In this document: in pieces, positions 1 to 24,040 of the stretch
How positions within the stretch are numbered: position 1 is the first letter of the stretch
Layout: every line of letters starts with the position of its first letter
Virus record (IMG/VR): IMGVR_UViG_2740892439_000001
Coordinates: 1-24,040 of that record
DNA length: 24,040 nucleotides
Source of the DNA: a virus
Taxonomy: Duplodnaviria; Heunggongvirae; Uroviricota; Caudoviricetes
Direction: 5' to 3' (one strand)
Notes under the pieces: generated by a model
What the model was told of the DNA's origin: nothing
Databases searched by the model: none
The model's input: only the letters and a program-made list of their open reading frames with translations
Made by a program: the position numbers and the translations under genes

Positions 1-22
1 CCACGCAATGCCTGAAATAACA

Positions 23-45
23 GCCTCGCACTAGCGGGGCTTTTT
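23..45 (+). terminator. Intrinsic terminator of an upstream plus-strand gene (outside window)
   Basis: Stem gcctcgc / gcggggc (7 bp, one G-U wobble), loop acta, followed by ttttt at 41-45. Confidence 0.5.
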
Positions 46-171
46 AATGCGTATCGTACACGCAAACCATCGAGAGTCTTTCAGTCGTGAGCCTGAGGAA
101 CGCCGTTAAAGGTGGCGACCTCTCTCGGGCGGCGTTCCTGTACGACAGGCTCACACCTAAAGGAAAACAGC

Positions 172-642
172 ATGAAAGTTATCAAGTATTGGAAAGTTCA
201 GCTTCTGCAGTTGTCTCAGCCCTCCAGCAATCTTTCCGGCATTATCAATGCCCGCACTCTGGTCGAAAGCCTGTTGTTTGAGGGGTACTCGAAAGATAAA
301 CCGAAAATTAACCTCGGTTCCGGAGTAAATATTGAGTTATTTACAGCACCCGATTCGCTGGAAACCCGTATCTTTCGTGACCGCCTCGTTGACAGTGTGC
401 GTTGCTTCCCGGTGTGTGAAGATGATGGCGACAAAAGTGAGGGGGTAGACATTACCATCCACCTTGAGCTCAGATTTCCAAATGCCGAGCCGTCATTGGT
501 GGCGCGGGCGCAGCAAAGGCGCCAGAAAAAATCCATGACCATGCCTGTATTAACTGCTTCCTTGGTCGCGGTCCGTGCCTTGGTGACTGCCACGTTGCCG
601 ACGTTAATAAGGCTCGCAGCTCCTCCTTCGAAGACGTGGTGA
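172..642 (+). CDS. Hypothetical protein; 3' end uncertain, a second frame is open 468-767 and looks more protein-like at its C-terminus (possible frameshift)
   Basis: ATG at 172 preceded by aaagga SD; N-terminal ~100 aa look like real protein (MKVIKYWKVQLL...). The track's ATG at 112 has no SD. Frame 0 is open from 468 to the tga at 765-767 with no ATG and ends ...KPVIKWLNENANPHTSVNIDATSAQLLTGEIGIHTEEFIKD. Confidence 0.4.
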   Translation: MKVIKYWKVQLLQLSQPSSNLSGIINARTLVESLLFEGYSKDKPKINLGSGVNIELFTAPDSLETRIFRDRLVDSVRCFPVCEDDGDKSEGVDITIHLELRFPNAEPSLVARAQQRRQKKSMTMPVLTASLVAVRALVTATLPTLIRLAAPPSKTW

Positions 643-779
643 AGCCCGTAATCAAATGGCTTAACGAAAACGCCAACCCTCATACATCAGTGAACATCGA
701 CGCAACCAGTGCTCAGCTGCTTACTGGTGAAATCGGCATTCACACGGAAGAGTTCATTAAGGACTGATCGGGCATTACA

Positions 780-801
780 GAGCCACTTCCAGAGGTGGCT
801 C
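780..801 (+). other. Hairpin (7-bp stem, 8-nt loop) in convergent intergenic region, no T-tract
   Basis: gagccac ttccagag gtggctc. Confidence 0.3.
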
Positions 802-854
802 GATAATGTCACAACGAGGTAAGGACTATGGCAAAACCGGACTGTGATTTCGTC

Positions 855-888
855 GAATAAGAATGGTGACCATAAAACAGAGTCACCA
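855..888 (-). terminator. Putative intrinsic terminator for the minus-strand gene ending at 893
   Basis: tggtgac / gtcacca 7-bp stem (864-888) with 11-nt loop; on the minus-strand transcript it is followed by a U-rich run (UUCUUAUUC). Confidence 0.4.
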
Positions 889-892
889 CAGA

Positions 893-1144
893 TTATTTAC
901 CCGCGCGCTTCGCGACCAGCTCATCTTCATTAACGCGATAACGCCAATATCGTTCAGGCTTAACCCAAACCACTTTATCACCGCTTACTTTGCGGAATTG
1001 GGTAATGACAGGTGTAGATAAAACAAGATTACCATCAGCATTTTCTTTCAGAAACTGCTCATTATCGAGTTTGACTAAATAATCAACTACGTCTTCCTGA
1101 TACAGGCAACCGTCATATTCTAACTGAGCCATCATCCACTTCAT
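893..1144 (-). CDS. Hypothetical small protein (83 aa from ATG 1144; the track's GTG at 1261 would give 122 aa but overlaps the upstream gene by 82 nt)
   Basis: Open frame with diverse composition (MKWMMAQLEYDGCLYQEDVVDYLVKLDNEQFLKENADGNLVLSTPVITQFRKVSGDKVVWVKPERYWRYRVNEDELVAKRAGK). Same strand and 35 nt downstream of the DUF2158-like gene. No family recognised. Confidence 0.45.
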   Translation of the reverse strand: MKWMMAQLEYDGCLYQEDVVDYLVKLDNEQFLKENADGNLVLSTPVITQFRKVSGDKVVWVKPERYWRYRVNEDELVAKRAGK

Positions 1145-1179
1145 CACGTCTGTAAGAGACAACTTGAGTGCGTTTGGGT

Positions 1180-1389
1180 TTACGGCTTTGGGTTGGTAGC
1201 AGTCAGTGATTCTTCTGGAAATCTGGCTCTTTCTTGCTTCCTTCCTGAAAACCACTGACACCAGTAATCACCAACAAAAACATCAAAGCTGTTTATGATT
1301 GGCTCCTGAACAGCCATCGCCGGGCCGCCTGAAACCAAATAAACAATGTCGCCGATTTTAAATTTAGGGGTACGTGGATTTTTTGACAT
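1180..1389 (-). CDS. Small protein resembling the DUF2158 / YodC-like family
   Basis: 69 aa, MSKNPRTPKFKIGDIVYLVSGGPAMAVQEP...GDYWCQWF...; the KxGDxVxLxSGGPxMxV core and C-terminal CxWF motif are recalled from memory as typical of DUF2158. aaggaag SD 5 nt upstream of the ATG on the minus strand. Confidence 0.6.
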   Translation of the reverse strand: MSKNPRTPKFKIGDIVYLVSGGPAMAVQEPIINSFDVFVGDYWCQWFSGRKQERARFPEESLTATNPKP

Positions 1390-1416
1390 AAAGCTTCCTT
1401 TTTAAGAGAGAGATAC

Positions 1417-1968
1417 ATGGCACTCACCGACAAACAAGAAATGTTCTGTCGCGAGTACCTCATCGATTTAAACGCTACGCAAGCGGCTATTCGGGCGGGG
1501 TACAGCGCAAAGACAGCTAACCGTACCGCATCCGAAAACCTGTCAAAACCTGACATCAAGTTAAGAATCGCCGAACTGAAAGCGCAACGCAATGATCTTG
1601 TTGGTATTAATGCAGAATATGTACTTAATCGCCTTATTGAAATCGACCAGATGGATGTGCTTGACATTCTCCTGCAAAACGGTGAGCTAAAACCCATCAA
1701 AGACTGGCCTAAGGTATGGCGCACAACGCTATCAGGAATGGATGTCGTGGAGATGGTATCCGCAGATAGCGCCGCACTTCTGAAGAAAATCAAATGGCCT
1801 GATAAGGTTAAAAACCTTGAGTTGCTTGGGCGTCATGTTTCTGTTCAGGCGTTTAAAGACAACGTCAAAAATGAAGTGACTGGCGCTGATGGAGGACCAG
1901 TCAGAACAGAAATTACCAACTTAACGCCGGAGCAGGCTGCAGAGGCGTATAGAAAAATGATGGGCTAA
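1417..1968 (+). CDS. terS: Terminase small subunit
   Basis: 183 aa, N-terminus [34 protein letters not shown] is the classic small-terminase helix-turn-helix start; sits immediately upstream of the large subunit (stop/start 1968/1971). Confidence 0.85.
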
Positions 1969-1970
1969 GT

Positions 1971-3559
1971 ATGCCGTTACCATTCCCCTTCGATTTTAAA
2001 CATCCTGATTACCAGATGGTTTTTGAATGGCGGATGGAACGCTTACAGCGCATTCGCCAGAATCCTGAAATATTGCCTGCACTAAAACAGTTTTACCGAA
2101 CCAATCCGGCTCAGTTCATCATCGACTGGGGCATGACAACGGACCCGCGTAATATTGATTATGGCCTGCCGGTGACCATTCCGTTTTTACTATTCCCTAA
2201 GCAGGAGGAGTGGATCCACTGGATTATGGAACGCTGGGGTAATCGGGAGAATGGTATTACCGAAAAATCCCGTGAAATGGGGCTCAGTTGGACCGCGATC
2301 GGACTGGCCTGCTCGCTTTGTCTCTTCAACAAAGAAATGGTTATCGGTTTCGGCTCCCGTAAAGAGGAATACGTCGACAGCACTGGTGACCCGAAAGCAT
2401 TGTTCTGGAAGGCGCGCAAGTTCGTGGAAACACTACCTGTAGAGTTTCGCGGTTCGTGGAGCGAGAAGAAGCACGCGCCATATATGCGTGTTGAGTTTCC
2501 TGAAACTGGTGCCGTTATCAAAGGCGAGGCTGGCGATAATATTGGTCGTGGTGACCGTACCACGCTTTATCTGGTTGATGAGGCTGCATTCCTTCAGCGT
2601 CCTCTGCTGATTGATGCGGCGTTGTCACAAACCACCCGTTGCCGTATCGACCTGAGTTCAGTTAACGGCATGGCTAACCCGTTCGCTCAGAAGCGTCATG
2701 GCGGGAAGATACCGGTATTCACATTCCACTGGCGGGATGATCCTCGCAAGGATGAAGAGTGGTATCGCAGGGAATGCGAGAAAATCGATAATCCGGTGGT
2801 GGTGGCGCAGGAACTTGACCTGAACTACAGCGCATCTGCGGAAGGCGTCCTGATCCCGTCCGACTGGGTACAGGCTGCCGTCGACGCGCATATCAAACTT
2901 GGTATTCAGCCAACGGGCAAGCGACTTGGCGCGATGGATGTCGCTGATGAAGGCAGGGACAAAAATGCCTTTTCCACCCGTCATGGCTTCCTCCTGGAAA
3001 ATGTGCGGGAATGGTCCGGTGTGGGCAGCGACATTTACCAGTCTGTTGAGAAGGTCTTCGGCTTTTGCGAACAGGACAACCTCGAAGAGTTTCGCTTCGA
3101 CGAGGACGGCCTGGGCGCTGGCGTTCGCGGAGATGCACGAGCTATCAACGAACTGCGTAACGCTGCGCGCCGACCGTCAATACTCGCCACGCCGTTTCGA
3201 GGTAGTGGCGCGGTATTTGATCCGGATGATGAAGCTGTTCGCGGGGACAACGGGCAGGCTGCACGTCTGAACAAGGACTTCTTCGCTAACGCCAAAGCCC
3301 AGAGCTGGTGGCGGTTACGTAAACTTTTTCAGAATACCTGGCGCGCGTGGTTGAAGGTATGGCTTACAACCCGGACGAAATCATCTCAATCAGCAGTAGC
3401 ATGGCACTCAAAGATAAACTCATCATCGAGCTTTCGCAGCCGACCTATTCCATTAATGGTGTGGGAAAAATCGTTATTGATAAACAGCCTGATGGAACCC
3501 GGTCGCCAAACCTTGCCGACTCGGTGATGATCAGCTACGCGCCAATGAATTCAGCCTGA
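1971..3559 (+). CDS. terL: Terminase large subunit, interrupted by an apparent 1-nt deletion near 3345-3350 (frame 0 to frame 2)
   Basis: 518-aa ORF 1971-3527 with a nucleotide-binding motif region ([11 protein letters not shown]) and nuclease-like C-terminal half. Its last ~60 aa are low-quality, while the overlapping ORF 3347-3559 (frame 2) encodes a typical terminase C-terminus ([16 protein letters not shown]...[16 protein letters not shown]). The frames join if one g is restored in gcgcgcgtgg. Confidence 0.8.
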
Positions 3560-3590
3560 ACATCTGGGAGCTGCTAGGGAGACAGGCCTG

Positions 3591-5060
3591 ATGGCACGAA
3601 ACAAGCAATCCTCTCAGCGAACGGCACAGGCCACCGCTGACGGCTACGAGAACTTCGTCGCCCGCGTTGGGATGCAGACGCCTAACCAGCATTCAGCATC
3701 GACCTACCGGGCGAACTTCACCAGCCGCAACCGCATGCTGGTGGAATGGTCATATCGCGGTTCGTGGGTTATCGGTGAAGCGGTCGACGCTATCCCGGAC
3801 GATATGACCCGAAAGGGCATTCGCATCACTTCGGAGATTGACGCCAAAGACCGTGGCACCCTCGAAGCGCAACTGGATGAGTTGCAGATCTGGGATGCGC
3901 TGAACGACGTGCTGAAATGGTCGCGTCTCTACGGCGGCGCGGTCGGCTTCATCATGATCGAGGGGCAAGCACCAATGACCCCGCTGCGACTCGAAACCAT
4001 TGGCGAGGGCAAGTTTAAGGGCATTCTCCCGCTCGACCGCTGGATGATTAACCCGGTGCTGACACGCCGCATTAAAGAGATGGGGCCGGACCTCGGCAAG
4101 CCTGAGTTTTACGACGTGGTGACCACCGCAACGGGCATTCCGGCCTGGCGCATCCATCACAGCCGCCTGATCCGCTTTGATGGCGTCACGCTGCCATTCC
4201 AGCAGAAGATGACCGAAAACGAATGGGGAATGTCGGTTGTAGAGCGTATCTGGGATCGGCTTACTGCGTTCGATAGCGCTACTGTCGGCGCGGCGCAGCT
4301 GGTCTATAAAGCGCATCTGCGTACCTATAGCGTGGAGAAGTTGCGCGAGCTTATCGCGCTTGGAGGCCCGGCGTTCGAAGCGTTGCTGAAGAACATCGAC
4401 CTGATCCGCCAGTTCCAGAGCAATGAAGGTATGACGCTCATGGACTCGCGGGATAAGTTCGAAACCCACCAGTACAGCTTTAGTGGTCTGGATGACATTC
4501 TTTCGCAGTTTGCTGAGCAGATCAGCGGTGCCGTTGGTATCCCGCTGGTACGCCTGTTCGGTCAATCCCCGAAAGGCTTCTCTACTGGTGATGCAGACCT
4601 CGCCAACTATTACGACCGGGTGAGCTCATTGCAGGAGCGCCGCTTACGGCTGCCGATGCGCCGGATACTGGACATTATGCACCGCTCGGAACTCGGAAAG
4701 CCGCTGCCGGACGATTTCACGTTTGAGTTTAACCCGCTATGGCAAATGTCAGACGTTGACCGATCAACGGTGGCCGTAAACACCACCAACGCGATCAGTA
4801 CCGCGCTGGGCGACGGATTGATGACGCGTAAGGCGGCGATGACCGACCTGCGCGAAAACTCTGACGTCACCGGCATCGGGGCATCCATTACCGACGAGGA
4901 TATCGAGAATGCCGAAGACGAAGCGCCGCCAGGCATCGGCGAACTTGGCGACAAACCGCCAGAGCCGCCAGGCGGAGATCCGATATCGAACGAGCCTACG
5001 GCAGATAGCGCGGGCGGTCGGGGATATCGTAAATGGTCGCTACGATGGTTCAAACGATAG
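3591..5060 (+). CDS. Portal protein
   Basis: 489 aa, sits between terminase and head-morphogenesis genes, acidic C-terminal tail; recalled as the DUF1073-type portal. The exact 3' end is uncertain because all three forward frames are open over 4843-5003. Confidence 0.75.
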   Translation: MARNKQSSQRTAQATADGYENFVARVGMQTPNQHSASTYRANFTSRNRMLVEWSYRGSWVIGEAVDAIPDDMTRKGIRITSEIDAKDRGTLEAQLDELQIWDALNDVLKWSRLYGGAVGFIMIEGQAPMTPLRLETIGEGKFKGILPLDRWMINPVLTRRIKEMGPDLGKPEFYDVVTTATGIPAWRIHHSRLIRFDGVTLPFQQKMTENEWGMSVVERIWDRLTAFDSATVGAAQLVYKAHLRTYSVEKLRELIALGGPAFEALLKNIDLIRQFQSNEGMTLMDSRDKFETHQYSFSGLDDILSQFAEQISGAVGIPLVRLFGQSPKGFSTGDADLANYYDRVSSLQERRLRLPMRRILDIMHRSELGKPLPDDFTFEFNPLWQMSDVDRSTVAVNTTNAISTALGDGLMTRKAAMTDLRENSDVTGIGASITDEDIENAEDEAPPGIGELGDKPPEPPGGDPISNEPTADSAGGRGYRKWSLRWFKR

Positions 5061-5682
5061 CGTCACCGAAATAATGGATGCGCTGGAGCGCTACAGCGAA
5101 ATCATCACCCCCTGGGCGACTAAGGTTGCTGAGAGCTTCACCGCCGACATTGCGCGCCAGAATGAAAAGCAGTGGCGTCAGCACAGCCGGAACATCAGCG
5201 CAGAACTACGCAACATGGTCGACCGCGCCCCGGTAGGCCAGGTGATGAAATCCATCGTCGCCGAGCAAATTAAGTACATCAAATCTCTGCCTCTTGAGGC
5301 CGCCGATCGGGTGTATGACATTCAGAACAAGGCCATCGAGGCTGTAGTAACTGGTGGCCGCGCTGAGCCATTCGCGAAAGAGATAGCTGCTTCCGGTGAC
5401 GTGTCACGCTCACGAGCGAACCTTATCGCCCGGACTGAGCTTGGGCGCGCAACCGGTGCATTGGATCAGGCGCGTGCGCTGTCAATCGGCTCGAATGGTT
5501 ATATCTGGCGTACAGCCGAAGATGGCGACGTCCGGCATTCTCATCGAGAGATGGAAGGGAAGTTTGTCGAATGGGGCCGACCTCCAACGCTTGACGGCAT
5601 GACCGGTCACGCTGGCGAGCTCCCGAACTGCCGCTGTTACAAAGAAATCGTCTTCCCCAACCCTCATTCTTATCTCGCCTGA
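4909..5682 (+). CDS. Head morphogenesis protein (Mu F / SPP1 gp7-like minor head protein)
   Basis: 257 aa; basic N-terminus MPKTKRRQASANL...; conserved position directly after the portal; C-terminal region ...GYIWRTAEDGDVRHSHREMEGKF...LPNCRCY is typical of this family. 152-nt overlap with the portal ORF. Confidence 0.7.
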   Translation: MPKTKRRQASANLATNRQSRQAEIRYRTSLRQIARAVGDIVNGRYDGSNDSVTEIMDALERYSEIITPWATKVAESFTADIARQNEKQWRQHSRNISAELRNMVDRAPVGQVMKSIVAEQIKYIKSLPLEAADRVYDIQNKAIEAVVTGGRAEPFAKEIAASGDVSRSRANLIARTELGRATGALDQARALSIGSNGYIWRTAEDGDVRHSHREMEGKFVEWGRPPTLDGMTGHAGELPNCRCYKEIVFPNPHSYLA

Positions 5683-5696
5683 ATCGCAGGTAAACC

Positions 5697-6929
5697 ATGA
5701 AATATTTTTTCAATACCCGGCTGGGGGAAACCCGTTATCAGCTGGCTGACGGCTCGCTGCTGTGCAAAGACGTGCCGATAGGTCGAACGGGTAAGCAGCT
5801 TTACGGCGCTGCCGATCTGCCAAACCTCAAACCCGACAAGCTCGGCGAGATAGTCGTAACGCGCTCTCCTGATCAGGTATTCCATCCGGCCACGCTCGCC
5901 TCATTCGAAGGGATGAGCATCACGATCCTGCATCCTGAAGATGAAAACGGGAATGTGCGGCTGGTCAACCCCGAGAACTGGAAAGAGCTTGCGGTCGGGC
6001 ATCTTCAGAACGTTCGGCGCGGGACTGGTGATCAGTCTGATTTGATGCTGGCTGACCTTATCGTCAAAGACGAAAGCGCCATTCAGCTGATCGAAGATGG
6101 TCTGCGCGAAGTGTCGTGCGGCTATGACGCTGAGTACGAGCAGACCGAACCCGGAAAAGCCGAGCAGGTCGATATTACCGGAAACCATGTGGCTCTTGTC
6201 CCTAAAGGCAGAGCCGGAAATCGTTGTGCAATTGGAGACAGAGACACAATGGCAAATCAAAAGAAAAGCTGGTGGACCCGCATGCGCACGGCCATCAAAA
6301 CGGGTGATGCTGACACCATGAACGAACTGCTGGACTCTGCGCCAGCGGCGGTAACGGGCGATGAAGGGGATCTGCCGAGCGGCGTTAACCTCAACATTAA
6401 TCTTTCACCGCAACAACCATTGCCGGACAAAAAGCCGGAAATGGGCGGAGAGCCAACCGGCGACGGCGAGGACGATATCAAAACCTTGCTCAAAGCCCTG
6501 CTGGCTAAGCTGGAAGGTACTGCAACGGGCGATAACGACGATAAGCCTGACGGCAAAGATAACAAAGACCCTACCGGCGACGGTGAGGACGACGAAGAGG
6601 AAACCACGATTACCGGTGACGCTGCTTATCGTGCCGAAGTTATCGTTCCGGGTATCGATCTGAGCCGTAAGGTGAAACCGACCGCGTTCAAACGTGATGT
6701 GCTGTCCGCCGCTGACAAAACACTGGTTCGCCAGGTTGTCGGTGATGCAGATATCCGCAAATTGCCCAAGCAATCGGTAGATATGGCGTTTAACGCCGTG
6801 TCAGAGATTGCCAAAGGGCGAAACACCCGCAGCACCACGGGCGATGCACAACGTCCAAATATGGGCATGACCAGCATCGCTTCCCTGAACAAACAAAACG
6901 CCGACTTCTGGTCTAACCGCAAAGGATAA
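5697..6929 (+). CDS. Scaffold / prohead protease-like protein (DUF2213-like) with an acidic low-complexity linker
   Basis: 410 aa; position between morphogenesis and capsid genes; Asp/Glu/Gly-rich central region with a repeated PTGDGEDD motif. Confidence 0.55.
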   Translation: MKYFFNTRLGETRYQLADGSLLCKDVPIGRTGKQLYGAADLPNLKPDKLGEIVVTRSPDQVFHPATLASFEGMSITILHPEDENGNVRLVNPENWKELAVGHLQNVRRGTGDQSDLMLADLIVKDESAIQLIEDGLREVSCGYDAEYEQTEPGKAEQVDITGNHVALVPKGRAGNRCAIGDRDTMANQKKSWWTRMRTAIKTGDADTMNELLDSAPAAVTGDEGDLPSGVNLNINLSPQQPLPDKKPEMGGEPTGDGEDDIKTLLKALLAKLEGTATGDNDDKPDGKDNKDPTGDGEDDEEETTITGDAAYRAEVIVPGIDLSRKVKPTAFKRDVLSAADKTLVRQVVGDADIRKLPKQSVDMAFNAVSEIAKGRNTRSTTGDAQRPNMGMTSIASLNKQNADFWSNRKG

Positions 6930-6933
6930 TCCA

Positions 6934-7437
6934 ATGACTGCATATCTGTACCGGATGCCTGTTGGCATTGCCGGGACTATCTCTCGCCCGCAGGACTTAA
7001 CCGTCGAACCGGTGATCCTTAAATCCGCTAACGCCTTCGCTGCCTATGGTCTGGCTGGCAAATATGACGCTGACGGCTTTTTCGTGCCGCTGGCGGACGG
7101 TGACACCGCCGACAAGGTGAAGGGGATCTACGTTCGTCCGTATCCGACCACATCGCAGCCAGACATGGTTCGCCAGGTGGGGACGGATAAGAACTTCCCG
7201 GGTGACGCCATGAAGCGTGGCTACATGACCGTTAATCTCGGTTCTGATTTTGATGCCAGCACCATCAAAAAAGGCGACCCGGTATACGTTGTCGTCTCCA
7301 CTGATGAATCCATCAAAGTGCCGCTGGGCGGCTTCATGTCCACGTCCGTCAGTGGCAAAAACGTGGCGCTGACCAACGCCGAATTCACAGGGGCCGGTGA
7401 CGCTAACGGCAATGCAGAAATCTCCTGGAAGATTTAA
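6934..7437 (+). CDS. Capsid-associated cement/decoration-like protein
   Basis: 167 aa ORF immediately upstream of the major capsid gene, Gly/Thr/Val-rich beta-type composition; family assignment is tentative. Confidence 0.5.
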   Translation: MTAYLYRMPVGIAGTISRPQDLTVEPVILKSANAFAAYGLAGKYDADGFFVPLADGDTADKVKGIYVRPYPTTSQPDMVRQVGTDKNFPGDAMKRGYMTVNLGSDFDASTIKKGDPVYVVVSTDESIKVPLGGFMSTSVSGKNVALTNAEFTGAGDANGNAEISWKI

Positions 7438-7448
7438 GGAACAGACGA

Positions 7449-8390
7449 ATGATTACTTTTGATCAGGCAACCGTTGATAGCTCTGGTGCCTTTCTCATCG
7501 GGGAGCTGGAGCGACTCGACCAGACGCTGAACCTGCCGCTGGTGGGTTACACCTGGACCCGCGATATTCAGCTGCGTGAAGACGTTTCTATCGCAGATGA
7601 CATTTCCAGCTGGACTAACACCAGTTTTGGCGCTGCTGGTACTGGCGCAAATCCGAACGGTAAAAACTGGGTAGGCAAAGACTCCACTGCTATTGCTGGC
7701 GTGAATGTTGATATCGGCAAAGACGGCAATCCGCTGAACCTCTGGGGCATGGAACTGGGCTGGACCGTTGTAGAGCTGGCAGCAGCTCAGCAGGTAGGTC
7801 GCCCGATTGATACCCAGAAGTACGACGGGATGCAGCTCAAATGGCAGATGGACAACGACGAGCAGGTTTACATTGGCGATGATGCGCTCGGCCTGAAAGG
7901 GCTGGCAAACCTTGTCGGTGTGACGCTGAACAATGCGCCGAAGACCTGGGCGAATTCCACCAACGACGAGATTCTCGATAGCGTGAACAGCATTCTGTCG
8001 AATGCCTGGGCAGCATCCGGTTATTCCGTCGTGCCTTCTGATCTGCGCATTCCGCCAGAGCAGTATTCACTGCTGGCGAGCCGTAAGGTTTCCGAAGCGG
8101 GTAACCAGTCGCTGCTGACCTATCTGGCCGTGAACACTATCGCTTTCCACCAGAACGGCGTTCCGCTGGAAATCAAAGCGGTTAAATGGCTGAAAGGGCG
8201 CGGGGTTGGCGGTAAAGACCGTATGGTCGCCTACACCAACGACAAGAAATACGTGCGCTATCCGCTGGTGCCGTTGCAGAGCGTTCCTGTCCAGTATCGC
8301 GGTCTGTACCAGATTGCGACCTACTACGGCAAGCTCGGTGCGGTTGAGCCAGTGTACAAAGAAACCCTGTCCTACGTGGACGGTATCTGA
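7449..8390 (+). CDS. Major capsid protein
   Basis: 313 aa; position after scaffold and cement genes; followed by a strong hairpin; composition typical of DUF2184-type capsid proteins. Confidence 0.7.
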   Translation: MITFDQATVDSSGAFLIGELERLDQTLNLPLVGYTWTRDIQLREDVSIADDISSWTNTSFGAAGTGANPNGKNWVGKDSTAIAGVNVDIGKDGNPLNLWGMELGWTVVELAAAQQVGRPIDTQKYDGMQLKWQMDNDEQVYIGDDALGLKGLANLVGVTLNNAPKTWANSTNDEILDSVNSILSNAWAASGYSVVPSDLRIPPEQYSLLASRKVSEAGNQSLLTYLAVNTIAFHQNGVPLEIKAVKWLKGRGVGGKDRMVAYTNDKKYVRYPLVPLQSVPVQYRGLYQIATYYGKLGAVEPVYKETLSYVDGI

Positions 8391-8400
8391 TAACCAGAAC

Positions 8401-8416
8401 GGCCCCGAAAGGGGCC
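8401..8416 (+). other. GC hairpin (ggcccc-gaaa-ggggcc) directly after the major capsid gene; putative attenuator or RNA stability element
   Basis: Perfect 6-bp G/C stem with a GAAA tetraloop 11 nt after the capsid stop; no downstream U-tract; the SD (aggaaa) and ATG of the next gene follow. Confidence 0.45.
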
Positions 8417-8431
8417 AGAAGGAAACTTGAA

Positions 8432-8821
8432 ATGGCGAAAGAAAAGCTGGTTACCATCCATGTTCACACCCCGTTTACGCTGACGCTCGGCGATCAGTCA
8501 AAACAGGAGTTTGGCCGGGGACGGCATAACGTACCGGAAGAGGTTGCGTCGCACTGGTTCACCCAGGCGCACTCTGAGCTTTCCGAAAGCGTGATTAGCG
8601 ACACCGATGATCTGCAACCCATTATCGACAGCCTGCAAGCACAGATTGCCGACAAAGATAAGCAGATTGTCGATAAAGATCAGCTGATTGCCGATCTGAA
8701 AGAAGCGCTGCTCAAGCTGCAAGAGCAGAACGACAGCCTGCAAGCGCAGATTGCTGCCGCCCAGACTGGCGGTAATGGGGCGAAAGATGCCAAAGAATCA
8801 AAGCCTGCCAACAGTAAGTGA
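8432..8821 (+). CDS. Hypothetical coiled-coil protein
   Basis: 129 aa; aggaaa SD; C-terminal heptad-like region with a repeated DSLQAQIA motif. Confidence 0.55.
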
Positions 8822-9194
8822 TTTTCGGCGCGACTTTCCACAGTTTGCTGACCCTGCCAAATATCCCGAAGCACAAATCCAGTTTCGTCTGAATCTGGCT
8901 GATGTGCTGCTGAGCGAAAACGTCACCGGCAAAGAGTTGTTTCCGTACTTTGTCGAGTTGTTCGTGGCTCACTACATGACGCTCTGGGCGGCAGATAGCC
9001 GGGCAATGCTCGTCGGCGGCCCGGGTGGCTCAACCAATGGTGTTCAGTCCTCCAAGTCCGTTGACAAGGTAAGCGTCAGCTATGACACCAGCGCGACGCT
9101 AAACCCTGACGCAGGCTTCTGGAATAACACCCGATATGGCGCTGAATTTTATCAGCTGATCACGATGTTCGGTGCGGGCGGTCGCCAGCTATGA
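8787..9194 (+). CDS. Head-tail connector-like protein (DUF4054-like)
   Basis: Likely start at ATG 8787 ([33 protein letters not shown]...); the track ORF begins upstream at 8751. Confidence 0.55.
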
Positions 9195-9778
9195 GTTTCA
9201 AAAGTGGTGTAACAACGAGGGTTGATAACGCTCAGGCCATTCTGGATGCGCTCCGGTCGCTAACCAAAAAGGATGTGCTGGTGGGCATCCCGGAAGAAGA
9301 CAGCGAGCGTGAGGATGTTCCGTTTGGTAATGCGGGGATCGGCTACGTCAATGAATACGGCTCACCGGCGCAAAATATCCCCCCACGCCCGCACCTGATC
9401 CCCGGCGTTAAATCGGTAGAGGAACAGACAGTGCCGCAGCTTAAAGCAGCGGCGCAGGCTGCGCTTGATGGTAATGCGGCGGGTGCAGAAAGAGCGCTAA
9501 ACCGCGCCGGAACGCTGGCCGCCAATGGCGTCAGGCGTTACATGACTATTACCGGCTTTACACCGCTTGCTGATAGCACCGTTGAAGCCCGCGCGCGTCG
9601 AGGTCGCAAAGGGGCGAAAGCTGAGTTAGCACGCAGATCGGCAGACGGAAAGCTTAATGCTATCAACCCAGATTCTGGTCAATTGATAAGCAATGAGAAT
9701 GTAAGGCCGTTGATTGATACCGGACAATACCGCAGAGCCATTACCCATGTTGTGAGGGATAAAGATGCCGACTCTTGA
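9191..9778 (+). CDS. Virion morphogenesis / head-tail joining protein
   Basis: 195 aa; ATGA stop-start overlap with the preceding gene; C-terminal [15 protein letters not shown] resembles the conserved end of HK97 gp10-like proteins (from memory). Confidence 0.5.
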
Positions 9779-10154
9779 TGTAACAGACGTGCTTTTTGAC
9801 CCCGATTTTTGCGACTTCAACCTGTGGGTAACGCGTCGCGCGCAAACGGTGGACGATGACGGGATCGGCAGCGACAGCGAAGTTAAAACGCAGTTTGCCG
9901 GGGTTGTTACTGTTGACCGCTCCCTGGAAAACCGCCGCATGCAGGCCGGGCAGGTTATCAGCGGCGCGATTCTCATCGTGACAACTGAGCGGCTGACGCA
10001 GGGACAGACTGGTCGTGATGCCGATATCGTGACGTATCAGGGCCGTGATTATCGTGTGACCTTCGTCGACCCGTATACAGCTTATGGGGCCGGATTCGTT
10101 CAGGCGCATTGTGAGTTGATGCCGTTTGATGGGGGAACTCCGGTTGAGCAATAA
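9765..10154 (+). CDS. Head-tail joining / tail completion-like protein
   Basis: 129 aa ORF coupled to neighbours in the structural module. Confidence 0.5.
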   Translation: MPTLDVTDVLFDPDFCDFNLWVTRRAQTVDDDGIGSDSEVKTQFAGVVTVDRSLENRRMQAGQVISGAILIVTTERLTQGQTGRDADIVTYQGRDYRVTFVDPYTAYGAGFVQAHCELMPFDGGTPVEQ

Positions 10155-10692
10155 CACCAGTACAGAGCGCGGATGGTTAATACCAACCAGTGGCGATCTG
10201 GATTATGACGAAGCGCTCGACAGGCTGTTAAGCCAGTGGATGCGTAACGTTTCCGGTCTGTCTGCCGGGATGGTTCGCCCGCGCTGGCAGAAAGAGCAGC
10301 CGCCACTGCTACCGGCTGAAACGAACTGGTGTGCGTTTGGGGTTATCGGATGGTCAGGTGATGACAGTCCGGCATTCACCAGACAGACCGATGATGGCTC
10401 TAAGCTCTGGCGGCATGAAACGATTGAGTGTATGGCTTCGTTTTATGGTCCGGCGGGGATGGTGTATGCGTCCCGGTTTCGTGACGGTATATCTGTACCG
10501 CAGAACAATGCAGCACTGAATGCGCTGGGGCTGTCTCTTGGCGATTACACAGGTCTGACCCCCTTCCCTGAACTTATTAATCAGCAATGGGTCCGCCGCT
10601 ACGATATGACGGTGCGCCTGCGCCGGAAGGTTGTGCGCGAGTACGGTATTAAATCGCTGGTGGAAGCACCAGTCATCTTTTTCGGAGATTAA
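10126..10692 (+). CDS. Tail-associated structural protein (hypothetical)
   Basis: 188 aa ORF immediately upstream of the sheath gene; start uncertain. Confidence 0.45.
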   Translation: MMGELRLSNNTSTERGWLIPTSGDLDYDEALDRLLSQWMRNVSGLSAGMVRPRWQKEQPPLLPAETNWCAFGVIGWSGDDSPAFTRQTDDGSKLWRHETIECMASFYGPAGMVYASRFRDGISVPQNNAALNALGLSLGDYTGLTPFPELINQQWVRRYDMTVRLRRKVVREYGIKSLVEAPVIFFGD

Positions 10693-10695
10693 GCT

Positions 10696-11841
10696 ATGGC
10701 ACAGGGCTTGCCTGTATCAAACGTTGTTAATGTTGATGTGATCATGTCGCCGCGTGCAGCATCAGGGCGAAATTTTGGTGCATTACTCATTCTCGGCCCG
10801 TCCACAATCATTCCGGTAAGTGAGCGCATTCGCCGTTATTCTGCCGCGGAAGATATTGGAAAAGATTTTGGCGTGGAATCACCAGAATATAAGGCTGCGC
10901 AGGTGTTTTTCTCACAATCACCGAAACCTCAGGAGGTTTTTGTTGGTCGTTGGGTGAAAACGAAGGGTGACAGCGAACAGGCCACGCCTGAGACGCTGGA
11001 GCAGGCTGTGAATGCCATGCTCGATTATACTTCATGGTATGGGCTGGGGATTGCAGACGATGAAGATATTCCGGATGCAGACTGGCTGAAAGTGGCTGCG
11101 GCGATCGAATCCTCTTCTGTAAGCCGTATTCTGGCGATTACGACAAGCGATGAGAAATGCCTGCAGACTGCATCCAGCGATGATTTGGCATCAAAACTGA
11201 AAACCGCCGGATATTCACGCAGTTTTATTCAGTATTCATCGGGTAATAAATACGCTGCGTTATCTGCATTTGGCCGGGTATTCACGGTTAATTTCAATGG
11301 CAGTAATACCGCGATTACGCTCAAGTTTAAGCAGGAGCCGGGTGTCGGGTATGAAACACTGACAGTCAGCCAGGCATCGGCACTTGATGCAAAAAACTGC
11401 AATGTATTCGTGTACTACCAGAATGATACGGCTATCCTCCAGCAGGGAGTGATGGCTAACGGCGATTTCTTTGATGAACGCCACGGCCTGGACTGGTTAC
11501 AGAATTATGTGCAGACCAACCTCTATAACCTGCTTTATACCAGCACCACGAAAGTTCCCCAGACTGAAGCCGGTATTACCCGACTGTTATCAAATGTTGA
11601 AAAATCACTGGATCAGGCCGTTCAGAATGGACTGATTGCTCCGGGCGTATGGAACGGGGGCGACCTTGGTCAGTTGTCATCAGGTGACACACTGCCCAAA
11701 GGTTATTACGTATACGCCCAGCCGCTGGATGAACAGGCACAATCAGAACGTGAAGCCCGTAAGGCTCCGGTGATTCAGGCTGCAATAAAACTTGCAGGCG
11801 CGGTTCATTACGCTGACGTACAGATTAACGTTGTTCGCTAA
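10696..11841 (+). CDS. Tail sheath protein (DUF3383-like)
   Basis: 381 aa; placed directly before the tube and chaperone genes as in contractile tails. Confidence 0.65.
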
Positions 11842-11851
11842 GGGGAAGTGA

Positions 11852-12292
11852 ATGTCTACCTATTCTTTTATGGATGTCACTGCGACGCTGACCGGCCCGA
11901 CCGGTTCGATTGACCTCGGGTACGGTTCTGCAAGTTCTGAAGAGGGGATTGTGGTTGCGATGGGCGGTCCTAAAAACACCATGACCATCGGTGCTGATGG
12001 TGAAGTGATGCACAGCCTCCATGCAGATAAAAGCGGGACGATTACCGTTAACCTTCTGAAGACATCACCGACAAATAAAAAATTGTCGCTGGCGTATAAC
12101 GCACAGAGCCAGTCTTCTGCCACATGGGGGAATAACGTTATCGTGATCCGCAACAAGGTCAGCGGCGACATCATCACGGCACGCAGTGTTGCGTTCCAGA
12201 AACAACCGGATAATGCCAACGCTAAAACCGGTAATACGATGCCGTGGGTGTTTGACTGCGGCAAGATTGACCAGGTTCTCGGGGAGTTTTAA
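11852..12292 (+). CDS. Tail tube protein (DUF3277-like)
   Basis: 146 aa between sheath and chaperone. Confidence 0.6.
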   Translation: MSTYSFMDVTATLTGPTGSIDLGYGSASSEEGIVVAMGGPKNTMTIGADGEVMHSLHADKSGTITVNLLKTSPTNKKLSLAYNAQSQSSATWGNNVIVIRNKVSGDIITARSVAFQKQPDNANAKTGNTMPWVFDCGKIDQVLGEF

Positions 12293-12295
12293 TAC

Positions 12296-12748
12296 ATGGA
12301 ATTCGAAATCAAAGGCGTGAAATATCGCGTGGCAAAACTCAGCGTTTTTGACCAGCTGAAAGTGACCCGCAAACTTCTGCCGGTACTGGCGGGAATGATG
12401 TCAGATTTCGGGAGCATTCGCTCCCGTTTGCCTGCTGACGGCAAAATCGACACCGTGAAATTCGAGCAGTTAAAACCGGTGTTTGAAACCATGCTCCCGC
12501 GTATCGCTGAGGAACTGTCTTCCCTGACCGAAGATGACACCAGTGCGATTATTCATCCCTGTCTTGCGGTGGTATCGCGGCGTCATATGGACGGATGGGT
12601 TCCGGTATTTACCCAGGGCGAACTGATGTTTGATGATATTGACTTGCTGGTCATGCTGCATCTGGTGGCGCGGGTGGTCGCCGATTCGCTGGGAAATTTT
12701 TTGCCTACACCCCTTACCAGCACGACGCAGAGCCTGCAACAGGGCTGA
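12296..12748 (+). CDS. Tail assembly chaperone (gpG-like, zero-frame product)
   Basis: 150 aa; immediately upstream of the tape measure gene; contains the slippery site near its 3' end. Confidence 0.7.
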   Translation: MEFEIKGVKYRVAKLSVFDQLKVTRKLLPVLAGMMSDFGSIRSRLPADGKIDTVKFEQLKPVFETMLPRIAEELSSLTEDDTSAIIHPCLAVVSRRHMDGWVPVFTQGELMFDDIDLLVMLHLVARVVADSLGNFLPTPLTSTTQSLQQG

Positions 12749-12936
12749 CGTTTAACAGCCTGCCGGACGGGCTGTCTTACCTTCTCAATCCGGTTGACGC
12801 CGGGTTAATTCCTTATACAGCACTTAAAGATGGCTCTGTCGATTTGTACGACATTGCTCTCTTGAATGACCATCTGGCGGTAAAAGCGGATAACCAGCGG
12901 CGCATTGAGAAATGGAGAGAGGATAATGAACGCTGA
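12296..12936 (+). CDS. Tail assembly chaperone frameshift product (gpGT-like), made by -1 ribosomal frameshift at 12691-12703
   Basis: After a -1 slip, the frame is open for 79 codons from 12697 to the tga at 12934-12936, exactly filling the apparent 178-nt gap before the tape measure ATG at 12926. Confidence 0.65.
12691..12703 (+). promoter_or_regulatory. Programmed -1 frameshift slippery sequence G_GGA_AAT followed by T_TTT_TTG
   Basis: In the chaperone frame the codons are ctG GGA AAT TTT TTG; both overlapping heptamers fit the X_XXY_YYZ pattern. Confidence 0.6.
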
Positions 12937-14911
12937 AACTATTAAAGATTTCCTCGTCTCGCTTGGCTTCAGTGTGGATGATGCTGGAGCAAAAAAATTC
13001 GGTTCTGTCCTCGCCGGTACAACTGCAAATGTCATCAAAATGGGACTGGCCGTTGAAGGAGCTGCACTGTCCGTGGTGGCCTTTACGGCTAAGATTGCCT
13101 CCGGCCTGGATAATCTTTACTGGGCGTCACAGCGCACTGGCGCGACAGTACAGGGAATTCAGTCTATTGGCTATGCGGTTTCGCAGGTTGGCGGCAGCGT
13201 GGACGCTGCGCGATCTTCTCTGGAAAGTCTCTCCCGGTTTATTCGTAACAATCCCGGGGCAGAGGGATTTCTGAATCGCCTGGGGGTACAGACACGGGAT
13301 GCCAGCGGCAACATGCGCGACATGGCCGCTATCTTTACGGGTGTCGGACAGAAGCTCAGCAGCATGCCGTATTACCGGGCTAACCAGTATGCGCAGATGC
13401 TGGGCATTGACGAAAATACCTCATGCGATGCGCCGGGGTGTGGGTGATTTCTCCGGGCAGTACAGCGCAATGGCGAAAGCTATCGGCTTCAATGCTGACG
13501 AGGCGGCCAGAAGCTCCAACAAATTCATGACCTCCCTGCGCGAGTTCGGCGCGATGGCAGGCATGGCCCGTGACAAAATCGGCTCTAATCTTGCTGGTGG
13601 TCTGGCGGGTTCGCTGGACACACTGCGCCGCCACATCCTCGATAACTTCCCGCGCATCGAGCAGACCCTGACGAAAGCCATAAAAGGCATTCTGGCGCTC
13701 GGAGACATCATCGGGCGGCTGTTCTTCAGGCTAATTGAGGGAACATCCAGCCTTATCACCTGGTGGCAATCGCTGGATAAGCAAACGCGGGAGCTCATCT
13801 CGCTGTTTGGCGCGCTGACGATTGCGCTGCGCATTCTGAACAGTACGTTCTGGATGTCGCCGATTGGCCTCATTACCGCGCTGGCGGCGGGGATTGCCCT
13901 TCTGTGGGAGGACTATCAGACCTGGAAGGAAGGCGGCGACAGCCTGATTGACTGGGGCAAGTGGAAGCCGGAGGTCGATGCCGCGCTGAAGATGGTTCGT
14001 GGCCTGAAAGGGTCTGTTAATGAACTGGCGAAAGCGCTGGCGAAACTGCTCAATATTGACCCCAAATCATGGTCCCTGAAGTGGGATTTCAGCAACTTCA
14101 TCGACCAGATGGGCGAATTCAGCAAAATGCTGAACATGATCGCCGACCTGCTCAACGCTATCAAAGATGGCCGCTGGGCTGATGCCGTCAGCATCGGCAA
14201 ACAGATACTTAATCAGGCAGCGAAAATCCGTCAGCGATGCCGATGGTTACAGACAGCGCTAACAGTACTGCCGACTGGATTAAAGAGCACTGGGGATTCG
14301 ATCCCCGCAGTGTGGGCCGGACGGTACGCGGCTGGTTTGGTGATGATGAGCCGGAACAATATGCACAGGCTACGAAACGAGGAGAACGGAATAACAATCC
14401 GGGAAACCTTAATTTTGCTGGTCAGGCAGGGGCTTCTCTTGAACGCCCGGGCGGGCGATTTGCCAGATTTGAAACTGCTTTTGATGGATTACGGGCTCTT
14501 GCTCGTCAGTTAATGCTGTACGCCGGACGGGGAATAAACAGTGTGGAGAAAATTATCTCTACCTGGGCACCTGCGTCTGATAATAACAACACAACTGCGT
14601 ATATCAGGGCTGTATCGCAACGACTGGGAGTGGATCCCCGGGCTGCCCTGAATATGAGCGATCCGCAAACCATGTCAGCATTGATGAGCAGCATTATCCA
14701 GCATGAAAATGGAAGAAATATCTATTCTCGAGAGCTGATTAATAAGGCTGCCGTGGCGGGAATTAGTGGCAAAATGACAGAGGTTAACCAGCAAAATACT
14801 TACCACATTTACGGTGGCGGAGATCCGCACGCTGTCGGTAATGAGGTTGCACGTCGGCAACAGTCTGCAAATGCTCAGGTCATGCGAAGTAATCAGGTGA
14901 GGGTGGGTTAG
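12926..14911 (+). CDS. Tail tape measure protein, split over three frames by two apparent 1-nt indels (near 13433-13438 and 14213-14237)
   Basis: ORFs 12926-13447 (frame 2), about 13437-14513 (frame 0) and 14237-14911 (frame 2) are contiguous. The middle part has hydrophobic segments and a coiled-coil-like feel typical of tape measure proteins. The junctions give continuous protein if one g is removed from ccgggg and one base is added near 14230. Confidence 0.75.
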
Positions 14912-15498
14912 TGGATATTCTCTCTACACTTTTTCATCAGCAGAGCAGAAAAATAGGAATGATTGTTCCCAGTGTTGTTATTTCAGAGAAGCATACAGAT
15001 ATGCTTGAAATAACAGAGCATCCGGTAGAGGTCGGGGCCGCTGTCGCTGATCATGCCTATAAAAAACCGTCAGAAGTGGTGATGGAGGTTGGTTTCGCCG
15101 GTGGCGGCGCATTGCTGGATTTTGCCAGTAATCTGACGGCTACCAGCCTGCTCGGCCTGAGTCCTCAGCAGACGTATCAGGAGCTACTGGATCTGCAGGA
15201 AAGCCGTATCCCCTTCGATGTGGTAACCGGTAAACGACTGTACAGCAACATGTTGATCCGGGCGCTGGAAGTGACGACGGACAAGACAACCGAAAACGTC
15301 CTGTCCGCCGTCCTCACCCTGAGGGAGGTCCTTATCTCCCGGACACAGCAGATTACCGTCGCGGATAAAACCAACATGAAGGAAGGGGCCAGCACGTCGG
15401 CGGTACAGAACAGCGGCAACAAAACCACAAAGCCTCCAGATACTTCACTGCTGAAAAGCATCACGGGTAACGTGGCGTCATTACTGGGGGGCGGCTAA
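14911..15498 (+). CDS. Tail/baseplate assembly protein (hypothetical)
   Basis: 195 aa; GTG start overlaps the tape measure stop (TAGTG). Confidence 0.5.
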   Translation: MDILSTLFHQQSRKIGMIVPSVVISEKHTDMLEITEHPVEVGAAVADHAYKKPSEVVMEVGFAGGGALLDFASNLTATSLLGLSPQQTYQELLDLQESRIPFDVVTGKRLYSNMLIRALEVTTDKTTENVLSAVLTLREVLISRTQQITVADKTNMKEGASTSAVQNSGNKTTKPPDTSLLKSITGNVASLLGGG

Positions 15499-15800
15499 TG
15501 ACAATTCAGGAAATTCCGCTGACAGCGGACAACCAGCAGTTCAGCATCGTCTTAGGTGGTGTTACCTGGCGGATTAGCATCATATGGCGCGATCTTTACT
15601 GGATTATGGACCTGCAGAACGACAGAGGGGAGCCGGTAATCTCCGGTATTCCTCTCGTCACTGGCGCTGATCTGCTGGCGCAGTACGCCTGTATGGGGCT
15701 TGGTTTTAAGCTGGTGGTGGTCTGCGATGACAACACACAGGATTATCCCTCGAAAACTGATCTGGGTGGCCGCAGTCATTTACTGGTATCAACGGAGTAA
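15498..15800 (+). CDS. Small tail/baseplate protein (hypothetical)
   Basis: 100 aa; TAATG coupling. Confidence 0.5.
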   Translation: MTIQEIPLTADNQQFSIVLGGVTWRISIIWRDLYWIMDLQNDRGEPVISGIPLVTGADLLAQYACMGLGFKLVVVCDDNTQDYPSKTDLGGRSHLLVSTE

Positions 15801-15802
15801 GC

Positions 15803-16867
15803 ATGTCACAGAACTGGATGAGACATTTCGAGCTGCAGCTTGTGGACGGGAACGGTCAGGGAATTGAGCTAAGTGATTTCAAAGTCACCTTTACGATCGA
15901 CTGGTTCAACATCAGCAGCGCGTCCCGGGTAGGGACTATCAAAATTTATAACCTCTCGGCAGATACTGTGAACCGAATCACCGGGAAGGAATTTTCGAAA
16001 GTGCGGCTGATTGCCGGTTACGACGGTATCGCGCCGGAGGTGGCGGCAAGCGACGTCGGGACCGTGCGCGAAGTCGACGCGGCAGATGTGGGCCAGAGTG
16101 ATGGCCGCAACTACGGGCTGATTTTCAGCGGAGAAATTCGCTACTCGGTCACAGGAAAAGACAGCCCTATTGATTCCTATGTCCTGATTCAGGCAGCAGA
16201 TACGGATCTGGCATTTGCCACCAGTATAACCTCACAGACGCTGGCTGCCGGTTACACGGTCGCTGATGTGAACCGTGCGCTGATGAAAGACTTCGAAGCC
16301 AAAGGCGCGACCGAAGGCCTGACGCCTGAAATGCCTGCTACTGTATTCCCCCGGGGGCGGGTGCTCTTTGGCATGACGCGGCATCTTATGGATAACGTAG
16401 CCGGGCAATGTGGCGCAACATGGCAATTCGTGGACGGTCAACGCCAGATGGTGGCGAATAACGAATATGTTCATGAAGCGATTGTGCTCAACAGCGCCAC
16501 CGGGCTTATCGGCATGCCGCAGCAGACTATCGGCAACGGCGTAAACGTCCGCGCGCTTATTAATCCGAACATCCGGGTTAATGGGCTCATTCAACTGGAT
16601 CAGGCTTCCGTATATCGCACCGCGTTGTCGAACAACGATATTGCGATGGCTGGTGGGCAGATCACCGACCAGAACACGGACGGAAATATCACGCTAAGCG
16701 GCACCACAGCACAACCTGCCAGCATCGCAACGGATGGCGTTTATATTGTGCGCGGGATTATGTACACTGGCGATACAAGGGGCCAGGCGTGGTACATGGA
16801 TATGATGTGCGAAGCGCGTGGCGCGGCGGATCTTCAAAGTCAAGGAGCAATGAATCGGTGGGGATAA
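15803..16867 (+). CDS. Baseplate hub-like protein
   Basis: 354 aa; position between the tape-measure-distal genes and the central spike. Confidence 0.5.
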   Translation: MSQNWMRHFELQLVDGNGQGIELSDFKVTFTIDWFNISSASRVGTIKIYNLSADTVNRITGKEFSKVRLIAGYDGIAPEVAASDVGTVREVDAADVGQSDGRNYGLIFSGEIRYSVTGKDSPIDSYVLIQAADTDLAFATSITSQTLAAGYTVADVNRALMKDFEAKGATEGLTPEMPATVFPRGRVLFGMTRHLMDNVAGQCGATWQFVDGQRQMVANNEYVHEAIVLNSATGLIGMPQQTIGNGVNVRALINPNIRVNGLIQLDQASVYRTALSNNDIAMAGGQITDQNTDGNITLSGTTAQPASIATDGVYIVRGIMYTGDTRGQAWYMDMMCEARGAADLQSQGAMNRWG

Positions 16868-16869
16868 GA

Positions 16870-17400
16870 TTGAATAAGAAAGCCATTTTTATTGCAATAA
16901 GTTTACTTGTTCCGATGTCGGGATTAGCCGCTCCTGGGAAGTATGAAAAAATGGCTGTTGATTTAATGGATCAGCAAAAGTTTACGCAGTGGCAACATTA
17001 CGCCTCTGCTACTCCTTTTTTCGCTATGAATGGTCGCAGATTCGCCATGACCATTGATGATTTCGCGGATATAGTCAGCAACTCCTTTCAAGAATGCGAA
17101 GATCTGGATGCCTACACCAATCGGAAAGGAACTACGGATGATTGTAAGTCCTATGTTTACAAAGGCATAAAGGAGTGGGTAAACCTCTCTCAAGATAAGT
17201 CTGTTAGCGATACAGCATGGAAAATGGGCCAGCGCTATGCTTCAACACACGTAATCCTATTGCCCATAAAAACGCATGGGATTTCAATGGGATGGCGGCC
17301 GGTATTCGCGTTGCTAAATCTCAAGGTTATTAAGTCATGGATGCGCCGAAAATCATCGGATCTTTCCCGTGTAAAAAAGTGGCTGGGCGATGATTTTTGA
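16870..17400 (+). CDS. Accessory secreted protein with N-terminal signal peptide (function unknown)
   Basis: TTG start with a ggtgggga SD 6 nt upstream; N-terminus (M)NKKAIFIAISLLVPMSGLAAPG is a typical Sec signal; mature part has two Cys; about 33 percent GC in the first 60 nt versus about 70 percent in sampled structural-gene sequence. Confidence 0.55.
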   Translation: MNKKAIFIAISLLVPMSGLAAPGKYEKMAVDLMDQQKFTQWQHYASATPFFAMNGRRFAMTIDDFADIVSNSFQECEDLDAYTNRKGTTDDCKSYVYKGIKEWVNLSQDKSVSDTAWKMGQRYASTHVILLPIKTHGISMGWRPVFALLNLKVIKSWMRRKSSDLSRVKKWLGDDF

Positions 17401-17558
17401 CGTCCATAATATTATGGATGAACTGTTGCCAATTGCGCTAATTTTAACAAAATAATACTGGTTAACGCATTTTTTGAACCATCTGTACACAGTAGTTGTC
17501 TATACTTTACCTTAAAGGTAAACTCTGCGCTCCACTGATGTTCACTATGGGAGGGGAT
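17401..17558 (+). promoter_or_regulatory. AT-rich intergenic region with promoter-like hexamers and two palindromes (17404-17417 and 17506-17522)
   Basis: ccataatattatgg is a perfect 14-bp palindrome; tttacctt-a-aaggtaaa has perfect 8-bp arms. Candidate sigma70 elements: ttgtct (17496-17501), 17-nt spacer, taaact (17519-17524). gggagggg SD precedes the ATG at 17559. Confidence 0.4.
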
Positions 17559-17798
17559 ATGAGGGAAATCGTTAATCGTTACTTAGCCGCTGCCGGTAGT
17601 GTTATGGACATTATGCCGACTACAGATTACTGGCAATATGCTGCTTCTGGATCTGATTGTCGGGCAATAAGAAGTGATGTTAAAGTCATTGCAAGTGACA
17701 TGAACAGAGTTATCAGGTATGAGTTCAAAACCCCGCAAGCAGGCGGCCGTTCTCAAAAAGCGTCAGGAAAACAAAGCGTCGCAAAAAGCCGTTCCTGA
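17559..17798 (+). CDS. Small hypothetical protein (accessory cassette)
   Basis: ATG at 17559 with a strong SD; about 80 aa; the last ~27 codons overlap the next gene and look low-complexity, so the true 3' end is uncertain. Confidence 0.4.
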   Translation: MREIVNRYLAAAGSVMDIMPTTDYWQYAASGSDCRAIRSDVKVIASDMNRVIRYEFKTPQAGGRSQKASGKQSVAKSRS

Positions 17799-18291
17799 TT
17801 CGGATGGTATCGACGAAAATATTGATTCCTCGGAATATGATGAGTCTCAGGAAGTAGTGGAAAAGCTGTCTGCAGTTGCCAACCTTGATCCTGAGCTAAA
17901 ATCGAAGTTAACACCTGAACTTCTTGAGAGAGTTTCTAAGAATCCGAAGGTTATTGCCATGTTTCAGCAGGAGTCTTTTCAGGGACCACTCCCACCTCCT
18001 GCTATGCTCTTACAATATAATCAAATATTACCCGGCGGCGCTGAGAGAATTTTCAGGCTAACCGAAAAAGAGCAAGAGCATAGGCATAAGACGCAAAGCG
18101 ATGCATTACTTGGTGCGGTTTCACGCGACAAACGTGGGCAATGGATGGGATTTTGCATTGCAATGGTAGTGCTTATAATGGCTGCGTTTTTTGCTAATCG
18201 CGGTAACACTTGGTTCGCAGGTACTCTTGCTACTTTAGATCTCGTAGGATTAACTACAGTGTTTGTTTATGGTAGGAAGAAACCTAAATAA
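17719..18291 (+). CDS. DUF2335-like membrane protein (charged N-terminal domain plus two C-terminal transmembrane helices)
   Basis: 190 aa; motif GPLPPPAMLLQYNQILPGGAERIFRLTEKEQEHRH recalled as the DUF2335 signature; hydrophobic stretches WMGFCIAMVVLIMAAFFA and WFAGTLATLDLVGLTTVFVY; followed by a terminator. Confidence 0.6.
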   Translation: MSSKPRKQAAVLKKRQENKASQKAVPDSDGIDENIDSSEYDESQEVVEKLSAVANLDPELKSKLTPELLERVSKNPKVIAMFQQESFQGPLPPPAMLLQYNQILPGGAERIFRLTEKEQEHRHKTQSDALLGAVSRDKRGQWMGFCIAMVVLIMAAFFANRGNTWFAGTLATLDLVGLTTVFVYGRKKPK

Positions 18292-18306
18292 TCCATACAT
18301 CCTTTC

Positions 18307-18329
18307 AAACCCGCTTCGGCGGGTTTTTT
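18307..18329 (+). terminator. Strong rho-independent terminator
   Basis: aaacccgc-ttcg-gcgggttt stem-loop followed by a T-run, 16 nt after the stop of the DUF2335-like gene. Confidence 0.75.
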
Positions 18330-18348
18330 GCTTTCTGGAGCCTACTAA

Positions 18349-19103
18349 ATGGCAGTATCTGACCAGACCCGCAGCGGCGACCTTGCCGAAACATTCAAAT
18401 CTGAACGGGAAACAACAAAGAACCAGATCCGAGTCGCTTTGCCTGGCATCGTCCAGTCATTCGATCCTGACGCTGTGACGGCGGTTGTGCAGCTTCTATC
18501 CGTTCGGTTGAAACGGATAACGACGGCAATCGCGTTACCAAAAATTACCCGCTGCTGGTGGATGTGCCGGTGGTATTCCCGCGCGGCGGAGGCTGTACGT
18601 TGACTTTTCCGGTAAAAGCTGGGGATGAGTGTCTTGTCGTTTTTGCCGATCGTTGTATTGATTTCTGGTGGCAGAGCGGCGGGATACAGGAGACGATTGA
18701 TAACAGAATGCATGATTTATCGGATGCGTTCTGTATCGTCGGTCCGCAGTCTCTGGCGCAGAAAATCAGCGGAATCAGCACCAGCGCCGCGCAACTGCGT
18801 ACTGATGATGGCGCTGCGTTTGTGGAAGTGGCCGCAGGCCATAACATCACGGTTAAAACCCCCGGCGCGCTGACGGCGACAGCAGAAGGAGGAACCACGA
18901 TCACATCACCCACCATCACGCTAAACGGCAACGTGACAATAAACGGGAATCTCTCTCAGGGGATGGGCGAAAGCGGCGGCACCGCGACGATGCTTGGCCC
19001 TGTCACGGTGACTAACGATGTAAAAGCTGGTGGTAAGAGCCTGATGACGCACACGCACGGCGGAGTACAGACCGGCGGCGGTAACACAGGAGCGCCTAAC
19101 TGA
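18349..19103 (+). CDS. Baseplate central spike protein (gp138 / Mu gp45 / P2 gpV-like), interrupted by an apparent 1-nt indel near 18493-18497
   Basis: N-terminal ...IRVALPGIVQSFDPDAVTAVVQ (frame 1) and YPLLVDVPVVFPRGGGCTLTFPVKAGDECLVVFADRCIDFWW (frame 0) together form one OB-fold spike domain; Gly/Thr-rich beta-helix-like C-terminus; ggag SD before the ATG at 18349. Confidence 0.7.
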
Positions 19104-19456
19104 TGCGATACAGACGTGAAGACGCCGATGGCGATTACACCTTTGGCAGCGGTGATGACACCTGGCTGATTAACTCACCGGAGGCCGTGGCGCAGGCGGT
19201 AAAAACGCGATTCGAATTGTGGTATGGGCAATGGTTTCTTGACACCACTGAGGGGACTCCGTGGATCCAGTCCGTACTCGGTAAGCAGAAGCCGGAAACC
19301 TACAACCTGGCGATCCGTAAGCGCATCCTCGAAACGCGGGGCGTTAAATCAATCCTCTCTTTCAATACGACGGTGGATACCACGACCCGACGTGTCATGT
19401 TTTCCGCTGAAATCGACACTCTCTATGGAATAACGACTGTTACATCGGAGGCGTAA
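19103..19456 (+). CDS. Baseplate protein (gp25 / W-like)
   Basis: 117 aa directly after the spike, TGATG coupling. Confidence 0.5.
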   Translation: MRYRREDADGDYTFGSGDDTWLINSPEAVAQAVKTRFELWYGQWFLDTTEGTPWIQSVLGKQKPETYNLAIRKRILETRGVKSILSFNTTVDTTTRRVMFSAEIDTLYGITTVTSEA

Positions 19457-20652
19457 TGGCTCTGAACCTTGATTCTCTCGGTTTATCTGCAAAGGTAACC
19501 GCGGAGGGGATCAGTGCGCCTGATTATCAGACGATACTCAGCACCCTGATTAGCTATTTTCAGCAGATTTATGGCAGTGATGCCTACCTCGAACCGGACA
19601 GCAAAGACGGCCAGATGGTCGCTCTGGTGGCTCTGGCCATTCACGATGCCAACAACACGGCCATTTCTGTTTACCGGTCATTTTCTCCGTCGACGGCGCT
19701 GGACGATGCATTAACCAGTAACGTCAAAATTAACGGCATCACTCGCCGTGCTGCGACAAACTCTACGGTCGATGAGCTGATTGAAGGCGAAGCCGGAACG
19801 TTAATCACAAACGGGTCTGTGAAAGATGCCAACGGTATCATCTGGAATCTTCCTGCTCAGGTGACAATTGGTATTGATGGGACGGTTATTGCTACAGCGA
19901 CGTGTTCTGTTGCTGGTGCTGTGGCCGCCCCTGCCGGGTCAGTCAATAAGATAAACACCCCGACACGTGGTTGGGTATCAGTAACTAACCCGCAAGCGGC
20001 TACGGTAGGCGTTGCTGCCGAAACAAATGCTGAATTGCGTGTCCGGCAATCACAGAGCGTTGCTTTACCGTCTCTGACGCCGTTTGAGGCGGTAGATGGC
20101 GCGATAGCAAATATCAGCGGCGTAACGCGACACAAGCTGTATGAGAACGATACAGATACCACTGATGCAAATGGCCTGCCTCCGCACTCAATCGCCGCCA
20201 TTGTAGAAGGTGGTGATGCGACGGTCATTGCAAACAGCATTCGTGGTGTGAAAGGGCAGGGCGTAACACCCTACGGTAGTACGGTGATTGTTGTGCCTGA
20301 TAAGTACGGAAACCCTCACTCGGTAGGTTTTTCAAGGCCGGTCGATGTACCCATTTACGTCAAAATCACTATCGAACCTCTTACGGGCTACACATCCCAG
20401 GTTGGCGAAGAGATAAAGGCGGCTGTATCTGCCTACATTAACTCACTGGCAATCGGCGCCAGCGTTCTTCTCAGTCGCGTTTACTCACCGGCTAACCTTG
20501 GTGTTGTCAGTGGTGGTAATGCCAGGTATTACGACATTACCGAGTTGCTGATCGGGACGTCTGCCGGTGGCGTAGCTGCGGCAAACGTGGATATTGCCTT
20601 TGACCAGTCAGCATCCTGTGCCGTCAGCAATATTAATCTGGTGGTCTCATGA
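19456..20652 (+). CDS. Baseplate J-like protein
   Basis: 398 aa; position after the gp25-like gene; size and order match J / gp47-like baseplate wedge proteins. Confidence 0.6.
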   Translation: MALNLDSLGLSAKVTAEGISAPDYQTILSTLISYFQQIYGSDAYLEPDSKDGQMVALVALAIHDANNTAISVYRSFSPSTALDDALTSNVKINGITRRAATNSTVDELIEGEAGTLITNGSVKDANGIIWNLPAQVTIGIDGTVIATATCSVAGAVAAPAGSVNKINTPTRGWVSVTNPQAATVGVAAETNAELRVRQSQSVALPSLTPFEAVDGAIANISGVTRHKLYENDTDTTDANGLPPHSIAAIVEGGDATVIANSIRGVKGQGVTPYGSTVIVVPDKYGNPHSVGFSRPVDVPIYVKITIEPLTGYTSQVGEEIKAAVSAYINSLAIGASVLLSRVYSPANLGVVSGGNARYYDITELLIGTSAGGVAAANVDIAFDQSASCAVSNINLVVS

Positions 20653-21422
20653 GCAGATACACTGACCGCATAACAAACTACCACGCCGGTAAACCAAAGT
20701 TCTTTGCACACGTTGATCTGTCCACCAGGCCACTGAGCGATGTTTCCGATGCAATGTCACGGCTAATACCCGATTTTGATATTGATACCGCCATTGGCGT
20801 GCAGCTTGACGTTGTAGGCGAATGGGTTGGTCGTTCCCGTCGCGTGGCAACACCGGTAACCGGGATTTATTTTTCGTGGGACACCGAACGGGTTGGCTGG
20901 GATCAGGGGGTCTGGCAGGGACCATATGACCCAAACGACGGTTTTATCGATCTAAGCGATGAAATATATCGGCTAATGCTGAAGGTGAAAGTGGCAATAA
21001 ACAACTGGGATGGTCAGAACGATTCGCTGCCTTCAATTCTTGATGCCGCCCTTGCCGGGTCCGGGATCCGCATGGCTATTGTCGACAACCAGGATATGTC
21101 GATTTCCATCTGGATACTCGGTGACCCATCGGTAGCCCTAAGTGAAATAGACCGGTTAATTCTGGATAGCGCCGTCAATAAAGGCCCCTTTATCGCATTA
21201 CCGGCAGGTTACGTGCCTTCGCGCTATGACATTAACCCGATTGACCAGGTTAACAGCGAGCTATGGTGGGCGATTCGGAACGGTTATATGACGGTTAAAG
21301 CCGCAGGGGTTCGTGTCCGTGAAATAGAGACCGTCAGTGATGGTTATCAGTTTTTTGGCTTCGATATCGAAAATGACTATATCGCTGGCTTCGACCGCGG
21401 GTCATGGGGAGAGAGATTTTAA
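20649..21422 (+). CDS. Baseplate/tail protein (DUF2612-like)
   Basis: 257 aa; ATGA coupling; position between the J-like and tail fiber genes. Confidence 0.5.
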   Translation: MSRYTDRITNYHAGKPKFFAHVDLSTRPLSDVSDAMSRLIPDFDIDTAIGVQLDVVGEWVGRSRRVATPVTGIYFSWDTERVGWDQGVWQGPYDPNDGFIDLSDEIYRLMLKVKVAINNWDGQNDSLPSILDAALAGSGIRMAIVDNQDMSISIWILGDPSVALSEIDRLILDSAVNKGPFIALPAGYVPSRYDINPIDQVNSELWWAIRNGYMTVKAAGVRVREIETVSDGYQFFGFDIENDYIAGFDRGSWGERF

Positions 21423-22291
21423 TGGCGACTAACGATTTTAAACCCTTCGCTACTGGTAGCGGGGCAAACGTATTATCACAGGCTGATTATGAAGCGCTAT
21501 CTGTACTGGCATCTGGTTTTCTTTCCGGCAAAGCCTCGTCAGCACAAGTAAATAAAGCACTACGGCAATCCTCTACAATTGCTGCCGTCCTTGCACAATT
21601 CATGGCGGATAGCACAGGAAGCGATGTCCTGGATAATGGGAACATTGCCACGTTACTAAATATTCTCAAGTCCGCACTTAATAATCAGGCAGAAGGACGC
21701 CTGCTCCGCATTCAGGTTTTTACCGCTAGCGGAGCATGGGTAAAAACTGCTGGCACTAAAAAAGTCAGAATTAAAGCATGGGGTGCAGGCGGTGGGGGTA
21801 AGGGAACAGACGTCGCAGGGACTGGTGCACCTAGTGGGGCGGGTGGTGCATATGTTGAGGGATTATATGACGTAAGCACCATTAATGGGGCGAATATCGT
21901 TATTGGCGCTGGTGGCGCGGCAGTTGCAGCAGGGAATGCAGGGGATGGCGGTGATGGGGGAGACACTACCATTACCGCGTTGGGTATCTCTGCTGGCGGT
22001 GGTAAGGGGGGAAAGTCTGCTGGTAATTCTGCTGGCGGAATTCCGGGAGCTCCATCTGTTGGGACAATATTCTCAGTGGCTGGTCAGGGAGGACAGGGAG
22101 GATCAGGTGTAAGCCTGGGTGGTGTAGGTGGCGCATCGCACAGTAGTTATGGTGGCCTTCCACACGTTAGTTCATCCGGTGATGATGGATTTTTCCCTGG
22201 TGGAGGTGGTGCTGGCGCATCATATGACTCAATCGCCAGGGCATCAGGGAAGGGCGCTAACGGCTATGTCATCATTGAGGAGTACGCATAA
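21422..22291 (+). CDS. Tail fiber protein with glycine-rich C-terminal domain
   Basis: Start at ATG 21422 (MATNDFKPFATGSGANVLSQADYEAL is a typical tail fiber N-terminus); residues ~120-280 are mostly Gly/Ala/Ser. Confidence 0.65.
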   Translation: MATNDFKPFATGSGANVLSQADYEALSVLASGFLSGKASSAQVNKALRQSSTIAAVLAQFMADSTGSDVLDNGNIATLLNILKSALNNQAEGRLLRIQVFTASGAWVKTAGTKKVRIKAWGAGGGGKGTDVAGTGAPSGAGGAYVEGLYDVSTINGANIVIGAGGAAVAAGNAGDGGDGGDTTITALGISAGGGKGGKSAGNSAGGIPGAPSVGTIFSVAGQGGQGGSGVSLGGVGGASHSSYGGLPHVSSSGDDGFFPGGGGAGASYDSIARASGKGANGYVIIEEYA

Positions 22292-22488
22292 TGGCAGGTA
22301 ATTACGCAGTCATTGAAAGTGGAATAGTTAAAAACATCATAATTGCGGAAAGCGGTTATGAATATGATGGTGCTGAACTTATCGAATATCCTGAAAGTGT
22401 ATTTTGCCAGCCTGGGATGTTTTATAACAAGGCAGACGGGCTATTTTACGATGATAAAGAATATTCAAAAATAAATAGCAAGAATTAA
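22291..22488 (+). CDS. Small hypothetical protein downstream of the tail fiber (possible fiber assembly/accessory factor)
   Basis: 65 aa, TAATG coupling, AT-rich. Confidence 0.4.
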   Translation: MAGNYAVIESGIVKNIIIAESGYEYDGAELIEYPESVFCQPGMFYNKADGLFYDDKEYSKINSKN

Positions 22489-22512
22489 GTCACTAAATTA
22501 CCAGAAAGCAAA

Positions 22513-22534
22513 CTGACCTTATGGTCGGTTTTTT
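22513..22534 (+). terminator. Putative intrinsic terminator
   Basis: ctgacc-ttat-ggtcgg stem (6 bp with one G-U) followed by ttttttatt. Confidence 0.45.
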
Positions 22535-22546
22535 ATTGGGGCGACC

Positions 22547-24040
22547 ATGAGTGAATACGATACCGGCAATCCTGTGCCGTCTGCATCCATGCCTGATGCA
22601 TGGGATAATATGCAGTCTATTGACAAGTTCGTTAATAGCAGTGATGAAACCATTACCACACGCACAGGCAAACAGTTAGATACTTTGCATGGCGTTAATG
22701 TTAAAGCGGACAACCAGCTAACGCAGCAGCAAGCAGATTTTGAAACCTCGCAAGAAGAAAGGGATGCTGTAGTTGAGGAAACCAGGCAGAACCTGATCCC
22801 TCTCAGCCGGCAGTACATGACGCTGGCGGCGGCACAGGCAGATATTGCTAATATACCTGTTAATTCGTTCACATATGTGCGGGATCAGTCTGGTGATGCT
22901 CTGGCGTTAGAGTACAAAAACGTAGAGGGCACTTTAACGGCTACTGGTCGTAAAATGCCATCACAGCAATCTGTAGATGATGTTTATGCTTTCATAGCTG
23001 ATAACGATATATTGTCTCCTGGTAGAAATATTTATAATTATCGTAAATCAATTGATGGCAAATACCTTAATGAACAGGGTGTTATAAGTGACAACCCGAT
23101 ATATTTCCTTTCTGATTACATGATGGTAAGTCCTGCAATGCAGGTGGCATCAAATTACAACTTGAGATTTGTACACTTTTTCGATGAACAGAATAACCTA
23201 CTAAGCTATTTAACTTTTGTCACGCAGTTTACAACACCATCAAACGCTCGTTATATACGTATCACTGGAGGAATTGACTCCAAAACCCTTTTGCAAATAG
23301 AGGCAGGGCCATTAAAAACCGCGTTTAAATATTATCGTAAATATATTTCTGAAACTCTCCCTGATGGAACTCCAGTTTCAGCAAAAAAAATAATGGGAGT
23401 AACTCCTGGGAAAAACAAGTTTAACAAGGCAACAGCAACGCAGGGATACGCAATTAATGAAAATGGAGAGCTAATCGTTGCCTCAACTTACTTTGTCTCA
23501 GACTACATTAAAGTCACTGCCGGCGGAACATTGAGGCCTTCCCAGCCAGCGCGATATATTAACTTTTATGATGCCAATAAAACATGGCTGTCGTCTCTCC
23601 AGAATCAAAATGGGGCGTTCGCAGTGCCTTCCTCTGCGGCATATCTTCGCATTTCAGTGCTGCTTGCGAGAATCGATTACTTCCAGATTGAGGTTGGAAG
23701 TAAGATGACAGCCTACGAGCCTTACTCACTCACGGCAGCAACTTCGCTTGACGGTGATGGGTTAAAGTATCCGGTGAATGAGCCAGATATCTATAGTATT
23801 GGCCTGTTCAATGCTGGAAAGAATATTTATAACCCCTATACACTGACCGCTGGTTATATCGATGAGAATGGTTTTGTTGTTCCGGGTGGAACGACATATA
23901 AATTTTCTGACTATCTTCCAGTTAAAGCATCAACGGGGTATGTAGGAAATAAAAGCATGCGCTTCATAAACATTTATGATGCGGATAAAGCGTTTATTTC
24001 GACTCTTACCAGCACGACAACATTCACAACCCCGTCTAAT
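22547..24040 (+). CDS. Distal tail fiber / receptor-binding-like protein, 3'-truncated by the window end, with tandem ~130-aa repeats
   Basis: Hand translation from ATG 22547 is open to 24040 (498 codons); absent from the ORF track, which appears to list only ORFs with an in-window stop. About 37 percent GC in a sampled 60-nt stretch. Repeats start near 23057, 23444 and 23849. Confidence 0.6.
   Translation, partial: MSEYDTGNPVPSASMPDAWDNMQSIDKFVNSSDETITTRTGKQLDTLHGVNVKADNQLTQQQADFETSQEERDAVVEETRQNLIPLSRQYMTLAAAQADIANIPVNSFTYVRDQSGDALALEYKNVEGTLTATGRKMPSQQSVDDVYAFIADNDILSPGRNIYNYRKSIDGKYLNEQGVISDNPIYFLSDYMMVSPAMQVASNYNLRFVHFFDEQNNLLSYLTFVTQFTTPSNARYIRITGGIDSKTLLQIEAGPLKTAFKYYRKYISETLPDGTPVSAKKIMGVTPGKNKFNKATATQGYAINENGELIVASTYFVSDYIKVTAGGTLRPSQPARYINFYDANKTWLSSLQNQNGAFAVPSSAAYLRISVLLARIDYFQIEVGSKMTAYEPYSLTAATSLDGDGLKYPVNEPDIYSIGLFNAGKNIYNPYTLTAGYIDENGFVVPGGTTYKFSDYLPVKASTGYVGNKSMRFINIYDADKAFISTLTSTTTFTTPSN

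Follow-up and report, generated by a model that had tools for sequence, protein, structure and literature searches.

A frame-disrupted large terminase gene in a prophage contig of Escherichia coli RCE01 is most probably a sequencing and assembly artefact

The terminase locus as deposited

The window, that is the whole stretch of 24,040 nucleotides that was analysed, carries a phage packaging module in which the gene for the large terminase subunit (terL) is distributed over three reading frames. As deposited, terL is an open reading frame of 518 amino acids (1971..3527, + strand), the 3' part of which is overlapped by an open reading frame in the next frame (3347..3559, + strand), both taken from the list of open reading frames of the window. 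The features of the locus are the following.

1417..1968, + strand: small terminase subunit (TerS) gene, 183 amino acids, intact, directly upstream of terL (Pfam PF03592, Terminase_2, E=7e-40)
1971..3346, + strand: terL segment 1, codons 1-458 and bases 1-2 of codon 459 (Ala), read in window frame 0 (list of open reading frames)
3345..3346, + strand: frameshift site 1, one C where all relatives have CC (alignment)
3347..3556, + strand: terL segment 2, codons 460-529 in window frame 2; covers the SPNLAD motif and the last part of the RNase H-like nuclease domain
3555..3556, + strand: frameshift site 2, CC where relatives have CCC, followed by a premature TGA at 3557-3559
3557..3591, + strand: terL segment 3, rest of Leu530 to Ala540 and the native TGA at 3589-3591, window frame 1 (repaired open reading frame)
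3591..5060, + strand: portal protein gene, 489 amino acids, intact, DUF1073/Phage_portal_3 (Pfam PF06381)

The homologous frame of terL is left at codon 459 (window 3345-3346), where relatives read GCGCGCCGTGG and the window reads GCGCGCGTGG; the absent base is a C beside 3346 in the codon for Ala459, seen in a five-way alignment as GCGCGC[C]GTGG with the bracketed C absent from the window. Equally, at the boundary of codons 529 and 530, CAGCCCTGA in relatives is changed to CAGCCTGA in the window (3555-3556; CAG[C]CCTGA in the five-way alignment, with the bracketed C absent), a deletion that cuts off the last 11 TerL codons, which are kept in every relative. With both bases restored, terL comprises 1,623 nt and encodes 540 amino acids, and its native stop codon TGA (3589-3591) shares its A with the ATG of the portal gene at 3591 in a TGATG overlap.

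The disruption of the terL frame reported at this place by the first-pass annotation is borne out, both open reading frames being present. Its proposal to join the two frames by restoration of one base was right in the resulting protein, of which residues 296-523, spanning the junction, align unbroken to nuclease domains from solved terminase structures; the restored base, given as a G, is a C according to the relatives, which leaves the encoded protein the same. The C-terminus at 3559, which had been considered credible, is not the native end, as the frameshift at site 2 was overlooked and TerL runs on for 11 codons.

Identity of the terminase and its relatives

The position of terL directly after TerS (1417-1968) and before the portal gene (from 3591) is the gene context of a large terminase. 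The repaired TerL matches the terminase large subunit family PHROG_2 over residues 33-533 (E=1.2e-32), and its residues 296-523 match the 'Large terminase protein' of PDB 8dkr_B (E=2e-33) and Sf6 gp2 in PDB 4idh (E=4e-27); judged by these scores, the match of the nuclease domain to solved structures is far beyond chance. Searches of TerL with Pfam and NCBIfam profiles matched no terminase model. Within this C-terminal RNase H-like nuclease domain, SPNLADS in the repaired TerL is aligned to SPNLADA of Sf6 gp2 and provides the conserved acidic residue close to the C-terminus; the aspartate of this motif would be a catalytic metal ligand in Sf6 gp2. As the SPNLAD motif lies downstream of 3346, it is absent from the deposited frame. 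In the N-terminal part, the translation of segment 1 contains LYLVDE, a Walker B-like motif of the hhhhDE type, with the PDB matches reaching residues 249-523 only, and a candidate deviant P-loop, EKSREMGLS, presumably resembles KSARVGYS of lambda gpA. We infer that the real gene is an intact terL whose product has a putative ATPase at its N-terminus and an RNase H-like nuclease at its C-terminus.

At the DNA level, 1971-3600 of the window shares 97-98% identity with prophages of 352 RefSeq complete E. coli genomes and likewise with the Escherichia phages vB_EcoM-606R2/689R2; for Salmonella phage SEN34 (Brunovirus) and for Hafnia phage yong1, the identity is 83-87%. Annotated terL genes show 97-98% DNA identity to the repaired gene. 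The order of the small terminase gene and terL matches that of relatives, and where the annotation of relatives was inspected, terL is one gene of 1,623 nt and 540 amino acids that ends on the base with which the portal gene begins. The same TerS-TerL-portal order and the same overlap of stop and start codon are found in SEN34-like (Brunovirus) temperate myoviruses and in E. coli prophages; their TerL of 540 amino acids is encoded in one frame, whereas terL of the deposited window is split over three frames. In SEN34 and yong1, the DNA encoding the 11-residue tail lost from the deposited gene is conserved. The nuclease domain of the repaired TerL is like that of Shigella phage Sf6 gp2 (PDB 4idh, 5c12) and PDB 8dkr. 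Alignment to homologous terL genes, a check put forward by the first-pass annotation, shows the extra base and one uninterrupted frame in the relatives, and a terminase ending with the frame-0 sequence, named there as counter-evidence, was seen in 0 of more than 130 homologous loci. Furthermore, the repaired TerL is catalogued as an exact protein on 218 contigs and the exact portal protein on 619 contigs, while for the frameshifted 518-amino acid TerL no exact protein is catalogued. The prophage is most likely an intact, ordinary SEN34-like myovirus with a standard TerS-TerL-portal module and is probably functional.

Source of the window and comparison with a second assembly

The window is 100% identical to the whole contig JUDV01000059.1 (assembly GCA_001630855.1) of E. 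coli RCE01. This strain is an isolate from a Crohn's disease patient with the draft genome JUDV00000000 (Rakitina et al., 2017, PMC5517970), which was sequenced on the Ion Torrent PGM with a 318 chip and the 200-bp kit and assembled with MIRA 4.0; artificial frameshifts were warned of by the genome authors themselves (PMC5517970). In the NCBI record JUDV01000059.1, there is no protein for terL or for the tape-measure gene.

The 167-amino acid cement protein of the window (6934-7437) was found on only two contigs, JUDV01000059.1 and the Logan contig SRR1599274_50. Compared with 1-17437 and 8350-21355 of the window, the Logan contig (SRR1599274) shows 0 substitutions, and all differences are 1-bp gaps. 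With 0 substitutions over ~21 kb and nearly shared contig ends, SRR1599274 would be a run of RCE01. The deposited and the Logan assembly are based on the same technology and probably on the same reads, and are independent as assemblers, not as data.

Six deletions are found only in the deposited contig (919, 3346, 13421, 13425, 14216, 18493) and four only in the Logan contig (5516, 8328, 14074, 14176), and three are common to both assemblies as compared with relatives (469, 3555, 17240). At 3346 the C is present in the Logan assembly, while at 3555 the C is absent there too, and gene calling on the Logan assembly yields a TerL of 529 amino acids. Since the two assemblies agree on all substituted positions and disagree at the length of ten C/G runs, run lengths are not reliably determined by the data, and read error is indicated.

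Single-base deletions throughout the window

Compared with the closest prophages, the window contains nine uncompensated single-base deletions (~469, 919, 3346, 3555, 13421, 13425, 14216, 17240, 18493), at each of which a C or G is lost from a run of two or three. Two of the deletions lie in terL and three in the tape-measure gene, while the spike gene and three small genes carry one each; the density of false frameshifts would be about one per 2.7 kb of contig. Outside of terL, the following features are concerned.

469, + strand: deletion CC to C, splits a hypothetical gene of 198 amino acids (172..767); in the Logan assembly too
919, - strand: deletion GG to G, alters the C-terminus of a DUF6953 gene (893-1261, minus strand); private to the deposited contig
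12905..14911, + strand: tape-measure/lytic transglycosylase gene in three frames (open reading frames 12905-13447, 13299-14513 and 14237-14911)
~13421 (CCC to CC), 13425 (GG to G) and 14216 (GGG to GG): deletions in the tape-measure gene, all private to the deposited contig
17240, + strand: loss of one C from CC, close to the 3' end of a small gene of the baseplate region (16858-17400); in the Logan assembly too
18349..19103, + strand: membrane-puncturing spike gene, 251 amino acids when repaired, split by a deletion at ~18493 (CC to C) that is private to the deposited contig

Site 469 was identified by comparison with a 99.6% identical relative (L017); the repaired 198-amino acid protein is exactly catalogued on 35 contigs, and the 156-amino acid frameshifted product of this gene is found only in the two RCE01 assemblies. 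The DUF6953 product comprises 79 amino acids in the deposit versus 82 in the Logan assembly and in relatives. The repaired tape measure of 662 amino acids is exactly catalogued on 20 contigs; in the same gene, the Logan assembly carries two other deletions, at window 14074 and 14176. The repaired spike protein is the protein encoded by the Logan assembly and is exactly catalogued on 1 contig. Equally, the 180-amino acid frameshifted product of the baseplate-region gene is restricted to the RCE01 assemblies. All structural genes regain the lengths seen in relatives once the bases are re-inserted.

Over 9707-22854 of the window, prophages of several other isolates are 99.4-99.6% identical, with exactly five gaps, all of which are deletions of the window. 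Within this part, 16700-18600 is identical to the loci L139, L141, L144 and L145 save for the gaps at 17240 and 18493. A natural variant at a mosaic boundary was considered for the 17240 gap and rejected, as four isolates are identical over 1.9 kb save for 17240 and 18493. In the window genes compared with relatives, no nonsense mutations, IS elements, insertions or larger deletions were found.

Error signature of the deletions

Each of the 13 indels across both assemblies is the loss of a C or G from a 2-3-base run; insertions or A/T events are not among them, and the longer runs of the window (A8, A7, T6, G6, C6) are without indel. As a run census places ~21% of the window bases in C/G runs of 2-3, the chance that 13 of 13 random positions fall into such runs is, by our own arithmetic, ~1e-9, before deletions are even required.

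High-frequency indels (HFIs) of the PGM have been described to occur about once per kb of reference, mainly as C/G deletions, with 82% of the strand-asymmetric HFIs located in homopolymers of length 2-3, and to yield frameshifts in assemblies (Bragg et al., 2013, PMC3623719). The single C/G deletions in short homopolymers, the frequency of about one per 1-3 kb, the inconsistency between analyses, the false frameshifts in assemblies and the platform are the same for these HFIs and the genome of the window, although errors were measured in reads against known references by Bragg et al. (2013, PMC3623719), whereas here the footprint in two consensus assemblies is observed. Accordingly, two marks of an Ion Torrent artefact, the platform and a spectrum of C/G deletions in 2-3-nt runs with rare substitutions, are found in the window. 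A further mark, the lack of reproduction in a second assembly, is seen at 3346 and five other sites, and at 3555, 469 and 17240 the deletion is reproduced.

Rarity of the deletion alleles

A search with a degenerate 31-nt pattern for the deletion allele of site 1 gave 0 matches in GTDB species representatives, IMG/VR and JGI metagenomes, while the intact allele gave at least 120 matches in IMG/VR. Neither was the deletion allele found in the 290 RefSeq complete E. coli genomes containing the site, in which the best match of 98.6% corresponds to one gap, nor in the 132 loci compared. For the deletion allele of site 2, the corresponding pattern search matched one IMG/VR contig, L018. At site 2, the deletion allele is found among the loci compared only in the window (L158), its Logan twin (L157) and the contig L018, and the intact allele in 141 loci.

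L018 (IMGVR_UViG_2877274432_000001, locus 7483-12535) represents a related phage and was rejected as independent support for the allele of site 2, as it shows 52 gaps over 5 kb versus the window and is itself error-ridden. Its gaps are almost all single G/C losses in short runs, and L018 seems to be a further assembly full of errors that has entered a public viral collection.

Origin of the frame break

In the light of the error spectrum, the two assemblies and the relatives, the break in the terL frame is with a probability of about 0.88 a sequencing and assembly artefact, not a mutation. As to its course, PGM data are known for HFIs, mostly with loss of a C or G and often in homopolymers of 2-3 bases, which persist in consensus sequences as false frameshifts; this signature is seen nine times in the 24 kb of the window, of which twice within terL (beside 3346 and at 3555-3556). 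The underlying TerL would be intact with 540 amino acids and a stop codon overlapping the start of the portal gene. The two breaks differ in how they can be addressed. The error at 3346 is shown directly because the independent assembly is discordant there, and with near certainty this break is a consensus error of the deposited assembly. The deletion at 3555 is carried by both assemblies, so that its status derives from the signature shared with the other sites, according to which it is very probably an error. The first-pass annotation had left defect and error open; the evidence firmly favours error, and the alternative of a prophage that cannot package DNA is unsupported.

A mixed case, with an assembly error at 3346 and a genuine recent mutation of CCC to CC at 3555-3556 leading to a TerL of 529 amino acids, is improbable. 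It draws on the presence of the 3555 deletion in both assemblies of the strain, with a 529-amino acid TerL delivered by the Logan gene caller, and on the conservation of the lost tail in SEN34 and yong1, according to which its loss could matter; large terminases of other phages touch the portal with their C-terminal tails. At 3555, 469 and 17240, where both assemblies of the strain are without the intact base, a genuine recent mutation has a low probability. On the other hand, site 3555 bears the signature of the ten indels at which the two assemblies disagree, and as HFIs are by definition present in most reads, both assemblers would inherit the deletion. The mixed case equally demands that 469 and 17240 are real, and thus three recent frameshifts in the absence of any substitution or nonsense mutation versus near-identical relatives, and against 141 intact loci the 3555 deletion occurs elsewhere only in the error-ridden L018. 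Were it real, TerL would be without its conserved 11-residue tail, the TGATG coupling to the portal gene would be lost and the prophage could be attenuated or packaging-defective; a natural tail-less terminase would then exist in an otherwise intact SEN34-like prophage of a Crohn's disease-associated E. coli.

That all nine frameshifts are genuine, with the window representing a multiply decayed cryptic prophage incapable of DNA packaging and tail building, is very improbable. The deposited sequence does read as decayed, the missing NCBI proteins for terL and the tape measure are consistent with a pseudogene call, and a frameshifted terL superficially resembles early decay as in genuinely defective (cryptic) prophages. 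The Logan assembly, however, restores six of the nine sites and adds four different ones, and the source paper itself warns of artificial frameshifts (PMC5517970). Furthermore, genuine prophage decay displays mixed lesions such as nonsense mutations, IS insertions, large deletions and substitutions, whereas in the window only single-base deletions in C/G runs are seen and nonsense mutations, insertions, larger deletions, IS elements and accompanying substitutions are all missing. Long runs, at which slippage in nature is favoured, are without indel in the window. Lesions reproducible across sequencing together with other signs of decay, by which a cryptic prophage would be recognized, were not observed. 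Programmed recoding, in which full-length TerL would arise through slippage of the ribosome or RNA polymerase on the C/G runs, has a practically negligible probability: the downstream frames still encode homologous TerL, and nothing else favours recoding. All relatives have the extra C and encode TerL without a change of frame, and the deletion alleles are conserved nowhere; two separate +1 events would be required in terL and three in the tape-measure gene, at sites that are neither slippery heptamers nor long homopolymers. The relatives and the two assemblies effectively exclude programmed recoding as well as wholesale decay of the prophage. Mutagen-induced frameshifts were considered as well and rejected on comparative and assembly evidence.

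Consequences for the use of the draft genomes

Rather than a feature of phage biology, the terL break is almost certainly an artefact of a documented kind that the sequencing platform left in a draft genome. The contig of RCE01, and presumably the whole RCE01 to RCE11 Ion Torrent draft set, would contain about one false frameshift per 2.5-3 kb, and calls of pseudogenes and of a 'defective prophage' as well as comparisons of gene content based on the RCE01-RCE11 assemblies would be inflated. In scans for frame-disrupted genes, the sequencing platform and the indel signature need to be checked first.

Mosaic structure of the prophage and observations on public records

The window shows mosaic joints at 9620-9707 and 22854-24040. 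The head module (~1989-9620) is at most ~96-97% identical to any relative found, and for the tail module (9707-22854), 99.5% identity is reached with a different set of isolates. The contig ends within an open reading frame similar to tail fibres and SGNH hydrolases (from 22547), which is almost unmatched in RefSeq complete E. coli genomes. A variable cargo site is located between the baseplate-region gene and the spike gene (window 17400-18345 versus 19306-20565 in L005 and 14277-15479 in L138), with a 190-amino acid DUF2335 protein in the window and in L139-L145, and a different 190-amino acid protein together with a YafO-family toxin in other relatives.

In the public records, the locus L153 (CP042645.1, GCA_007998125.1) contains Mu F-like, cement and tape-measure genes without a called product (~9378-11754 and 17197-19454), with gene coordinates shifted by one base versus sibling loci, which suggests indel errors there too. 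Equally, the 489-amino acid portal protein and the 540-amino acid TerL, although unrelated, share a '90% identity' cluster (P0001/P0016; 6,945 members), in which fused or mis-called open reading frames probably bridge the overlapping terL and portal genes.

What the first reader, a model, noticed from the sequence alone, without database searches (positions are those of the whole stretch)
12691..12936. Conserved -1 programmed frameshift giving a gpGT-like chaperone fusion
The chaperone gene ends at 12748, leaving an apparent 178-nt gap before the tape measure ATG at 12926. In frame the sequence reads G_GGA_AAT then T_TTT_TTG, two overlapping X_XXY_YYZ heptamers. The -1 frame from 12697 is open for 79 codons and stops at 12934-12936, so the gap is an unannotated C-terminal extension. 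This matches the G/GT recoding signal of lambda-like tail chaperones (canonically GGGAAAG).
Basis: partly seen in the sequence, partly recalled or inferred. Interest (0 to 1): 0.5.

Follow-up and report, generated by a model that had tools for sequence, protein, structure and literature searches.

The report
Tail chaperone -1 frameshift, confirmed, ordinary
The "gap" between a prophage's tail-chaperone gene and its tape-measure gene is really the second half of a longer chaperone made when a few ribosomes slip back one base on a run of Ts, which is the standard trick of tailed phages and is already annotated in related phages.

Summary
The feature is an ordinary instance of a well-known recoding event.

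- **Gene and signal.** Window 12296-12748 encodes a tail assembly chaperone (Pfam Phage_TAC_15). Near its 3' end lies GGGAAATTTTTTG (12691-12703). It holds three in-phase slippery heptamers, not two: G_GGA_AAT, A_AAT_TTT and T_TTT_TTG.
- **The -1 frame.** From the slip site it runs 79 codons to TGA 12934-12936, overlapping the tape-measure ATG at 12926. It has no ATG or GTG. It encodes a conserved domain (Pfam DUF6889, E 1e-20).
- **Comparative support.** In 52 distinct alleles from about 50 species, the in-phase T6 run is invariant. The 77-aa extension is kept in 49 loci, and variation falls mainly on third codon positions of the -1 frame.
- **Synonymous sites.** They are frozen at the L-G-N-F-L codons.
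- **No separate start.** No conserved start codon precedes the conserved residues.
- **Distant phages.** Bordetella, Burkholderia, Acinetobacter and Ralstonia phages keep the two-frame layout with other heptamers.
- **Existing annotation.** GenBank records of phages Mulock and Magia already annotate the homologous frameshift product. RefSeq instead calls a 54-aa "DUF6889 family protein" with a CTG start.
- **Stimulator.** No conserved downstream RNA structure was found.

Nothing has been tested experimentally in this family.

The parts
10696..11841 (+). Tail sheath gene (context)
   Evidence: Pfam DUF3383 (also named E217_gp31_N) E 1e-100; phrog_205 tail sheath
11852..12292 (+). Tail tube gene, immediately upstream of the chaperone
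   Evidence: Pfam PF11681 (KPP10_Orf10, also named Phage_Tube_PhiTE) E 9e-61
12296..12748 (+). Tail assembly chaperone, 0-frame product (150 aa, 16.7 kDa; the 'G'-like short form)
   Evidence: Pfam PF21822 Phage_TAC_15 E 1.5e-30 (cut-off 22 bits, score 106.7); phrog_1688 E 8e-65
12672..12678 (+). GGGTGGT, a Shine-Dalgarno-like element and possible upstream stimulator (inferred, untested)
   Evidence: Predicted duplex with the 16S 3' tail is -6.5 kcal/mol, in the top ~1% of 8-mers in the gene. Synonymous sites are suppressed: R126 is CGG in 44/47 alleles and V127 is GTG in 47/52. It lies 12 nt before G_GGA_AAT and 18 nt before T_TTT_TTG.
12691..12703 (+). Slippery run GGGAAATTTTTTG: three overlapping in-phase heptamers, G_GGA_AAT (12691-12697), A_AAT_TTT (12694-12700) and T_TTT_TTG (12697-12703)
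   Evidence: Phase checked. The in-phase T6 run is invariant in 52 unique alleles. The codons are GGA in 50/52 alleles, AAT in 51/51, TTT in 52/52 and TTG in 46/47. Relative synonymous entropy is 0-0.24, against a gene median of 0.72.
12704..12748 (+). Dual-coding overlap: the tail of the 0-frame product and the start of the -1 extension; 0-frame stop TGA at 12746-12748
   Evidence: The 0-frame stop sits 62 codons before the end of the -1 ORF in nearly all homologues.
12703..12936 (+). -1 frame extension (77 aa after a slip on T_TTT_TTG, plus the stop); the fusion product is 213 aa, 23.9 kDa (the 'GT'-like long form)
   Evidence: Translation. The 77-aa length is kept in 49 loci. Codon-position entropy past the 0-frame stop is 0.64/0.55/1.29. 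Fusion length and mass.
12811..12927 (+). DUF6889 domain within the -1 extension
   Evidence: Pfam PF21829 E 1.2e-20 on residues 37-75 of the extension. phrog_4364 E 1.8e-23 matches a wider span, residues 25-77.
12926..14911 (+). Tape measure protein gene with a lytic transglycosylase domain; its ATG overlaps the end of the -1 ORF (ATGAACGCTGA). In this window it is interrupted by three 1-nt deletions.
   Evidence: phrog_2276 is matched in three consecutive pieces. Deletions at ~13418, 13424 and 14215 relative to the intact 662-aa homologue.

Best explanation
This is a programmed -1 ribosomal frameshift in the tail assembly chaperone gene of an E. coli-type temperate myovirus prophage.

**What most ribosomes do.** They translate 12296-12748 and release the 150-aa chaperone.

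**What a minority do (inferred).** They slip back one base while decoding the run GGGAAATTTTTTG. The most likely site has tRNA-Phe and tRNA-Leu on T_TTT_TTG. A slip on G_GGA_AAT or A_AAT_TTT would give an almost identical protein, ...GNFF-AYTP... instead of ...GNFL-AYTP.... These ribosomes continue in the -1 frame to TGA 12934-12936. The result is a 213-aa protein with the same N-terminal 136 residues plus a 77-aa C-terminal extension carrying the DUF6889 domain.

**Presumed function (inferred by analogy).** In lambda G/GT and P2 E/E+E', the shared N-terminal part coats the tape-measure protein. The rare C-terminal domain recruits the tube subunit, so that the tail polymerises to the right length. 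Neither form ends up in the virion.

**What drives the shift.** It appears to depend on the slippery run itself, perhaps helped by an upstream Shine-Dalgarno-like GGGUGGU. No conserved downstream RNA structure was found.

**Shown here:** the signal, its phase, the coding nature of the -1 frame, the absence of an independent start, and deep conservation.

**Inferred:** that ribosomes actually shift, at what rate, at which heptamer, and what the extension binds.
For: - **Position.** The gene lies between the tube gene and the tape-measure gene, and it matches Phage_TAC_15.
- **Heptamers.** Three in-phase heptamers lie at 12691-12703. The 13-mer is unique in the window, with 0.02 expected.
- **Open -1 frame.** It is open 79 codons from the slip site and ends on the tape-measure start.
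- **Conserved domain.** The -1 peptide matches Pfam DUF6889 (E 1e-20) and phrog_4364.
- **Breadth.** Loci came from 55 genome-contig loci, about one genome per species, plus three phages, with 49-99% chaperone identity among the analysed loci. All 52 unique alleles have T6 in phase, and 49 loci keep a 75-78 aa -1 extension ending at the tape-measure ATG.
- **Coding constraint.** Past the 0-frame stop, entropy at codon positions 1/2/3 of the -1 frame is 0.64/0.55/1.29.
- **Synonymous suppression.** It falls exactly at codons 132-136. GGA appears in 50/52 alleles, whereas other Gly columns use mainly GGC. TTT appears in 52/52, whereas other Phe columns are about 50:50. TTG appears in 46/47, whereas other Leu columns are mostly CTG.
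- **No start codon.** No start-type codon is conserved before alignment column 55, which is inside the domain. In the window there is no ATG or GTG at all.
- **Site bounds.** In L107 a -1-frame TAG lies directly before T_TTT_TTT, so the shift there must use the T-run. In L101, L104 and L111, stops lie 1-2 codons before GGGAAAT.
- **Distant phages.** All 40 phage records, down to 29% identity, have the two halves in two frames. Seven were inspected. Six have in-phase heptamers at the homologous LG(N/P)F or SxFF motif: G_GGA_AAT, G_GGT_TTT/T_TTT_TTC, T_TTT_TTT and C_CCT_TTT. The seventh, Edwardsiella ZHS, has none.
- **Annotation precedent.** GenBank MN098327 (Mulock) and MT701587 (Magia) annotate 'tape measure chaperone frameshift product' for the homologous gene.
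- **Literature precedent.** P2 E/E+E' shifts at TTTTTTG without a downstream structure (PMC3091744). The lambda G/GT mechanism and 30:1 ratio are reviewed in PMC5009743.
Against: - No protein-level evidence exists for this family. No paper in the library mentions DUF6889, and the Mulock announcement does not discuss the frameshift.
- U_UUG is a weak shifter as a tetramer in E. coli reporter assays. U_UUU_UUG is not among the motifs that study lists as most efficient (PMC4066793).
- No conserved stimulatory RNA structure lies downstream (z = 0.23; 5 invariant pairs and no covariation).
- The window's own prophage may be defective or badly sequenced, with at least seven 1-nt deletions elsewhere including in the tape-measure gene. 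The signal may therefore not be in use in this particular genome.
- The sequences compared are phylogenetically related, so the counts overstate independent support.
- The search pattern VADSLGNF selected for the amino-acid motif, though not for its codons.
Confidence: 0.87

Rival explanations
1. Transcriptional slippage. RNA polymerase stutters on the T6 run and adds one U in a fraction of transcripts. Standard translation of those mRNAs then gives the same fusion protein.
For: - The T6 run is the one invariant element among the enterobacterial alleles.
- Public assemblies contain T7 and T5-type length variants of this run. These produce an in-frame 213-aa fusion (P0001, L140) or +1 read-outs (P0005, P0018, P0066), so the run is indel-prone at some level.
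- A non-ribosomal mechanism has been proposed for the chaperones of T4-like phages (Vladimirov et al. 2022, cited in PMC12846349).
Against: - Six residues is short for productive slippage by bacterial RNA polymerase, which is usually described for runs of about 8-9 or more (my own knowledge, not tested here).
- Homologues without any long T-run keep the two-frame layout with in-phase heptamers. Bordetella IFTN9 has only G_GGA_AAT, Burkholderia has C_CCT_TTT and Acinetobacter has TTTT.
- Synonymous suppression also covers GGA-AAT upstream of the run. A heptamer model needs this; a homopolymer model does not.
- The T7 and T5 variants may simply be sequencing errors.
Confidence: 0.07
2. DUF6889 is a separate small gene, as RefSeq annotates it (54 aa from CTG 12772). 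It would be translated from its own non-canonical start, or by re-initiation after the chaperone stop.
For: - PGAP annotates WP_071819661.1 'DUF6889 family protein' at the equivalent of 12772-12936 in E. coli genomes.
- Gene callers elsewhere produce 43-78-aa proteins.
- The chaperone stop overlaps a -1-frame Leu codon (CTGA) at 12745-12748.
Against: - The window's -1 frame has no ATG or GTG. Its only TTGs lie inside the conserved domain and have no SD.
- The PGAP start is CTG with no spaced SD.
- Annotated lengths are inconsistent (43, 46, 50, 54, 58, 59, 62, 63, 73, 78 aa), so no start is conserved.
- No alignment column before 55 has a start-type codon in more than 16 of 48 alleles. Invariant residues P22, P31, L42, G45, D48 and L49 lie upstream of column 55.
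- The Leu codon overlapping the stop is TTA or ATA in other lineages.
- This model does not explain the frozen synonymous sites at the slippery run.
Confidence: 0.04
3. Artefact of this assembly. The two frames are really one gene, or unrelated frames, and the apparent frameshift comes from a miscounted homopolymer. This is the same kind of error that breaks other genes in this window.
For: The window has at least seven 1-nt deletions in short C/G runs relative to its closest complete relative. They disrupt TerL, the tape-measure gene and other genes.
Against: - Positions 12640-12940 are 100% identical to an independently sequenced E. coli genome.
- T6 is found in all 80 close viral contigs and in all 52 diverged alleles.
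- The 0-frame stop position is conserved.
- The errors elsewhere are in C/G runs, not T runs.
Confidence: 0.01

Closest known systems
Bacteriophage P2 E / E+E' tail chaperone frameshift
   Same: It is a contractile-tail phage. The gene sits between the tube gene and the tape-measure gene. [quoted passage not shown] No downstream stimulatory structure is present, and the shift yields a longer protein sharing the N-terminus (PMC3091744).
   Different: There is no detectable sequence relationship: the Pfam hits are Phage_TAC_15 and DUF6889, not the P2 GpE family. The proteins differ in size, 150/213 aa here against 91/142 aa in P2. Here the T-run is preceded by two further in-phase heptamers.
Bacteriophage lambda G / GT
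   Same: The arrangement and presumed role are the same. The short form is abundant and the long form is rare, made by a -1 shift on a heptamer beginning G_GGA_AA. The extension is in the -1 frame and ends at the tape-measure gene. No RNA structure is required (PMC5009743; the lack of a structure in lambda is from my own knowledge).
   Different: Lambda uses G_GGA_AAG, decoded with tRNA-Lys on AAG. Here the corresponding heptamer is G_GGA_AAT, a weaker type, and the invariant element is the T-run. Lambda is a siphovirus. The protein families differ.
Klebsiella phage Mulock CPT_Mulock_014/015 and Burkholderia phage Magia CPT_Magia_015/016 ('tape measure chaperone frameshift product')
   Same: These are true homologues, at 58% and 29% identity over the fusion. 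Both have the same two-frame layout. Mulock has the identical GGGAAATTTTTTG, and the joined CDS is already annotated in GenBank.
   Different: Magia uses C_CCT_TTT instead. These are annotations only: no experiment is cited, and the Mulock paper does not mention the frameshift.
Pakpunavirus / Vandenendeviridae TAC-N / TAC-NC frameshift (phage Adele)
   Same: It is a contractile tail with a KPP10-type tube. A poly-T slippery motif lies at the 3' end of TAC-N. The -1 frame is uninterrupted across divergent genomes, and the downstream ORF is routinely mis-annotated as a separate hypothetical gene (PMC12846349).
   Different: The motif there is GTTTTT in lytic Pseudomonas phages. Homology of the chaperones to this one was not tested.

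Membership tests
Tailed-phage tail assembly chaperone with programmed -1 frameshift (G/GT-type arrangement, Xu, Hendrix & Duda 2004) | The gene lies between the major tail/tube gene and the tape-measure gene. | tested here: met
   Tube 11852-12292, chaperone 12296-12748, tape measure from 12926.
Tailed-phage tail assembly chaperone with programmed -1 frameshift (G/GT-type arrangement, Xu, Hendrix & Duda 2004) | A second ORF overlaps the 3' end in the -1 frame, lacks its own start, and extends to the tape-measure gene. | tested here: met
   The -1 frame is open 12643-12936 with no ATG or GTG. No start is conserved in 48 alleles.
Tailed-phage tail assembly chaperone with programmed -1 frameshift (G/GT-type arrangement, Xu, Hendrix & Duda 2004) | An in-phase X_XXY_YYZ slippery heptamer lies in the overlap and is conserved among homologues. 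| tested here: met
   Three heptamers at 12691-12703. T6 is invariant in 52 alleles with synonymous suppression. Six of seven distant phages inspected have other heptamers at the same motif.
Tailed-phage tail assembly chaperone with programmed -1 frameshift (G/GT-type arrangement, Xu, Hendrix & Duda 2004) | Two proteins with a common N-terminus are made in a fixed ratio. Both are needed for tail assembly and both are absent from virions. | not testable with these tools
   This needs protein detection and genetics. No published data were found for this family.
Pfam PF21822 Phage_TAC_15 | The score is above the curated gathering threshold. | tested here: met
   106.7 bits against a 22-bit cut-off, E 1.5e-30, residues 6-138.
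Pfam PF21829 DUF6889 | The score is above the curated gathering threshold. | tested here: met
   The -1 peptide scores 73.4 bits against a 23.9-bit cut-off, E 1.2e-20, covering profile positions 2-40 of 40.
Lambda gpG/gpT or P2 gpE sequence families | Detectable sequence homology to those Pfam families. | tested here: not met
   A Pfam scan of the chaperone, extension and fusion at E <= 0.01 returned only PF21822 and PF21829. There was no NCBIfam hit and no PDB relative. A structural comparison could not be made because the AF2 model had pLDDT 39.7.
Stand-alone 'DUF6889 family protein' gene (RefSeq/PGAP model) | The gene has its own initiation codon with a ribosome-binding site, conserved among homologues. 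| tested here: not met
   The PGAP start is CTG at 12772. Annotated lengths elsewhere range from 43 to 78 aa. No start column is conserved.

The most novel reading that the evidence does not exclude
The signal may be a composite, structure-free frameshift cassette rather than a single heptamer. It would comprise a 13-nt run of three phased heptamers (G_GGA_AAT, A_AAT_TTT, T_TTT_TTG) plus a synonymously constrained Shine-Dalgarno-like GGGUGGU 12 nt upstream. Several consecutive slip opportunities would add up to set the short:long chaperone ratio. DUF6889 would then be the tube-recruiting 'T' domain for the E217/PhiTE-type contractile tail lineage, and the hundreds of 'DUF6889 family protein' and 'NTP pyrophosphohydrolase' gene calls would be annotation artefacts.
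Probability: 0.3. Interest if true: 0.3.

Novelty: already known. Interest (0 to 1): 0.15.

Why it matters
Biologically it adds little. Tail-chaperone frameshifting has been a textbook recoding case since lambda G/GT and the 2004 survey of dsDNA phages, and annotators of homologous phages (Mulock, Magia) have already drawn the joined CDS.

The practical value is for annotation. In RefSeq E. coli genomes the -1 ORF is called as an independent 54-aa 'DUF6889 family protein' with a CTG start. Older records name it 'NTP pyrophosphohydrolase', and Pfam lists the domain as of unknown function.

The comparative data here indicate that DUF6889 is the frameshift-encoded C-terminal domain of Phage_TAC_15 chaperones across Enterobacterales, Bordetella, Burkholderia, Ralstonia and Acinetobacter phages. 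That would let both entries be corrected. It also provides a well-sampled natural series of slippery-site variants for anyone studying stimulator-free -1 frameshifting.

Tried and rejected
- **Downstream stimulatory structure.** The single-sequence fold of 12691-12800 has z = 0.23. RNAalifold on 31 diverse homologues gave 5 invariant pairs, no covariation and -1.8 kcal/mol. There was no Rfam match at E <= 1. I rejected a conserved hairpin or pseudoknot.
- **Regulatory intergenic region.** There were no promoter-like sites, and one terminator-like hairpin (12787-12806), which is at chance level. Rejected.
- **Structure prediction.** The AF2 model of the fusion (P0001 with a 41-sequence alignment) had mean pLDDT 39.7 and pTM 0.28, so it is unusable. 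No fold search was run.
- **Other protein searches.** The PDB sequence search found no relative (best E 0.087). NCBIfam had no hit.
- **Natural in-frame fusion as 'Rosetta stone' evidence.** The only fused protein (P0001) comes from a single Logan contig with T7 instead of T6. I treat it as a homopolymer variant or error, not as independent support.
- **Literature.** No paper mentions DUF6889. The Mulock announcement is silent on the frameshift.
- **+1 frame.** It closes at 12755 and is short in distant phages. Rejected.
Full report
**Observation**

The window's + strand carries a run of phage morphogenesis genes. The sheath gene is 10696-11841 (DUF3383, also named E217_gp31_N). The tube gene is 11852-12292 (PF11681). 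A 150-aa ORF at 12296-12748 matches Pfam Phage_TAC_15 (E 1.5e-30) and PHROG 1688 'tail assembly chaperone'. A tape-measure gene starts at ATG 12926.

The stretch 12749-12925 has no called ORF. It is 177 nt long, not 178.

The sequence at 12691-12703 is GGGAAATTTTTTG. Positions 12691 and 12697 are third codon positions of the chaperone frame. The frame therefore reads CTG GGA AAT TTT TTG.

A third in-phase heptamer, A_AAT_TTT, bridges them.

The -1 frame is open from 12643 to TGA 12934-12936. That is 79 sense codons counted from 12697, and it overlaps the tape-measure ATG in ATGAACGCTGA.

**Is it more than chance?**

- The 13-mer occurs once in the window, against 0.02 expected from shuffles.
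- Only 3.5-4.8% of codon positions in the window's genes have a -1 frame open for 79 or more codons. The median is 9.
- Among 21 in-phase heptamers in 27 genes, only these three and one trivial case lead past the end of their gene. In the trivial case, at 15486, the -1 frame is simply the next gene.

**Is the -1 frame coding?**

The 77-aa peptide after the slip site matches Pfam DUF6889 (73 bits, cut-off 23.9, E 1e-20) and PHROG 4364.

I collected homologous loci from three sources:

- 55 genome contigs, from a collection holding one genome per species;
- 80 close viral contigs;
- annotated phages.

Among the analysed genome and phage loci, chaperone identity ranges from 49% to 99%. In 49 of them the -1 extension is 75-78 aa long. 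It ends on or next to the tape-measure start and is clearly alignable (LPxGE..L.RPV....L.dG.vDL.diAlmND.L...adN...i.kWR).

The exceptions are visibly damaged or rearranged copies: L092, L108, L127, L135 and L138.

Past the 0-frame stop, where only the -1 frame can be under protein constraint, column entropy at codon positions 1/2/3 is 0.64/0.55/1.29. This is the signature of purifying selection on that frame.

All 80 close viral contigs have T6 in phase. Of these, 68 have the 77-aa extension, 8 have 80 aa, 1 has 34 aa, and 3 run off the locus.

**Is the signal itself under selection?**

I made a codon-threaded alignment of 52 unique chaperone alleles. It has 57 columns with a conserved amino acid, whose median relative synonymous entropy is 0.72. 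The five codons L132-G133-N134-F135-L136 score 0.24, 0.12, 0, 0 and 0.06.

| Codon | Use at the slip site | Use at other columns for the same amino acid |
|---|---|---|
| Gly133 | GGA in 50/52 | mostly GGC |
| Asn134 | AAT in 51/51 | not compared |
| Phe135 | TTT in 52/52 | roughly 50:50 TTT/TTC |
| Leu136 | TTG in 46/47 | mostly CTG |

The peptide pattern VADSLGNF was one of the search seeds, so the amino-acid motif is ascertained. The codons are not.

Several alleles bound the shift site:

- In L107 the first heptamer is lost (GGT AGT). A -1-frame TAG sits immediately before T_TTT_TTT, so the shift there must occur on the T-run.
- L135, a damaged copy, also reads GGT AAT TTT TTT.
- In L101, L104 and L111, -1-frame stops lie one or two codons before GGGAAAT.
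- The 0-frame stop lies about 16 codons after the run.

No other in-phase heptamer lies in that interval in most loci.

**Independent start?**

In the window the -1 frame has no ATG or GTG. It has two TTG, at 12844 and 12862, inside the conserved domain and without an SD.

Across 48 unique alleles, no column before 55 has a start-type codon in more than 16 sequences. Residues that are invariant lie upstream of column 55: P22, P31, L42, G45, D48 and L49.

RefSeq/PGAP nevertheless annotates a 54-aa 'DUF6889 family protein' in E. coli genomes. Over 12640-12940 the DNA of one such genome is 100% identical to the window, and the annotated start corresponds to CTG 12772.

Other gene callers give lengths from 43 to 78 aa, and some records name the ORF 'NTP pyrophosphohydrolase'. 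Such scatter is what forced calls on a start-less ORF produce.

**Deeper conservation**

A tblastn search of the conceptual fusion against 50,697 phage records found 40 records. Every one had the two halves as two pieces in different frames, down to 29% identity.

I inspected seven distant ones. All keep a DUF6889-like -1 ORF running to the tape-measure gene. Six have an in-phase heptamer at the homologous LG(N/P)F or SxFF motif.

| Phage | In-phase slippery motif |
|---|---|
| Bordetella IFTN9 | G_GGA_AAT only |
| Acinetobacter AbTJ | T_TTG_GGA, G_GGA_AAT, A_AAT_TTT |
| Ralstonia PY059YO380 | G_GGT_TTT, T_TTT_TTC |
| Providencia PSTCR3 | T_TTT_TTT |
| Burkholderia Magia and BgManors32 | C_CCT_TTT |
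| Edwardsiella ZHS | no heptamer; only a U_UUU tetramer context |

The site therefore drifts in sequence but not in place or phase. That argues for ribosomal re-pairing rather than a homopolymer-specific process.

**Stimulators**

- The local fold is not unusual (z = 0.23).
- RNAalifold on 31 homologues finds only five invariant pairs and no covariation.
- There is no Rfam match.
- Promoter and terminator scans are at chance level.

Upstream, GGGUGGU (12672-12678) pairs with the 16S 3' tail at -6.5 kcal/mol, in the top ~1% of 8-mers in the gene. Its codons are also synonymously constrained: CGG in 44/47 alleles and GTG in 47/52.

It lies 12 nt before G_GGA_AAT and 18 nt before T_TTT_TTG. In L107 and L135, which lack GGGAAAT, a GGAG lies 12 nt before the T-run.

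This is compatible with a dnaX-type SD-like stimulator, but it is only a lead. The element also encodes the conserved R-V-V.

**Mechanism**

The best-supported reading is a programmed -1 ribosomal frameshift. It gives a 150-aa (16.7 kDa) short form and a 213-aa (23.9 kDa) long form.

The junction would be ...SLGNFL-AYTPYQ... if the shift is on T_TTT_TTG. It would be ...SLGNFF-AYTPYQ... if on one of the earlier heptamers.

Function is inferred from lambda and P2 (PMC5009743). The shared N-domain binds the tape-measure protein. The rare C-terminal domain recruits the tube subunit. The ratio is set by shift efficiency, and both forms are absent from virions.

The heptamer T_TTT_TTG is exactly the P2 E/E+E' site, which also lacks a downstream structure (PMC3091744).

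E. coli reporter work rates U_UUG as a weak tetramer and does not list U_UUU_UUG among the most efficient heptamers (PMC4066793). That fits the low efficiency expected for this class, but it gives no measured rate for this signal.

**Rivals**

- **Transcriptional slippage on T6 (about 0.07).** The T7 and T5 variants in public assemblies are in its favour. The homologues without a T-run, and the constraint on GGA-AAT, count against it.
- **A separate DUF6889 gene (about 0.04).** This fails the start-codon tests.
- **An assembly artefact at the T-run (about 0.01).** This is excluded by identity with independent genomes.

**Comparison with known systems**

The arrangement meets every in-silico criterion of the conserved tail-chaperone frameshift class.

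It is not a sequence-level member of the lambda G/T or P2 E families. Only PF21822 and PF21829 are hit, and neither NCBIfam nor PDB has a relative. A structural comparison was impossible because the AF2 model had pLDDT 39.7.

True homologues in GenBank already carry the joined CDS labelled 'tape measure chaperone frameshift product'. These are Klebsiella phage Mulock, with the identical 13-mer, and Burkholderia phage Magia.

An analogous comparative argument was published for Pakpunaviruses, which have the same tube type (PMC12846349).

**Verdict**

- The feature is a routine, already-recognised kind of recoding. Its novelty is limited to annotation: DUF6889 is the frameshift-encoded C-terminal domain of Phage_TAC_15 chaperones, and the RefSeq stand-alone calls are artefacts.
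- Interest is 0.15.
- Confidence that a programmed -1 ribosomal frameshift is the mechanism is about 0.87. The remainder is mostly transcriptional slippage.
- No experiment exists for this family.

Noticed in passing
window ~3345, 3554, 13418-13424 (two), 14215, 17239, 18492: There are at least seven single-base deletions, all in short C or G runs, relative to the closest complete E. coli prophage (NZ_CP026929.2). They truncate TerL (1971-3527). They split the tape-measure gene into three ORFs (12926-13447, 13299-14513, 14237-14911). One lies in the region homologous to the reference's spike-protein gene. No complete E. coli genome shares the tape-measure pair. The pattern suggests homopolymer under-calling in this assembly, or else a decaying prophage.
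   Followed up: partly
window 12772-12936; L001 3573-3737; L148 12241-12405: RefSeq/PGAP annotates the -1 ORF as an independent 54-aa 'DUF6889 family protein' whose start is CTG. Other records give 43-78 aa, and some call it 'NTP pyrophosphohydrolase', a name with no support here.
   Followed up: yes
L140 1895-1910 (Logan SRR23924998 contig): One public assembly has T7 instead of T6 at the slip site. This gives a continuous 213-aa Phage_TAC_15+DUF6889 ORF (P0001, junction GNFFAYTPYQ). Other database proteins (P0005, P0018, P0066) are +1-frame read-outs, as expected from a T5 run. These may be real length polymorphism or sequencing error.
   Followed up: partly
window 12672-12678: GGGTGGT is a Shine-Dalgarno-like element inside the chaperone gene with suppressed synonymous variation. 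It lies 12 nt before the first heptamer. In two lineages lacking GGGAAAT (L107, L135), a GGAG lies 12 nt before the T-run instead.
   Followed up: partly
window 15486-15498: An in-phase G_GGG_GGC heptamer lies 12 nt before the end of the baseplate gene 14911-15498. Its -1 frame is that of the next gene (15498-15800), which has its own ATG overlapping the stop. This is most likely a coincidence of ordinary gene overlap.
   Followed up: no
L096 (Chryseobacterium sp. 18061 assembly), L139 (Bacillus sp. AFS073361, 395-nt contig), phage record OM284015 (Elizabethkingia phage EKP1): Enterobacterial-type copies of this chaperone locus (69-75% aa identity) turn up in assemblies labelled as Bacteroidota or Firmicutes. 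This suggests contamination or mislabelling rather than true host range.
   Followed up: no
L148 17606-18022: The closest E. coli relative carries a 'type II toxin-antitoxin system YafO family toxin' gene between the tail and baseplate genes. The corresponding part of the window (about 17400-18300) aligns poorly to that relative.
   Followed up: no

What the first reader, a model, noticed from the sequence alone, without database searches (positions are those of the whole stretch)
13430..14240. Tape measure gene split into three ORFs by two single-base frame changes
Frame 2 (12926-13447) ends ...NQYAQMLGIDENTSCDAPGCG and frame 0 continues ...GVGDFSGQYSAMAKAIGF...; removing one g from the ccgggg run at 13433-13438 restores continuity. 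Frame 0 then runs to about 14235 and frame 2 resumes with ...SAMPMVTDSANSTADWIKEHWGF... (frame 2 is open from 14213). The three pieces are contiguous, collinear and together about 660 aa, a plausible tape measure length.
Basis: seen in the sequence. Interest (0 to 1): 0.45.

Follow-up and report, generated by a model that had tools for sequence, protein, structure and literature searches.

The report
Tape measure gene broken by sequence errors
The prophage tail tape measure gene really is cut into three reading frames, but by three missing single bases that no related genome shares and that belong to nine such losses in this 24 kb, so it is most likely a sequencing or assembly error.

Summary
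The three collinear ORF pieces exist: frame 2 at 12926-13447, frame 0 to 14513, and frame 2 at 14237-14911. Together they are one 662-aa tape measure gene of a SEN34-like (Brunovirus) myovirus prophage of E. coli.

There are three 1-bp deletions, not two:
- CCC>CC at 13419-13420
- GG>G at 13425
- GGG>GG at 14216-14217

None lies in the ccgggg run or in 14225-14240.

Re-inserting the three bases gives a 1989-nt gene with 0/1989 differences from three independent E. coli assemblies. The two-deletion site is intact in 63/63 related loci and the third in 54/54, and no complete RefSeq E. coli genome matches the deleted version.

Six more private 1-bp deletions break five other genes, including TerL and the spike. 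All nine remove a C or G from a run of 2-3, six of them in G-CC(C)-T context. Long homopolymers are untouched. A 13.1-kb tract shows 5 deletions against only 3 substitutions.

Best explanation: consensus or base-calling errors in the source assembly (about 0.8). Genuine, very recent decay is the main rival (about 0.15). Programmed recoding is essentially excluded. Interest is low.

The parts
12926..14911 (+). Tail tape measure gene (1986 nt here, 1989 nt / 662 aa when intact), with a C-terminal peptidoglycan-hydrolase-like domain
   Evidence: The repaired translation matches phrog_2276 tape measure over 1-662 (E 7e-283). It is 0/1989 nt different from L012, L015 and L018. RefSeq annotates the homologue as 'lytic transglycosylase' and SEN34 as 'tail length tape measure protein'.
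12926..13447 (+). Piece 1: frame-2 ORF. The true coding part ends at 13420; the last 9 codons (SCDAPGCG*) are out of frame.
13419..13420 (+). Deletion site 1: CC here, CCC in all relatives
   Evidence: 22/22 projected loci carry an extra C. 63/63 loci have C and G at sites 1 and 2.
13425..13425 (+). Deletion site 2: G here, GG in all relatives
   Evidence: 22/22 loci carry an extra G; 63/63. The best full-length match of this 91-nt stretch in 5426 complete E. coli genomes is 97.8%, that is, it carries both extra bases.
13425..14215 (+). Piece 2: true coding part in frame 0. The mechanical ORF is 13299-14513; its two ends are chance-open out-of-frame sequence.
14216..14217 (+). Deletion site 3: GG here, GGG in all relatives
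   Evidence: 23/23 loci carry an extra G. 54/54 loci have a G run of 3.
14216..14911 (+). Piece 3: true coding part in frame 2 (first ATG at 14237). It includes the endolysin/transglycosylase-like domain, roughly 14246-14869.
   Evidence: tblastn gives frame 2 at 99.6%. phrog_873 endolysin and phrog_7182 tail injection transglycosylase match residues 442-649. PDB sequence matches are to Endolysin 7q47 and Gp29 9vvp.
468..468 (+). Same kind of private 1-bp deletion (CC>C), in a 198-aa hypothetical gene
918..918 (-). Same kind of private 1-bp deletion (GG>G), in the DUF6953 gene on the minus strand
3345..3555 (+). Two private 1-bp deletions (CC>C after 3345, CCC>CC after 3554) that break the large terminase TerL (540 aa when repaired, 518 aa ORF here)
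   Evidence: 11/11 loci carry the extra C at each site.
17239..17240 (+). Private 1-bp deletion (CC>C) in a 154-aa hypothetical gene (16870-)
   Evidence: 12/12 loci
18492..18493 (+). Private 1-bp deletion (CC>C) in the 251-aa membrane-puncturing spike gene (18349-19103)

Best explanation
The tape measure gene of this SEN34-like prophage is intact in reality. Its apparent split into three ORFs comes from three single-base under-calls (loss of one C or G from a CC/CCC/GG/GGG run) in the consensus sequence the window was taken from.

The same error mode produced at least six more 1-bp deletions in the window. They break TerL, the spike, and three small genes.

Shown:
- the three lesions and their exact sites;
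- that they are private to this sequence;
- that the repaired gene is nucleotide-identical to intact genes elsewhere;
- that the window holds nine lesions of one kind in a biased sequence context.

Inferred: that the cause is technical (base calling or consensus building) rather than mutational. The sequencing platform cannot be identified from the sequence.
For: 1. Re-inserting C after 13420, G after 13424 and G after 14215 gives a 1989-nt ORF with 0 nucleotide differences from the genes in three independent E. coli assemblies: L012 (GCA_034496625.1), L015 (GCA_014642615.1) and L018 (GCA_048082605.1). It differs by 1-2 nt from three more.
2. The deleted versions occur nowhere else.
   - 63/63 fetched loci have both bases at sites 1 and 2, and 54/54 have GGG at site 3.
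   - Exact-pattern scans gave 0 hits in viral contigs and metagenome contigs.
   - The gapped pattern found 48 viral and 3 genome contigs, all with the intact 28-nt form.
   - The best full-length match among 5426 complete E. coli genomes still carries both extra bases.
   - The frameshifted products are absent from the 15-billion-protein collection.
3. The lesion is not specific to this gene. Nine private 1-bp deletions in 24,040 nt interrupt six genes, and each repair restores the homologue's exact length: TerL 540, TMP 662, hypothetical 154, spike 251, hypothetical 198, DUF6953 82 aa.
4. The lesions are uniform.
   - 9/9 are deletions and 9/9 remove a C or G from a run of 2-3.
   - 6/9 lie in G-CC(C)-T context against a 9.2% background (post-hoc binomial P 4e-5).
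   - None of the 52 runs of 5 or more bases in 9993-23091 is affected.
5. The ratio of indels to substitutions is abnormal.
   - Window 9993-23091 differs from L015 by 5 one-base deletions and only 3 substitutions.
   - Window-private variants downstream of 9975 are 5 deletions against 1 substitution.
   - Phage lambda mutation accumulation gives 7.81e-9 substitutions and 1.42e-9 indels per base per replication, so indels are about 15% of mutations (bioRxiv 10.1101/2025.08.29.673000).
   - With that fraction, my hand calculation gives about 3e-3 for 3 or fewer substitutions before the fifth indel, and about 4.5e-4 for 1 or fewer.
6. If uniform across a genome, 9 per 24 kb would mean roughly 1,800 frameshifts in a 4.8-Mb genome. 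That is implausible for a living cell but ordinary for a draft-quality consensus.
7. Gene-fragmenting false deletions at short homopolymers are a documented property of error-prone assemblies (PMC12007338).
Against: - No reads or quality values are available, so the technical origin is inferred, not shown.
- The pattern (only G/C runs of 2-3, long homopolymers intact) is not the classic long-homopolymer signature. That signature appears, for example, in comparator L026, whose indels sit in runs of 5-7 of any base. I cannot name a platform that produces the window's pattern.
- The context statistic is post hoc.
- Prophages do decay by frameshifts, and deletions in G/C runs are also a natural mutation class.
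- For the TerL segment the nearest comparators are only about 94% identical, so the indel-to-substitution argument cannot be applied there.
Confidence: 0.8

Rival explanations
1. The deletions are genuine mutations. The prophage is a recently inactivated, decaying element whose tape measure, terminase, spike and other genes have become pseudogenes through -1 frameshifts.
For: - Prophage decay is common. In the comparator set, L020 has an IS inserted in the same tape measure gene, L001 has an IS in the sheath gene, and L005-L007 are deletion remnants.
- All nine lesions fall in mononucleotide runs, where replication slippage occurs.
- The absence of reads leaves this open.
Against: - There are zero substitutions in 1989 nt alongside three independent frameshifts.
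- The 13.1-kb tract has 5 deletions against 3 or fewer substitutions, where about 27 substitutions would be expected at the lambda ratio.
- There are no insertions, no nonsense substitutions and no A/T runs among the lesions, and no hit in any of the 52 long runs where slippage is most frequent.
- None of the lesions is shared by any other genome or contig searched.
Confidence: 0.15
2. The frame changes are functional: either programmed ribosomal frameshifting or recoding within the tape measure gene, or three separately translated proteins.
For: - The three pieces sum to a net change of -3, so the last piece returns to the first frame.
- A real programmed -1 frameshift site exists just upstream, in the chaperone gene. 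This gene region is therefore associated with recoding in general.
Against: - Every homologue has one uninterrupted ORF at these positions, so nothing is conserved.
- There is no X XXY YYZ heptamer at 13419-13425 or 14214-14217 (sequence read).
- Following the true protein would need two -1 shifts 5 nt apart.
- The ATG at 14237 has no Shine-Dalgarno-like sequence upstream (gcgaaaatccgtcagcgATG).
- The identical lesion type in five unrelated genes argues against a gene-specific mechanism.
Confidence: 0.02

Closest known systems
Tape measure protein of Salmonella phage SEN34 (Brunovirus; YP_009191622) and its E. coli prophage orthologues (e.g. WP_000990882.1 of E2348/69, WP_264829545.1)
   Same: - The position is the same: after the tail assembly chaperone and DUF6889 gene, and before the Dit-like baseplate gene.
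- The E. coli orthologues are 98-100% identical in nucleotides over the whole gene. SEN34 is 89% identical over the first ~1500 nt.
- The repaired length is 662 aa.
- SEN34 is a viable temperate phage with myovirus morphology (PMC5261728).
   Different: - The window copy lacks three single bases and therefore reads as three ORFs.
- SEN34 carries a different C-terminal module; its similarity ends near window 14360.
Gene-fragmenting indel errors in error-prone genome assemblies (as catalogued e.g. by Kastor, PMC12007338)
   Same: Single-base false deletions at mononucleotide runs split otherwise conserved genes. Many genes in one assembly are affected. The lesions are recognisable by comparison with close relatives.
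   Different: - Only G/C runs of 2-3 in a G-CC(C)-T-like context are hit, and long homopolymers are spared.
- In the nanopore data of that paper most deletion errors follow runs of 4-5.
- In comparator L026 the indels sit in runs of 5-7.
Programmed -1 frameshift of tail assembly chaperones (lambda G/GT type; from established knowledge, Xu et al. 2004)
   Same: It occurs in the same gene neighbourhood. The window has a canonical G GGA AAT heptamer at 12691-12697 in the chaperone frame, and a -1 frame open from 12643 to 12936 that contains the DUF6889 segment.
   Different: That signal lies in the chaperone gene upstream and is conserved. The tape measure frame changes have no slippery site and are not conserved.

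Membership tests
Phage tail tape measure protein | Sequence membership in a curated or clustered tape measure family | tested here: met
   The repaired protein matches phrog_2276 'tail length tape measure protein' (E 7e-283, residues 1-662 on profile 21-659/673), plus five further tape measure PHROGs. Pfam PF10145 (22 bits against a cut-off of 33.2) and TIGR01760 (18.1 against 28.8) fall below their thresholds.
Phage tail tape measure protein | Gene position between the tail assembly chaperone (with frameshift extension) and the distal-tail/baseplate genes, downstream of sheath and tube | tested here: met
   The gene order is sheath 10696-11841, tube 11852-12292, chaperone 12296-12748 (PF21822 in homologues), DUF6889 12772-12933, TMP 12926-14911, Dit-like 14911-15498.
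Phage tail tape measure protein | A single continuous ORF whose length sets the tail length | tested here: not met
   In the window as written the gene is in three frames. It is continuous (662 aa) in 27 fetched homologues. The relation to tail length is not testable here.
Programmed ribosomal frameshift / recoding site | The frame change is conserved in homologues | tested here: not met
   63/63 and 54/54 loci are in frame at the three sites.
Programmed ribosomal frameshift / recoding site | A slippery sequence at the shift site | tested here: not met
   There is no X XXY YYZ heptamer at 13419-13425 or 14214-14217. The only canonical heptamers found lie in the chaperone gene at 12691-12703.
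Genuine prophage pseudogene (mutational decay) | The lesion is inherited, i.e. shared by related genomes | tested here: not met
   The lesions are private to the window in every collection searched.
Genuine prophage pseudogene (mutational decay) | Accompanying neutral substitutions in natural proportion to indels | tested here: not met
   The TMP has 0 substitutions against 3 indels. The 13.1-kb tract has 3 or fewer substitutions against 5 indels. The natural ratio is about 5.5 substitutions per indel in lambda.
Sequencing / assembly indel error | Many lesions of one type spread over unrelated genes of the same sequence, in a systematic context | tested here: met
   Nine 1-bp C/G deletions fall in six genes. 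Six of the nine are in G-CC(C)-T context (P 4e-5, post hoc).
Sequencing / assembly indel error | Reads or independent resequencing disagree with the consensus at the site | not testable with these tools
   No reads, quality values or source accession are available.

The most novel reading that the evidence does not exclude
The nine deletions are real and were made by a strongly frameshift-biased, context-specific process (loss of one C in G-CC(C)-T) that acted on this prophage without leaving base substitutions. An example would be an unusual polymerase or a damage-driven -1 slippage signature confined to prophage DNA.
Probability: 0.04. Interest if true: 0.5.

Novelty: not a real feature. Interest (0 to 1): 0.06.

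Why it matters
There is little biological significance. The gene is an ordinary, well-populated tape measure of a known prophage family.

The practical value is as a quality flag. This window, and probably its whole source assembly, carries about 1 false deletion per 2.7 kb at short G/C runs. Any 'split gene', 'pseudogene' or 'frameshift' seen elsewhere in it (TerL, the spike and others) should be treated as suspect until checked against reads.

If the lesions were real, the prophage would be defective in packaging, tail assembly and puncturing.

Tried and rejected
Removing a g from ccgggg at 13433-13438 makes an open frame but gives SCDAPG in place of the conserved LMAMRR. Alignment places the lesions at 13419-13425 instead.
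- **The source or any sharer of the deletions.** Exact scans of viral, metagenome and genome contig collections found none. The same was true of 5426 complete E. coli genomes and of exact-protein look-ups of the fragments.
- **The 224-aa C-terminal piece as a separate gene.** It is on record as a separate gene in 7 contigs. These turned out to be deletion remnants (L005-L007) or contigs with little or no upstream sequence (L008-L010), each with different or no upstream sequence. They do not share the frameshift.
- **Methylation-motif errors.** Only the site at 918 lies in a CCWGG (Dcm) site, so this was rejected as a general explanation (contexts).
- **Classic long-homopolymer error.** The long runs are intact, and the pattern contrasts with L026.
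- **Programmed frameshifting.** Rejected: no conservation and no slippery site.

Full report
**What is in the window**

The window is the late-gene region of a SEN34-like (Brunovirus) temperate myovirus prophage of the E. coli type. The gene order is:
- small terminase, then TerL (1971-3590)
- portal and head genes
- sheath (10696-11841) and tube (11852-12292)
- tail assembly chaperone (12296-12748)
- a DUF6889 segment (12772-12933)
- the gene in question (12926-14911)
- Dit-like baseplate protein (14911-15498), plug, hub, spike, baseplate J and fibre genes

About 325 of 5426 complete E. coli genomes carry the tape measure segment at 80-99% identity. The cultured phage SEN34 carries it at 89% over its first 1500 nt. 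SEN34 is a viable temperate phage with myovirus morphology (PMC5261728).

**Checking the observation**

The three pieces are real:
- A frame-2 ORF runs to the TGA at 13445-13447.
- A frame-0 ORF is open from 13299 to 14513.
- A frame-2 ORF is open from 14213, with ATG at 14237, ending at 14911.

tblastn with an intact homologue maps residues 1-165 to frame 2, 168-457 to frame 0 and 432-662 to frame 2.

Global alignment with intact copies from strain TUM1880, E2348/69 and CFS3246 shows three separate single-base deletions in the window:
- AATACCCTCATGGCGATG has become AATACC-TCAT-GCGATG. This is CCC>CC at 13419-13420 and GG>G at 13425.
- AATCAGGGCAGC has become AATCA-GGCAGC. This is GGG>GG at 14216-14217.

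The intact reading is ...DENTLMAMRRGVGDF... and ...KQILNQGSENPSAMPMVTD.... The ccgggg run at 13433-13438 is unaltered. Frame 0 runs on by chance to 14513 rather than ending near 14235.

**What the gene is**

With the three bases restored the ORF is 1989 nt and 662 aa.
- It matches PHROG 2276, 'tail length tape measure protein', end to end (E 7e-283), and several other tape measure PHROGs.
- Pfam PF10145 and TIGR01760 give only sub-threshold hits.
- Residues 442-649 match endolysin and 'tail injection transglycosylase' PHROGs.
- By sequence they also match PDB chains named Endolysin (7q47) and Gp29 (9vvp). This explains the RefSeq name 'lytic transglycosylase'.

**Are the frame changes biology or artefact?**

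Five lines of evidence point the same way.

1. The repaired gene is identical elsewhere.
   - It has 0 differences in 1989 nt from the genes in three independent E. coli assemblies (GCA_034496625.1, GCA_014642615.1, GCA_048082605.1).
   - It differs at 1-2 positions from three more.
   - 27 fetched loci have an uninterrupted collinear 662-aa ORF.

2. The deleted forms are found nowhere else.
   - 63 of 63 loci have both bases at the first junction, and 54 of 54 have GGG at the second.
   - Exact scans for the deleted forms found nothing in the viral or metagenome contig collections.
   - A gapped pattern that would accept either form found 48 viral and 3 genome contigs, all with the full 28-nt form.
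   - The best full-length match to 13380-13470 in the complete E. coli genomes is 97.8%, that is, with both extra bases.
   - The fragment proteins are not in the 15-billion-protein collection.

3. The tape measure gene is not special.
   - Comparison with the nearest relatives shows six more 1-bp deletions private to the window.
   - They follow positions 468, 918, 3345, 3554, 17239 and 18492.
   - They interrupt a 198-aa hypothetical gene, DUF6953, TerL (twice), a 154-aa hypothetical gene and the spike.
   - Restoring each base restores exactly the homologue's length: 198, 82, 540, 154 and 251 aa.

4. The nine lesions are uniform.
   - All are deletions, and all remove a C or G from a run of two or three.
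   - Written on the C strand, six are G-CC(C)-T, against 9.2% of such runs in the window (post-hoc binomial P 4e-5).
   - None of the 52 runs of five or more bases between 9993 and 23091 differs from the relative.

5. Substitutions are almost absent.
   - From 9993 to 23091 the window differs from L015 by five 1-bp deletions and only three substitutions.
   - Among variants private to the window downstream of 9975, there are five deletions and one substitution.
   - Phage lambda mutation accumulation gives about 5.5 substitutions per indel: 7.81e-9 against 1.42e-9 (bioRxiv 10.1101/2025.08.29.673000).
   - With that indel fraction, my hand calculation for so few substitutions before the fifth indel gives about 3e-3. 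Using private variants only, it gives about 4.5e-4. This is before counting the uniform direction, base and context of the lesions.

A density of nine frameshifts per 24 kb, if general, would mean on the order of 1,800 in a 4.8-Mb genome. That is not credible for a living strain but ordinary for an unpolished consensus. Gene-fragmenting false deletions at short homopolymers are a documented assembly artefact (PMC12007338).

**Best explanation and its limits**

I conclude with about 0.8 confidence that the three frame changes are consensus or base-calling errors and that the real gene is intact.

I cannot show this directly without reads. I also cannot name the platform. The pattern differs from the long-homopolymer indels seen in a clearly error-prone comparator, L026, whose indels sit in runs of 5-7 of any base. 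Only one site lies in a Dcm motif.

For the TerL segment my comparators are only about 94% identical. There the evidence is only that 11 of 11 relatives carry the extra bases.

**Rivals**

Genuine recent decay (about 0.15) remains possible. Prophages of this family do decay: there is an IS in the same gene in L020, an IS in the sheath gene of L001, and L005-L007 are deletion remnants. It would, however, require an extraordinarily frameshift-biased process that leaves no substitutions.

Programmed recoding or three separately expressed proteins (about 0.02) is contradicted by three things:
- the intact homologues;
- the absence of any slippery heptamer at the sites;
- the need for two shifts 5 nt apart.

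**Comparison with what is known, and verdict**

As a gene this is an ordinary member of a large tape measure family, with a C-terminal lytic domain. As a 'split gene' it is most likely not a real feature.

The useful outcome is a warning that this sequence carries about one false deletion per 2.7 kb at short G/C runs. Novelty: not a real feature. Interest: low.

Noticed in passing
window 12643-12936 (slippery heptamer 12691-12697): The tail assembly chaperone gene (12296-12748, frame 2) contains a canonical lambda-like slippery heptamer G GGA AAT, followed by A AAT TTT and T TTT TTG. The -1 frame is open from 12643 to 12936 and contains the segment that RefSeq annotates as a separate 54-aa 'DUF6889 family protein'. 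This looks like the conserved G/GT-type programmed -1 frameshift, so DUF6889 is probably the C-terminal extension of the chaperone rather than a gene of its own.
   Followed up: partly
L005 2306-2980, L006 3638-4312, L007 417-1091: The exact 224-aa C-terminal piece of the tape measure protein occurs as a free-standing ORF in remnant prophages. There an integrase/Lar-like region is joined directly upstream of the ATG (equivalent to window 14237), and the baseplate and fibre genes follow. The junction coincides with the boundary of the lytic module, and the SEN34 similarity ends about 120 nt further on (near window 14360).
   Followed up: partly
window 2800-9992: This stretch carries many window-private substitutions spaced in multiples of three (third codon positions). 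Downstream of 9993 the window is nearly identical to L012, L015 and L018. This marks a mosaic recombination boundary near 9993, with a head-gene allele not sampled among the fetched relatives.
   Followed up: partly
window 17377-18317: A variable cargo slot lies between the hub-region genes and the spike. The window, L012 and L015 carry a 190-aa DUF2335 protein (17719-18291). L004, L011 and L014 carry a different 190-aa protein plus a YafO-family toxin at the same place.
   Followed up: no
L026 (GCA_974496755.1) and L020 (GCA_048070825.1): Comparator L026 has many genes broken by 1-bp indels in homopolymers of 5-7 bases, with the tape measure split 139 + 533 aa. This is a different and more typical error signature. 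L020 has a DDE transposase (IS) inserted in the tape measure gene, which is a genuine disruption.
   Followed up: partly
window 794-797: There is a possible tenth 1-bp deletion (GGG>GG) relative to L082. It lies at the very edge of the homologous segment, so it may be an alignment-end effect.
   Followed up: no

Follow-up and report, generated by a model that had tools for sequence, protein, structure and literature searches.

A two-slot accessory hotspot between the hub and spike genes of a Brunovirus/SEN34-like prophage, and its small protein–DUF2335 cargo

A temperate Brunovirus/SEN34-like myovirus prophage of E. coli carries, within its late (tail) operon and between the genes for baseplate hub and central spike, an accessory hotspot with two slots whose contents are exchanged independently. 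In the stretch of 24,040 nucleotides analysed here (the window), slot 1 holds a gene for an exported protein, gene A, and slot 2 holds a pair of genes for a small protein and a DUF2335 membrane protein. We propose that slot 2 is a moron and that the pair may form a lysogen-made inner-membrane complex directed against incoming phages, a reading that we hold tentatively as a whole, at a little short of even confidence. The features concerned are as follows.

15803..16867, + strand: baseplate hub gene, the hotspot's left backbone anchor; weak Pfam E217_GP41 match (7.3e-05)
16870..17333, + strand: gene A, exported (signal-peptide) protein; begins with TTG, 2 nt past the hub stop codon; intact relatives have 154 aa
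17337..17393, + strand: remnant of the alternative slot-1 gene S1a, its last 18 codons (MDAPKIIGSFPCKKVAGR) and stop; an identical peptide ends the 118-aa S1a
17391..17558, no strand assigned: AT-rich leader of the slot-2 cargo, 168 nt, GC 0.363; promoter presumed
17559..17798, + strand: small partner protein, 79 aa; phrog_26284 match (5.9e-12)
17719..18291, + strand: DUF2335 inner-membrane protein, 190 aa; Pfam PF10097 and phrog_3996 (1.1e-46)
18307..18332, + strand: intrinsic terminator; hairpin 18307-18326 with an 8-bp stem, 5 G-C pairs and loop TTCG, then a T-run
18349..19103, + strand: central spike gene, right backbone anchor; Gp138-type N-domain and Apex motif, with Pfam matches on both halves

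Two slots between hub and spike

Three plus-strand ORFs lie between hub and spike, as the first-pass annotation of this DNA had it; that annotation took them for one self-contained unit of foreign composition, inserted between genes that are normally adjacent. The cassette had no megablast match among 50,697 phage records, so the flanks were used for the search instead. The comparison set comprises 84 related prophage loci with hub proteins mostly 96-99% identical (the hub is kept at 96-99% amino acid identity in 80 IMG/VR loci), and the prophage lineage occurs in E. coli, Klebsiella and Salmonella, including 353 of 5,426 complete E. coli genomes. E. coli KSC64, PI24 and BEN2908 carry a cassette identical to that of the window. 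In this family of phages hub and spike do not normally abut: 402-1897 nt lie between them across the 84 loci. Slot 1 carries one of three alternative genes, each coding for an exported protein, and slot 2 (about 17391-18303) carries one of at least 13 alternative, unrelated cargoes or, in some loci, no cargo, with homology breakpoints at 17386-17390 and 18304-18307. The genes of the two slots are found in mixed combinations: gene A co-occurs with DUF2335, YafO, HEPN-like or no slot-2 cargo, and DUF2335, whose pair is present in 9 of the 84 loci, co-occurs with gene A or with S1a, itself present in 67 loci. The three genes are not a self-contained unit, since gene A and the pair assort independently, gene A has no upstream region of its own and the terminator is common to all cargo variants. 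The junction of the slots is marked in the window by the S1a remnant, visible in translation 3' of the gene A stop, and loci with S1a followed by the pair match the window at 99.3% from 17336 onwards.

That these are accessory and not baseplate genes, as first proposed, is borne out by the exchange at this site of at least 13 unrelated cargoes among prophages with near-identical hubs. The genes are replaceable, gene A has a signal peptide, the DUF2335 protein is predicted to be membrane-embedded, and neither of these two matched a structural family in Pfam or PHROG. The other slot-2 cargoes include the YafO toxin (3.9e-17) and HEPN-like proteins (the HEPN_IX match is weak), in each case with an upstream partner, as well as a DUF4282 membrane protein and a PycTM-like membrane protein (weak match); most carry no annotation and no recognised defence system.

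Composition sets the interval apart, less sharply than at first described. Its GC content is 0.430 (0.425-0.43) against 0.547 for the hub and 0.558 for the spike, and only 2.7% of windows of equal size in the 24 kb have GC this low. The lower GC of the interval is therefore confirmed, but the contrast of 33% with 70% does not hold for averages, which were measured at 43% and 55%; in 60-nt windows GC ranges over 0.27-0.57 within the interval and 0.40-0.75 in the hub. The insertion cannot be called recent, as a Prodigiosinella prophage has the identical order of gene A, small gene and DUF2335 gene, in which the three proteins (41-55% amino acid identity) are as diverged as hub (58%) and spike (51%), and where an equal GC offset separates cargo and flanks. 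As this arrangement has co-diverged with the backbone, the cargo may serve the phage itself.

Two reading frames in the window are probably broken by assembly errors, to judge from the alignments. Gene A has a 1-nt deletion at 17239, in a CC run, when aligned with the related loci L001-L003; because of it the ORF as read runs to 17400 (176 aa), and the stop of the relatives maps to 17331-17333. The signal peptide first assigned to this ORF stands, while its 3' end is an artefact of the deletion. The spike gene appears as two ORFs through a 1-nt deletion at 18492, also in a CC run, its intact form in relatives being 753-756 nt. Relative to a prophage of 98% identity, every single-nucleotide indel is a deletion in a G/C run; further suspected frameshift sites in the window are 13420, 13424 and 14215. 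The two slots, the remnant of the displaced gene and these probable frameshifts became visible because relatives were compared; the single sequence misled on borders and ORF ends.

Gene A homologs (n = 14) always lie directly 3' of the hub and combine a variable signal peptide with a conserved mature domain that has two invariant cysteines. An AF2 model of gene A (pLDDT 83.7, pTM 0.75) gave no informative match on fold comparison. Slot 1 would be translationally coupled to the hub gene, and gene A would yield a 154-aa periplasmic protein, probably with a disulfide bond. Candidate functions for it are exclusion of the cognate phage and, in the manner of Spackle, inhibition of the SLT domain that the tape-measure protein carries.

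Leader, terminator and moron character of slot 2

The slot-2 leader contains two perfect palindromes, CCATAATATTATGG at 17404-17417 and TTTACCTT-A-AAGGTAAA at 17506-17522, and ends with a GGAGG ribosome-binding site at 17550-17554. The palindromes agree with an earlier description of a promoter-like region with palindromes. A consensus scan for sigma-70-like promoters found four candidates where 4.2 were expected from shuffled sequence, none convincing by eye, and the leader's only promoter-like match is weak (TTGCCA-16-CAAAAT, 17426-17453, 9/12).

The terminator, about 20 nt before the spike start, is the right-hand boundary of the hotspot. Hairpin, T-run and GCTTTCTGGAGCCTAC-ATG are present in 82 of the 84 loci irrespective of cargo, and in locus L086 the stem sequence differs with the structure unchanged. 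Since it is common to all cargo variants the terminator belongs to the hotspot backbone, so the strong terminator noted at the end of the unit is real but is not the cargo's own. Rfam gave no match at gathering score; a sub-threshold rsmX match was rejected as merely the terminator. Slot 2 may then work as a unit of AT-rich leader, cargo and a terminator that would halt cargo transcripts before the spike gene, with Q-antiterminated late transcription presumably reading through. In a close complete prophage there is a gene for a Q antiterminator and, elsewhere, a separate holin/endolysin/spanin cassette.

Slot-2 cargo is present or replaced among relatives, deviates in GC and is followed by a terminator, here one shared with the hotspot. 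Atypical composition and a closing terminator match the published moron concept (the Juhala/Hendrix definition, set out with the gp15 precedent in PMC3594210), and these sequence features support slot 2 as a classical moron.

The small protein–DUF2335 pair

The third gene encodes a bona fide member of Pfam DUF2335 (PF10097) and of PHROG 3996, annotated 'membrane protein, moron'. Its PF10097 match covers residues 92-141 (E 1.8e-18, 66.6 bits against a cutoff of 25). A charged, disordered N-terminus is followed by a cytoplasmic conserved motif (PxP..Y..ILPGxAER..EKEQ..RGQW) and a C-terminal helical hairpin, modelled by AF2 as helices 107-160 and 164-187 (pLDDT 84-90) and flanked by RDKRGQW and RKKPK. 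The protein is thus a predicted two-helix membrane hairpin, and its original description as DUF2335-like with two C-terminal transmembrane helices agrees with both the Pfam score and the model. Its start codon is uncertain because the Shine-Dalgarno sequence at 17719 is poor, and an in-frame GTG near 17860, preceded by AGGAAG, is an alternative candidate. A Foldseek search of the core (pLDDT ~85, a long helical hairpin) against the PDB reached a best E of 2.0, and the DUF2335 profile had no matches among PDB sequences.

The small protein is conserved over approximately the first 55 of its 79 residues, with a hydrophobic N-terminal motif, and its gene overlaps the DUF2335 gene by 80 nt. An HMM built from seven homologs was run on 9,978 ORFs in 92 loci; it matched 74, and each of these lies directly upstream of a DUF2335 gene or forms the N-terminal part of a fused DUF2335 protein. 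In Xenorhabdus P0028, for example, the N-terminal motif is fused to the DUF2335 core, from which one would predict that the motif packs on that core. Loci missed by the HMM have an overlapping upstream small ORF with a DWxxVGxD motif. Programmed frameshifting within the overlap, giving a fusion protein, was considered and dropped because homologs differ in this overlap, which extends to 80 nt in some and gives way to a 3-nt gap in others. The Pfam and PHROG entries describe one protein only, whereas here there is a small upstream partner or a fused form; no description of an obligate small partner or of fused forms was found in Pfam, NCBIfam or the literature searched. The small partner often goes unannotated, being skipped by PGAP in E. 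coli KSC64 and absent from the Klebsiella phage RAH1 record.

A search with a profile built from 40 DUF2335 homologs yielded 16,667 representatives (~16,700 clusters at 50% identity), and the pair occurs in temperate phages of Proteobacteria, Firmicutes, Actinobacteria, Bacteroidota and Spirochaetes. Its genomic setting varies. In Proteus prophages it lies directly downstream of cI and on the same strand; in Citrobacter it adjoins gtr-like O-antigen genes at one end of a prophage; in Pseudomonas phage MD8 it is close to the integrase; in Streptococcus Javan prophages it follows the lysin at the prophage end; and in Klebsiella phage RAH1 it sits within the tail module. Antirepressor-like genes (KilA-N, Rha, P22_AR_N or ORF6N) are frequent neighbours of DUF2335 loci. 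When 218 neighbours of DUF2335 genes were compared with PADLOC, mostly HTH-type models matched, with no clear enrichment for known defence genes. We take the cargo to be a mobile, conserved two-gene module, with overlapping genes for a small protein whose core is ~55 aa and for a DUF2335 protein.

None of the three proteins in the interval had been recognised at first pass as a characterised defence or virulence protein, and searches of Pfam, PADLOC, PHROG and NCBIfam concur. PADLOC-DB v2.0.0 returned no family at E<=1 for any of them, and Pfam and NCBIfam nothing beyond DUF2335.

Possible role of the pair

As a best guess, which we infer, the pair would act at the inner membrane, by either superinfection exclusion or abortive infection. 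The two proteins would be made in the lysogen and join in one inner-membrane complex, which would counter incoming phages at the cytoplasmic membrane, either by blocking genome entry, like HK97 gp15 or P22 SieA, or through membrane collapse on infection, like RexAB. No sequence or fold homology was found to characterised superinfection-exclusion proteins (gp15/YebO, SieA, SieB, Imm, Cor, Llp, Ltp) or to Abi proteins.

P22 sieA is a membrane exclusion gene that sits beside antirepressor-type regulators inside the late genes. The sieA/immI region thus resembles the present locus in its place in a late operon, and DUF2335 loci too often have antirepressor-like neighbours; in contrast, sequence similarity is absent and DUF2335 is not known to confer exclusion. 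In lambda, RexB has four transmembrane segments and RexA is a soluble protein of 279 aa. The likeness of rexA/rexB lies in two proteins, one of them in the membrane, and in the Proteus pair, which occupies the rexAB position after cI, but there is no homology and the pair in the window lies in a tail operon, not an immunity region. HK97 gene 15 offers the closest architecture, as an accessory unit in a tail operon with atypical GC, a terminator and a small inner-membrane protein, absent from close relatives. Prophage expression of gp15 and its block of genome entry have been demonstrated (Cumby et al. 2012, reviewed in PMC3594210); for the present pair both are proposed. gp15 is YebO-like with a single transmembrane segment and shares no sequence or family relation with our two-gene module and its two-segment DUF2335 protein, and here the terminator is the shared boundary of the hotspot, not the cargo's.

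For the site itself the nearest likeness is to the defence hotspots of P2-like phages and P4-like satellites, reportedly the subject of work by Rousset and colleagues in 2022, where core flanks bracket interchangeable small accessory or defence systems among near-identical phages. Phage hyper-variability hotspots (bioRxiv 10.1101/2024.10.15.618418) are alike in this respect. The present case differs from both in its Brunovirus-like lineage, hub-spike site, two slots and conserved terminator as right boundary, and in that most of its cargoes are not recognised defence systems.

Alternatively, the pair could be an addiction or stabilisation module of toxin-antitoxin type, with the DUF2335 hairpin as membrane toxin and the small protein as neutraliser, which would keep the prophage and might double as an abortive-infection trigger. 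A small, overlapping, co-translated gene pair with the small gene first would suit this, as would the YafO and HEPN-like cargoes of slot 2 with their upstream partners. Natural fusions, however, place the small N-terminal motif and the DUF2335 core on a single polypeptide, a layout more in keeping with subunits of one complex than with toxin and antidote; the N-terminal motif is hydrophobic, not DNA-binding, and neither protein matched a type II toxin-antitoxin family in searches that did recognise the YafO cargo. We consider such a module improbable.

Lysogenic conversion unrelated to phage defence, in which a membrane complex would alter envelope physiology, stress tolerance or virulence, we judge quite improbable. 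According to PMC8809351, knockout of a DUF2335-domain gene in Dickeya zeae MS2 reduced potato maceration. This is the sole functional datum for the family, and it is not a phage phenotype; it is a single screen-level observation, described in the section consulted without mechanism or complementation. A Citrobacter copy adjoining gtr-type O-antigen modification genes, and a slot 1 that always encodes exported proteins, point the same way. Against this, the family spans temperate phages of Gram-positive and Gram-negative hosts, which argues against a host-specific virulence role, and other slot-2 cargoes are TA- or Abi-like, not virulence-like.

Least of all would we expect the pair to serve the lytic cycle, whether in lysis timing, as a holin-like factor, or at the membrane as an aid to genome ejection or virion assembly: its place in the late operon, the co-divergence with hub and spike in Prodigiosinella and a two-segment AF2 hairpin that resembles class II holins are outweighed by its dispensability (where hubs are 96-99% identical, the slot may hold unrelated cargo or be empty), its occurrence at many unrelated sites in genomes, among them that downstream of cI, the full lysis cassette elsewhere in the close prophage, the terminator between pair and spike, and the lack of any match to holin families in Pfam.

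A bolder form of the exclusion-complex proposal, which we regard as possible but on the unlikely side, is that the small protein and DUF2335 constitute an undescribed and very widespread two-component anti-phage or exclusion system with the partner as an essential subunit, and that the hub-spike site is a new defence hotspot whose other cargoes are candidate systems. If so, a very large DUF family would acquire a function together with an obligate partner and a model open to test, and the site, with at least 13 cargoes, would be a compact place for finding lysogen-expressed functions; without a phage phenotype the pair would be an ordinary moron, a cargo of unassigned role. Mention of a 'DUF2335 phospholipase' in the T6SS-effector literature was set aside as irrelevant, DUF2335 being a 50-residue membrane-protein motif; we take the name to be almost certainly a slip for DUF2235/Tle1.

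A two-slot hotspot between the hub and spike genes

The genes flanking the hub-spike interval form the baseplate module of a temperate myovirus resembling Brunovirus (Salmonella phage SEN34): a Dit-like protein, a Pam3_gp18 plug, an E217_GP41-like hub and a Gp138-type spike with an Apex motif, followed by homologs of the sheath initiator and baseplate J. Of 5,426 complete E. coli genomes, 353 match the hub-to-spike stretch, and in each the match is chromosomal. Strain CFS3246 carries a complete, 98% identical prophage beside yecD/aspS, with a lambdoid early region including the Q antiterminator and a separate holin, GH24 endolysin and lysis-protein cassette. The hub gene occupies 15803-16867 and the spike gene starts at 18349. 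An ORF scan recovered the three plus-strand ORFs expected between them:

16870-17400, plus strand, gene A (slot 1), as read in the window
17559-17798, plus strand, small partner protein gene (slot 2)
17719-18291, plus strand, DUF2335 gene (slot 2)
18307-18326, strong intrinsic-terminator-like hairpin, with a T-run after it

To place these genes we compared the window with 80 IMG/VR loci whose hub proteins are 96-99% identical and with six annotated records, and defined slots by clustering the ORFs between hub stop and spike start. The comparison shows a recombination hotspot whose boundaries are conserved. Slot 1 starts 2-3 nt past the hub stop and holds one of three unrelated genes, all for exported proteins, while slot 2 holds at least 13 alternative cargoes, one per locus, each with its own non-coding leader of 100-230 nt, which slot-1 genes do not have.

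Occupants of the two slots
Slot 1: S1a, 118 aa, signal peptide ending AFA, 67 loci
Slot 1: gene A, 154 aa, 11 loci including the window
Slot 1: 241-aa lipoprotein, LTSC lipobox, 6 loci
Slot 2: 142-aa weakly HEPN-like protein with one of three different upstream partners, 32 loci
Slot 2: 79-aa DUF4282 membrane protein, 12 loci
Slot 2: small protein and DUF2335, 9 loci
Slot 2: 192-aa protein and YafO toxin, 7 loci
Slot 2: weakly PycTM-like membrane protein, 3 loci
Slot 2: several singletons, or no cargo at all

The two slots are exchanged independently of each other. The DUF2335 pair is found together with gene A in six loci and with S1a in three, and gene A is combined with DUF2335, YafO, the HEPN-like protein, another cargo or none. 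Against loci with other cargoes, the window's nucleotide homology stops at 17386-17390 and returns at 18304-18307, and loci carrying S1a with the DUF2335 pair align to the window at 99.3% from 17336 on. Directly past the gene A stop (17331-17333) the window retains the last 18 codons and stop of S1a (17337-17393), a scar from which it follows that recombination replaced most of S1a with gene A. The HEPN-like protein is the commonest cargo at the hotspot (32/84 loci; L003, L027, L083 and other IMG/VR loci); its three unrelated upstream partners (243, 256-266 and 266-276 aa) gave no family match in any of the three cases, and protein and partner look like a modular two-gene system in which partners can be swapped.

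The first-pass annotation took hub and spike to be normally adjacent and the genes between them to be a self-contained three-gene cassette of foreign composition. Neither proposal survives. The hub stop and spike start lie 402 to 1897 nt apart across the compared loci, and in more distant relatives (SEN34, Yersinia phage YP3, Klebsiella phage Mulock, Klebsiella prophages) the site likewise carries a gene for an exported or membrane protein and one to three more genes, so hub and spike are never adjacent in this lineage. Instead of one cassette there are two independent slots. A recent foreign insertion is ruled out by a Prodigiosinella confusarubida prophage with the same order as the window (hub, A, small, DUF2335, terminator, spike), in which the accessory genes (A 54%, small 41%, DUF2335 55% identity to the window) are about as diverged as the backbone (hub 58%, spike 51%); the combination is therefore old, or moves only among related phages. 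GC there is 0.39-0.44 in the accessory genes versus 0.52-0.58 in the backbone. What holds is the idea of an accessory moron: unrelated cargoes replace one another among phages with near-identical hubs, and the combination of A, small protein and DUF2335 is plainly dispensable among such E. coli phages.

The strong terminator that had been assigned to the cassette is real but is a backbone element, not a cargo element. In 82 of 84 loci, whatever the cargo, the last 75 nt ahead of the spike start include an ACCCGCC-loop-GGCGGGT hairpin with a variable loop sequence, a T-run and GCTTTCTGGAGCCTAC-ATG, and the Prodigiosinella relative also carries the terminator. One locus, L086, has a different stem in these 75 nt, GGCCGCTATTAAGTGGCC, with the same hairpin-plus-T-run fold, which suggests selection on termination and not on the sequence itself. 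A terminator about 20 nt before the essential late spike gene would halt transcripts coming from the cargo in the lysogen, and polymerase modified by Q may read through it in lytic growth, the Q gene behind this idea being present in the CFS3246 prophage and not in the window.

The small protein and DUF2335 module

A small ORF stands upstream of the DUF2335 gene in almost all genomic contexts examined, and usually overlaps it.

Spacing of the small and DUF2335 genes
Window: 80-nt overlap
Pseudomonas phage MD8: 53-nt overlap
Prodigiosinella: 50-nt overlap
Citrobacter and E. coli phage EC.W1-9: 29-nt overlap
Streptococcus phage Javan433: 17-nt overlap
Proteus: 3-nt gap

An HMM built from seven small proteins and run against 9,978 ORFs (at least 30 aa) in 92 loci matched 74 ORFs, every one either immediately upstream of a DUF2335 gene or itself the N-terminus of a DUF2335 protein. 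Fused forms, in Xenorhabdus (P0028-P0035) and one IMG/VR contig, join the motif MRHYFKVIGSILDIMPANDY straight to the DUF2335 core, and loci that the HMM missed have an overlapping upstream small ORF whose N-terminal motif is hydrophobic and which also contains DWxxVGxDxxxA. This tight linkage, together with the Rosetta-stone fusion, shows that small protein and DUF2335 belong to a single conserved two-gene module. The partner ORF lacks annotation in E. coli KSC64 (L001, 3035-3421) and in Klebsiella phage RAH1 (L095, 3443-3640), where similarity to the window's DUF2335 protein starts about 100 nt upstream of the annotated start; locus L171 has tandem DUF2335 genes (5109-6339), with an HMM match only in the ORF before the first copy.

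The third ORF is, as supposed, a clear DUF2335 member (Pfam PF10097, 66.6 bits, E 1.8e-18), which also matches phrog_3996, "membrane protein, moron"; the small protein matches phrog_26284, a family of unknown function (5.9e-12). After a non-conserved, charged and disordered N-terminus comes a conserved cytoplasmic segment (SFxGPLPxP...Y..ILPGxAER...EKEQ...RGQW) with invariant P92, P94, R110 and G140. A long helix then runs on into a membrane hairpin of two helices with basic residues on either side, in keeping with the two C-terminal TM helices first described. Neither our alignment nor the AF2 model suggests enzyme features. The profile matches 16,667 representatives at 50% identity (E <=1e-3), the best-scoring 150 being 99-215 aa, and tblastn places DUF2335 in temperate phages of Klebsiella, Escherichia, Pseudomonas, Streptococcus, Lactococcus, Staphylococcus, Lacticaseibacillus, Arthrobacter, Leptospira, Porphyromonas, Alteromonas and Ralstonia.

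Elsewhere the module occupies positions typical of accessory genes:

Proteus mirabilis prophages: immediately downstream of a cI-type repressor, same strand
Xenorhabdus prophage remnant: adjoining cro
Citrobacter koseri: prophage end, beside GtrA/GtrB-like O-antigen genes
Pseudomonas phage MD8: between integrase and tail-fibre genes
Streptococcus Javan prophages: at the end, after lysin
Klebsiella phage RAH1: inside the tail module, adjoining an antirepressor

Among the two nearest genes on each side of 57 distinct DUF2335 loci, neighbours are mixed (HTH_3/Peptidase_S24 repressors; KilA-N, Rha, P22_AR_N and ORF6N antirepressor-like proteins; integrases, tape-measure proteins and spikes). PADLOC models matched mostly HTH regulators among them, so there is no clear association with recognised defence systems.

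Possible functions of the module

The unit resembles a moron sitting in an accessory hotspot of a phage. We infer that the pair would be transcribed from its own leader in the lysogen, that the two proteins would form one inner-membrane complex, and that this complex would act on incoming phages by blocking genome entry or collapsing the membrane upon infection. This proposal draws on the moron architecture (PMC3594210), the company kept in slot 2 (YafO, the HEPN-like protein, small membrane proteins), its place downstream of cI in Proteus, and the fact that matches in phage records and viral contigs were confined to temperate phages and prophages. An anti-phage role is the likeliest reading considered, though at somewhat less than even odds. 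The unit's closest precedents are gene 15 of HK97 (tail operon), sieA/immI of P22 (late operon), rexAB of lambda, whose position the Proteus mirabilis module occupies, and the P2/P4 defence hotspots.

Tests of the unit found no membership in characterised exclusion, Abi, TA or holin families, and a TA-like addiction module is an unlikely alternative. A Dickeya zeae DUF2335 knockout reduced potato maceration (PMC8809351), and we found no further published functional data on any DUF2335 protein. Lysogenic conversion directed at the host and a role in the lytic cycle both appear slightly less probable than addiction.

A toxin domain called "DUF2335 phospholipase" appears in two T6SS papers (bioRxiv 10.1101/2023.07.16.549128; PMC6267618). 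The phospholipase label is very probably a slip for DUF2235/Tle1, one that could mislead text-mined DUF2335 annotation. The third gene is a member of an established Pfam family whose function is unstudied. The small obligate partner with its DUF2335 fusion, the two-slot hotspot and the conserved terminator boundary appear undescribed in Pfam, NCBIfam and the literature searched.

Gene A, frameshifts and composition of the window

The first ORF exists, but its length as read misleads: in relatives the gene has 465 nt (154 aa), and in the window one C of a CC run is missing at 17239, shifting the frame. All single-nucleotide length differences from the CFS3246 prophage are window deletions in G/C runs (13420, 13424, 14215, 17239 and 18492, also 3345 and 3554), breaking the tape-measure gene into three ORFs, frameshifting gene A and splitting the spike gene. 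On this pattern they look like assembly or basecalling errors rather than pseudogenisation.

Gene A gave no match in the family database searches run on all three ORFs. Across 14 homologs (52-98% identity; Klebsiella, Raoultella, Yersinia, Citrobacter, Prodigiosinella) the signal peptide varies, the mature domain is well conserved and keeps two invariant cysteines, and the C-terminal motif WDFNG...GIRVAKS.GY is invariant. The gene directly follows the hub in every context examined. Because it encodes an exported protein next to tail-tip genes, we conjecture by analogy with Cor, Llp and T4 Spackle that its product may be a periplasmic exclusion factor. The tape-measure protein of this phage family contains an SLT lytic-transglycosylase domain (L100, 57-2054; L002/L103), which prompted the idea that exported proteins of slot 1 might inhibit incoming tails in the manner of Spackle.

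The interval is lower in GC than its flanks, as claimed (0.430 vs 0.547 in the hub, 0.558 in the spike and a window mean of 0.517), but the contrast is much smaller than first stated. The palindromes noted earlier are present as two perfect ones in the cargo leader (17404-17417 and 17506-17522); no sigma-70-like promoter in the interval rose above shuffled expectation, and an Rfam search of it returned nothing above gathering score. A sub-threshold rsmX match (18249-18329, 27.1 bits vs a gathering score of 56, E 0.012) is not a real call and was probably driven by the terminator hairpin inside it.

Equally AT-rich windows of the interval's length make up 2.7% of the 24-kb sequence, all at its far 3' end. 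There, a second low-GC stretch (22200-24040, GC 0.36-0.46) contains an ORF from near 22547 that runs off the window end (>490 aa, internal repeats ...Y.SDY..V...), presumably a receptor-binding tailspike or fibre; homology of the CFS3246 prophage to the window ends at 22854.

What the first reader, a model, noticed from the sequence alone, without database searches (positions are those of the whole stretch)
17401..17558. Two palindromes in the cassette's internal promoter region
The 158-nt spacer between the first and second cassette genes holds a perfect 14-bp palindrome ccataatattatgg (17404-17417) and a 17-bp inverted repeat tttacctt-a-aaggtaaa (17506-17522). The second lies between candidate sigma70 hexamers (ttgtct at 17496-17501, taaact at 17519-17524) and the gggagggg SD, which is classic operator placement. 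This suggests regulated, late-operon-independent expression of the two downstream genes.
Basis: seen in the sequence. Interest (0 to 1): 0.45.

Follow-up and report, generated by a model that had tools for sequence, protein, structure and literature searches.

The report
Borrowed phage-repressor operator in a moron promoter
One of the two palindromes matches the repressor binding site of a different phage family (epsilon15/phiV10) and sits on the promoter of a small accessory gene pair inserted in this prophage's tail genes, while the other palindrome shows no sign of function.

Summary
Both palindromes are real. The first is in fact 16 bp (17403-17418). They are the only two perfect palindromes with arms of 8 or more in the 24-kb window.

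Palindrome 2 (17506-17522, core TTACC-TTAAA-GGTAA) matches the operator motif of the epsilon15/phiV10 (Uetakevirus) immunity repressor. The motif occurs 14 times in phiV10 against 0.6 expected. It occurs in tandem between the repressor gene and the cro-like gene. In the epsilon15 record it is annotated as a repressor binding site. In Uetakevirus-type prophages it also precedes the homologous gene pair (small gene plus DUF2335).

In the window it overlaps the best sigma-70-like promoter (TTGTCT-17-TAAACT) of an autonomous cassette, about 17390-18326, which consists of a promoter, a real but unannotated small gene, a DUF2335 membrane protein gene and a terminator. The host prophage belongs to a different phage type. 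None of 16 complete E. coli genomes with this cassette carries the matching repressor, so the operator is probably unoccupied and the promoter constitutive unless a phiV10-like phage is present.

Palindrome 1 is confined to near-identical copies. Its right arm is missing in the closest divergent relative, so it is probably not functional. The small protein is unlikely to be the binding protein. This is an ordinary kind of element in an interesting, heterologous setting.

The parts
15803..16867 (+). Baseplate hub-like late gene; left conserved flank of the cassette slot
   Evidence: Weak Pfam E217_GP41 hit. Conserved in all relatives.
16870..17400 (+). Cassette gene 1 (signal-peptide-like N terminus, no family). 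Frameshifted in the window: relatives encode 154 aa ending at TAA 17331-17333.
   Evidence: 1-base deletion near 17240 compared with L001, L004 and L005. No Pfam hit.
17337..17393 (+). Relic 3' end (last 18 codons, MDAPKIIGSFPCKKVAGR*) of the small gene that normally follows the hub gene. It is a shared mosaic joint.
   Evidence: This stretch alone is present in 184 E. coli genomes, lying under a 'hypothetical protein' CDS. Break points fall at 17336, 17377 and 17387.
17403..17418 (.). Palindrome 1, TCCATAATATTATGGA. It lies at the left edge of the DUF2335 cassette and is probably not functional.
   Evidence: Perfect 8+8 palindrome. A 47-nt indel compared with L024 starts at its centre. Found only in near-identical copies. 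RNA hairpin is weak, -4.6 kcal/mol, with no U tract.
17426..17453 (+). Secondary promoter-like site, TTGCCA-16-CAAAAT. It lies inside the 47-nt stretch that L024 lacks.
   Evidence: Consensus scan gives 9 of 12. PWM score 9.2 bits. Missing in L024.
17496..17524 (+). Best sigma-70-like promoter, TTGTCT-17-TAAACT. An alternative -10, TATACT, lies at 17501-17506.
   Evidence: 11.9 bits, the top 1 of 258 tiles of the window with an approximate PWM. It falls below the simple scan threshold at 8 of 12. TATA(C/A)T is conserved in L024 and L167.
17506..17522 (.). Palindrome 2. The core TTACC-N5-GGTAA (17507-17521) matches the epsilon15/phiV10-type repressor operator.
   Evidence: Unique in the window. 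Matches the majority base at every spacer position of 28 phiV10/ZX5 sites. The motif is annotated as a repressor site in NC_004775.2.
17549..17556 (+). Shine-Dalgarno sequence GGGAGGGG of the small gene
   Evidence: Read directly from the sequence. Conserved in L024 and L167.
17559..17798 (+). Small gene (79 aa), a member of an unnamed family (phrog_26284). It is a conserved upstream partner of DUF2335 genes and is not annotated by PGAP.
   Evidence: PHROG E-value 5.9e-12. Homologues lie next to DUF2335 in 73 fetched loci. 57 protein clusters across Enterobacterales. AF2 model is helical with low confidence.
17719..18291 (+). DUF2335 membrane protein gene (190 aa). It overlaps the small gene by 80 nt.
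   Evidence: Pfam PF10097 E-value 1.8e-18. phrog_3996, 'moron, membrane protein'.
18307..18333 (+). Intrinsic terminator closing the cassette. This is the right mosaic boundary.
   Evidence: Stem AAACCCGC-TTCG-GCGGGTTT followed by a T run. Homology with other cassette types resumes at 18304-18317.
18349..19103 (+). Spike gene; right conserved flank. It is split into two ORFs in the window.
   Evidence: The Pfam spike N-terminal domain is split over the two ORFs. 1-base gap near 18492 compared with L001.

Best explanation
Palindrome 2 is a binding site of the kind used by the immunity repressor (and probably the Cro-like protein) of epsilon15/phiV10-type temperate podoviruses (Uetakevirus). It lies on the core promoter of a self-contained cassette: promoter, small gene, DUF2335 membrane protein gene, terminator. 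That cassette is inserted between the hub and spike genes of a lambdoid prophage with a contractile-tail baseplate.

A repressor dimer bound at 17507-17521 would cover either the spacer and -10 of TTGTCT-17-TAAACT, or the start site if TATACT is the -10. Either way it would exclude RNA polymerase.

This prophage type does not encode that repressor. The site is therefore most likely unoccupied, and the pair is transcribed constitutively from its own promoter, independently of the late operon. It would be shut off only when a phiV10-like phage is resident or infecting.

Palindrome 1 is most likely a non-functional by-product at the cassette's left junction.

Shown: the motif identity, its genome-wide distribution in Uetakeviruses, the cassette's autonomy, and the absence of the repressor gene in relatives. 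Inferred: binding, promoter activity and the direction of regulation.
For: 1. Exact match to the motif. The dyad is unique in the window. My estimate of a chance exact match in the 225-nt spacer is about 2e-4.

2. The motif behaves as a phage-wide operator.
- phiV10 has 14 sites with at most 1 mismatch against 0.61 expected; 0 of 100 shuffles reach that.
- vB_EcoP_ZX5 has 14 sites.
- The prophage of E. coli strain 4/4 has 9 exact sites. Three of its sites lie in tandem, 24 bp apart, between the HTH repressor gene and the divergent cro-like gene.

3. The epsilon15 record annotates ATTACC-N5-GGTAAT as 'protein_bind, repressor, lysogeny'.

4. The ZX5/phiV10 repressor has been shown by experiment to block the lytic cycle (PMC9782041).

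5. The same dyad precedes the homologous small-gene/DUF2335 pair in Uetakevirus-type contexts: ZX5, L027, L080/L114, L059, L168-L171.

6. The window's spacer TTAAA matches the majority base of 28 phage sites at every position.

7. The dyad overlaps the best promoter-like site in the window.

8. Cassette autonomy is supported by low GC, the terminator, the mosaic break points and alternative cargos in the same slot.

9. No cognate repressor gene was found on the chromosome record in any of 16 complete genomes with this cassette. Two complete relatives of the prophage contain only this one dyad.
Against: - No binding or transcription data exist for this site.
- It is a single site, whereas phage control regions often have two or three.
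- Apart from the dyad, the window's promoter region shares no sequence with Uetakevirus loci, so the site could be ancient, convergent or a relic.
- A more distant cassette of the same lineage in the same slot (L167) lacks the dyad, so it is not indispensable.
- Conservation between the window and L024 is not significant on its own: 5 differences in 89 nt.
- The window does not include the immunity region of its own prophage, so absence of the repressor is inferred from relatives only.
- The promoter PWM was written from memory and is approximate.
Confidence: 0.6

Rival explanations
1. Autoregulation: the small 17559 protein (alone or with DUF2335) binds palindrome 2 and represses its own operon, as antitoxins do in type II toxin-antitoxin operons.
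For: The gene order fits: a small first gene overlapping a second gene, with a palindrome on the promoter. Strong palindromes are enriched upstream of the pair in many lineages: arms of 8 or more occur in 26% of 27 representatives against 1.2% of shuffles.
Against: - Dyad type does not follow the small protein. The window's protein is no closer to the proteins of the other TTACC-N5-GGTAA lineages (35-38% identity) than to proteins whose genes carry other dyads (36-51%).
- Small proteins that are 50-71% identical to each other sit behind four different dyads.
- There is no DNA-binding family hit, and the helical AF2 model has low confidence.
- The small-protein motif is fused to the DUF2335 membrane domain in L078 and L081.
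- The same dyad occurs all over Uetakevirus genomes, including phiV10, which has no DUF2335 gene.
Confidence: 0.06
2. A host transcription factor binds palindrome 2. One candidate is MqsA, whose site I recall as ACCT-N3-AGGT, a pattern contained in the palindrome.
For: ACCT-TAA-AGGT is present at 17509-17519. The MqsA motif is recalled from memory and was not checked. A host factor would explain conservation of the dyad across different phage types.
Against: Orthologous sites keep TTACC/GGTAA but not ACCT/AGGT; examples are TTACCGATATGGTAA and TTACCGAAGTGGTAA. The tandem arrangement between the repressor and cro-like genes, and the density of sites in Uetakevirus genomes, point to a phage-encoded protein. 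No literature hit was found for the dyad.
Confidence: 0.04
3. The palindromes act in RNA, as a 5' stabilising hairpin, a translational control element, or a 3' hairpin or terminator for the upstream gene.
For: Both can form 6-bp hairpins. Palindrome 1 lies 10 nt after the stop codon of the relic gene.
Against: - The hairpins are weak (-4.6 and -4.4 kcal/mol) and not better than shuffles (z from -1.2 to -1.8).
- There is no U tract and no terminator call, and no Rfam match in the spacer.
- Across lineages the same five bases of each arm are kept without compensatory change, which points to sequence-specific recognition.
Confidence: 0.03
4. Both palindromes are chance products of AT-rich intergenic DNA or of recombination at the cassette junction, with no function.
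For: One palindrome with arms of 8 is expected somewhere in 24 kb (0.75). Palindrome 1 is not conserved, and its centre coincides with an indel boundary. L167 lacks the dyad.
Against: For palindrome 2, an exact and near-consensus match to an annotated operator, upstream of the same gene pair that carries this operator in Uetakeviruses, is very unlikely by chance. For palindrome 1, this rival is my preferred reading.
Confidence: 0.1

Closest known systems
Repressor binding sites of Salmonella phage epsilon15 and E. coli phage phiV10 (Uetakevirus): ATTACC-N5-GGTAAT, annotated as protein_bind/repressor in NC_004775.2
   Same: The core TTACC-N5-GGTAA is identical and the spacer is near-consensus. 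The site lies in an intergenic control region on a promoter. In Uetakevirus-type prophages the same site precedes the homologous small-gene/DUF2335 pair.
   Different: Here it is a single site in a different phage type (a lambdoid prophage with a baseplate and contractile-tail gene set). No cognate repressor gene was found in relatives. The outer bases are T and A rather than A and T, a variant also seen in phiV10 at 20497. Binding has not been tested, and even in epsilon15 the annotation is a prediction.
Morons of lambdoid phages: a promoter, gene and terminator inserted in the late operon, as first described for HK97/HK022. This comparison rests on general knowledge.
   Same: The cassette is inserted between two conserved adjacent late genes. 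It has lower GC, its own promoter-like site and its own intrinsic terminator, and the slot holds alternative cargos in relatives.
   Different: The promoter carries an operator of a foreign immunity type. In its Uetakevirus homologues the pair appears to be repressor-controlled, not expressed in the lysogen.
Lambda-type OR/OL operators: 17-bp dyads overlapping promoters and bound by both CI and Cro
   Same: The dyad has two-fold symmetry and overlaps core promoter elements. In the source phage family there are three tandem copies, 24 bp apart, between divergent repressor and cro-like genes.
   Different: The half-site and spacing differ (TTACC-N5-GGTAA). The repressor has two HTH regions and no S24 self-cleavage domain, and induction appears to work through anti-repressors (PMC9782041). 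In the window the site is solitary.

Membership tests
Uetakevirus (epsilon15/phiV10) repressor operator | 15-17-bp dyad (A/T)TTACC-N5-GGTAA(T/A) | tested here: met
   17507-17521 is an exact match. The spacer matches the majority base of 28 phage sites at every position. The motif is annotated in NC_004775.2.
Uetakevirus (epsilon15/phiV10) repressor operator | Lies in an intergenic control region overlapping or adjoining a promoter | tested here: met
   The site overlaps the top-scoring sigma-70-like site, TTGTCT-17-TAAACT. The promoter is predicted only.
Uetakevirus (epsilon15/phiV10) repressor operator | Cognate repressor encoded by the same element or the same cell | tested here: not met
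   0 of 16 complete genomes with this cassette have the repressor gene on the same record. The complete prophages L109 and L176 have other immunity genes and only this one dyad. The window itself lacks the immunity region.
Uetakevirus (epsilon15/phiV10) repressor operator | Several sites per genome, tandem at the main switch | tested here: not met
   There is a single exact site in the window. The only other hit has 1 mismatch, at 20678 inside a gene.
Uetakevirus (epsilon15/phiV10) repressor operator | Bound by the repressor protein | not testable with these tools
   This needs EMSA, ChIP or a reporter assay.
Moron (autonomous cassette in a late operon) | Present or absent between conserved neighbouring late genes | tested here: met
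   The slot between the hub gene (with its small downstream gene) and the spike gene carries five or more different cargos in relatives. Break points lie at about 17388 and 18304-18317.
Moron (autonomous cassette in a late operon) | Own promoter and own terminator | tested here: inconclusive
   The terminator is clear. The promoter is a consensus-level prediction. Most lineages of the pair carry a promoter-like site of 8-12 bits.
Moron (autonomous cassette in a late operon) | Base composition different from the flanks | tested here: met
   GC is 0.39-0.46 inside against 0.52-0.59 outside.
Autoregulated toxin-antitoxin-like operon | First gene product is a DNA-binding protein whose operator co-varies with it | tested here: not met
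   No DNA-binding family hit. No co-variation. The motif is fused to the membrane protein in L078 and L081. The AF2 model is uninformative (pLDDT 61).
Intrinsic terminator (palindrome 1) | GC-rich stem followed by a U tract | tested here: not met
   AT-rich 6-bp stem at -4.6 kcal/mol with no T run; not called by the scan.

The most novel reading that the evidence does not exclude
The dyad is kept by selection as a cross-prophage switch. A cassette carried by one prophage would be constitutively on, but would be silenced (or otherwise retuned) by the repressor or Cro-like protein of an incoming or co-resident phiV10-like podovirus. That immunity type is present in about 10% of complete E. coli genomes. 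One phage's accessory membrane-protein pair would then be wired to the immunity circuit of another phage family.
Probability: 0.2. Interest if true: 0.6.

Novelty: new member of a known kind. Interest (0 to 1): 0.35.

Why it matters
It gives a concrete, testable identity to an anonymous palindrome, and it names the protein to test: the phiV10/ZX5 repressor, not the cassette's own small protein.

It shows that accessory cassettes can travel with operators of a foreign immunity system. That could couple gene expression in one prophage to the presence of another.

It also brings to light a widespread gene pair that is largely unannotated: a small protein of the phrog_26284 family together with a DUF2335 membrane protein. 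In Uetakeviruses this pair sits in the repressor-controlled accessory island, next to the anti-repressor operon.

Tried and rejected
- Word-based protein search with the small ORF found nothing. The family appeared only through PHROGs, neighbouring ORFs and a profile search.
- The genome-contig scan with DUF2335 returned only distant relatives, which were useless for intergenic comparison.
- PADLOC gave no defence-system hit.
- The four papers that mention DUF2335 were listed by title only and not read, so they gave no lead on function.
- The AF2 model of the small protein had too little confidence for a fold search.
- Rfam found nothing in the spacer. A sub-threshold rsmX hit at the terminator is chance.
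- RNA folding gave no significant structure.
- Literature searches for the dyad written in several ways found nothing. The epsilon15 genome paper could not be opened, and the phiV10 genome paper did not appear in the library searches.
- I first suspected Bro-N or Rha proteins, the 86-89-aa gene behind a LexA box, or a 69-aa protein as the binding protein. I dropped these once the tandem sites at the immunity switch were seen.
- I considered that the prophage's own CI might bind the dyad. I rejected this because the operators of the BEN2908 relative look like AGTAC-N5-GTACT and no other dyad exists in that prophage.
- Searching for palindrome 1 in viral contigs, and in 1.4 Mb of fetched loci, found only the same near-identical copies.

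Full report
**Observation**

- Palindrome 1 is perfect and one base longer on each side than reported: TCCATAATATTATGGA, 17403-17418.
- Palindrome 2 is TTTACCTT-A-AAGGTAAA, 17506-17522.
- TTGTCT (17496-17501), TAAACT (17519-17524), GGGAGGGG (17549-17556) and the ATG at 17559 are all in place.

These are the only two perfect palindromes with arms of 8 or more in the 24-kb window. A first-order Markov model expects 0.75 per window and 0.009 in the spacer, and no simulation out of 20,000 put two there. One such palindrome somewhere in the window is therefore unremarkable. Two in the same spacer is not.

**Context**

The window is the late region of an E. coli prophage: terminase, portal, head, tail, baseplate. 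Complete relatives are lambdoid, with CI/Cro and Q genes, and carry a contractile-tail baseplate.

The stretch 16868-18330 has low GC, 0.39-0.46 against 0.52-0.59 in the flanks. It lies between a hub-like gene and the spike gene. In relatives this slot holds at least five different cargos: the DUF2335 unit, a 243+142-aa pair, a YafO toxin pair, a 184+56-aa pair and a 170-aa gene.

Break points show two independent units.
- Gene 1 runs from 16870 to about 17387.
- The DUF2335 unit runs from about 17388 to the terminator at 18307-18326.

In between, 17337-17393 is the relic 3' end of the small gene that normally follows the hub gene. That stretch alone is present in 184 E. coli genomes.

Gene 1 has a 1-base deletion near 17240. 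Its true stop is at 17331-17333, so the '158-nt spacer' is partly an artefact of a frameshift.

**The genes downstream**

The 79-aa ORF at 17559-17798 is not annotated by PGAP in any relative, and a word-based search found nothing. It is nevertheless a real gene.
- It matches phrog_26284 with E-value 5.9e-12.
- Homologous small ORFs lie directly upstream of DUF2335 genes, often overlapping them, in 73 fetched loci.
- A profile search found 57 clusters across Enterobacterales, all labelled 'hypothetical'.

In L078 and L081 the small protein's conserved N-terminal motif is fused to the DUF2335 domain. This suggests a partner or subunit of the membrane protein. No DNA-binding family matches, and the AF2 model is helical but of low confidence (pLDDT 61).

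The second gene is a DUF2335 membrane protein: Pfam E-value 1.8e-18, phrog_3996. Its function is not known: the phage records that carry a homologue give none, and the four papers that mention DUF2335 were not read.

**Palindrome 1**

Only 16 of 5,426 complete E. coli genomes carry the whole upstream stretch, all at 98.7% identity or more. The best divergent relative is L024, whose DUF2335 protein is 81% identical. In L024 a 47-nt indel begins exactly at the centre of palindrome 1, and the right arm is absent.

The palindrome with one flanking base on each side occurs in viral contigs only in the same near-identical prophages. Nothing within 2 mismatches occurs in 1.4 Mb of fetched loci. As RNA it forms a weak AU hairpin without a U tract.

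I conclude that it is probably a by-product at the cassette's left junction.

**Palindrome 2**

Its core TTACC-N5-GGTAA is unique in the window. It is conserved in L024.

It recurs 37-45 nt before the small-gene start in three other lineages whose flanking sequences are unrelated: L027/L055, L080/L057 and L059, the last with one mismatch. In those contigs it also precedes neighbouring transcription units:
- a small gene behind a LexA-box-like sequence;
- an operon of isrK-like RNA, C4 antisense RNA and a Bro-N or Rha anti-repressor.

L114 has 3 exact copies against 0.016 expected.

E. coli prophages with the D-lineage pair have four such sites in 1.7 kb. One of them is identical to the window's 15-mer.

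Following one of these prophages (strain 4/4) through its whole length showed 9 exact dyads. Three of its dyads, one exact, lie in tandem 24 bp apart in the 155-bp gap between a 194-aa HTH repressor gene and a divergent cro-like gene.

That repressor is 99.5% identical to phiV10 p40 and to ZX5 ORF21.
- phiV10 has 14 dyads against 0.61 expected, in nearly every intergenic control region.
- ZX5 has 14. One lies 22 nt upstream of its own small-gene/DUF2335 pair.

ZX5 ORF21 was shown by overexpression to block the lytic cycle. The paper did not define its operators (PMC9782041).

The epsilon15 RefSeq record carries depositor features 'protein_bind, repressor, lysogeny'. Their sequences are ATTACC-N5-GGTAAT.

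The window's spacer TTAAA matches the majority base at every position of 28 phiV10/ZX5 sites.

Palindrome 2 is therefore a near-consensus Uetakevirus-type repressor site.

**Who binds, and what it does here**

Dyad type does not follow the small protein. The window's protein is no closer to those of the other TTACC-N5-GGTAA lineages (35-38% identity) than to proteins whose genes carry other dyads. Closely related small proteins sit behind four different dyads. Autoregulation is therefore unlikely.

Two complete relatives of the host prophage have other immunity genes and only this one dyad. None of the 16 complete genomes with this cassette carries the phiV10-type repressor gene on the same record. 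That immunity region is present in 540 of 5,426 genomes overall.

Apart from the dyad, the window's promoter region shares nothing with Uetakevirus loci. A more distant cassette in the same slot, L167, lacks the dyad.

My reading has three parts:
- The site would bind a phiV10-type repressor or Cro and would block RNA polymerase.
- In this prophage it is normally unoccupied, so the pair is expressed from its own promoter.
- Whether the site is kept for cross-talk with phiV10-like phages or is a relic remains open.

**Promoter**

With an approximate PWM written from memory, TTGTCT-17-TAAACT scores 11.9 bits. That is the best in the region and the top 1 of 258 tiles of the window. It falls below the simple scan threshold at 8 of 12.

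An alternative -10 lies immediately 5' of the dyad: TATACT at 17501-17506, which reads TATAAT in L024 and L167 and TACACT in L031. It is conserved in the lineage even where TAAACT is not. This placement resembles the Uetakevirus island promoters, where a -10-like hexamer abuts the dyad (my reading).

Either way the dyad overlaps the polymerase footprint. Most lineages of the pair carry a promoter-like site of 8-12 bits. Strong palindromes are enriched upstream: arms of 8 or more occur in 26% of lineages against 1.2% of shuffles.

**Other rivals**

- RNA structure: weak and not significant, with no Rfam match.
- Host factor such as MqsA: the ACCT/AGGT pattern is not kept in orthologous sites.
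- Chance: acceptable for palindrome 1, not for palindrome 2.

**Verdict**

Palindrome 1 has no support. This is a new instance of a known kind of element in a heterologous setting, and is of moderate interest.

Noticed in passing
window 17235-17245 (gene 1, 16870-17400): A 1-base deletion compared with three relatives shifts the frame. The ORF therefore runs 67 nt past its normal stop (TAA 17331-17333). This is either a pseudogene or a sequencing error.
   Followed up: yes
window 18349-19103, near 18492: The spike gene is split into two overlapping ORFs by an apparent 1-base gap compared with L001. This is the second frameshift in 1.3 kb, so the prophage may be decaying or the assembly may be error-prone.
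   Followed up: partly
window 17559-17798: This conserved small gene (phrog_26284; 57 clusters in Enterobacterales) is missing from RefSeq annotation of all close relatives. It overlaps the DUF2335 gene by 80 nt in another frame.
   Followed up: yes
L078 2435-2884 and L081 2354-2803: The N-terminal motif of the small protein (AxGSxLDIxPxxDY) is fused in one ORF to the DUF2335 domain. This is a Rosetta-stone hint that the two proteins work together.
   Followed up: partly
window 16868-18330, compared with L004, L005, L110-L112: The slot between the hub and spike genes is a hot spot for alternative cargos: a YafO toxin pair, a 243+142-aa pair, a 184+56-aa pair and a 170-aa gene. They all join at the same conserved ~55-nt 3' end of the small gene after the hub gene.
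   Followed up: partly
window 17344-17358 and 17388-17402: A 15-nt inverted repeat (87% complementary, 29-nt loop) spans the relic gene end. It forms the most stable predicted local RNA structure but is not significant (z = -1.5).
   Followed up: partly
L027 1225-1945; L114 5793-6510; L168-L171 1266-1932: The accessory island next to the tail-fibre or tailspike-like gene in podovirus-type (Uetakevirus-like) prophages contains three units. There is an 85-89-aa gene behind a LexA-box-like TACTGT-N8-ACAGT. There is an isrK-like RNA and a C4 antisense RNA ahead of a Bro-N or Rha anti-repressor. Then comes the DUF2335 pair. Each unit is preceded by the repressor dyad.
   Followed up: partly
L177 (phiV10) 87-119; L178 (ZX5) 19625-19657: Two adjacent repressor dyads lie just inside the annotated 5' end of the terminase small subunit gene. 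Either the start codon is misplaced or the packaging operon is under direct repressor control.
   Followed up: no
L045-L052, L054, L065, L082, 70-120 nt upstream of the small gene: A second recurrent dyad, ACAAC-N4-GTTGT, sits on or near the promoter of the pair in several other lineages. In L045 it lies in the spacer of TTGATC-17-TATACT. It may be the operator of another phage regulator.
   Followed up: partly
L119-L152 (DUF2335 match at 4-465): In many viral contigs the DUF2335 gene is the very first gene of the contig, that is, at a prophage end. This is typical of accessory genes near attachment sites.
   Followed up: no

What the first reader, a model, noticed from the sequence alone, without database searches (positions are those of the whole stretch)
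18307..18329. Strong intrinsic terminator in the middle of the late structural operon
A near-ideal terminator (8-bp GC-rich stem, ttcg loop, T-run) sits 20 nt upstream of the essential spike gene. A late transcript from terS must read through it to express spike, baseplate and fibre genes. This fits the cassette being a recent insertion that brought its own terminator, and implies leaky termination, antitermination, or a promoter in 18330-18348.
Basis: seen in the sequence. Interest (0 to 1): 0.45.

Follow-up and report, generated by a model that had tools for sequence, protein, structure and literature searches.

The report
Conserved terminator bordering a prophage cargo slot
The hairpin is a real transcription terminator, but it is the old, shared right-hand border of an accessory-gene ("moron") slot in a lambda-like prophage whose late transcription is expected to read through terminators, so it is ordinary rather than paradoxical.

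Summary
The terminator is real: AAACCCGC-UUCG-GCGGGUUU plus a U-run at 18307-18329, 15 nt after the DUF2335 stop codon and 19 nt before the spike ATG. It is the strongest perfect-stem terminator-like site on the + strand of the window.

This cassette did not bring it in recently. A hairpin plus T-run sits at this position in 78 of 79 relatives found by spike protein. It borders at least 23 unrelated cargo types. Klebsiella phage Mulock has it with a compensated stem. Bordetella and Acinetobacter outgroups have hub and spike contiguous, with no cargo and no terminator. It is therefore the retained 3' border of an old moron slot (cargo GC 40-46 % against 54-58 %).

The read-through problem has a textbook answer. 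Every relative sharing this late operon is lambdoid, with a Pfam-confirmed Q antiterminator and tR'-like terminators before the lysis genes. The window has two more strong + strand terminators (22-41 and 22510). No promoter fits in 18330-18348.

The spike frame is broken in the window by a 1-nt homopolymer deletion, probably a sequencing error.

Verdict: a new member of a known kind, of low interest. Termination and read-through are inferred, not measured.

The parts
15803..16867 (+). Baseplate hub gene, the left conserved flank of the slot
   Evidence: phrog_196 baseplate hub, 1.5e-88; weak Pfam E217_GP41 match; 83 % aa identity to the SEN34 hub
16870..17400 (+). Cargo gene 1: small protein with an N-terminal signal-peptide-like segment and a TTG start 3 nt after the hub stop. 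This position is semi-conserved, with only 3 sequence types across relatives
   Evidence: Sequence read; ORF; annotated at the equivalent position in KSC64 and CFS3246; clustering of the first 250 nt after the hub gives 3 clusters of 82, 11 and 7; no Pfam, PHROG or PADLOC match
17401..17558 (+). AT-rich non-coding gap (about 60 % AT) with a sigma-70-like site TTGCCA-16-CAAAAT at 17426-17453; candidate cargo promoter region, not demonstrated
   Evidence: Across cargo types, promoter-like hits in such gaps number 6 against 3.4 expected, which is inconclusive
17559..17798 (+). Small ORF with a strong ribosome-binding site (GGGAGGGGATATG). It overlaps the annotated DUF2335 start by 80 nt in another frame
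   Evidence: phrog_26284, 1.1e-11; sequence
17719..18291 (+). DUF2335 membrane-protein gene, the cargo gene whose transcript the hairpin would end
   Evidence: Pfam PF10097, 1.8e-18; phrog_3996, category 'moron, auxiliary metabolic gene and host takeover', 1.1e-46; RefSeq annotation in KSC64
18307..18326 (+). Terminator stem-loop AAACCCGC-UUCG-GCGGGUUU
   Evidence: Homologous hairpin in 78 of 79 spike-selected loci. The stem is conserved and the loop hypervariable
18324..18336 (+). U-rich tract TTTTTTGCTTTCT. It is conserved on the + strand, whereas the A-run on the 5' side is not, so the element is directional
18337..18340 (+). GGAG ribosome-binding site of the spike gene, 8 nt before the ATG
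   Evidence: invariant in alignment A3
18349..19103 (+). Central spike gene (N-terminal spike domain plus GpV apex motif), the right conserved flank. The frame is broken at about 18492 by a 1-nt deletion
   Evidence: Pfam PF18352 and PF18946; alignment with four intact relatives; tblastn frames; indel context
22..41 (+). Another strong + strand terminator-like hairpin (AGCCTCGC-ACTA-GCGGGGCT plus TTTTTAATG), just after the lysis cassette and inside the same late transcription unit
   Evidence: dG -13.6 kcal/mol
22510..22537 (+). Third strong + strand terminator (AAACTGACC-TTAT-GGTCGGTTT plus TTTTATT), followed 10 nt later by a long tail-fibre-like ORF (22547 to the window end)
   Evidence: dG -11.4 kcal/mol

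Best explanation
The element is a Rho-independent (intrinsic) terminator that forms the fixed right-hand border of a moron slot between the baseplate hub and central spike genes of a SEN34-like (Brunovirus-like) lambdoid myophage. An ancestral insertion in the enterobacterial branch of this phage group placed accessory DNA and a terminator between two genes that are contiguous in outgroups. Since then the cargo upstream of the hairpin has been exchanged many times, while the hairpin, T-run and spike ribosome-binding site were retained.

Inferred function: the terminator ends and 3'-stabilises transcripts that start in or upstream of the cargo when RNA polymerase is not antiterminated, as in the lysogen. 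That keeps such transcription out of the spike, baseplate and fibre genes.

Inferred read-through: during lytic growth the late operon is transcribed from a pR'-type promoter by Q-modified, terminator-resistant RNA polymerase. That polymerase passes this terminator as it passes the tR'-like terminator and the other two strong terminators in the window.

Shown here: sequence and structure, position, conservation, cargo turnover, the outgroup state, the GC contrast, and the presence of Q and tR'-like sites in relatives. Inferred: termination activity, cargo promoter activity, and Q-dependent read-through in this particular phage.
For: Anatomy:
- G-C core stem, UUCG loop and U-tract lie 15 nt after a co-oriented stop codon.
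- It is the strongest perfect-stem + strand terminator-like site in the window.

Conservation:
- 78 of 79 loci found by spike protein alone have a hairpin plus T-run directly 5' of the spike ribosome-binding site.
- At least 15 loop sequences accompany an almost invariant stem.
- C-to-U changes keep U-G pairs.
- L193 has a different stem at the same place, and Mulock has CCCAC/GUGGG in place of CCCGC/GCGGG, a G-C to A-U swap with the same UUCG loop.
- The T-run is conserved but the 5' A-run is not, so the element is directional.

Slot:
- 23 cargo clusters abut the hairpin, and the commonest hairpin type borders 17 of them.
- Homology between the window and CFS3246 (flanks 99.5 % identical) resumes exactly at the 5' foot of the stem.
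- In about 19 of 23 clusters the adjacent gene is co-oriented and stops 10-25 nt before the stem.
- The one hairpin-less allele (L171) has its adjacent gene on the other strand.

Insertion:
- Bordetella IFTN9 and Acinetobacter Ab105-1phi have hub and spike overlapping by 8 nt or 2 nt apart, with no terminator.
- No terminator-bearing allele lacks cargo (minimum hub-spike distance 394 nt).
- Cargo GC is 0.40-0.46 against 0.54-0.58 in the flanks.

Read-through:
- SEN34, CFS3246, N921 and Ecol_AZ147 are lambdoid, with Q upstream of the holin, lysozyme and Rz genes.
- N921 shares window 1-844 and Ecol_AZ147 shares window 794-2000.
- Q is confirmed by Pfam: PF03589 at 1e-57 and 1e-50, PF06530 at 4e-25.
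- Strong terminators lie between Q and holin.
- Two further strong + strand terminators sit in the window's late unit, one directly before a tail-fibre-like gene.

Literature:
- Morons are defined by extra DNA, a deviant GC content, and their own promoter and terminator (PMC3594210).
Against: - No transcript data exist here, so termination efficiency and read-through are untested.
- The Q gene of the window's own prophage lies outside the window, and its exact left-end junction was not found in the collections. Q is therefore inferred from mosaic relatives.
- An independent cargo promoter is not demonstrated: promoter-like matches in cargo-upstream gaps number 6 against 3.4 expected.
- Several short alleles are packed from hub to hairpin with no gap of 70 nt or more. 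In those, the only obvious polymerase reaching the hairpin is the late one.
- Two cargo clusters whose adjacent gene is on the minus strand still keep the hairpin.
- Formal covariation is weak because the stem hardly varies in this closely related set.
Confidence: 0.68

Rival explanations
1. Dosage attenuator. The terminator is kept because it partly terminates even late, Q-modified transcription. That would lower expression of the spike, baseplate wedge and fibre genes relative to the head, sheath and tube genes upstream.
For: There is a precedent. The P22 ant moron 5' of the tailspike gene is thought to affect how often late-promoter polymerases reach the tailspike gene (PMC2629481). Short alleles have no room for a cargo promoter, so late transcripts are the obvious substrate. 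The hairpin persists with minus-strand cargo in clusters 8 and 21.
Against: Outgroups with the same tail module have hub and spike contiguous, with no terminator, so tail assembly does not require a step-down here. Hub and spike are neighbouring low-copy baseplate parts, which makes this an odd place for a dosage boundary (inference). The terminator is never seen without cargo. Q-modified polymerase is largely terminator-resistant (established knowledge of lambda, 82 and 21 Q).
Confidence: 0.14
2. RNA stability or processing element. The stem-loop mainly acts as a 3' protective hairpin for the upstream messenger, or after cleavage as a 5' protective hairpin for the spike messenger, rather than stopping polymerase.
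For: The stem is selected and the loop is free. A second stable hairpin without a + strand T-run follows the major capsid gene at 8400-8417, which shows that this phage uses non-terminator hairpins after highly expressed genes.
Against: The T-run of 5-6 T immediately 3' of the stem is conserved in nearly all alleles, including the two with unrelated stems. A pure stability hairpin would not need it. The two roles are not exclusive, since terminator hairpins also stabilise 3' ends.
Confidence: 0.08
3. Passive hitch-hiker or recombination joint. The hairpin has no present function. It is simply the first conserved bases of the spike-side homology arm used when cargo is swapped by homologous recombination, and it is preserved by linkage to the spike gene.
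For: Homology breaks exactly at the 5' foot of the stem. Hairpin variants are only weakly associated with cargo or spike alleles (adjusted mutual information 0.25 and 0.08). The formal covariation signal is weak.
Against: Loop positions vary freely while both arms stay complementary. Two lineages (L193 and Mulock) carry different stem sequences that still form a hairpin plus T-run at the same spot. Neutral sequence would not keep pairing.
Confidence: 0.07
4. Stop and restart. Late transcription really ends at 18329, and the spike, baseplate and fibre genes are expressed from a separate promoter in or overlapping 18330-18348. This was one of the first reader's options.
For: None found beyond the logical need for downstream expression.
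Against: Only 19 nt separate the T-run from the ATG, and they contain the ribosome-binding site. No promoter-like match lies there. The nearest + strand match (18152-18179) is upstream of the terminator. The same puzzle recurs at 22510 before the tail-fibre-like gene, which favours one general solution (Q) over several hidden promoters.
Confidence: 0.02

Closest known systems
Morons of lambdoid phages (HK97 gene 15 in the tail operon; lambda lom and bor), as defined by Juhala et al. 2000 and reviewed in PMC3594210
   Same: Extra DNA lies between two conserved late genes, has a deviant GC content, and is closed by a factor-independent terminator inside a Q-dependent late operon. The cargo is a small membrane or secreted protein of the kind often involved in exclusion.
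   Different: An independent promoter and expression from the repressed prophage are not shown here. The terminator is not private to one moron but is shared by at least 23 different cargoes. The first cargo gene starts 3 nt after the hub stop, as if co-translated with the late operon.
[quoted passage not shown]
   Same: A single fixed slot in the morphogenetic operon sits just upstream of a host-contacting tail gene. Its content turns over far faster than the flanks: ten types in sixteen genomes there, at least 23 clusters in 113 loci here. The authors proposed one ancestral insertion later remodelled, and an effect on late-promoter read-through into the downstream tail gene.
   Different: The phage morphotype and flanking genes differ (podovirus genes 16 and 9 versus myovirus hub and spike). 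There is no antirepressor, Mnt or Arc circuitry here. Here a single conserved terminator marks the border.
Anti-phage hotspots of P2-like prophages and P4-like satellites (Rousset et al. 2022, PMC9122126)
   Same: A fixed position is flanked by conserved phage genes, with highly variable toxin-like or defence-like cargo (YafO toxin, HEPN-like pairs, PycTM-like) of low GC.
   Different: The phage family and location differ. A defence function for the cargo is not tested here, and PADLOC gave only weak matches. I did not check how the P2 hotspots are bordered.
Lambda tR' and Q-dependent late antitermination
   Same: Strong intrinsic terminators lie in the path of late transcription and are overridden by Q-loaded RNA polymerase. 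Relatives show Q, then a promoter-like site, a strong terminator and holin.
   Different: tR' sits next to the promoter and is part of the switch. The 18307 terminator is about 20 kb downstream and plays no part in the decision; it is merely tolerated.

Membership tests
Intrinsic (Rho-independent) terminator | G+C-rich stem-loop | tested here: met
   8-bp stem with a core of 5 G-C pairs and a UUCG loop, -12.2 kcal/mol
Intrinsic (Rho-independent) terminator | U-rich tract immediately 3' of the stem on the transcribed strand | tested here: met
   TTTTTTGCTTTCT; T5-T6 is conserved in nearly all alleles, and the opposite-strand tract is not conserved
Intrinsic (Rho-independent) terminator | Placed shortly after the stop codon of a co-oriented gene | tested here: met
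   15 nt after the DUF2335 stop (18291). The same holds in about 19 of 23 cargo clusters
Intrinsic (Rho-independent) terminator | Releases transcripts made by unmodified RNA polymerase (3' ends at the U-tract) | not testable with these tools
   Needs Term-seq, a reporter or an in vitro assay
Moron (Juhala/Hendrix definition, PMC3594210) | Extra DNA between two genes that are adjacent in related phages | tested here: met
   Hub and spike are contiguous in Bordetella IFTN9 and Acinetobacter Ab105-1phi, against 1481 nt between them in the window
Moron (Juhala/Hendrix definition, PMC3594210) | Base composition differs from the flanking genes | tested here: met
   GC 0.40-0.46 against 0.54-0.58
Moron (Juhala/Hendrix definition, PMC3594210) | Own terminator | tested here: met
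   Yes, with the qualification that the terminator is shared by all cargo types of the slot
Moron (Juhala/Hendrix definition, PMC3594210) | Own promoter | tested here: inconclusive
   AT-rich 158-nt gap with TTGCCA-16-CAAAAT at 17426-17453. Across cargo types there are 6 hits against 3.4 expected. Short alleles have no gap
Moron (Juhala/Hendrix definition, PMC3594210) | Expressed from the repressed prophage | not testable with these tools
   Needs lysogen RNA-seq
Q-dependent lambdoid late operon | Q-family antiterminator gene upstream of the lysis and structural genes | tested here: inconclusive
   Met in all four relatives examined, including the two that share the window's left-end modules. 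The window itself starts downstream of the lysis genes, and its exact configuration was not found elsewhere
Q-dependent lambdoid late operon | Promoter-proximal terminator (tR'-like) between Q and the first late gene | tested here: met
   Met in relatives only. N921 and Ecol_AZ147 have TTGACT-17-TAAATT followed by a 13-bp-stem terminator. SEN34 has two strong terminators
Q-dependent lambdoid late operon | Late genes on one strand in a single unit following the lysis cassette | tested here: met
   terS to the fibre genes all lie on the + strand. Window 1-844 matches the segment just after the 'lysis protein' gene

The most novel reading that the evidence does not exclude
The hairpin is a lineage-fixed, actively selected insulator. 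It turns the hub-spike junction of SEN34-like lambdoid myophages into a reusable plug-in slot for toxin or anti-phage cargo. That would make it an undescribed defence hotspot, and its recurrent two-gene modules (a protein of about 250 aa plus a HEPN-like protein of about 130 aa) and other cargoes would be new defence systems. Any cargo dropped in is automatically given a 3' end and kept from driving tail genes in the lysogen.
Probability: 0.25. Interest if true: 0.45.

Novelty: new member of a known kind. Interest (0 to 1): 0.2.

Why it matters
For the question asked, it matters little. A strong terminator inside a lambdoid late operon is expected, because morons carry terminators and Q-modified polymerase ignores them.

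Two modest points are worth keeping:

- The terminator is a stable landmark for a fast-turning cargo slot. Its conserved 3' half plus the spike ribosome-binding site, GGGTTTTTTGCTTTYTGGAGCCTAC, retrieved more than 119 viral contigs in one scan. It can be used to harvest accessory or defence-candidate genes from this phage group.
- The locus shows a terminator outliving the cargo it arrived with. This supports the 'one ancestral insertion, later remodelled' view proposed for the P22 ant moron.

Tried and rejected
- Rfam at gathering thresholds over the whole window gave no match.
- Formal covariation on 24 distinct alleles was not informative: 93.8 % of cells paired, but only one both-sided change. 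MAFFT also put the two divergent stems (L193 and Mulock) out of register.
- The sigma-70 promoter test on cargo-upstream gaps gave 0 hits in a first pass that covered only alleles with the hub inside a 2.3-kb frame and had ORF-calling gaps. A second pass gave 6 against 3.4 expected. Neither is significant.
- A restart promoter in 18330-18348 is rejected for lack of space and of any match.
- I looked for the window's own prophage to see its Q gene, using a pattern across the mosaic junction at 746-880. There were 0 hits in genome contigs (twice; the first attempt may have had a miscounted N-run) and 0 in viral contigs.
- PADLOC on cargo proteins gave only weak HEPN_IX and PycTM matches. Pfam HEPN was below the gathering score. 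No defence claim is made.
- The 'cassette-specific terminator' idea was tested by association: hairpin type against cargo cluster gave adjusted mutual information 0.25, and the main type is spread over 17 clusters. Rejected.
- A bidirectional terminator is rejected: the minus-strand tail is TTTGAAAGG, and the 5' A-run is not conserved.
- I first suspected a decaying prophage because of frame breaks in terL, the tape-measure gene and the spike gene. The indel contexts point to homopolymer sequencing errors instead.
- Literature searches found no description of this hub-spike slot or of DUF2335 in phage biology.

Full report
OBSERVATION

The sequence at 18307-18336 reads AAACCCGC-TTCG-GCGGGTTT-TTTGCTTTCT. 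It forms an 8-pair stem (5 G-C, 3 A-U) with a UUCG loop, followed by a T-rich tract. It starts 15 nt after the stop codon of a co-oriented gene (ORF 17719-18291). It ends 19 nt before the ATG at 18349, with GGAG at 18337-18340.

The hairpin alone folds at -12.2 kcal/mol. The 66-nt context gives -15 kcal/mol, z = -2.4. The consensus scan lists it second among 22 terminator-like hits in 8000-24040, a count only mildly above shuffles (14.9 +/- 3.7), so the scan alone proves little. Among perfect-stem hairpins with a T-rich tail on the + strand of the whole window it is the best by a wide margin. No Rfam family matches anywhere in the window.

GENES AROUND IT

- Upstream lies the tail and baseplate module: a Dit-like protein (14911-15498), a baseplate plug (15498-15800) and the baseplate hub (15803-16867).
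- Downstream lie the central spike (spike N-terminal domain plus GpV apex motif, 18349-19103), a wedge protein, a Baseplate_J protein, a DUF2612 protein and fibre genes.
- Between hub and spike lie 1481 nt of cargo:
  - a small signal-peptide-like protein whose TTG start is 3 nt after the hub stop (16870-17400);
  - an AT-rich 158-nt gap;
  - a small ORF (17559-17798, phrog_26284);
  - a DUF2335 membrane protein (17719-18291; PHROG category 'moron, auxiliary metabolic gene and host takeover').
- Cargo GC is 0.40-0.46, against 0.54-0.58 on both sides.

WHOSE TERMINATOR IS IT?

The region matches prophages in 350 of 5426 complete E. coli genomes. It also matches Salmonella phage SEN34 (Brunovirus), several induced E. 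coli phages and Yersinia phage YP3. Usually only the flanks match.

In four annotated relatives with different cargo, the hairpin, T-run and ribosome-binding site directly precede the spike ATG. These were KSC64 with the same DUF2335 cargo, CFS3246 with a YafO toxin pair, vB_EcoM-606R2 and SEN34.

A pattern scan with the conserved 3' half retrieved more than 119 viral contigs. That sample is biased, so I drew a second one using spike protein homology only:

- 78 of 79 loci have a hairpin plus T-run at the same place.
- One of the 78 (L193) has an unrelated stem, AGGCUGCCU...GGGCGGCCU.
- The one exception (L171) has its adjacent cargo gene on the opposite strand.

Across 113 non-redundant loci:

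- There are 23 clusters of unrelated sequence abutting the hairpin.
- The commonest hairpin type (CCCGCC-ACCC-GGCGGG) borders 17 of them.
- The window's UUCG type occurs with three clusters.
- Hairpin type is only weakly associated with cargo (adjusted mutual information 0.25) and hardly at all with the spike allele (0.08).
- The first 250 nt after the hub fall into only three types.
- Loops vary freely (at least 15 sequences) while both arms stay complementary. The few arm changes are C-to-U, which keeps U-G pairs.
- The T-run is conserved but the A-run on the 5' side is not, so the element is directional.

Klebsiella phage Mulock, a more distant relative, has GCCCAC-UUCG-GUGGGU plus U6, then GGAG and ATG at the same junction. 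This is the window-type hairpin with one G-C to A-U exchange. Yersinia YP3 has only a weaker hairpin about 50 nt upstream.

Formal covariation statistics are weak, because the stem barely varies in this closely related set and the divergent stems misalign. The case for selection rests on four things: the contrast between stem and loop, the replacement stems, the conserved T-run, and the constant position.

ANCESTRAL STATE

Two temperate phages of about 41 kb have a spike 42-45 % identical: Bordetella vB_BaM-IFTN9 and Acinetobacter Ab105-1phi. In them the hub and spike genes overlap by 8 nt or are separated by 2 nt, with no cargo and no terminator. Conversely, no allele with the terminator lacks cargo; the smallest hub-spike distance is 394 nt, which is the secreted gene 1 alone.

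Cargo plus terminator is therefore an insertion in the enterobacterial branch. The terminator has since been kept while the cargo turned over.

HOW LATE TRANSCRIPTION GETS PAST

SEN34 is lambdoid. It has CI/Cro/CII-like genes, O/P-like replication genes, the Nin region and a Q-like protein, then holin, endolysin and spanin, then terS and the structural genes on one strand. The closest E. coli relative of the window's structural module (CFS3246; 83 % coverage at 96.7 % identity) has N, a LexA-family repressor, CII, the Nin genes, Q and the lysis genes.

The window itself begins just after a lysis gene. Window 1-844 is 99.6 % identical to the segment after 'lysis protein' in E. coli N921, and window 794-2000 is 99.6 % identical to the terS region of Ecol_AZ147. 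Both genomes carry the identical antitermination protein WP_001235461.1, followed by holin, lysozyme and lysis protein.

Pfam confirms the Q families: PF03589 at 1.3e-57 and 1.1e-50, and PF06530 at 4.3e-25. Between Q and holin these relatives have a promoter-like TTGACT-17-TAAATT and a 13-bp-stem terminator, or in SEN34 two strong terminators. That is the pR'/tR' layout.

It is established that Q-loaded RNA polymerase becomes terminator-resistant and transcribes the whole lambdoid late operon (PMC2629481 states this for the class).

The window also holds two more strong + strand terminators in the same unit. One is at 22-41, after the lysis cassette. The other is at 22510-22537, followed 10 nt later by a long tail-fibre-like ORF. 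One general mechanism explains all three sites.

A restart promoter in 18330-18348 does not fit. Those 19 nt hold the rest of the T-rich tail and the ribosome-binding site, and no promoter-like match is there.

WHAT THE TERMINATOR IS FOR

The best reading is the classical moron terminator (PMC3594210). It ends and stabilises transcripts made by ordinary polymerase in the lysogen, and it keeps them out of the tail genes.

Support:
- It is tied to the presence of cargo.
- It follows a co-oriented cargo gene in about 19 of 23 clusters.
- The lone hairpin-less allele has antisense cargo.

Weaknesses:
- A cargo promoter is not shown (6 promoter-like hits against 3.4 expected in the gaps).
- Some short alleles have no gap at all.
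- Two antisense-cargo clusters keep the hairpin.

Rivals:
- A late-operon dosage attenuator has a P22 precedent, but the outgroups show that tail assembly needs no step-down here.
- A pure RNA-stability hairpin would not need the conserved T-run.
- A functionless recombination joint would not keep pairing through loop turnover and stem replacement.

COMPARISON AND NOVELTY

This is a moron-type terminator in a Q-dependent lambdoid late operon. [quoted passage not shown] The cargo spectrum resembles the P2/P4 hotspots (PMC9122126), but no defence function is tested here. It comprises:
- a YafO toxin pair (Pfam 3.9e-17);
- recurrent pairs of about 250 aa and 130 aa with a sub-threshold HEPN signal;
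- a weak PycTM-like match;
- DUF2335.

I found no paper describing this particular slot. It is a new member of a known kind.

SIDE FINDING

The window's spike frame is split (18349-18603 and 18558-19103) by a 1-nt deletion at about 18492: CAGCCTTCT in relatives, CAGCTTCT here. The tape-measure gene and terL are also frame-broken.

The clean indels in the tape-measure and spike genes are single-base losses in short G/C runs, in sequence otherwise 97-99.7 % identical to intact relatives. That is the signature of sequencing or assembly error rather than decay. The terL indels (about 3349 and 3555) rest on a reference only 80 % identical and do not show that context, so they are less certain.

VERDICT

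The apparent paradox dissolves once the lambdoid, Q-dependent context is recognised. Interest is low (0.2). Termination activity and Q-dependent read-through remain inferences that Term-seq and reporter assays would settle.

Noticed in passing
window about 3349, 3555 (terL); about 13422, 14215 (tape measure); about 18492 (spike): Frame breaks occur in three essential late genes. The clean ones, in the tape-measure and spike genes, are single-base deletions in short G/C homopolymers, in sequence otherwise 97-99.7 % identical to intact relatives. That suggests sequencing or assembly errors rather than a decaying prophage. The terL indels rest on a reference only 80 % identical and are less certain.
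   Followed up: partly
window 22510-22537 and 22547-24040: A strong + strand terminator (AAACTGACC-TTAT-GGTCGGTTT plus T-run) follows the fibre-assembly-like gene. Ten nt later a long ORF of at least 498 codons begins and runs off the window. Its N-terminus matches tail-fibre and neck PHROGs. This is a second 'terminator directly before a structural gene' in the same operon.
   Followed up: partly
window 22-41: A strong + strand terminator-like hairpin (AGCCTCGC-ACTA-GCGGGGCT plus TTTTTAATG, -13.6 kcal/mol) lies just after the end of the lysis cassette, again inside the late transcription unit.
   Followed up: no
window 8400-8417: A stable hairpin CGGCCCC-GAAA-GGGGCCA lies 10 nt after the major capsid gene stop. 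It has no T-run on the + strand (terminator-like only on the minus strand). It may be an mRNA-stabilising or processing hairpin after the most highly expressed gene.
   Followed up: no
window 18152-18179: The best sigma-70-like match of the 16-kb scan (TTTGCA-16-TATAAT, 10 of 12) lies inside the 3' part of the DUF2335 gene, about 150 nt upstream of the terminator. If active it would give a short RNA of about 140 nt sharing the terminator. It may equally be a by-product of AT-rich transmembrane codons.
   Followed up: no
window 17559-17798 and 17719-18291: A small ORF with a strong ribosome-binding site and a PHROG match (phrog_26284) overlaps the annotated DUF2335 start by 80 nt in a different frame. 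RefSeq annotates only DUF2335 in KSC64. The true starts are uncertain.
   Followed up: no
window 893-1389, minus strand: Two small minus-strand ORFs lie between the lysis cassette and terS. They correspond to YodC-family and DUF6953-family genes annotated in Ecol_AZ147. This is a second, antisense accessory insertion in the late region.
   Followed up: no
L014, L007, L060, L006, L023, L044 (cargo 0.4-1.3 kb upstream of the spike ATG): A two-gene cargo recurs in the same slot in other phages: a protein of about 230-260 aa with no family match, followed by a protein of about 125-142 aa with the motif AISRAYY.M.H...RN.ADY. The HEPN signal is weak (Pfam E 0.002, below threshold; PADLOC HEPN_IX E 0.003-0.009). 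These are candidate toxin or defence pairs.
   Followed up: partly
L171 3249-4000; L041 and L177: L171 is the only spike-selected allele without the hairpin, and its adjacent cargo gene (a 73-aa zinc-ribbon-like protein) is on the minus strand. Two other clusters with minus-strand adjacent genes (represented by L041 and L177) do keep the hairpin.
   Followed up: partly
first gene after the hub in most relatives (e.g. L013, L010, L041); window 16870-17400 is a different type: A conserved family of secreted proteins of about 102-116 aa (motif GLMPAKDGNNYGFE...LNVQLLQNSMDAPKIIGSFPCKK) directly follows the hub gene in most alleles, with no family match. It is the only cargo in the minimal alleles, so it may be the original passenger of the slot.
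   Followed up: no

What the first reader, a model, noticed from the sequence alone, without database searches (positions are those of the whole stretch)
18486..18500. Central spike gene carries a frame change inside its N-terminal domain
The N-terminal 47 residues (frame 1) and the following YPLLVDVPVVFPRGGGCTLTF... (frame 0) are halves of one spike OB-fold domain, but the frames switch at about 18493-18497 (cagcttctatcc). Restoring one t (cagctttctatc) would give ...TAVVQLSIRSVETDNDGNRVTKNYPLL.... The frame-1 continuation (LLSVRLKRITTAIALPKITRCWWMCRWYSRAAEAVR) is not protein-like.
Basis: partly seen in the sequence, partly recalled or inferred. Interest (0 to 1): 0.45.

Follow-up and report, generated by a model that had tools for sequence, protein, structure and literature searches.

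The report
Sequencing-error frameshift in phage spike gene
The break in this prophage tail-spike gene is in the deposited sequence, but it is almost certainly a one-base undercall by Ion Torrent sequencing rather than biology, so the finding is ordinary.

Summary
The frame change is in the sequence. ORF 18349..18603 carries the first 48 spike residues and then runs out of frame. The rest of the gene is open in another frame from 18471 to the stop at 19103. Every relative examined has one 756-nt, 251-aa gene for a central spike (N-terminal OB-fold domain, beta-helix, HxH apex). The window lacks one C of a CC pair at 18493 (CAGCCTTCT became CAGCTTCT).

The window is the whole contig JUDV01000059.1 of E. 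coli RCE01. It was sequenced on Ion Torrent PGM and assembled with MIRA. The authors state that homopolymer errors cause artificial frameshifts and that their corrector removes only part of them.

An independent re-assembly of run SRR1599274 matches window 6858..21355 with zero substitutions. It has the C and an intact spike identical to my repaired protein. It also has one-base losses of its own in other C/G runs.

The window carries eight further isolated one-base deletions, all in C/G runs of 2-3 bases. They break the large terminase, the tape measure and other genes. No slippery site and no conserved two-gene arrangement exist. Verdict: technical artefact, very low interest.

The parts
18349..19103 (+). 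Central baseplate spike gene. It is 755 nt as deposited and 756 nt / 251 aa once one C is restored.
   Evidence: Intact 756-nt orthologues lie at the same position in CFS3246, SEN34, EC31, APEC37 and 10 further loci. The repaired protein hits PF18352 and PF18946 and solved phage spikes.
18493..18493 (+). Site of the lost base. One C of a CC pair is missing (relatives CAGCCTTCT, window CAGCTTCT), which shifts the reading frame at codon 49 (Pro).
   Evidence: 14 relatives have the extra base; the Logan re-assembly of SRR1599274, which has zero substitutions against the window, has the C.
18349..18603 (+). N-terminal fragment ORF (84 aa): 48 genuine residues plus a 36-residue out-of-frame tail.
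   Evidence: The exact product is not on record anywhere. No other public protein carries this tail from this break point.
18471..19103 (+). C-terminal part of the spike in the shifted frame. The first possible start is GTG 18558, with no ribosome-binding site upstream.
   Evidence: sequence read.
18439..18743 (+). N-terminal OB-fold domain of the spike (residues 31-132 of the repaired protein). It is interrupted by the lost base.
   Evidence: PF18352, 146.9 bits against cutoff 26.1, profile positions 1-98 of 98.
19038..19100 (+). Apex motif with the HxH histidine cage (...MTHTHGGVQTGGGNTGAPN).
   Evidence: PF18946, 33.1 bits against cutoff 20.8. The role of the motif is described in bioRxiv 10.1101/2023.02.25.529910.
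13421..13425 (+). Two further one-base losses 4 nt apart in the tape-measure gene (ACCCTCATGGCG became ACCTCATGCG).
   Evidence: 12 relatives have both bases. The Logan re-assembly has both bases.
14216..14216 (+). Third one-base loss in the tape-measure gene (CAGGGC became CAGGC). Together the three losses split the 662-aa gene into three ORFs.
   Evidence: Repair restores a 676-codon open stretch.
3346..3346 (+). One-base loss in the large terminase gene (GCGCCGT became GCGCGT).
3555..3555 (+). Second one-base loss in the large terminase gene (CAGCCCTG became CAGCCTG).
   Evidence: 11 relatives have the extra C. Repairing both terminase sites restores a 546-codon open stretch.
17240..17240 (+). 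One-base loss in a 154-aa accessory gene (ATGCCTT became ATGCTT). It is shared with the Logan re-assembly.
   Evidence: 13 relatives have the extra C. The window and SRR1599274_50 both lack it.
919..919 (-). One-base loss near the 3' end of a DUF6953 gene on the minus strand (CCAGGCT became CCAGCT).
   Evidence: Four relatives have the extra base.
469..469 (+). One-base loss in a hypothetical gene downstream of the lysis genes (GAGCCTC became GAGCTC).
   Evidence: One relative at 99.6% identity (L005).

Best explanation
The gene is an ordinary central membrane-puncturing spike of a SEN34-like (Brunovirus-type) contractile-tailed prophage of E. coli. It has an N-terminal OB-fold domain that seats the trimer on the baseplate hub, a triple beta-helix, and an apex with an HxH metal cage. 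The frame change is not a property of the organism. The deposited contig lacks one C of a CC pair at 18493 because Ion Torrent reads undercall homopolymer length and the MIRA consensus kept the undercall. In the real genome the gene is most likely one intact 756-nt ORF. Shown here: the position and identity of the lost base; the intact gene in all relatives; the intact gene in an independent assembly with no substitutions against the window; the same type of loss at eight other places in the contig; and the platform and the authors' own warning. Inferred: that SRR1599274 is a read set from the same strain. This rests on zero substitutions over 14.5 kb plus a shared private deletion at 17240.
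For: (1) The window is the whole contig JUDV01000059.1 of GCA_001630855.1. The contig is 24040 nt, and L027 is identical to window 6858..24040. (2) The source paper states that JUDV00000000 is strain RCE01, sequenced on Ion Torrent PGM and assembled with MIRA 4.0. [quoted passage not shown] (3) Logan contig SRR1599274_50 matches window 6858..21355 with 0 mismatches and 7 one-base gaps. The window lacks a base at 13421, 13425, 14216 and 18493. The Logan contig lacks a base at 8328, 14074 and 14176. All seven are in C/G runs of 2-3. (4) That contig encodes an intact 251-aa spike identical to my C-repaired protein (P0032). (5) Against the closest other relative, L017, window 11723..21492 shows 5 one-base deletions and only 3 substitutions. 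Window 11723..18695 shows 5 deletions and 0 substitutions. Even in mismatch-repair-defective E. coli, indels are about 15% of point mutations, and their rate rises exponentially with run length (bioRxiv 10.1101/2021.08.23.457454). At that rate P(5 of 5) is about 8e-5. (6) All nine isolated indels in coding sequence are deletions, and all are in C/G runs of 2-3. The long runs in the window (A8, A7, T6, G6) are untouched. (7) None of the 17 of 5426 complete E. coli genomes that match a 61-nt probe has the deletion. There is no exact match in GTDB genomes, IMG/VR or JGI metagenomes.
Against: I could not inspect the reads, so the call at 18493 is not verified at read level. RCE01 is a meta-assembly of six colonies from one patient, so a real polymorphism among colonies is not formally excluded. 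I could not confirm from metadata that SRR1599274 belongs to RCE01. Classic Ion Torrent errors grow with run length, whereas here only runs of 2-3 are hit. This may be because the authors' corrector had already fixed the more obvious long-run errors. One deletion (17240) is shared by both assemblies, so not every loss in the contig need be an artefact.
Confidence: 0.93

Rival explanations
1. A genuine one-base deletion. The prophage in strain RCE01, or in some of its colonies, carries a real frameshift that inactivates the spike, as part of prophage decay or domestication. Translation would give an 84-aa fragment with a nonsense tail and no functional spike. Tails could then not be completed.
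For: The deletion is in the deposited consensus. RCE01 pools six colonies, so heterogeneity is conceivable. One other deletion (17240) is reproduced in both assemblies, which shows that some frameshifts in this prophage may be real. Loss of the spike is lethal for P2: a gene V amber mutant does not grow on a non-suppressing host.
Against: The independent assembly with zero substitutions has the C. The contig shows 5 deletions and 0 substitutions over 7 kb against L017, which is incompatible with known E. coli mutation spectra. Two deletions lie 4 nt apart in the tape measure. All losses are in short C/G runs, and both assemblies have private losses of the same kind. There are no nonsense mutations, IS elements or larger deletions, and gene order is complete. 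The platform is known for this error and the authors say residual errors remain.
Confidence: 0.05
2. A programmed -1 ribosomal frameshift or a genuine two-gene arrangement. The N-terminal and C-terminal parts would be made separately or joined by recoding.
For: Going from the frame of 18349 to the frame of 18471..19103 is formally a -1 shift, and the two frames overlap over 18471..18603.
Against: There is no XXXYYYZ heptamer in any phase in 18440..18603; the only run there is A5. All relatives, including ones 99.6-99.9% identical, encode one continuous ORF. The break lies inside a single domain. Frameshifted versions in other public assemblies are singletons broken at different sites. There is no ribosome-binding site before GTG 18558.
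Confidence: 0.01

Closest known systems
Central spike proteins of contractile-tailed phages (phi92 gp138, PDB 3PQI; P2 gpV; Pam3 gp20; E217 gp43/gp44 and relatives)
   Same: The architecture and genomic place are the same. There is an N-terminal OB-fold domain (PF18352), a beta-helix and a C-terminal HxH apex (PF18946). The gene sits between the baseplate hub and the sheath-initiator and Baseplate_J genes.
   Different: Nothing about the protein itself differs. Only the deposited DNA lacks one base. The match to the P2 V subfamily model TIGR01644 is below its cutoff (42.9 against 46.75 bits), so this is the gp138-like rather than the P2 V-like branch.
Homopolymer-length undercalls in Ion Torrent (and other flow- or signal-based) assemblies that fragment genes
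   Same: The losses are single bases inside mononucleotide runs and are deletion-biased. They are scattered through a contig and produce apparent pseudogenes. They are absent from an alternative assembly. The data producers acknowledge them, and the general phenomenon is described for error-prone assemblies in PMC12007338.
   Different: All nine events here are in short (2-3 base) C/G runs rather than in the longest runs. This may reflect the prior reference-guided correction (HomoHomo) that the authors applied.
Salmonella phage SEN34 (Brunovirus) and SEN34-like E. coli prophages
   Same: The window is collinear with them from terminase to tail fibre. The SEN34 spike gene SEN34_22 is 86% identical in DNA and 251 aa long.
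   Different: The cargo genes between hub and spike differ. The window has a DUF2335 gene, while many relatives add a YafO-family toxin.

Membership tests
gp138-like central spike (PF18352 N-domain plus apex) | N-terminal OB-fold spike domain above the Pfam gathering score | tested here: met
   On the repaired protein: PF18352, E 1.8e-43, 146.9 bits against cutoff 26.1, residues 31-132, profile 1-98 of 98.
gp138-like central spike (PF18352 N-domain plus apex) | C-terminal apex with the HxH histidine cage | tested here: met
   PF18946, 33.1 bits against cutoff 20.8, residues 231-251; sequence MTHTHGG. The motif is described.
gp138-like central spike (PF18352 N-domain plus apex) | Sequence similarity to experimentally solved spikes | tested here: met
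   9ndy_G 3.1e-13; 4ru3_A 1.8e-10; 8eon_F 2e-10; 3pqi_A (gene product 138) 2e-5 over residues 27-246.
gp138-like central spike (PF18352 N-domain plus apex) | Position in the baseplate module, next to the hub, sheath initiator and Baseplate_J genes | tested here: met
   Gene order in the window and in 12 or more relatives.
gp138-like central spike (PF18352 N-domain plus apex) | One uninterrupted ORF of about 250 aa | tested here: not met
   Not met in the contig as deposited. Met in all relatives and in the re-assembly of the same strain.
P2 gpV subfamily (TIGR01644) | Score above the NCBIfam curated cutoff | tested here: not met
   42.9 bits against cutoff 46.75.
Programmed -1 ribosomal frameshift | Slippery heptamer X XXY YYZ in phase within the frame overlap | tested here: not met
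   No such heptamer in any phase in 18440..18603.
Programmed -1 ribosomal frameshift | Two-frame layout conserved in relatives | tested here: not met
   All relatives have a single ORF. Broken versions elsewhere are singletons at other sites.
Sequencing or assembly homopolymer artefact | Data from a platform with homopolymer-length errors | tested here: met
   Ion Torrent PGM and MIRA 4.0. The authors report residual artificial frameshifts (PMC5517970).
Sequencing or assembly homopolymer artefact | Indel lies in a mononucleotide run and recurs in kind across the contig | tested here: met
   CC became C at 18493. There are eight more isolated one-base deletions, all in C/G runs of 2-3.
Sequencing or assembly homopolymer artefact | Not reproduced in an independent assembly of the same genome | tested here: met
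   SRR1599274_50 has 0 substitutions over 14.5 kb, has the C, and has private one-base losses of its own. Its identity with the RCE01 sample is inferred, not read from metadata.
Sequencing or assembly homopolymer artefact | Read pile-up shows mixed or undercalled run length at the site | not testable with these tools
Genuine prophage pseudogene | Mutation spectrum compatible with natural decay (substitutions far outnumber indels; larger lesions present) | tested here: not met
   5 deletions and 0 substitutions over about 7 kb against L017. The expected indel share is at most about 15%. Gene order is complete.

The most novel reading that the evidence does not exclude
The single C at 18493 is a real allele present in some of the six pooled RCE01 colonies. 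That would be a within-patient polymorphism in which an E. coli lineage in a Crohn's disease gut has knocked out the spike of a resident SEN34-like prophage.
Probability: 0.04. Interest if true: 0.15.

Novelty: not a real feature. Interest (0 to 1): 0.03.

Why it matters
It matters only as a caution. This contig would be scored as a defective prophage with broken terminase, tape-measure and spike genes. The organism most likely carries an intact, possibly inducible, SEN34-like myovirus. Anyone using Ion Torrent-era draft assemblies to count phage pseudogenes, infer prophage domestication or search for recoding sites will collect such false breaks. The practical lesson is to compare indel and substitution counts against the nearest relative before reading biology into a frameshift.

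Tried and rejected
(1) Programmed frameshift: no slippery heptamer in the overlap and no conservation. Rejected.

Rejected.

(3) Looking for the same deletion elsewhere: none in 5426 complete E. coli genomes, GTDB genomes, IMG/VR or JGI metagenomes. The exact fragment products are not on record.

(4) A homology search with the frameshifted 84-aa fragment found other broken copies. All are singletons broken at different positions, for example at the A5 run at 18540. This gave no support for a recurrent site.

(5) A tenth candidate deletion at 797 was dropped. Three other relatives agree with the window there, and the gap sat at the edge of an alignment.

(6) A Dcm/Dam methylation-motif explanation for the error contexts: only one of nine sites contains CCWGG. 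Dropped.

(7) Lee et al. 2012 (PMC3478608) could not be read. I used the mismatch-repair-defective mutation-accumulation counts as a generous upper bound on the indel share.

(8) I did not run a structure prediction. The Pfam and PDB sequence matches already settle the identity of the domain.

Full report
**1. The observation**

An ATG at 18349 is preceded by GGAG and by a hairpin-plus-T-run terminator at 18310-18330. It opens a frame that encodes 48 spike-like residues (MAVSDQ...DAVTAVVQ). That frame then continues as LLSVRLKRITTAIALPKITRCWWMCRWYSRAAEAVR and stops at 18603. A second frame is open from 18471. It encodes ...SIRSVETDNDGNRVTKNYPLLVDVPVVFPRGGGCTLTF... and stops at 19103. The first possible start in that frame is a GTG at 18558 with no ribosome-binding site.

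**2. What the gene is**

I repaired the gene with one base and searched it against Pfam.
- The N-terminal spike domain PF18352 matches residues 31-132 (146.9 bits, cutoff 26.1, whole profile).
- The apex motif PF18946 matches residues 231-251 (33.1 bits, cutoff 20.8).
- The two fragments match profile positions 1-37 and 38-98, so the break lies inside one domain.

A sequence search of the Protein Data Bank finds solved phage spikes. These include 9ndy_G, 4ru3_A, 8eon_F, 9b45_g, 7yfz_w and phi92 gene product 138 (3pqi_A, residues 27-246).

The neighbouring genes form a contractile-tail baseplate module: sheath, tube, tail chaperone, tape measure, Dit-like protein, plug, hub, then spike, sheath initiator, Baseplate_J and wedge. 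The whole window is collinear with SEN34-like prophages of E. coli and with Salmonella phage SEN34.

The P2 spike literature gives the mechanism (bioRxiv 10.1101/2023.02.25.529910). The OB-fold domain attaches the trimer to the tube and baseplate. A beta-helix follows, and an apex holds an iron ion in an HxH cage. A gene V amber mutant does not grow on a non-suppressing host.

**3. Where the frame breaks**

The gene is one ORF of 756 nt and 251 aa in CFS3246 (99.6% identical) and in SEN34 (86%). The alignment shows one gap in the window: relatives read CAG CCT TCT and the window reads CAG CTT CT. The lost base is one C of a CC pair at 18493, and the lost codon is Pro49.

The C-repaired protein exists exactly in public data. 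It belongs to a 90% cluster of 1240 members, and all 15 listed members are 251 aa. The T-repaired protein does not exist there.

**4. The break is not alone**

I compared the window with 25 related loci and kept only gaps that sit in otherwise well-matched sequence. Nine isolated one-base deletions remain:
- 469 (a hypothetical gene)
- 919 (a DUF6953 gene)
- 3346 and 3555 (large terminase)
- 13421, 13425 and 14216 (tape measure, split into three ORFs)
- 17240 (an accessory gene)
- 18493 (spike)

A tenth candidate at 797 was rejected. All nine are deletions, and all are in C or G runs of two or three bases. The one isolated one-base insertion (8427, seen against L007 only) is intergenic, and a two-base insertion at 22484, seen against L003 only, was not examined further. 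The long runs in the window (A8, A7, T6, G6) are untouched. Restoring the nine bases restores full-length open stretches for terminase (546 codons), tape measure (676 codons) and spike (251 codons).

**5. The pattern does not look like mutation**

Against the closest other relative, L017 (GCA_048082605.1), window 11723..21492 differs by five one-base deletions and three substitutions. Window 11723..18695 differs by five deletions and no substitution at all.

In mutation-accumulation data from mismatch-repair-defective E. coli there were 30,061 substitutions and 5,324 small indels. Indel rates rise exponentially with run length. With that generous 15% share, five out of five differences being indels has a probability of about 8e-5. 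Two of the deletions lie four bases apart.

**6. The source of the window**

I looked up the 180-aa product that carries the 17240 deletion. This returned two contigs.
- NCBI GCA_001630855.1 JUDV01000059.1 is 24,040 nt long, the exact length of the window. The fetched part is identical to window 6858..24040.
- The second is Logan contig SRR1599274_50.

A full-text search links JUDV00000000 to E. coli RCE01 in PMC5517970. The methods of that paper state the following:
- Sequencing was on Ion Torrent PGM and assembly was with MIRA 4.0.
- Reads from several colonies of one patient were pooled.
- The authors' corrector reduces artificial indels by a factor of about 2.5, so a good share remains.

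**7. The independent assembly**

SRR1599274_50 matches window 6858..21355 with zero substitutions and seven one-base gaps. The window lacks a base at 13421, 13425, 14216 and 18493. The Logan contig lacks a base at 8328, 14074 and 14176. All seven are in C/G runs of two or three.

The Logan contig therefore carries an intact spike gene, and its product is exactly my repaired protein. Two assemblies of what is evidently the same genome thus disagree only in homopolymer length, each with its own private losses. That is the signature of a read-level length error resolved differently by two assemblers. The deletion at 17240 is shared by both assemblies and absent from 13 relatives. It may be real or it may be a systematic error, and I leave it open.

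**8. Rivals**

- A real frameshift in the strain, or in some of the pooled colonies, cannot be excluded without reads. It is disfavoured by points 5 to 7. I give it about 0.05.
- A programmed frameshift or a two-gene layout is excluded for practical purposes, at about 0.01. There is no slippery heptamer in the overlap. All relatives have one ORF. The frameshifted fragments found in other public assemblies are singletons broken at different sites.
- The exact deletion allele was not found in 5426 complete E. coli genomes, GTDB genomes, IMG/VR or JGI metagenomes.

**9. Verdict**

The cause is technical. Nothing here is new biology. The spike is a standard member of a large, well-described family, and the break is best filed as not a real feature of the organism.

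Noticed in passing
window 469, 919, 3346, 3555, 13421, 13425, 14216, 17240: Eight further isolated one-base deletions, all in C/G runs of 2-3 bases. They break a hypothetical gene, a DUF6953 gene, the large terminase (twice), the tape measure (three times) and an accessory gene. On paper the whole prophage looks defective.
   Followed up: yes
window 17240: This deletion (ATGCCTT became ATGCTT) is the only one shared by the deposited contig and the Logan re-assembly, and it is absent from 13 relatives. It is either a real frameshift in a 154-aa accessory gene of strain RCE01 or a systematic error reproduced by both assemblers.
   Followed up: partly
window 12694-12700 (with ORF 12296..12748 and the -1 frame to about 12936): A canonical slippery heptamer A_AAT_TTT lies in phase near the end of the tail assembly chaperone gene. 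The -1 frame runs on through the DUF6889 segment that relatives annotate as a separate 50-58 aa gene. This is the usual chaperone frameshift between tube and tape measure, and it is a genuine recoding candidate in the same window.
   Followed up: partly
L026/L028 (Logan SRR1599274_50), equivalent to window 8328, 14074, 14176: The re-assembly has three private one-base losses of its own in C/G runs. These lengthen its major capsid call to 326 aa and split its tape measure into 384 and 296 aa. Neither assembly of this read set is free of errors.
   Followed up: yes
P0001-P0010; cluster of P0032: Other public assemblies hold singleton frameshifted N-terminal fragments of this spike, broken at different sites (for example at the A5 run equivalent to window 18540). 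Many intact copies are named 'translation initiation factor IF-2' in public records, which is a propagated misannotation.
   Followed up: partly
window 16870-18330: There is a variable cargo region between the baseplate hub and the spike. The window has a 190-aa DUF2335 gene (17719..18291) followed by a strong hairpin-plus-T-run terminator at 18310-18330. Many relatives also carry a YafO-family toxin gene or a DUF4282 gene at this place.
   Followed up: no
window 22526-24040: The contig ends inside an open reading frame that relatives annotate as a long SGNH/GDSL hydrolase, probably a tail fibre or spike with an esterase domain. The contig break falls in the most variable part of the prophage.
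   Followed up: no

What the first reader, a model, noticed from the sequence alone, without database searches (positions are those of the whole stretch)
22547..24040. Distal tail fiber / receptor-binding gene with tandem ~130-aa repeats and foreign composition
The 3'-truncated ORF has an N-terminal anchor-like region followed by at least three repeats sharing GY(I/L)(N/D)E(N/Q)G ... SDY(M/I/L)xV ... RF(V/I)x(F/I)(F/Y)D ... TP(S/N) ... Y(I/L)RI and a linker motif G(R/K)NIYN(Y/P), starting near 23057, 23444 and 23849. A sampled 60-nt stretch is about 37 percent GC, and the gene follows a terminator, suggesting a horizontally exchanged host-range module, possibly with carbohydrate-binding domains. 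I did not recognise the repeat family.
Basis: seen in the sequence. Interest (0 to 1): 0.55.

Follow-up and report, generated by a model that had tools for sequence, protein, structure and literature searches.

The report
Esterase tail fibre with sugar-binding-like repeats
The gene is the first half of a prophage tail fibre with three copies of a sugar-binding-like domain, which in its close relatives ends in an enzyme that strips acetyl groups from bacterial surface sugars; this kind of host-recognition protein is already known, so the find is real but fairly ordinary.

Summary
ORF 22547 to beyond 24040 (498 codons, cut by the window end) has a non-repeated N-terminus (aa 1-156) and three ~130-aa repeats (aa 157-285, 286-421, 422-498; Smith-Waterman z 15-21). 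Its GC is 42% against 52.5% for the rest of the window. A hairpin plus T-run lies just upstream.

It is the last, exchangeable receptor-binding gene of a SEN34-like temperate myovirus. All E. coli prophage matches stop at 22854-22859 (codon ~104), and other E. coli prophages carry other distal modules after that point.

Orthologues (P0011, 909 aa, Klebsiella; L007/L002; L001) show exactly three repeats followed by a C-terminal SGNH/GDSL esterase with intact catalytic blocks. The esterase model best matches the peptidoglycan O-acetylesterase Ape1.

Most likely function: a fibre that binds and de-O-acetylates capsule or O-antigen, like G7C gp63.1 and the Klebsiella prophage SGNH fibres published in 2026. 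It is a new member of a known kind. The uncurated repeat family is the only moderately novel part.

The parts
22291..22488 (+). 65-aa ORF that always precedes the variable fibre gene in related prophages. Function unknown; possibly a fibre chaperone or assembly factor.
   Evidence: phrog_18617, E 1e-29. The same small ORF sits before the SGNH, TolB-family and other variants in L003, L004, L015 and L016.
22510..22537 (+). Intrinsic-terminator-like hairpin (9-bp stem, 4-nt loop) plus T-run, directly upstream of the fibre gene.
   Evidence: Pattern scan. Folding gives -12 kcal/mol, z -3.6. Klebsiella phage P18-100 has a different stem sequence (CCGGCATATGCCGG + T7, -14.3 kcal/mol) at the same position, so the structure is conserved rather than the sequence.
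22547..24040 (+). 3'-truncated ORF (498 codons) for a receptor-binding tail fibre. Full length is inferred to be ~910-925 aa.
   Evidence: Translation. Full-length orthologues are P0011 (909 aa) and the L007 fused product (893 aa).
22547..22858 (+). N-terminal virion-attachment adaptor (aa 1-104), ending in the conserved junction ...RQNLIPLSRQYMTLAAAQADIANIP.
   Evidence: 97-98% nt identity to E. coli prophages. All 579 E. coli matches stop at 22854-22859. Hits PHROG tail-fibre families phrog_17635 and 4201.
22859..23014 (+). Neck segment (aa 105-156), a separately exchanged module between adaptor and repeats.
   Evidence: 96-98% aa identity to P0011 and P0005, but only 67-69% to L007 and P0001. 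Hits phrog_38670 and 4201, 'tail fiber protein'.
23015..23401 (+). Repeat 1 (aa 157-285), a beta-sandwich CBM-like domain. It is the variable copy.
   Evidence: 97% identical to L007 R1 but only 64% to R1 of P0001 and P0011, whose R2 and R3 are 90-99% identical to the window's.
23383..23390 (+). A8 homopolymer in the R1-R2 linker. Relatives L002 and L007 have A7, which splits the gene there (stop and restart in TAATG).
   Evidence: Gene calls in L002 and L007.
23402..23809 (+). Repeat 2 (aa 286-421). This is the copy that was modelled.
   Evidence: AlphaFold2 on aa 283-423 with a 74-sequence alignment: mean pLDDT 90.7, ~98 over the 110-residue core, 9 strands plus one short helix.
23810..24040 (+). 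Repeat 3 (aa 422-498), cut by the window end after ...TFTTPSN.
   Evidence: i-Evalue 1.5e-25, profile positions 2-79. It is completed in P0006, P0011 and L007 (...AAYVRVTLALANISGFQLEEGS...), after which the SGNH module follows.

Best explanation
The ORF encodes the N-terminal ~54% of a ~910-925-aa receptor-binding side fibre of a SEN34-like temperate myovirus.

Shown here: an N-terminal adaptor (aa 1-104) shared with sister prophages; a neck (aa 105-156); and three tandem ~130-aa beta-sandwich domains. The modules have been exchanged separately between phages.

Inferred from orthologues that are 97-99% identical to the window protein over R2/R3 (L007) or overlap its last 92 nt at 97.8% (L001): the protein continues beyond 24040 into an Ape1-like SGNH/GDSL O-acetylesterase with intact Ser/Gly/Asn/His blocks.

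Inferred mechanism: the fibre hangs from the baseplate. The three CBM-like domains hold on to an O-acetylated surface polysaccharide (capsule or O-antigen) and give reach and avidity. The distal esterase removes O-acetyl groups without cutting the backbone. This lets the virion recognise the glycan layer and work its way down through it to the outer membrane, as described for G7C gp63.1 and proposed for Klebsiella prophage SGNH fibres. Swapping the distal cassette at the QADIANIP junction retargets the phage.
For: Context: the gene follows sheath, tape measure, hub, wedge, baseplate J, DUF2612 and a glycine-rich fibre gene. The backbone is 96.7% identical to E. coli prophages up to nt 22854.

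Modularity: E. coli relatives carry an SGNH protein without these repeats, or a TolB-family protein, after the same adaptor. Breakpoints fall at domain boundaries.

Continuation beyond the window: P0006 starts with the window's last 30 aa and carries PF13472. L001 overlaps 23949-24040 at 97.8% nt identity. L007/L002 match 22783-24040 at 91% nt identity, with 99% aa identity in R2 and R3. P0011 has three repeats followed by Lipase_GDSL_2 at 50.5 bits, above the 32.9-bit cutoff.

Catalytic blocks: GDS, GxSG, GTND and DxxHP are conserved across 19 homologues.

Esterase fold: model pLDDT 83; top Foldseek hits are Ape1 (4k3u, E 5e-18, TM 0.64-0.77) and C. jejuni Ape1 (8gkd), followed by CE2 esterases.

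Coupling of repeat and esterase: 34 of the 48 best-scoring relatives carry Lipase_GDSL_2, one carries Polysacc_deac_1 and one SASA. All five isolated phages checked (S9a, KpV522, Mydo, Sebago, BUCT541) have 1-4 repeats plus a C-terminal SGNH domain, behind different anchors.

Precedent: SGNH fibres of Klebsiella prophages hydrolyse pNPA (PMC13123978). G7C gp63.1 deacetylates O-antigen, and that activity is needed for infection (PMC10743462).
Against: The esterase part is not in the window, so its presence in this particular gene is an inference.

The best structural match of the esterase is a peptidoglycan esterase, not a capsule or O-antigen esterase.

A terminator-like hairpin directly upstream, low GC and a position near the prophage end are also typical of morons.

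Oligomeric state and virion incorporation were not tested.
Confidence: 0.75

Rival explanations
1. The gene is the same esterase fibre, but the three repeats are only a structural shaft. They act as spacer beads that set the reach and flexibility of the distal esterase and do not bind glycan themselves.
For: Copy number varies from 1 to 9 among relatives while the esterase stays constant, as expected for a length-setting spacer. The conserved residues are mostly core-type (alternating hydrophobic residues in strands, Gly, Pro). Similarity to true CBMs is weak.
Against: All the nearest structural neighbours are carbohydrate-binding or glycoprotein-handling beta-sandwiches. R1 exists as two alleles at 64% identity in proteins that are otherwise 90-99% identical, which looks more like a specificity element than an inert spacer. 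The domain almost always travels with carbohydrate esterases.
Confidence: 0.3
2. The gene is a moron or lysogenic-conversion gene rather than a virion part. In this reading the lysogen expresses a cell-associated esterase that remodels its own surface glycans and blocks other phages.
For: It follows a terminator-like hairpin, has GC ~10 points below the backbone, and in relatives is among the last genes before host DNA. An Acyl_transf_3 gene sits next to the orthologue in L002 and L007.
Against: There is no room for a promoter between the hairpin and the ATG, and no promoter signal above chance nearby. The N-terminus is hydrophilic and has no signal peptide (read by eye; no signal-peptide predictor was run). 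The N-terminal adaptor and neck hit tail-fibre PHROGs and are shared with RBPs of lytic phages. Relatives with the same repeats carry BppU_N or Tail_spike_N virion anchors.
Confidence: 0.05
3. The esterase acts on O-acetylated peptidoglycan, like Ape1, to help the tail lysozyme during penetration rather than acting on capsule or O-antigen. This follows the 'endolysin-like' reading given for the S9a protein in PMC9989827.
For: The best structural matches are the peptidoglycan O-acetylesterases 4k3u and 8gkd. Relatives occur in phages of Staphylococcus and Proteus. That these hosts O-acetylate their peptidoglycan is from my own knowledge, not tested here.
Against: Sequence identity to Ape1 is only 13-16%. 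The domain sits at the distal end of a long fibre outside the outer membrane. E. coli and Klebsiella are not known to O-acetylate their peptidoglycan (established knowledge, not tested here). Klebsiella prophage SGNH fibres associate with capsule type (PMC13123978).
Confidence: 0.07

Closest known systems
SGNH-domain tail fibres of Klebsiella prophages (164_08-KL2 and 174_38-KL55; Otwinowska et al., PLoS Biol 2026, PMC13123978)
   Same: Both are temperate-phage tail fibres with a C-terminal SGNH esterase. They are proposed to deacetylate capsule instead of depolymerising it. The orthologue cluster of this gene (P0011) lies in the K. pneumoniae complex and is annotated 'SGNH/GDSL hydrolase family protein'.
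   Different: No sequence comparison with the two tested proteins was possible, because their sequences are not in the held supplements. That paper does not describe tandem beta-sandwich repeats. Here the adaptor is of the E. coli prophage type.
E. coli phage G7C tailspike gp63.1 (O-antigen deacetylase)
   Same: A virion-borne SGNH esterase that removes O-acetyl groups from the receptor polysaccharide without cutting it. Its esterase module can be swapped for other enzymatic modules behind a conserved N-terminus (PMC10743462).
   Different: G7C is an N4-like podovirus with a tailspike, whereas this is a myovirus fibre. gp63.1 was not among the 50 best-scoring Foldseek hits listed for the esterase model. 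No evidence was found that it carries this repeat, and it was not tested directly.
Klebsiella phage S9a RBP UTQ79038.1, and the Webervirus KpV522, Mydovirus Mydo gp249, Staphylococcus phage Sebago gp007 and Klebsiella phage BUCT541 fibres
   Same: Same cassette of 1-4 copies of this repeat followed by a C-terminal Lipase_GDSL_2 domain. Identity to the window repeats is 25-40%.
   Different: The N-terminal anchors differ (BppU_N, Tail_spike_N, others), as do copy numbers and hosts, which include Gram-positives. None has been characterised biochemically. The S9a paper noted only the SGNH domain (PMC9989827).
Peptidoglycan O-acetylesterase Ape1 (N. meningitidis 4K3U; C. jejuni 8GKD)
   Same: The whole two-domain architecture of the inferred C-terminal module matches: an SGNH core with a beta-sandwich inserted after block I. 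Foldseek E 5e-18, TM 0.64-0.77 over ~390 columns.
   Different: 13-16% sequence identity. Ape1 is a periplasmic housekeeping enzyme acting on MurNAc O-acetyl groups. It is not a virion protein and has no tandem repeats.
CBM-type beta-sandwiches (Asp3/Gap3 of the accessory Sec system; porphyran-binding CBM 8XMZ; CBM4-2, CBM32, CBM22, CBM61)
   Same: Same general jelly-roll-like beta-sandwich of ~110 residues. These are the nearest solved folds to repeat 2.
Tail protein of Parabacteroides phage PD491P1 (PDB 9WWC chain B)
   Same: It is the only solved chain that the repeat profile detects by sequence (E 1.2e-6, profile positions 13-91 against residues 15-99), and it shares the YIPV / YD.NK / P.NA.YVRV motifs.

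Membership tests
Phage receptor-binding tail fibre or tailspike with exchangeable distal module | Encoded in the tail or baseplate morphogenesis module | tested here: met
   It follows sheath, tape measure, hub, wedge, baseplate J, DUF2612 and a glycine-rich fibre gene on the same strand.
Phage receptor-binding tail fibre or tailspike with exchangeable distal module | Conserved N-terminal adaptor joined to divergent distal parts in sister phages | tested here: met
   Nt 22547-22858 are ~97% identical to E. coli prophages, whose distal parts are SGNH+CBM, TolB-family or other proteins. All matches end at 22854-22859.
Phage receptor-binding tail fibre or tailspike with exchangeable distal module | Physical presence in the virion, and trimeric assembly | not testable with these tools
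   Needs virion proteomics, cryo-EM, or multimer modelling with experimental support.
SGNH/GDSL carbohydrate esterase RBPs (G7C gp63.1 and Klebsiella prophage SGNH fibre class) | SGNH domain with catalytic blocks I (GDS), II (G), III (GxND) and V (DxxH) | tested here: inconclusive
   The window ends before this region. Orthologues that are 97-99% identical to the window protein over R2/R3 (L007) or overlap its last 92 nt at 97.8% (L001; P0006 begins with its last 30 aa) carry PF13472 above the gathering score, with all four blocks conserved. The feature is met in the orthologues and inferred for this gene.
SGNH/GDSL carbohydrate esterase RBPs (G7C gp63.1 and Klebsiella prophage SGNH fibre class) | Acetyl-esterase activity on the receptor polysaccharide that is required for infection | not testable with these tools
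   Needs pNPA assays, NMR of treated CPS or OPS, and active-site mutants.
Carbohydrate-binding modules (galactose-binding-domain-like beta-sandwich) | Compact beta-sandwich or jelly-roll fold of ~100-150 residues | tested here: met
Carbohydrate-binding modules (galactose-binding-domain-like beta-sandwich) | Sequence membership of a curated CBM or Pfam family | tested here: not met
   Pfam gives 0 hits at E <= 10 on the window protein and NCBIfam gives 0. Among 48 relatives there was only one weak F5_F8_type_C hit (E 5.7e-4) and one weak Sec-ASP3 hit (E 6.4e-4).
Carbohydrate-binding modules (galactose-binding-domain-like beta-sandwich) | Demonstrated glycan binding | not testable with these tools
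   Needs binding assays with isolated repeats.
Beta-helix (pectin-lyase-like) tailspike depolymerases | Right-handed parallel beta-helix catalytic domain | tested here: not met
   No Pfam beta-helix or pectate-lyase hit in the window protein or in P0011. The modelled parts are a beta-sandwich and an SGNH alpha/beta fold.
Ape1-type O-acetylesterases | SGNH core with a beta-sandwich inserted between blocks I and II | tested here: met
   This was tested on the orthologue P0006. The model has beta-strands at residues ~114-232 between GDS (residues 53-55) and GxSG (~233-236). Foldseek TM to 4k3u and 8gkd is 0.64-0.77. This is a match at fold level only, with 13-16% identity.

The most novel reading that the evidence does not exclude
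The ~130-aa repeat would be a new carbohydrate-binding module family, not yet curated, that is specialised for O-acetylated surface polysaccharides and co-evolves as a cassette with SGNH, CE4 or SASA esterases in phage fibres of Gram-negative, Gram-positive and Bacteroidota hosts. It would act as a processivity clamp for 'glycan-shaving' entry. Exchangeable copies such as R1 (two alleles at 64% identity) would tune specificity, and the A8/A7 tract between R1 and R2 could switch between a single-chain and a two-chain fibre.
Probability: 0.2. Interest if true: 0.55.

Novelty: new member of a known kind. Interest (0 to 1): 0.35.

Why it matters
Esterase-bearing fibres are emerging as a main way for temperate enterobacterial phages to recognise capsule or O-antigen without depolymerising it. 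Acetylation state affects serotyping, vaccine epitopes and phage-therapy host range.

This locus shows domain-by-domain mosaicism: an E. coli-type adaptor joined to a distal cassette best known from Klebsiella, with a sharp junction at QADIANIP.

It also points to a very large unnamed domain family (more than 14,000 representative proteins) tightly linked to carbohydrate esterases. Curating and testing that family would improve RBP annotation. The gene itself fits an already described class, so no open question is settled here.

Tried and rejected
- Self-BLASTP gave only the identity hit. Off-diagonal HSPs were probably suppressed because they lie inside the full-length self-match, so I used Smith-Waterman with shuffles instead.
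- TRF and the DNA repeat search found no DNA-level tandem repeat. A recent duplication is therefore rejected.
- Pfam, NCBIfam and a PDB sequence search with the protein gave nothing useful.
- The word-indexed protein search with the repeat alignment found only 6 proteins. The exhaustive representative search was needed.
- The genome-contig scan found no relative.
- Distant blastn of the repeat region against complete E. coli genomes found no match.
- hhalign of the repeat profile against the esterase alignment matched only repeat copies in the N-terminal extensions of some rows, not the esterase's inserted beta-sandwich. The idea that the repeats are duplicates of that insert is not supported.
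- The supplements of PMC13123978 hold no sequences, so there was no direct comparison with the assayed fibres.
- No paper was found for PDB 9WWC.
- The depolymerase (beta-helix) reading is rejected.

Full report
**1. The observation**

The ORF starts at ATG 22547 and is still open at the window end (498 codons). I cut the protein into an N-terminal part (aa 1-155) and three candidate repeats and ran Smith-Waterman with 500 shuffles. R1/R2, R1/R3 and R2/R3 score 140, 110 and 103, against a shuffle mean of ~28 and sd ~5 (z 21, 17, 15). The N-terminal part scores at chance against each repeat.

A profile built mostly from other proteins' copies places the domains at aa 157-285, 286-412 (envelope) and 422-498.

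The so-called linker motif G(R/K)NIYN is in fact the first strand of the domain and contains the family's one invariant residue, an Asn.

At DNA level there is no tandem repeat. Only a 48-nt patch at 71% identity lies in register, so the duplication is old.

GC is 42.2% for the gene and 40.7% after nt 22860, against 52.5% for the rest of the window.

A 9-bp hairpin plus T-run (22510-22537) ends ~10 nt before the ATG. A related Klebsiella phage has a different stem sequence at the same spot. That argues the structure is functional.

**2. Context**

The window is the late region of a SEN34-like temperate myovirus: terminase, portal, sheath, tape measure, hub, wedge, baseplate J, DUF2612, a glycine-rich fibre and a 65-aa ORF, followed by this gene.

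Of 5,426 complete E. coli genomes, 579 carry a related prophage. The best is 96.7% identical over nt 1989-22854, and the listed matches that reach the fibre gene end at 22854-22859, which is codon ~104 of the gene, just after ...AAAQADIANIP.

After the same adaptor, E. coli prophages carry an SGNH protein of different architecture, a TolB-family protein, or a degraded gene. None of these contains the repeat.

The repeat region has no blastn match in any complete E. coli genome.

**3. Mosaic structure**

I compared the window protein with its relatives segment by segment.

| Segment | Closest relative | More distant relatives |
|---|---|---|
| aa 1-104 | E. coli prophage type (~97% nt) | 55-67% to the relatives compared (34% to the distant P0016) |
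| aa 105-156 | P0011, P0005 (96-98%) | L007, P0001 (67-69%) |
| R1 | L007 (97%) | P0001, P0011 (64%) |
| R2 and R3 | 90-99% to L007, P0001 and P0011 | 39-51% to the distant P0016 |

Exchange has therefore occurred at each domain boundary. R1 exists as two distinct alleles in otherwise near-identical proteins.

**4. What lies beyond the window**

- P0006 (K. pneumoniae, N-terminally partial) begins with the window's last 30 residues and continues through the rest of R3 into a PF13472 domain.
- Its contig L001 overlaps nt 23949-24040 at 97.8%.
- L002 and L007 are the same gut siphovirus recovered from two datasets. They match nt 22783-24040 at 91% identity and encode the same continuation.
- P0011 (909 aa) is the representative of a cluster annotated 'SGNH/GDSL hydrolase family protein' in K. 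pneumoniae, K. variicola and K. quasipneumoniae. It has exactly three repeats followed by the esterase.

I infer, at about 0.9, that the window gene has the same C-terminus.

**5. The repeat family**

No Pfam, NCBIfam or PDB sequence match exists for the window protein. An exhaustive profile search of 1.84 billion representatives finds 14,642 proteins at E <= 1e-3 and 5,299 at E <= 1e-10. Among the 150 best-scoring hits listed, proteins carry 1-9 matched copies, most often 2-4, with a period of ~130-140 aa.

Of the 48 best-scoring relatives, 34 carry Lipase_GDSL_2, one carries a CE4 deacetylase domain and one a SASA esterase domain.

All five isolated phages I checked pair 1-4 repeats with a C-terminal SGNH domain: Klebsiella S9a, KpV522 and BUCT541, Proteus Mydo, and Staphylococcus Sebago. 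Their anchors differ (BppU_N, Tail_spike_N, others).

The only solved chain the profile detects by sequence is 9WWC_B (E 1.2e-6). I traced it to Parabacteroides phage PD491P1.

**6. The esterase**

An alignment of 19 homologues shows conserved GDS, GxSG, GTND and DxxHP blocks. The model (pLDDT 83) is an SGNH core with a beta-sandwich inserted after block I. Its best matches are the peptidoglycan O-acetylesterases Ape1 of N. meningitidis and C. jejuni (E 5e-18 to 3e-16, TM 0.64-0.77), followed by CE2 acetyl esterases. This fits a carbohydrate O-acetylesterase.

**7. Mechanism and rivals**

The best reading is a baseplate-attached fibre whose CBM-like repeats engage an O-acetylated capsule or O-antigen and whose distal esterase strips the acetyl groups. 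This matches G7C gp63.1 (PMC10743462) and the Klebsiella prophage SGNH fibres shown to hydrolyse pNPA (PMC13123978).

Shown here: the repeats, the modular exchange, the folds, and the catalytic motifs in orthologues. Inferred: the C-terminus of this copy, glycan binding, the substrate, and virion incorporation.

Rivals:

- The repeats are an inert shaft (0.3).
- The gene is a moron or conversion enzyme (0.05). Against this: a hydrophilic N-terminus with no signal peptide by eye (no predictor was run), tail-fibre adaptors, and no promoter.
- The esterase is a peptidoglycan esterase (0.07). This is unlikely for a distal fibre on enterobacteria.

**8. Known or new**

SGNH-esterase RBPs are an established class (PMC13123978; bioRxiv 10.64898/2026.05.12.724579). 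Full-length orthologues are already deposited with a generic name. The S9a homologue was noted in print, but only for its SGNH domain (PMC9989827).

The papers I read do not describe the tandem repeat family or its tight link to esterases across very different phages. I therefore rate the gene a new member of a known kind, with modest interest.

**9. Dead ends**

These are listed under Tried and rejected.

Noticed in passing
window 23383-23390; L002 ~8750-8760; L007 ~6453-6463: An A8 run lies in the R1-R2 linker. The otherwise 91%-identical gene in siphovirus contigs L002 and L007 (two datasets, 99.98% identical to each other) has A7. That creates a stop and an overlapping restart (TAATG), giving a 252-aa anchor+R1 protein and a 641-aa R2-R3-SGNH protein. 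Klebsiella orthologues have no A-run here (…SARNVMGV…). It could be slippage-prone or merely incidental.
   Followed up: partly
L002 10881-11882; L007 8584-9585: A 333-aa Acyl_transf_3 (O-acetyltransferase-type) gene lies ~200 nt downstream of the esterase-fibre orthologue. One phage therefore carries both an acetyl-removing fibre and a likely glycan-acetylating conversion gene. L001 (Klebsiella) has three small ORFs there instead. What follows in the window's own genome is unknown.
   Followed up: no
window 22510-22537; L015 ~3716-3745: The terminator-like hairpin before the fibre gene keeps its position and T-run in Klebsiella phage P18-100, but with a completely different stem sequence. There is no space for a promoter before the ATG, so the fibre gene must be expressed by read-through or antitermination.
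   Followed up: partly
window 17000-18500 (ORF 17719-18291): A low-GC island (43-47%) inside the baseplate cluster encodes a phrog_3996 'moron' membrane protein. E. coli relatives carry a YafO toxin, DUF4236 or DUF4282 gene at the same slot, so this is a second variable cargo site.
   Followed up: no
window 23015-23401 compared with P0001 and P0011: Repeat 1 occurs as two alleles (64% identity) in proteins whose repeats 2 and 3 are 90-99% identical. The neck (aa 105-156) also assorts independently. Recombination therefore acts at single-domain resolution.
   Followed up: partly
L016 3799-6777 (E. coli strain 98219): In this E. coli prophage the equivalent fibre gene is decayed. It has a pseudogene N-terminal fragment, ~2 kb of unannotated sequence, and then a 158-aa SGNH remnant.
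   Followed up: no
PDB 9WWC chain B = Parabacteroides phage PD491P1 (OP172815.1, 13217-13471): A solved 'Tail protein' of a Bacteroidota phage starts with a domain weakly related to the repeat (E 1.2e-6). This extends the family's host range. No publication was found.
   Followed up: partly
window 22519-22872, minus strand: A 117-aa GTG-started antisense ORF overlaps the start of the fibre gene. There is no supporting evidence and it is probably spurious.
   Followed up: no
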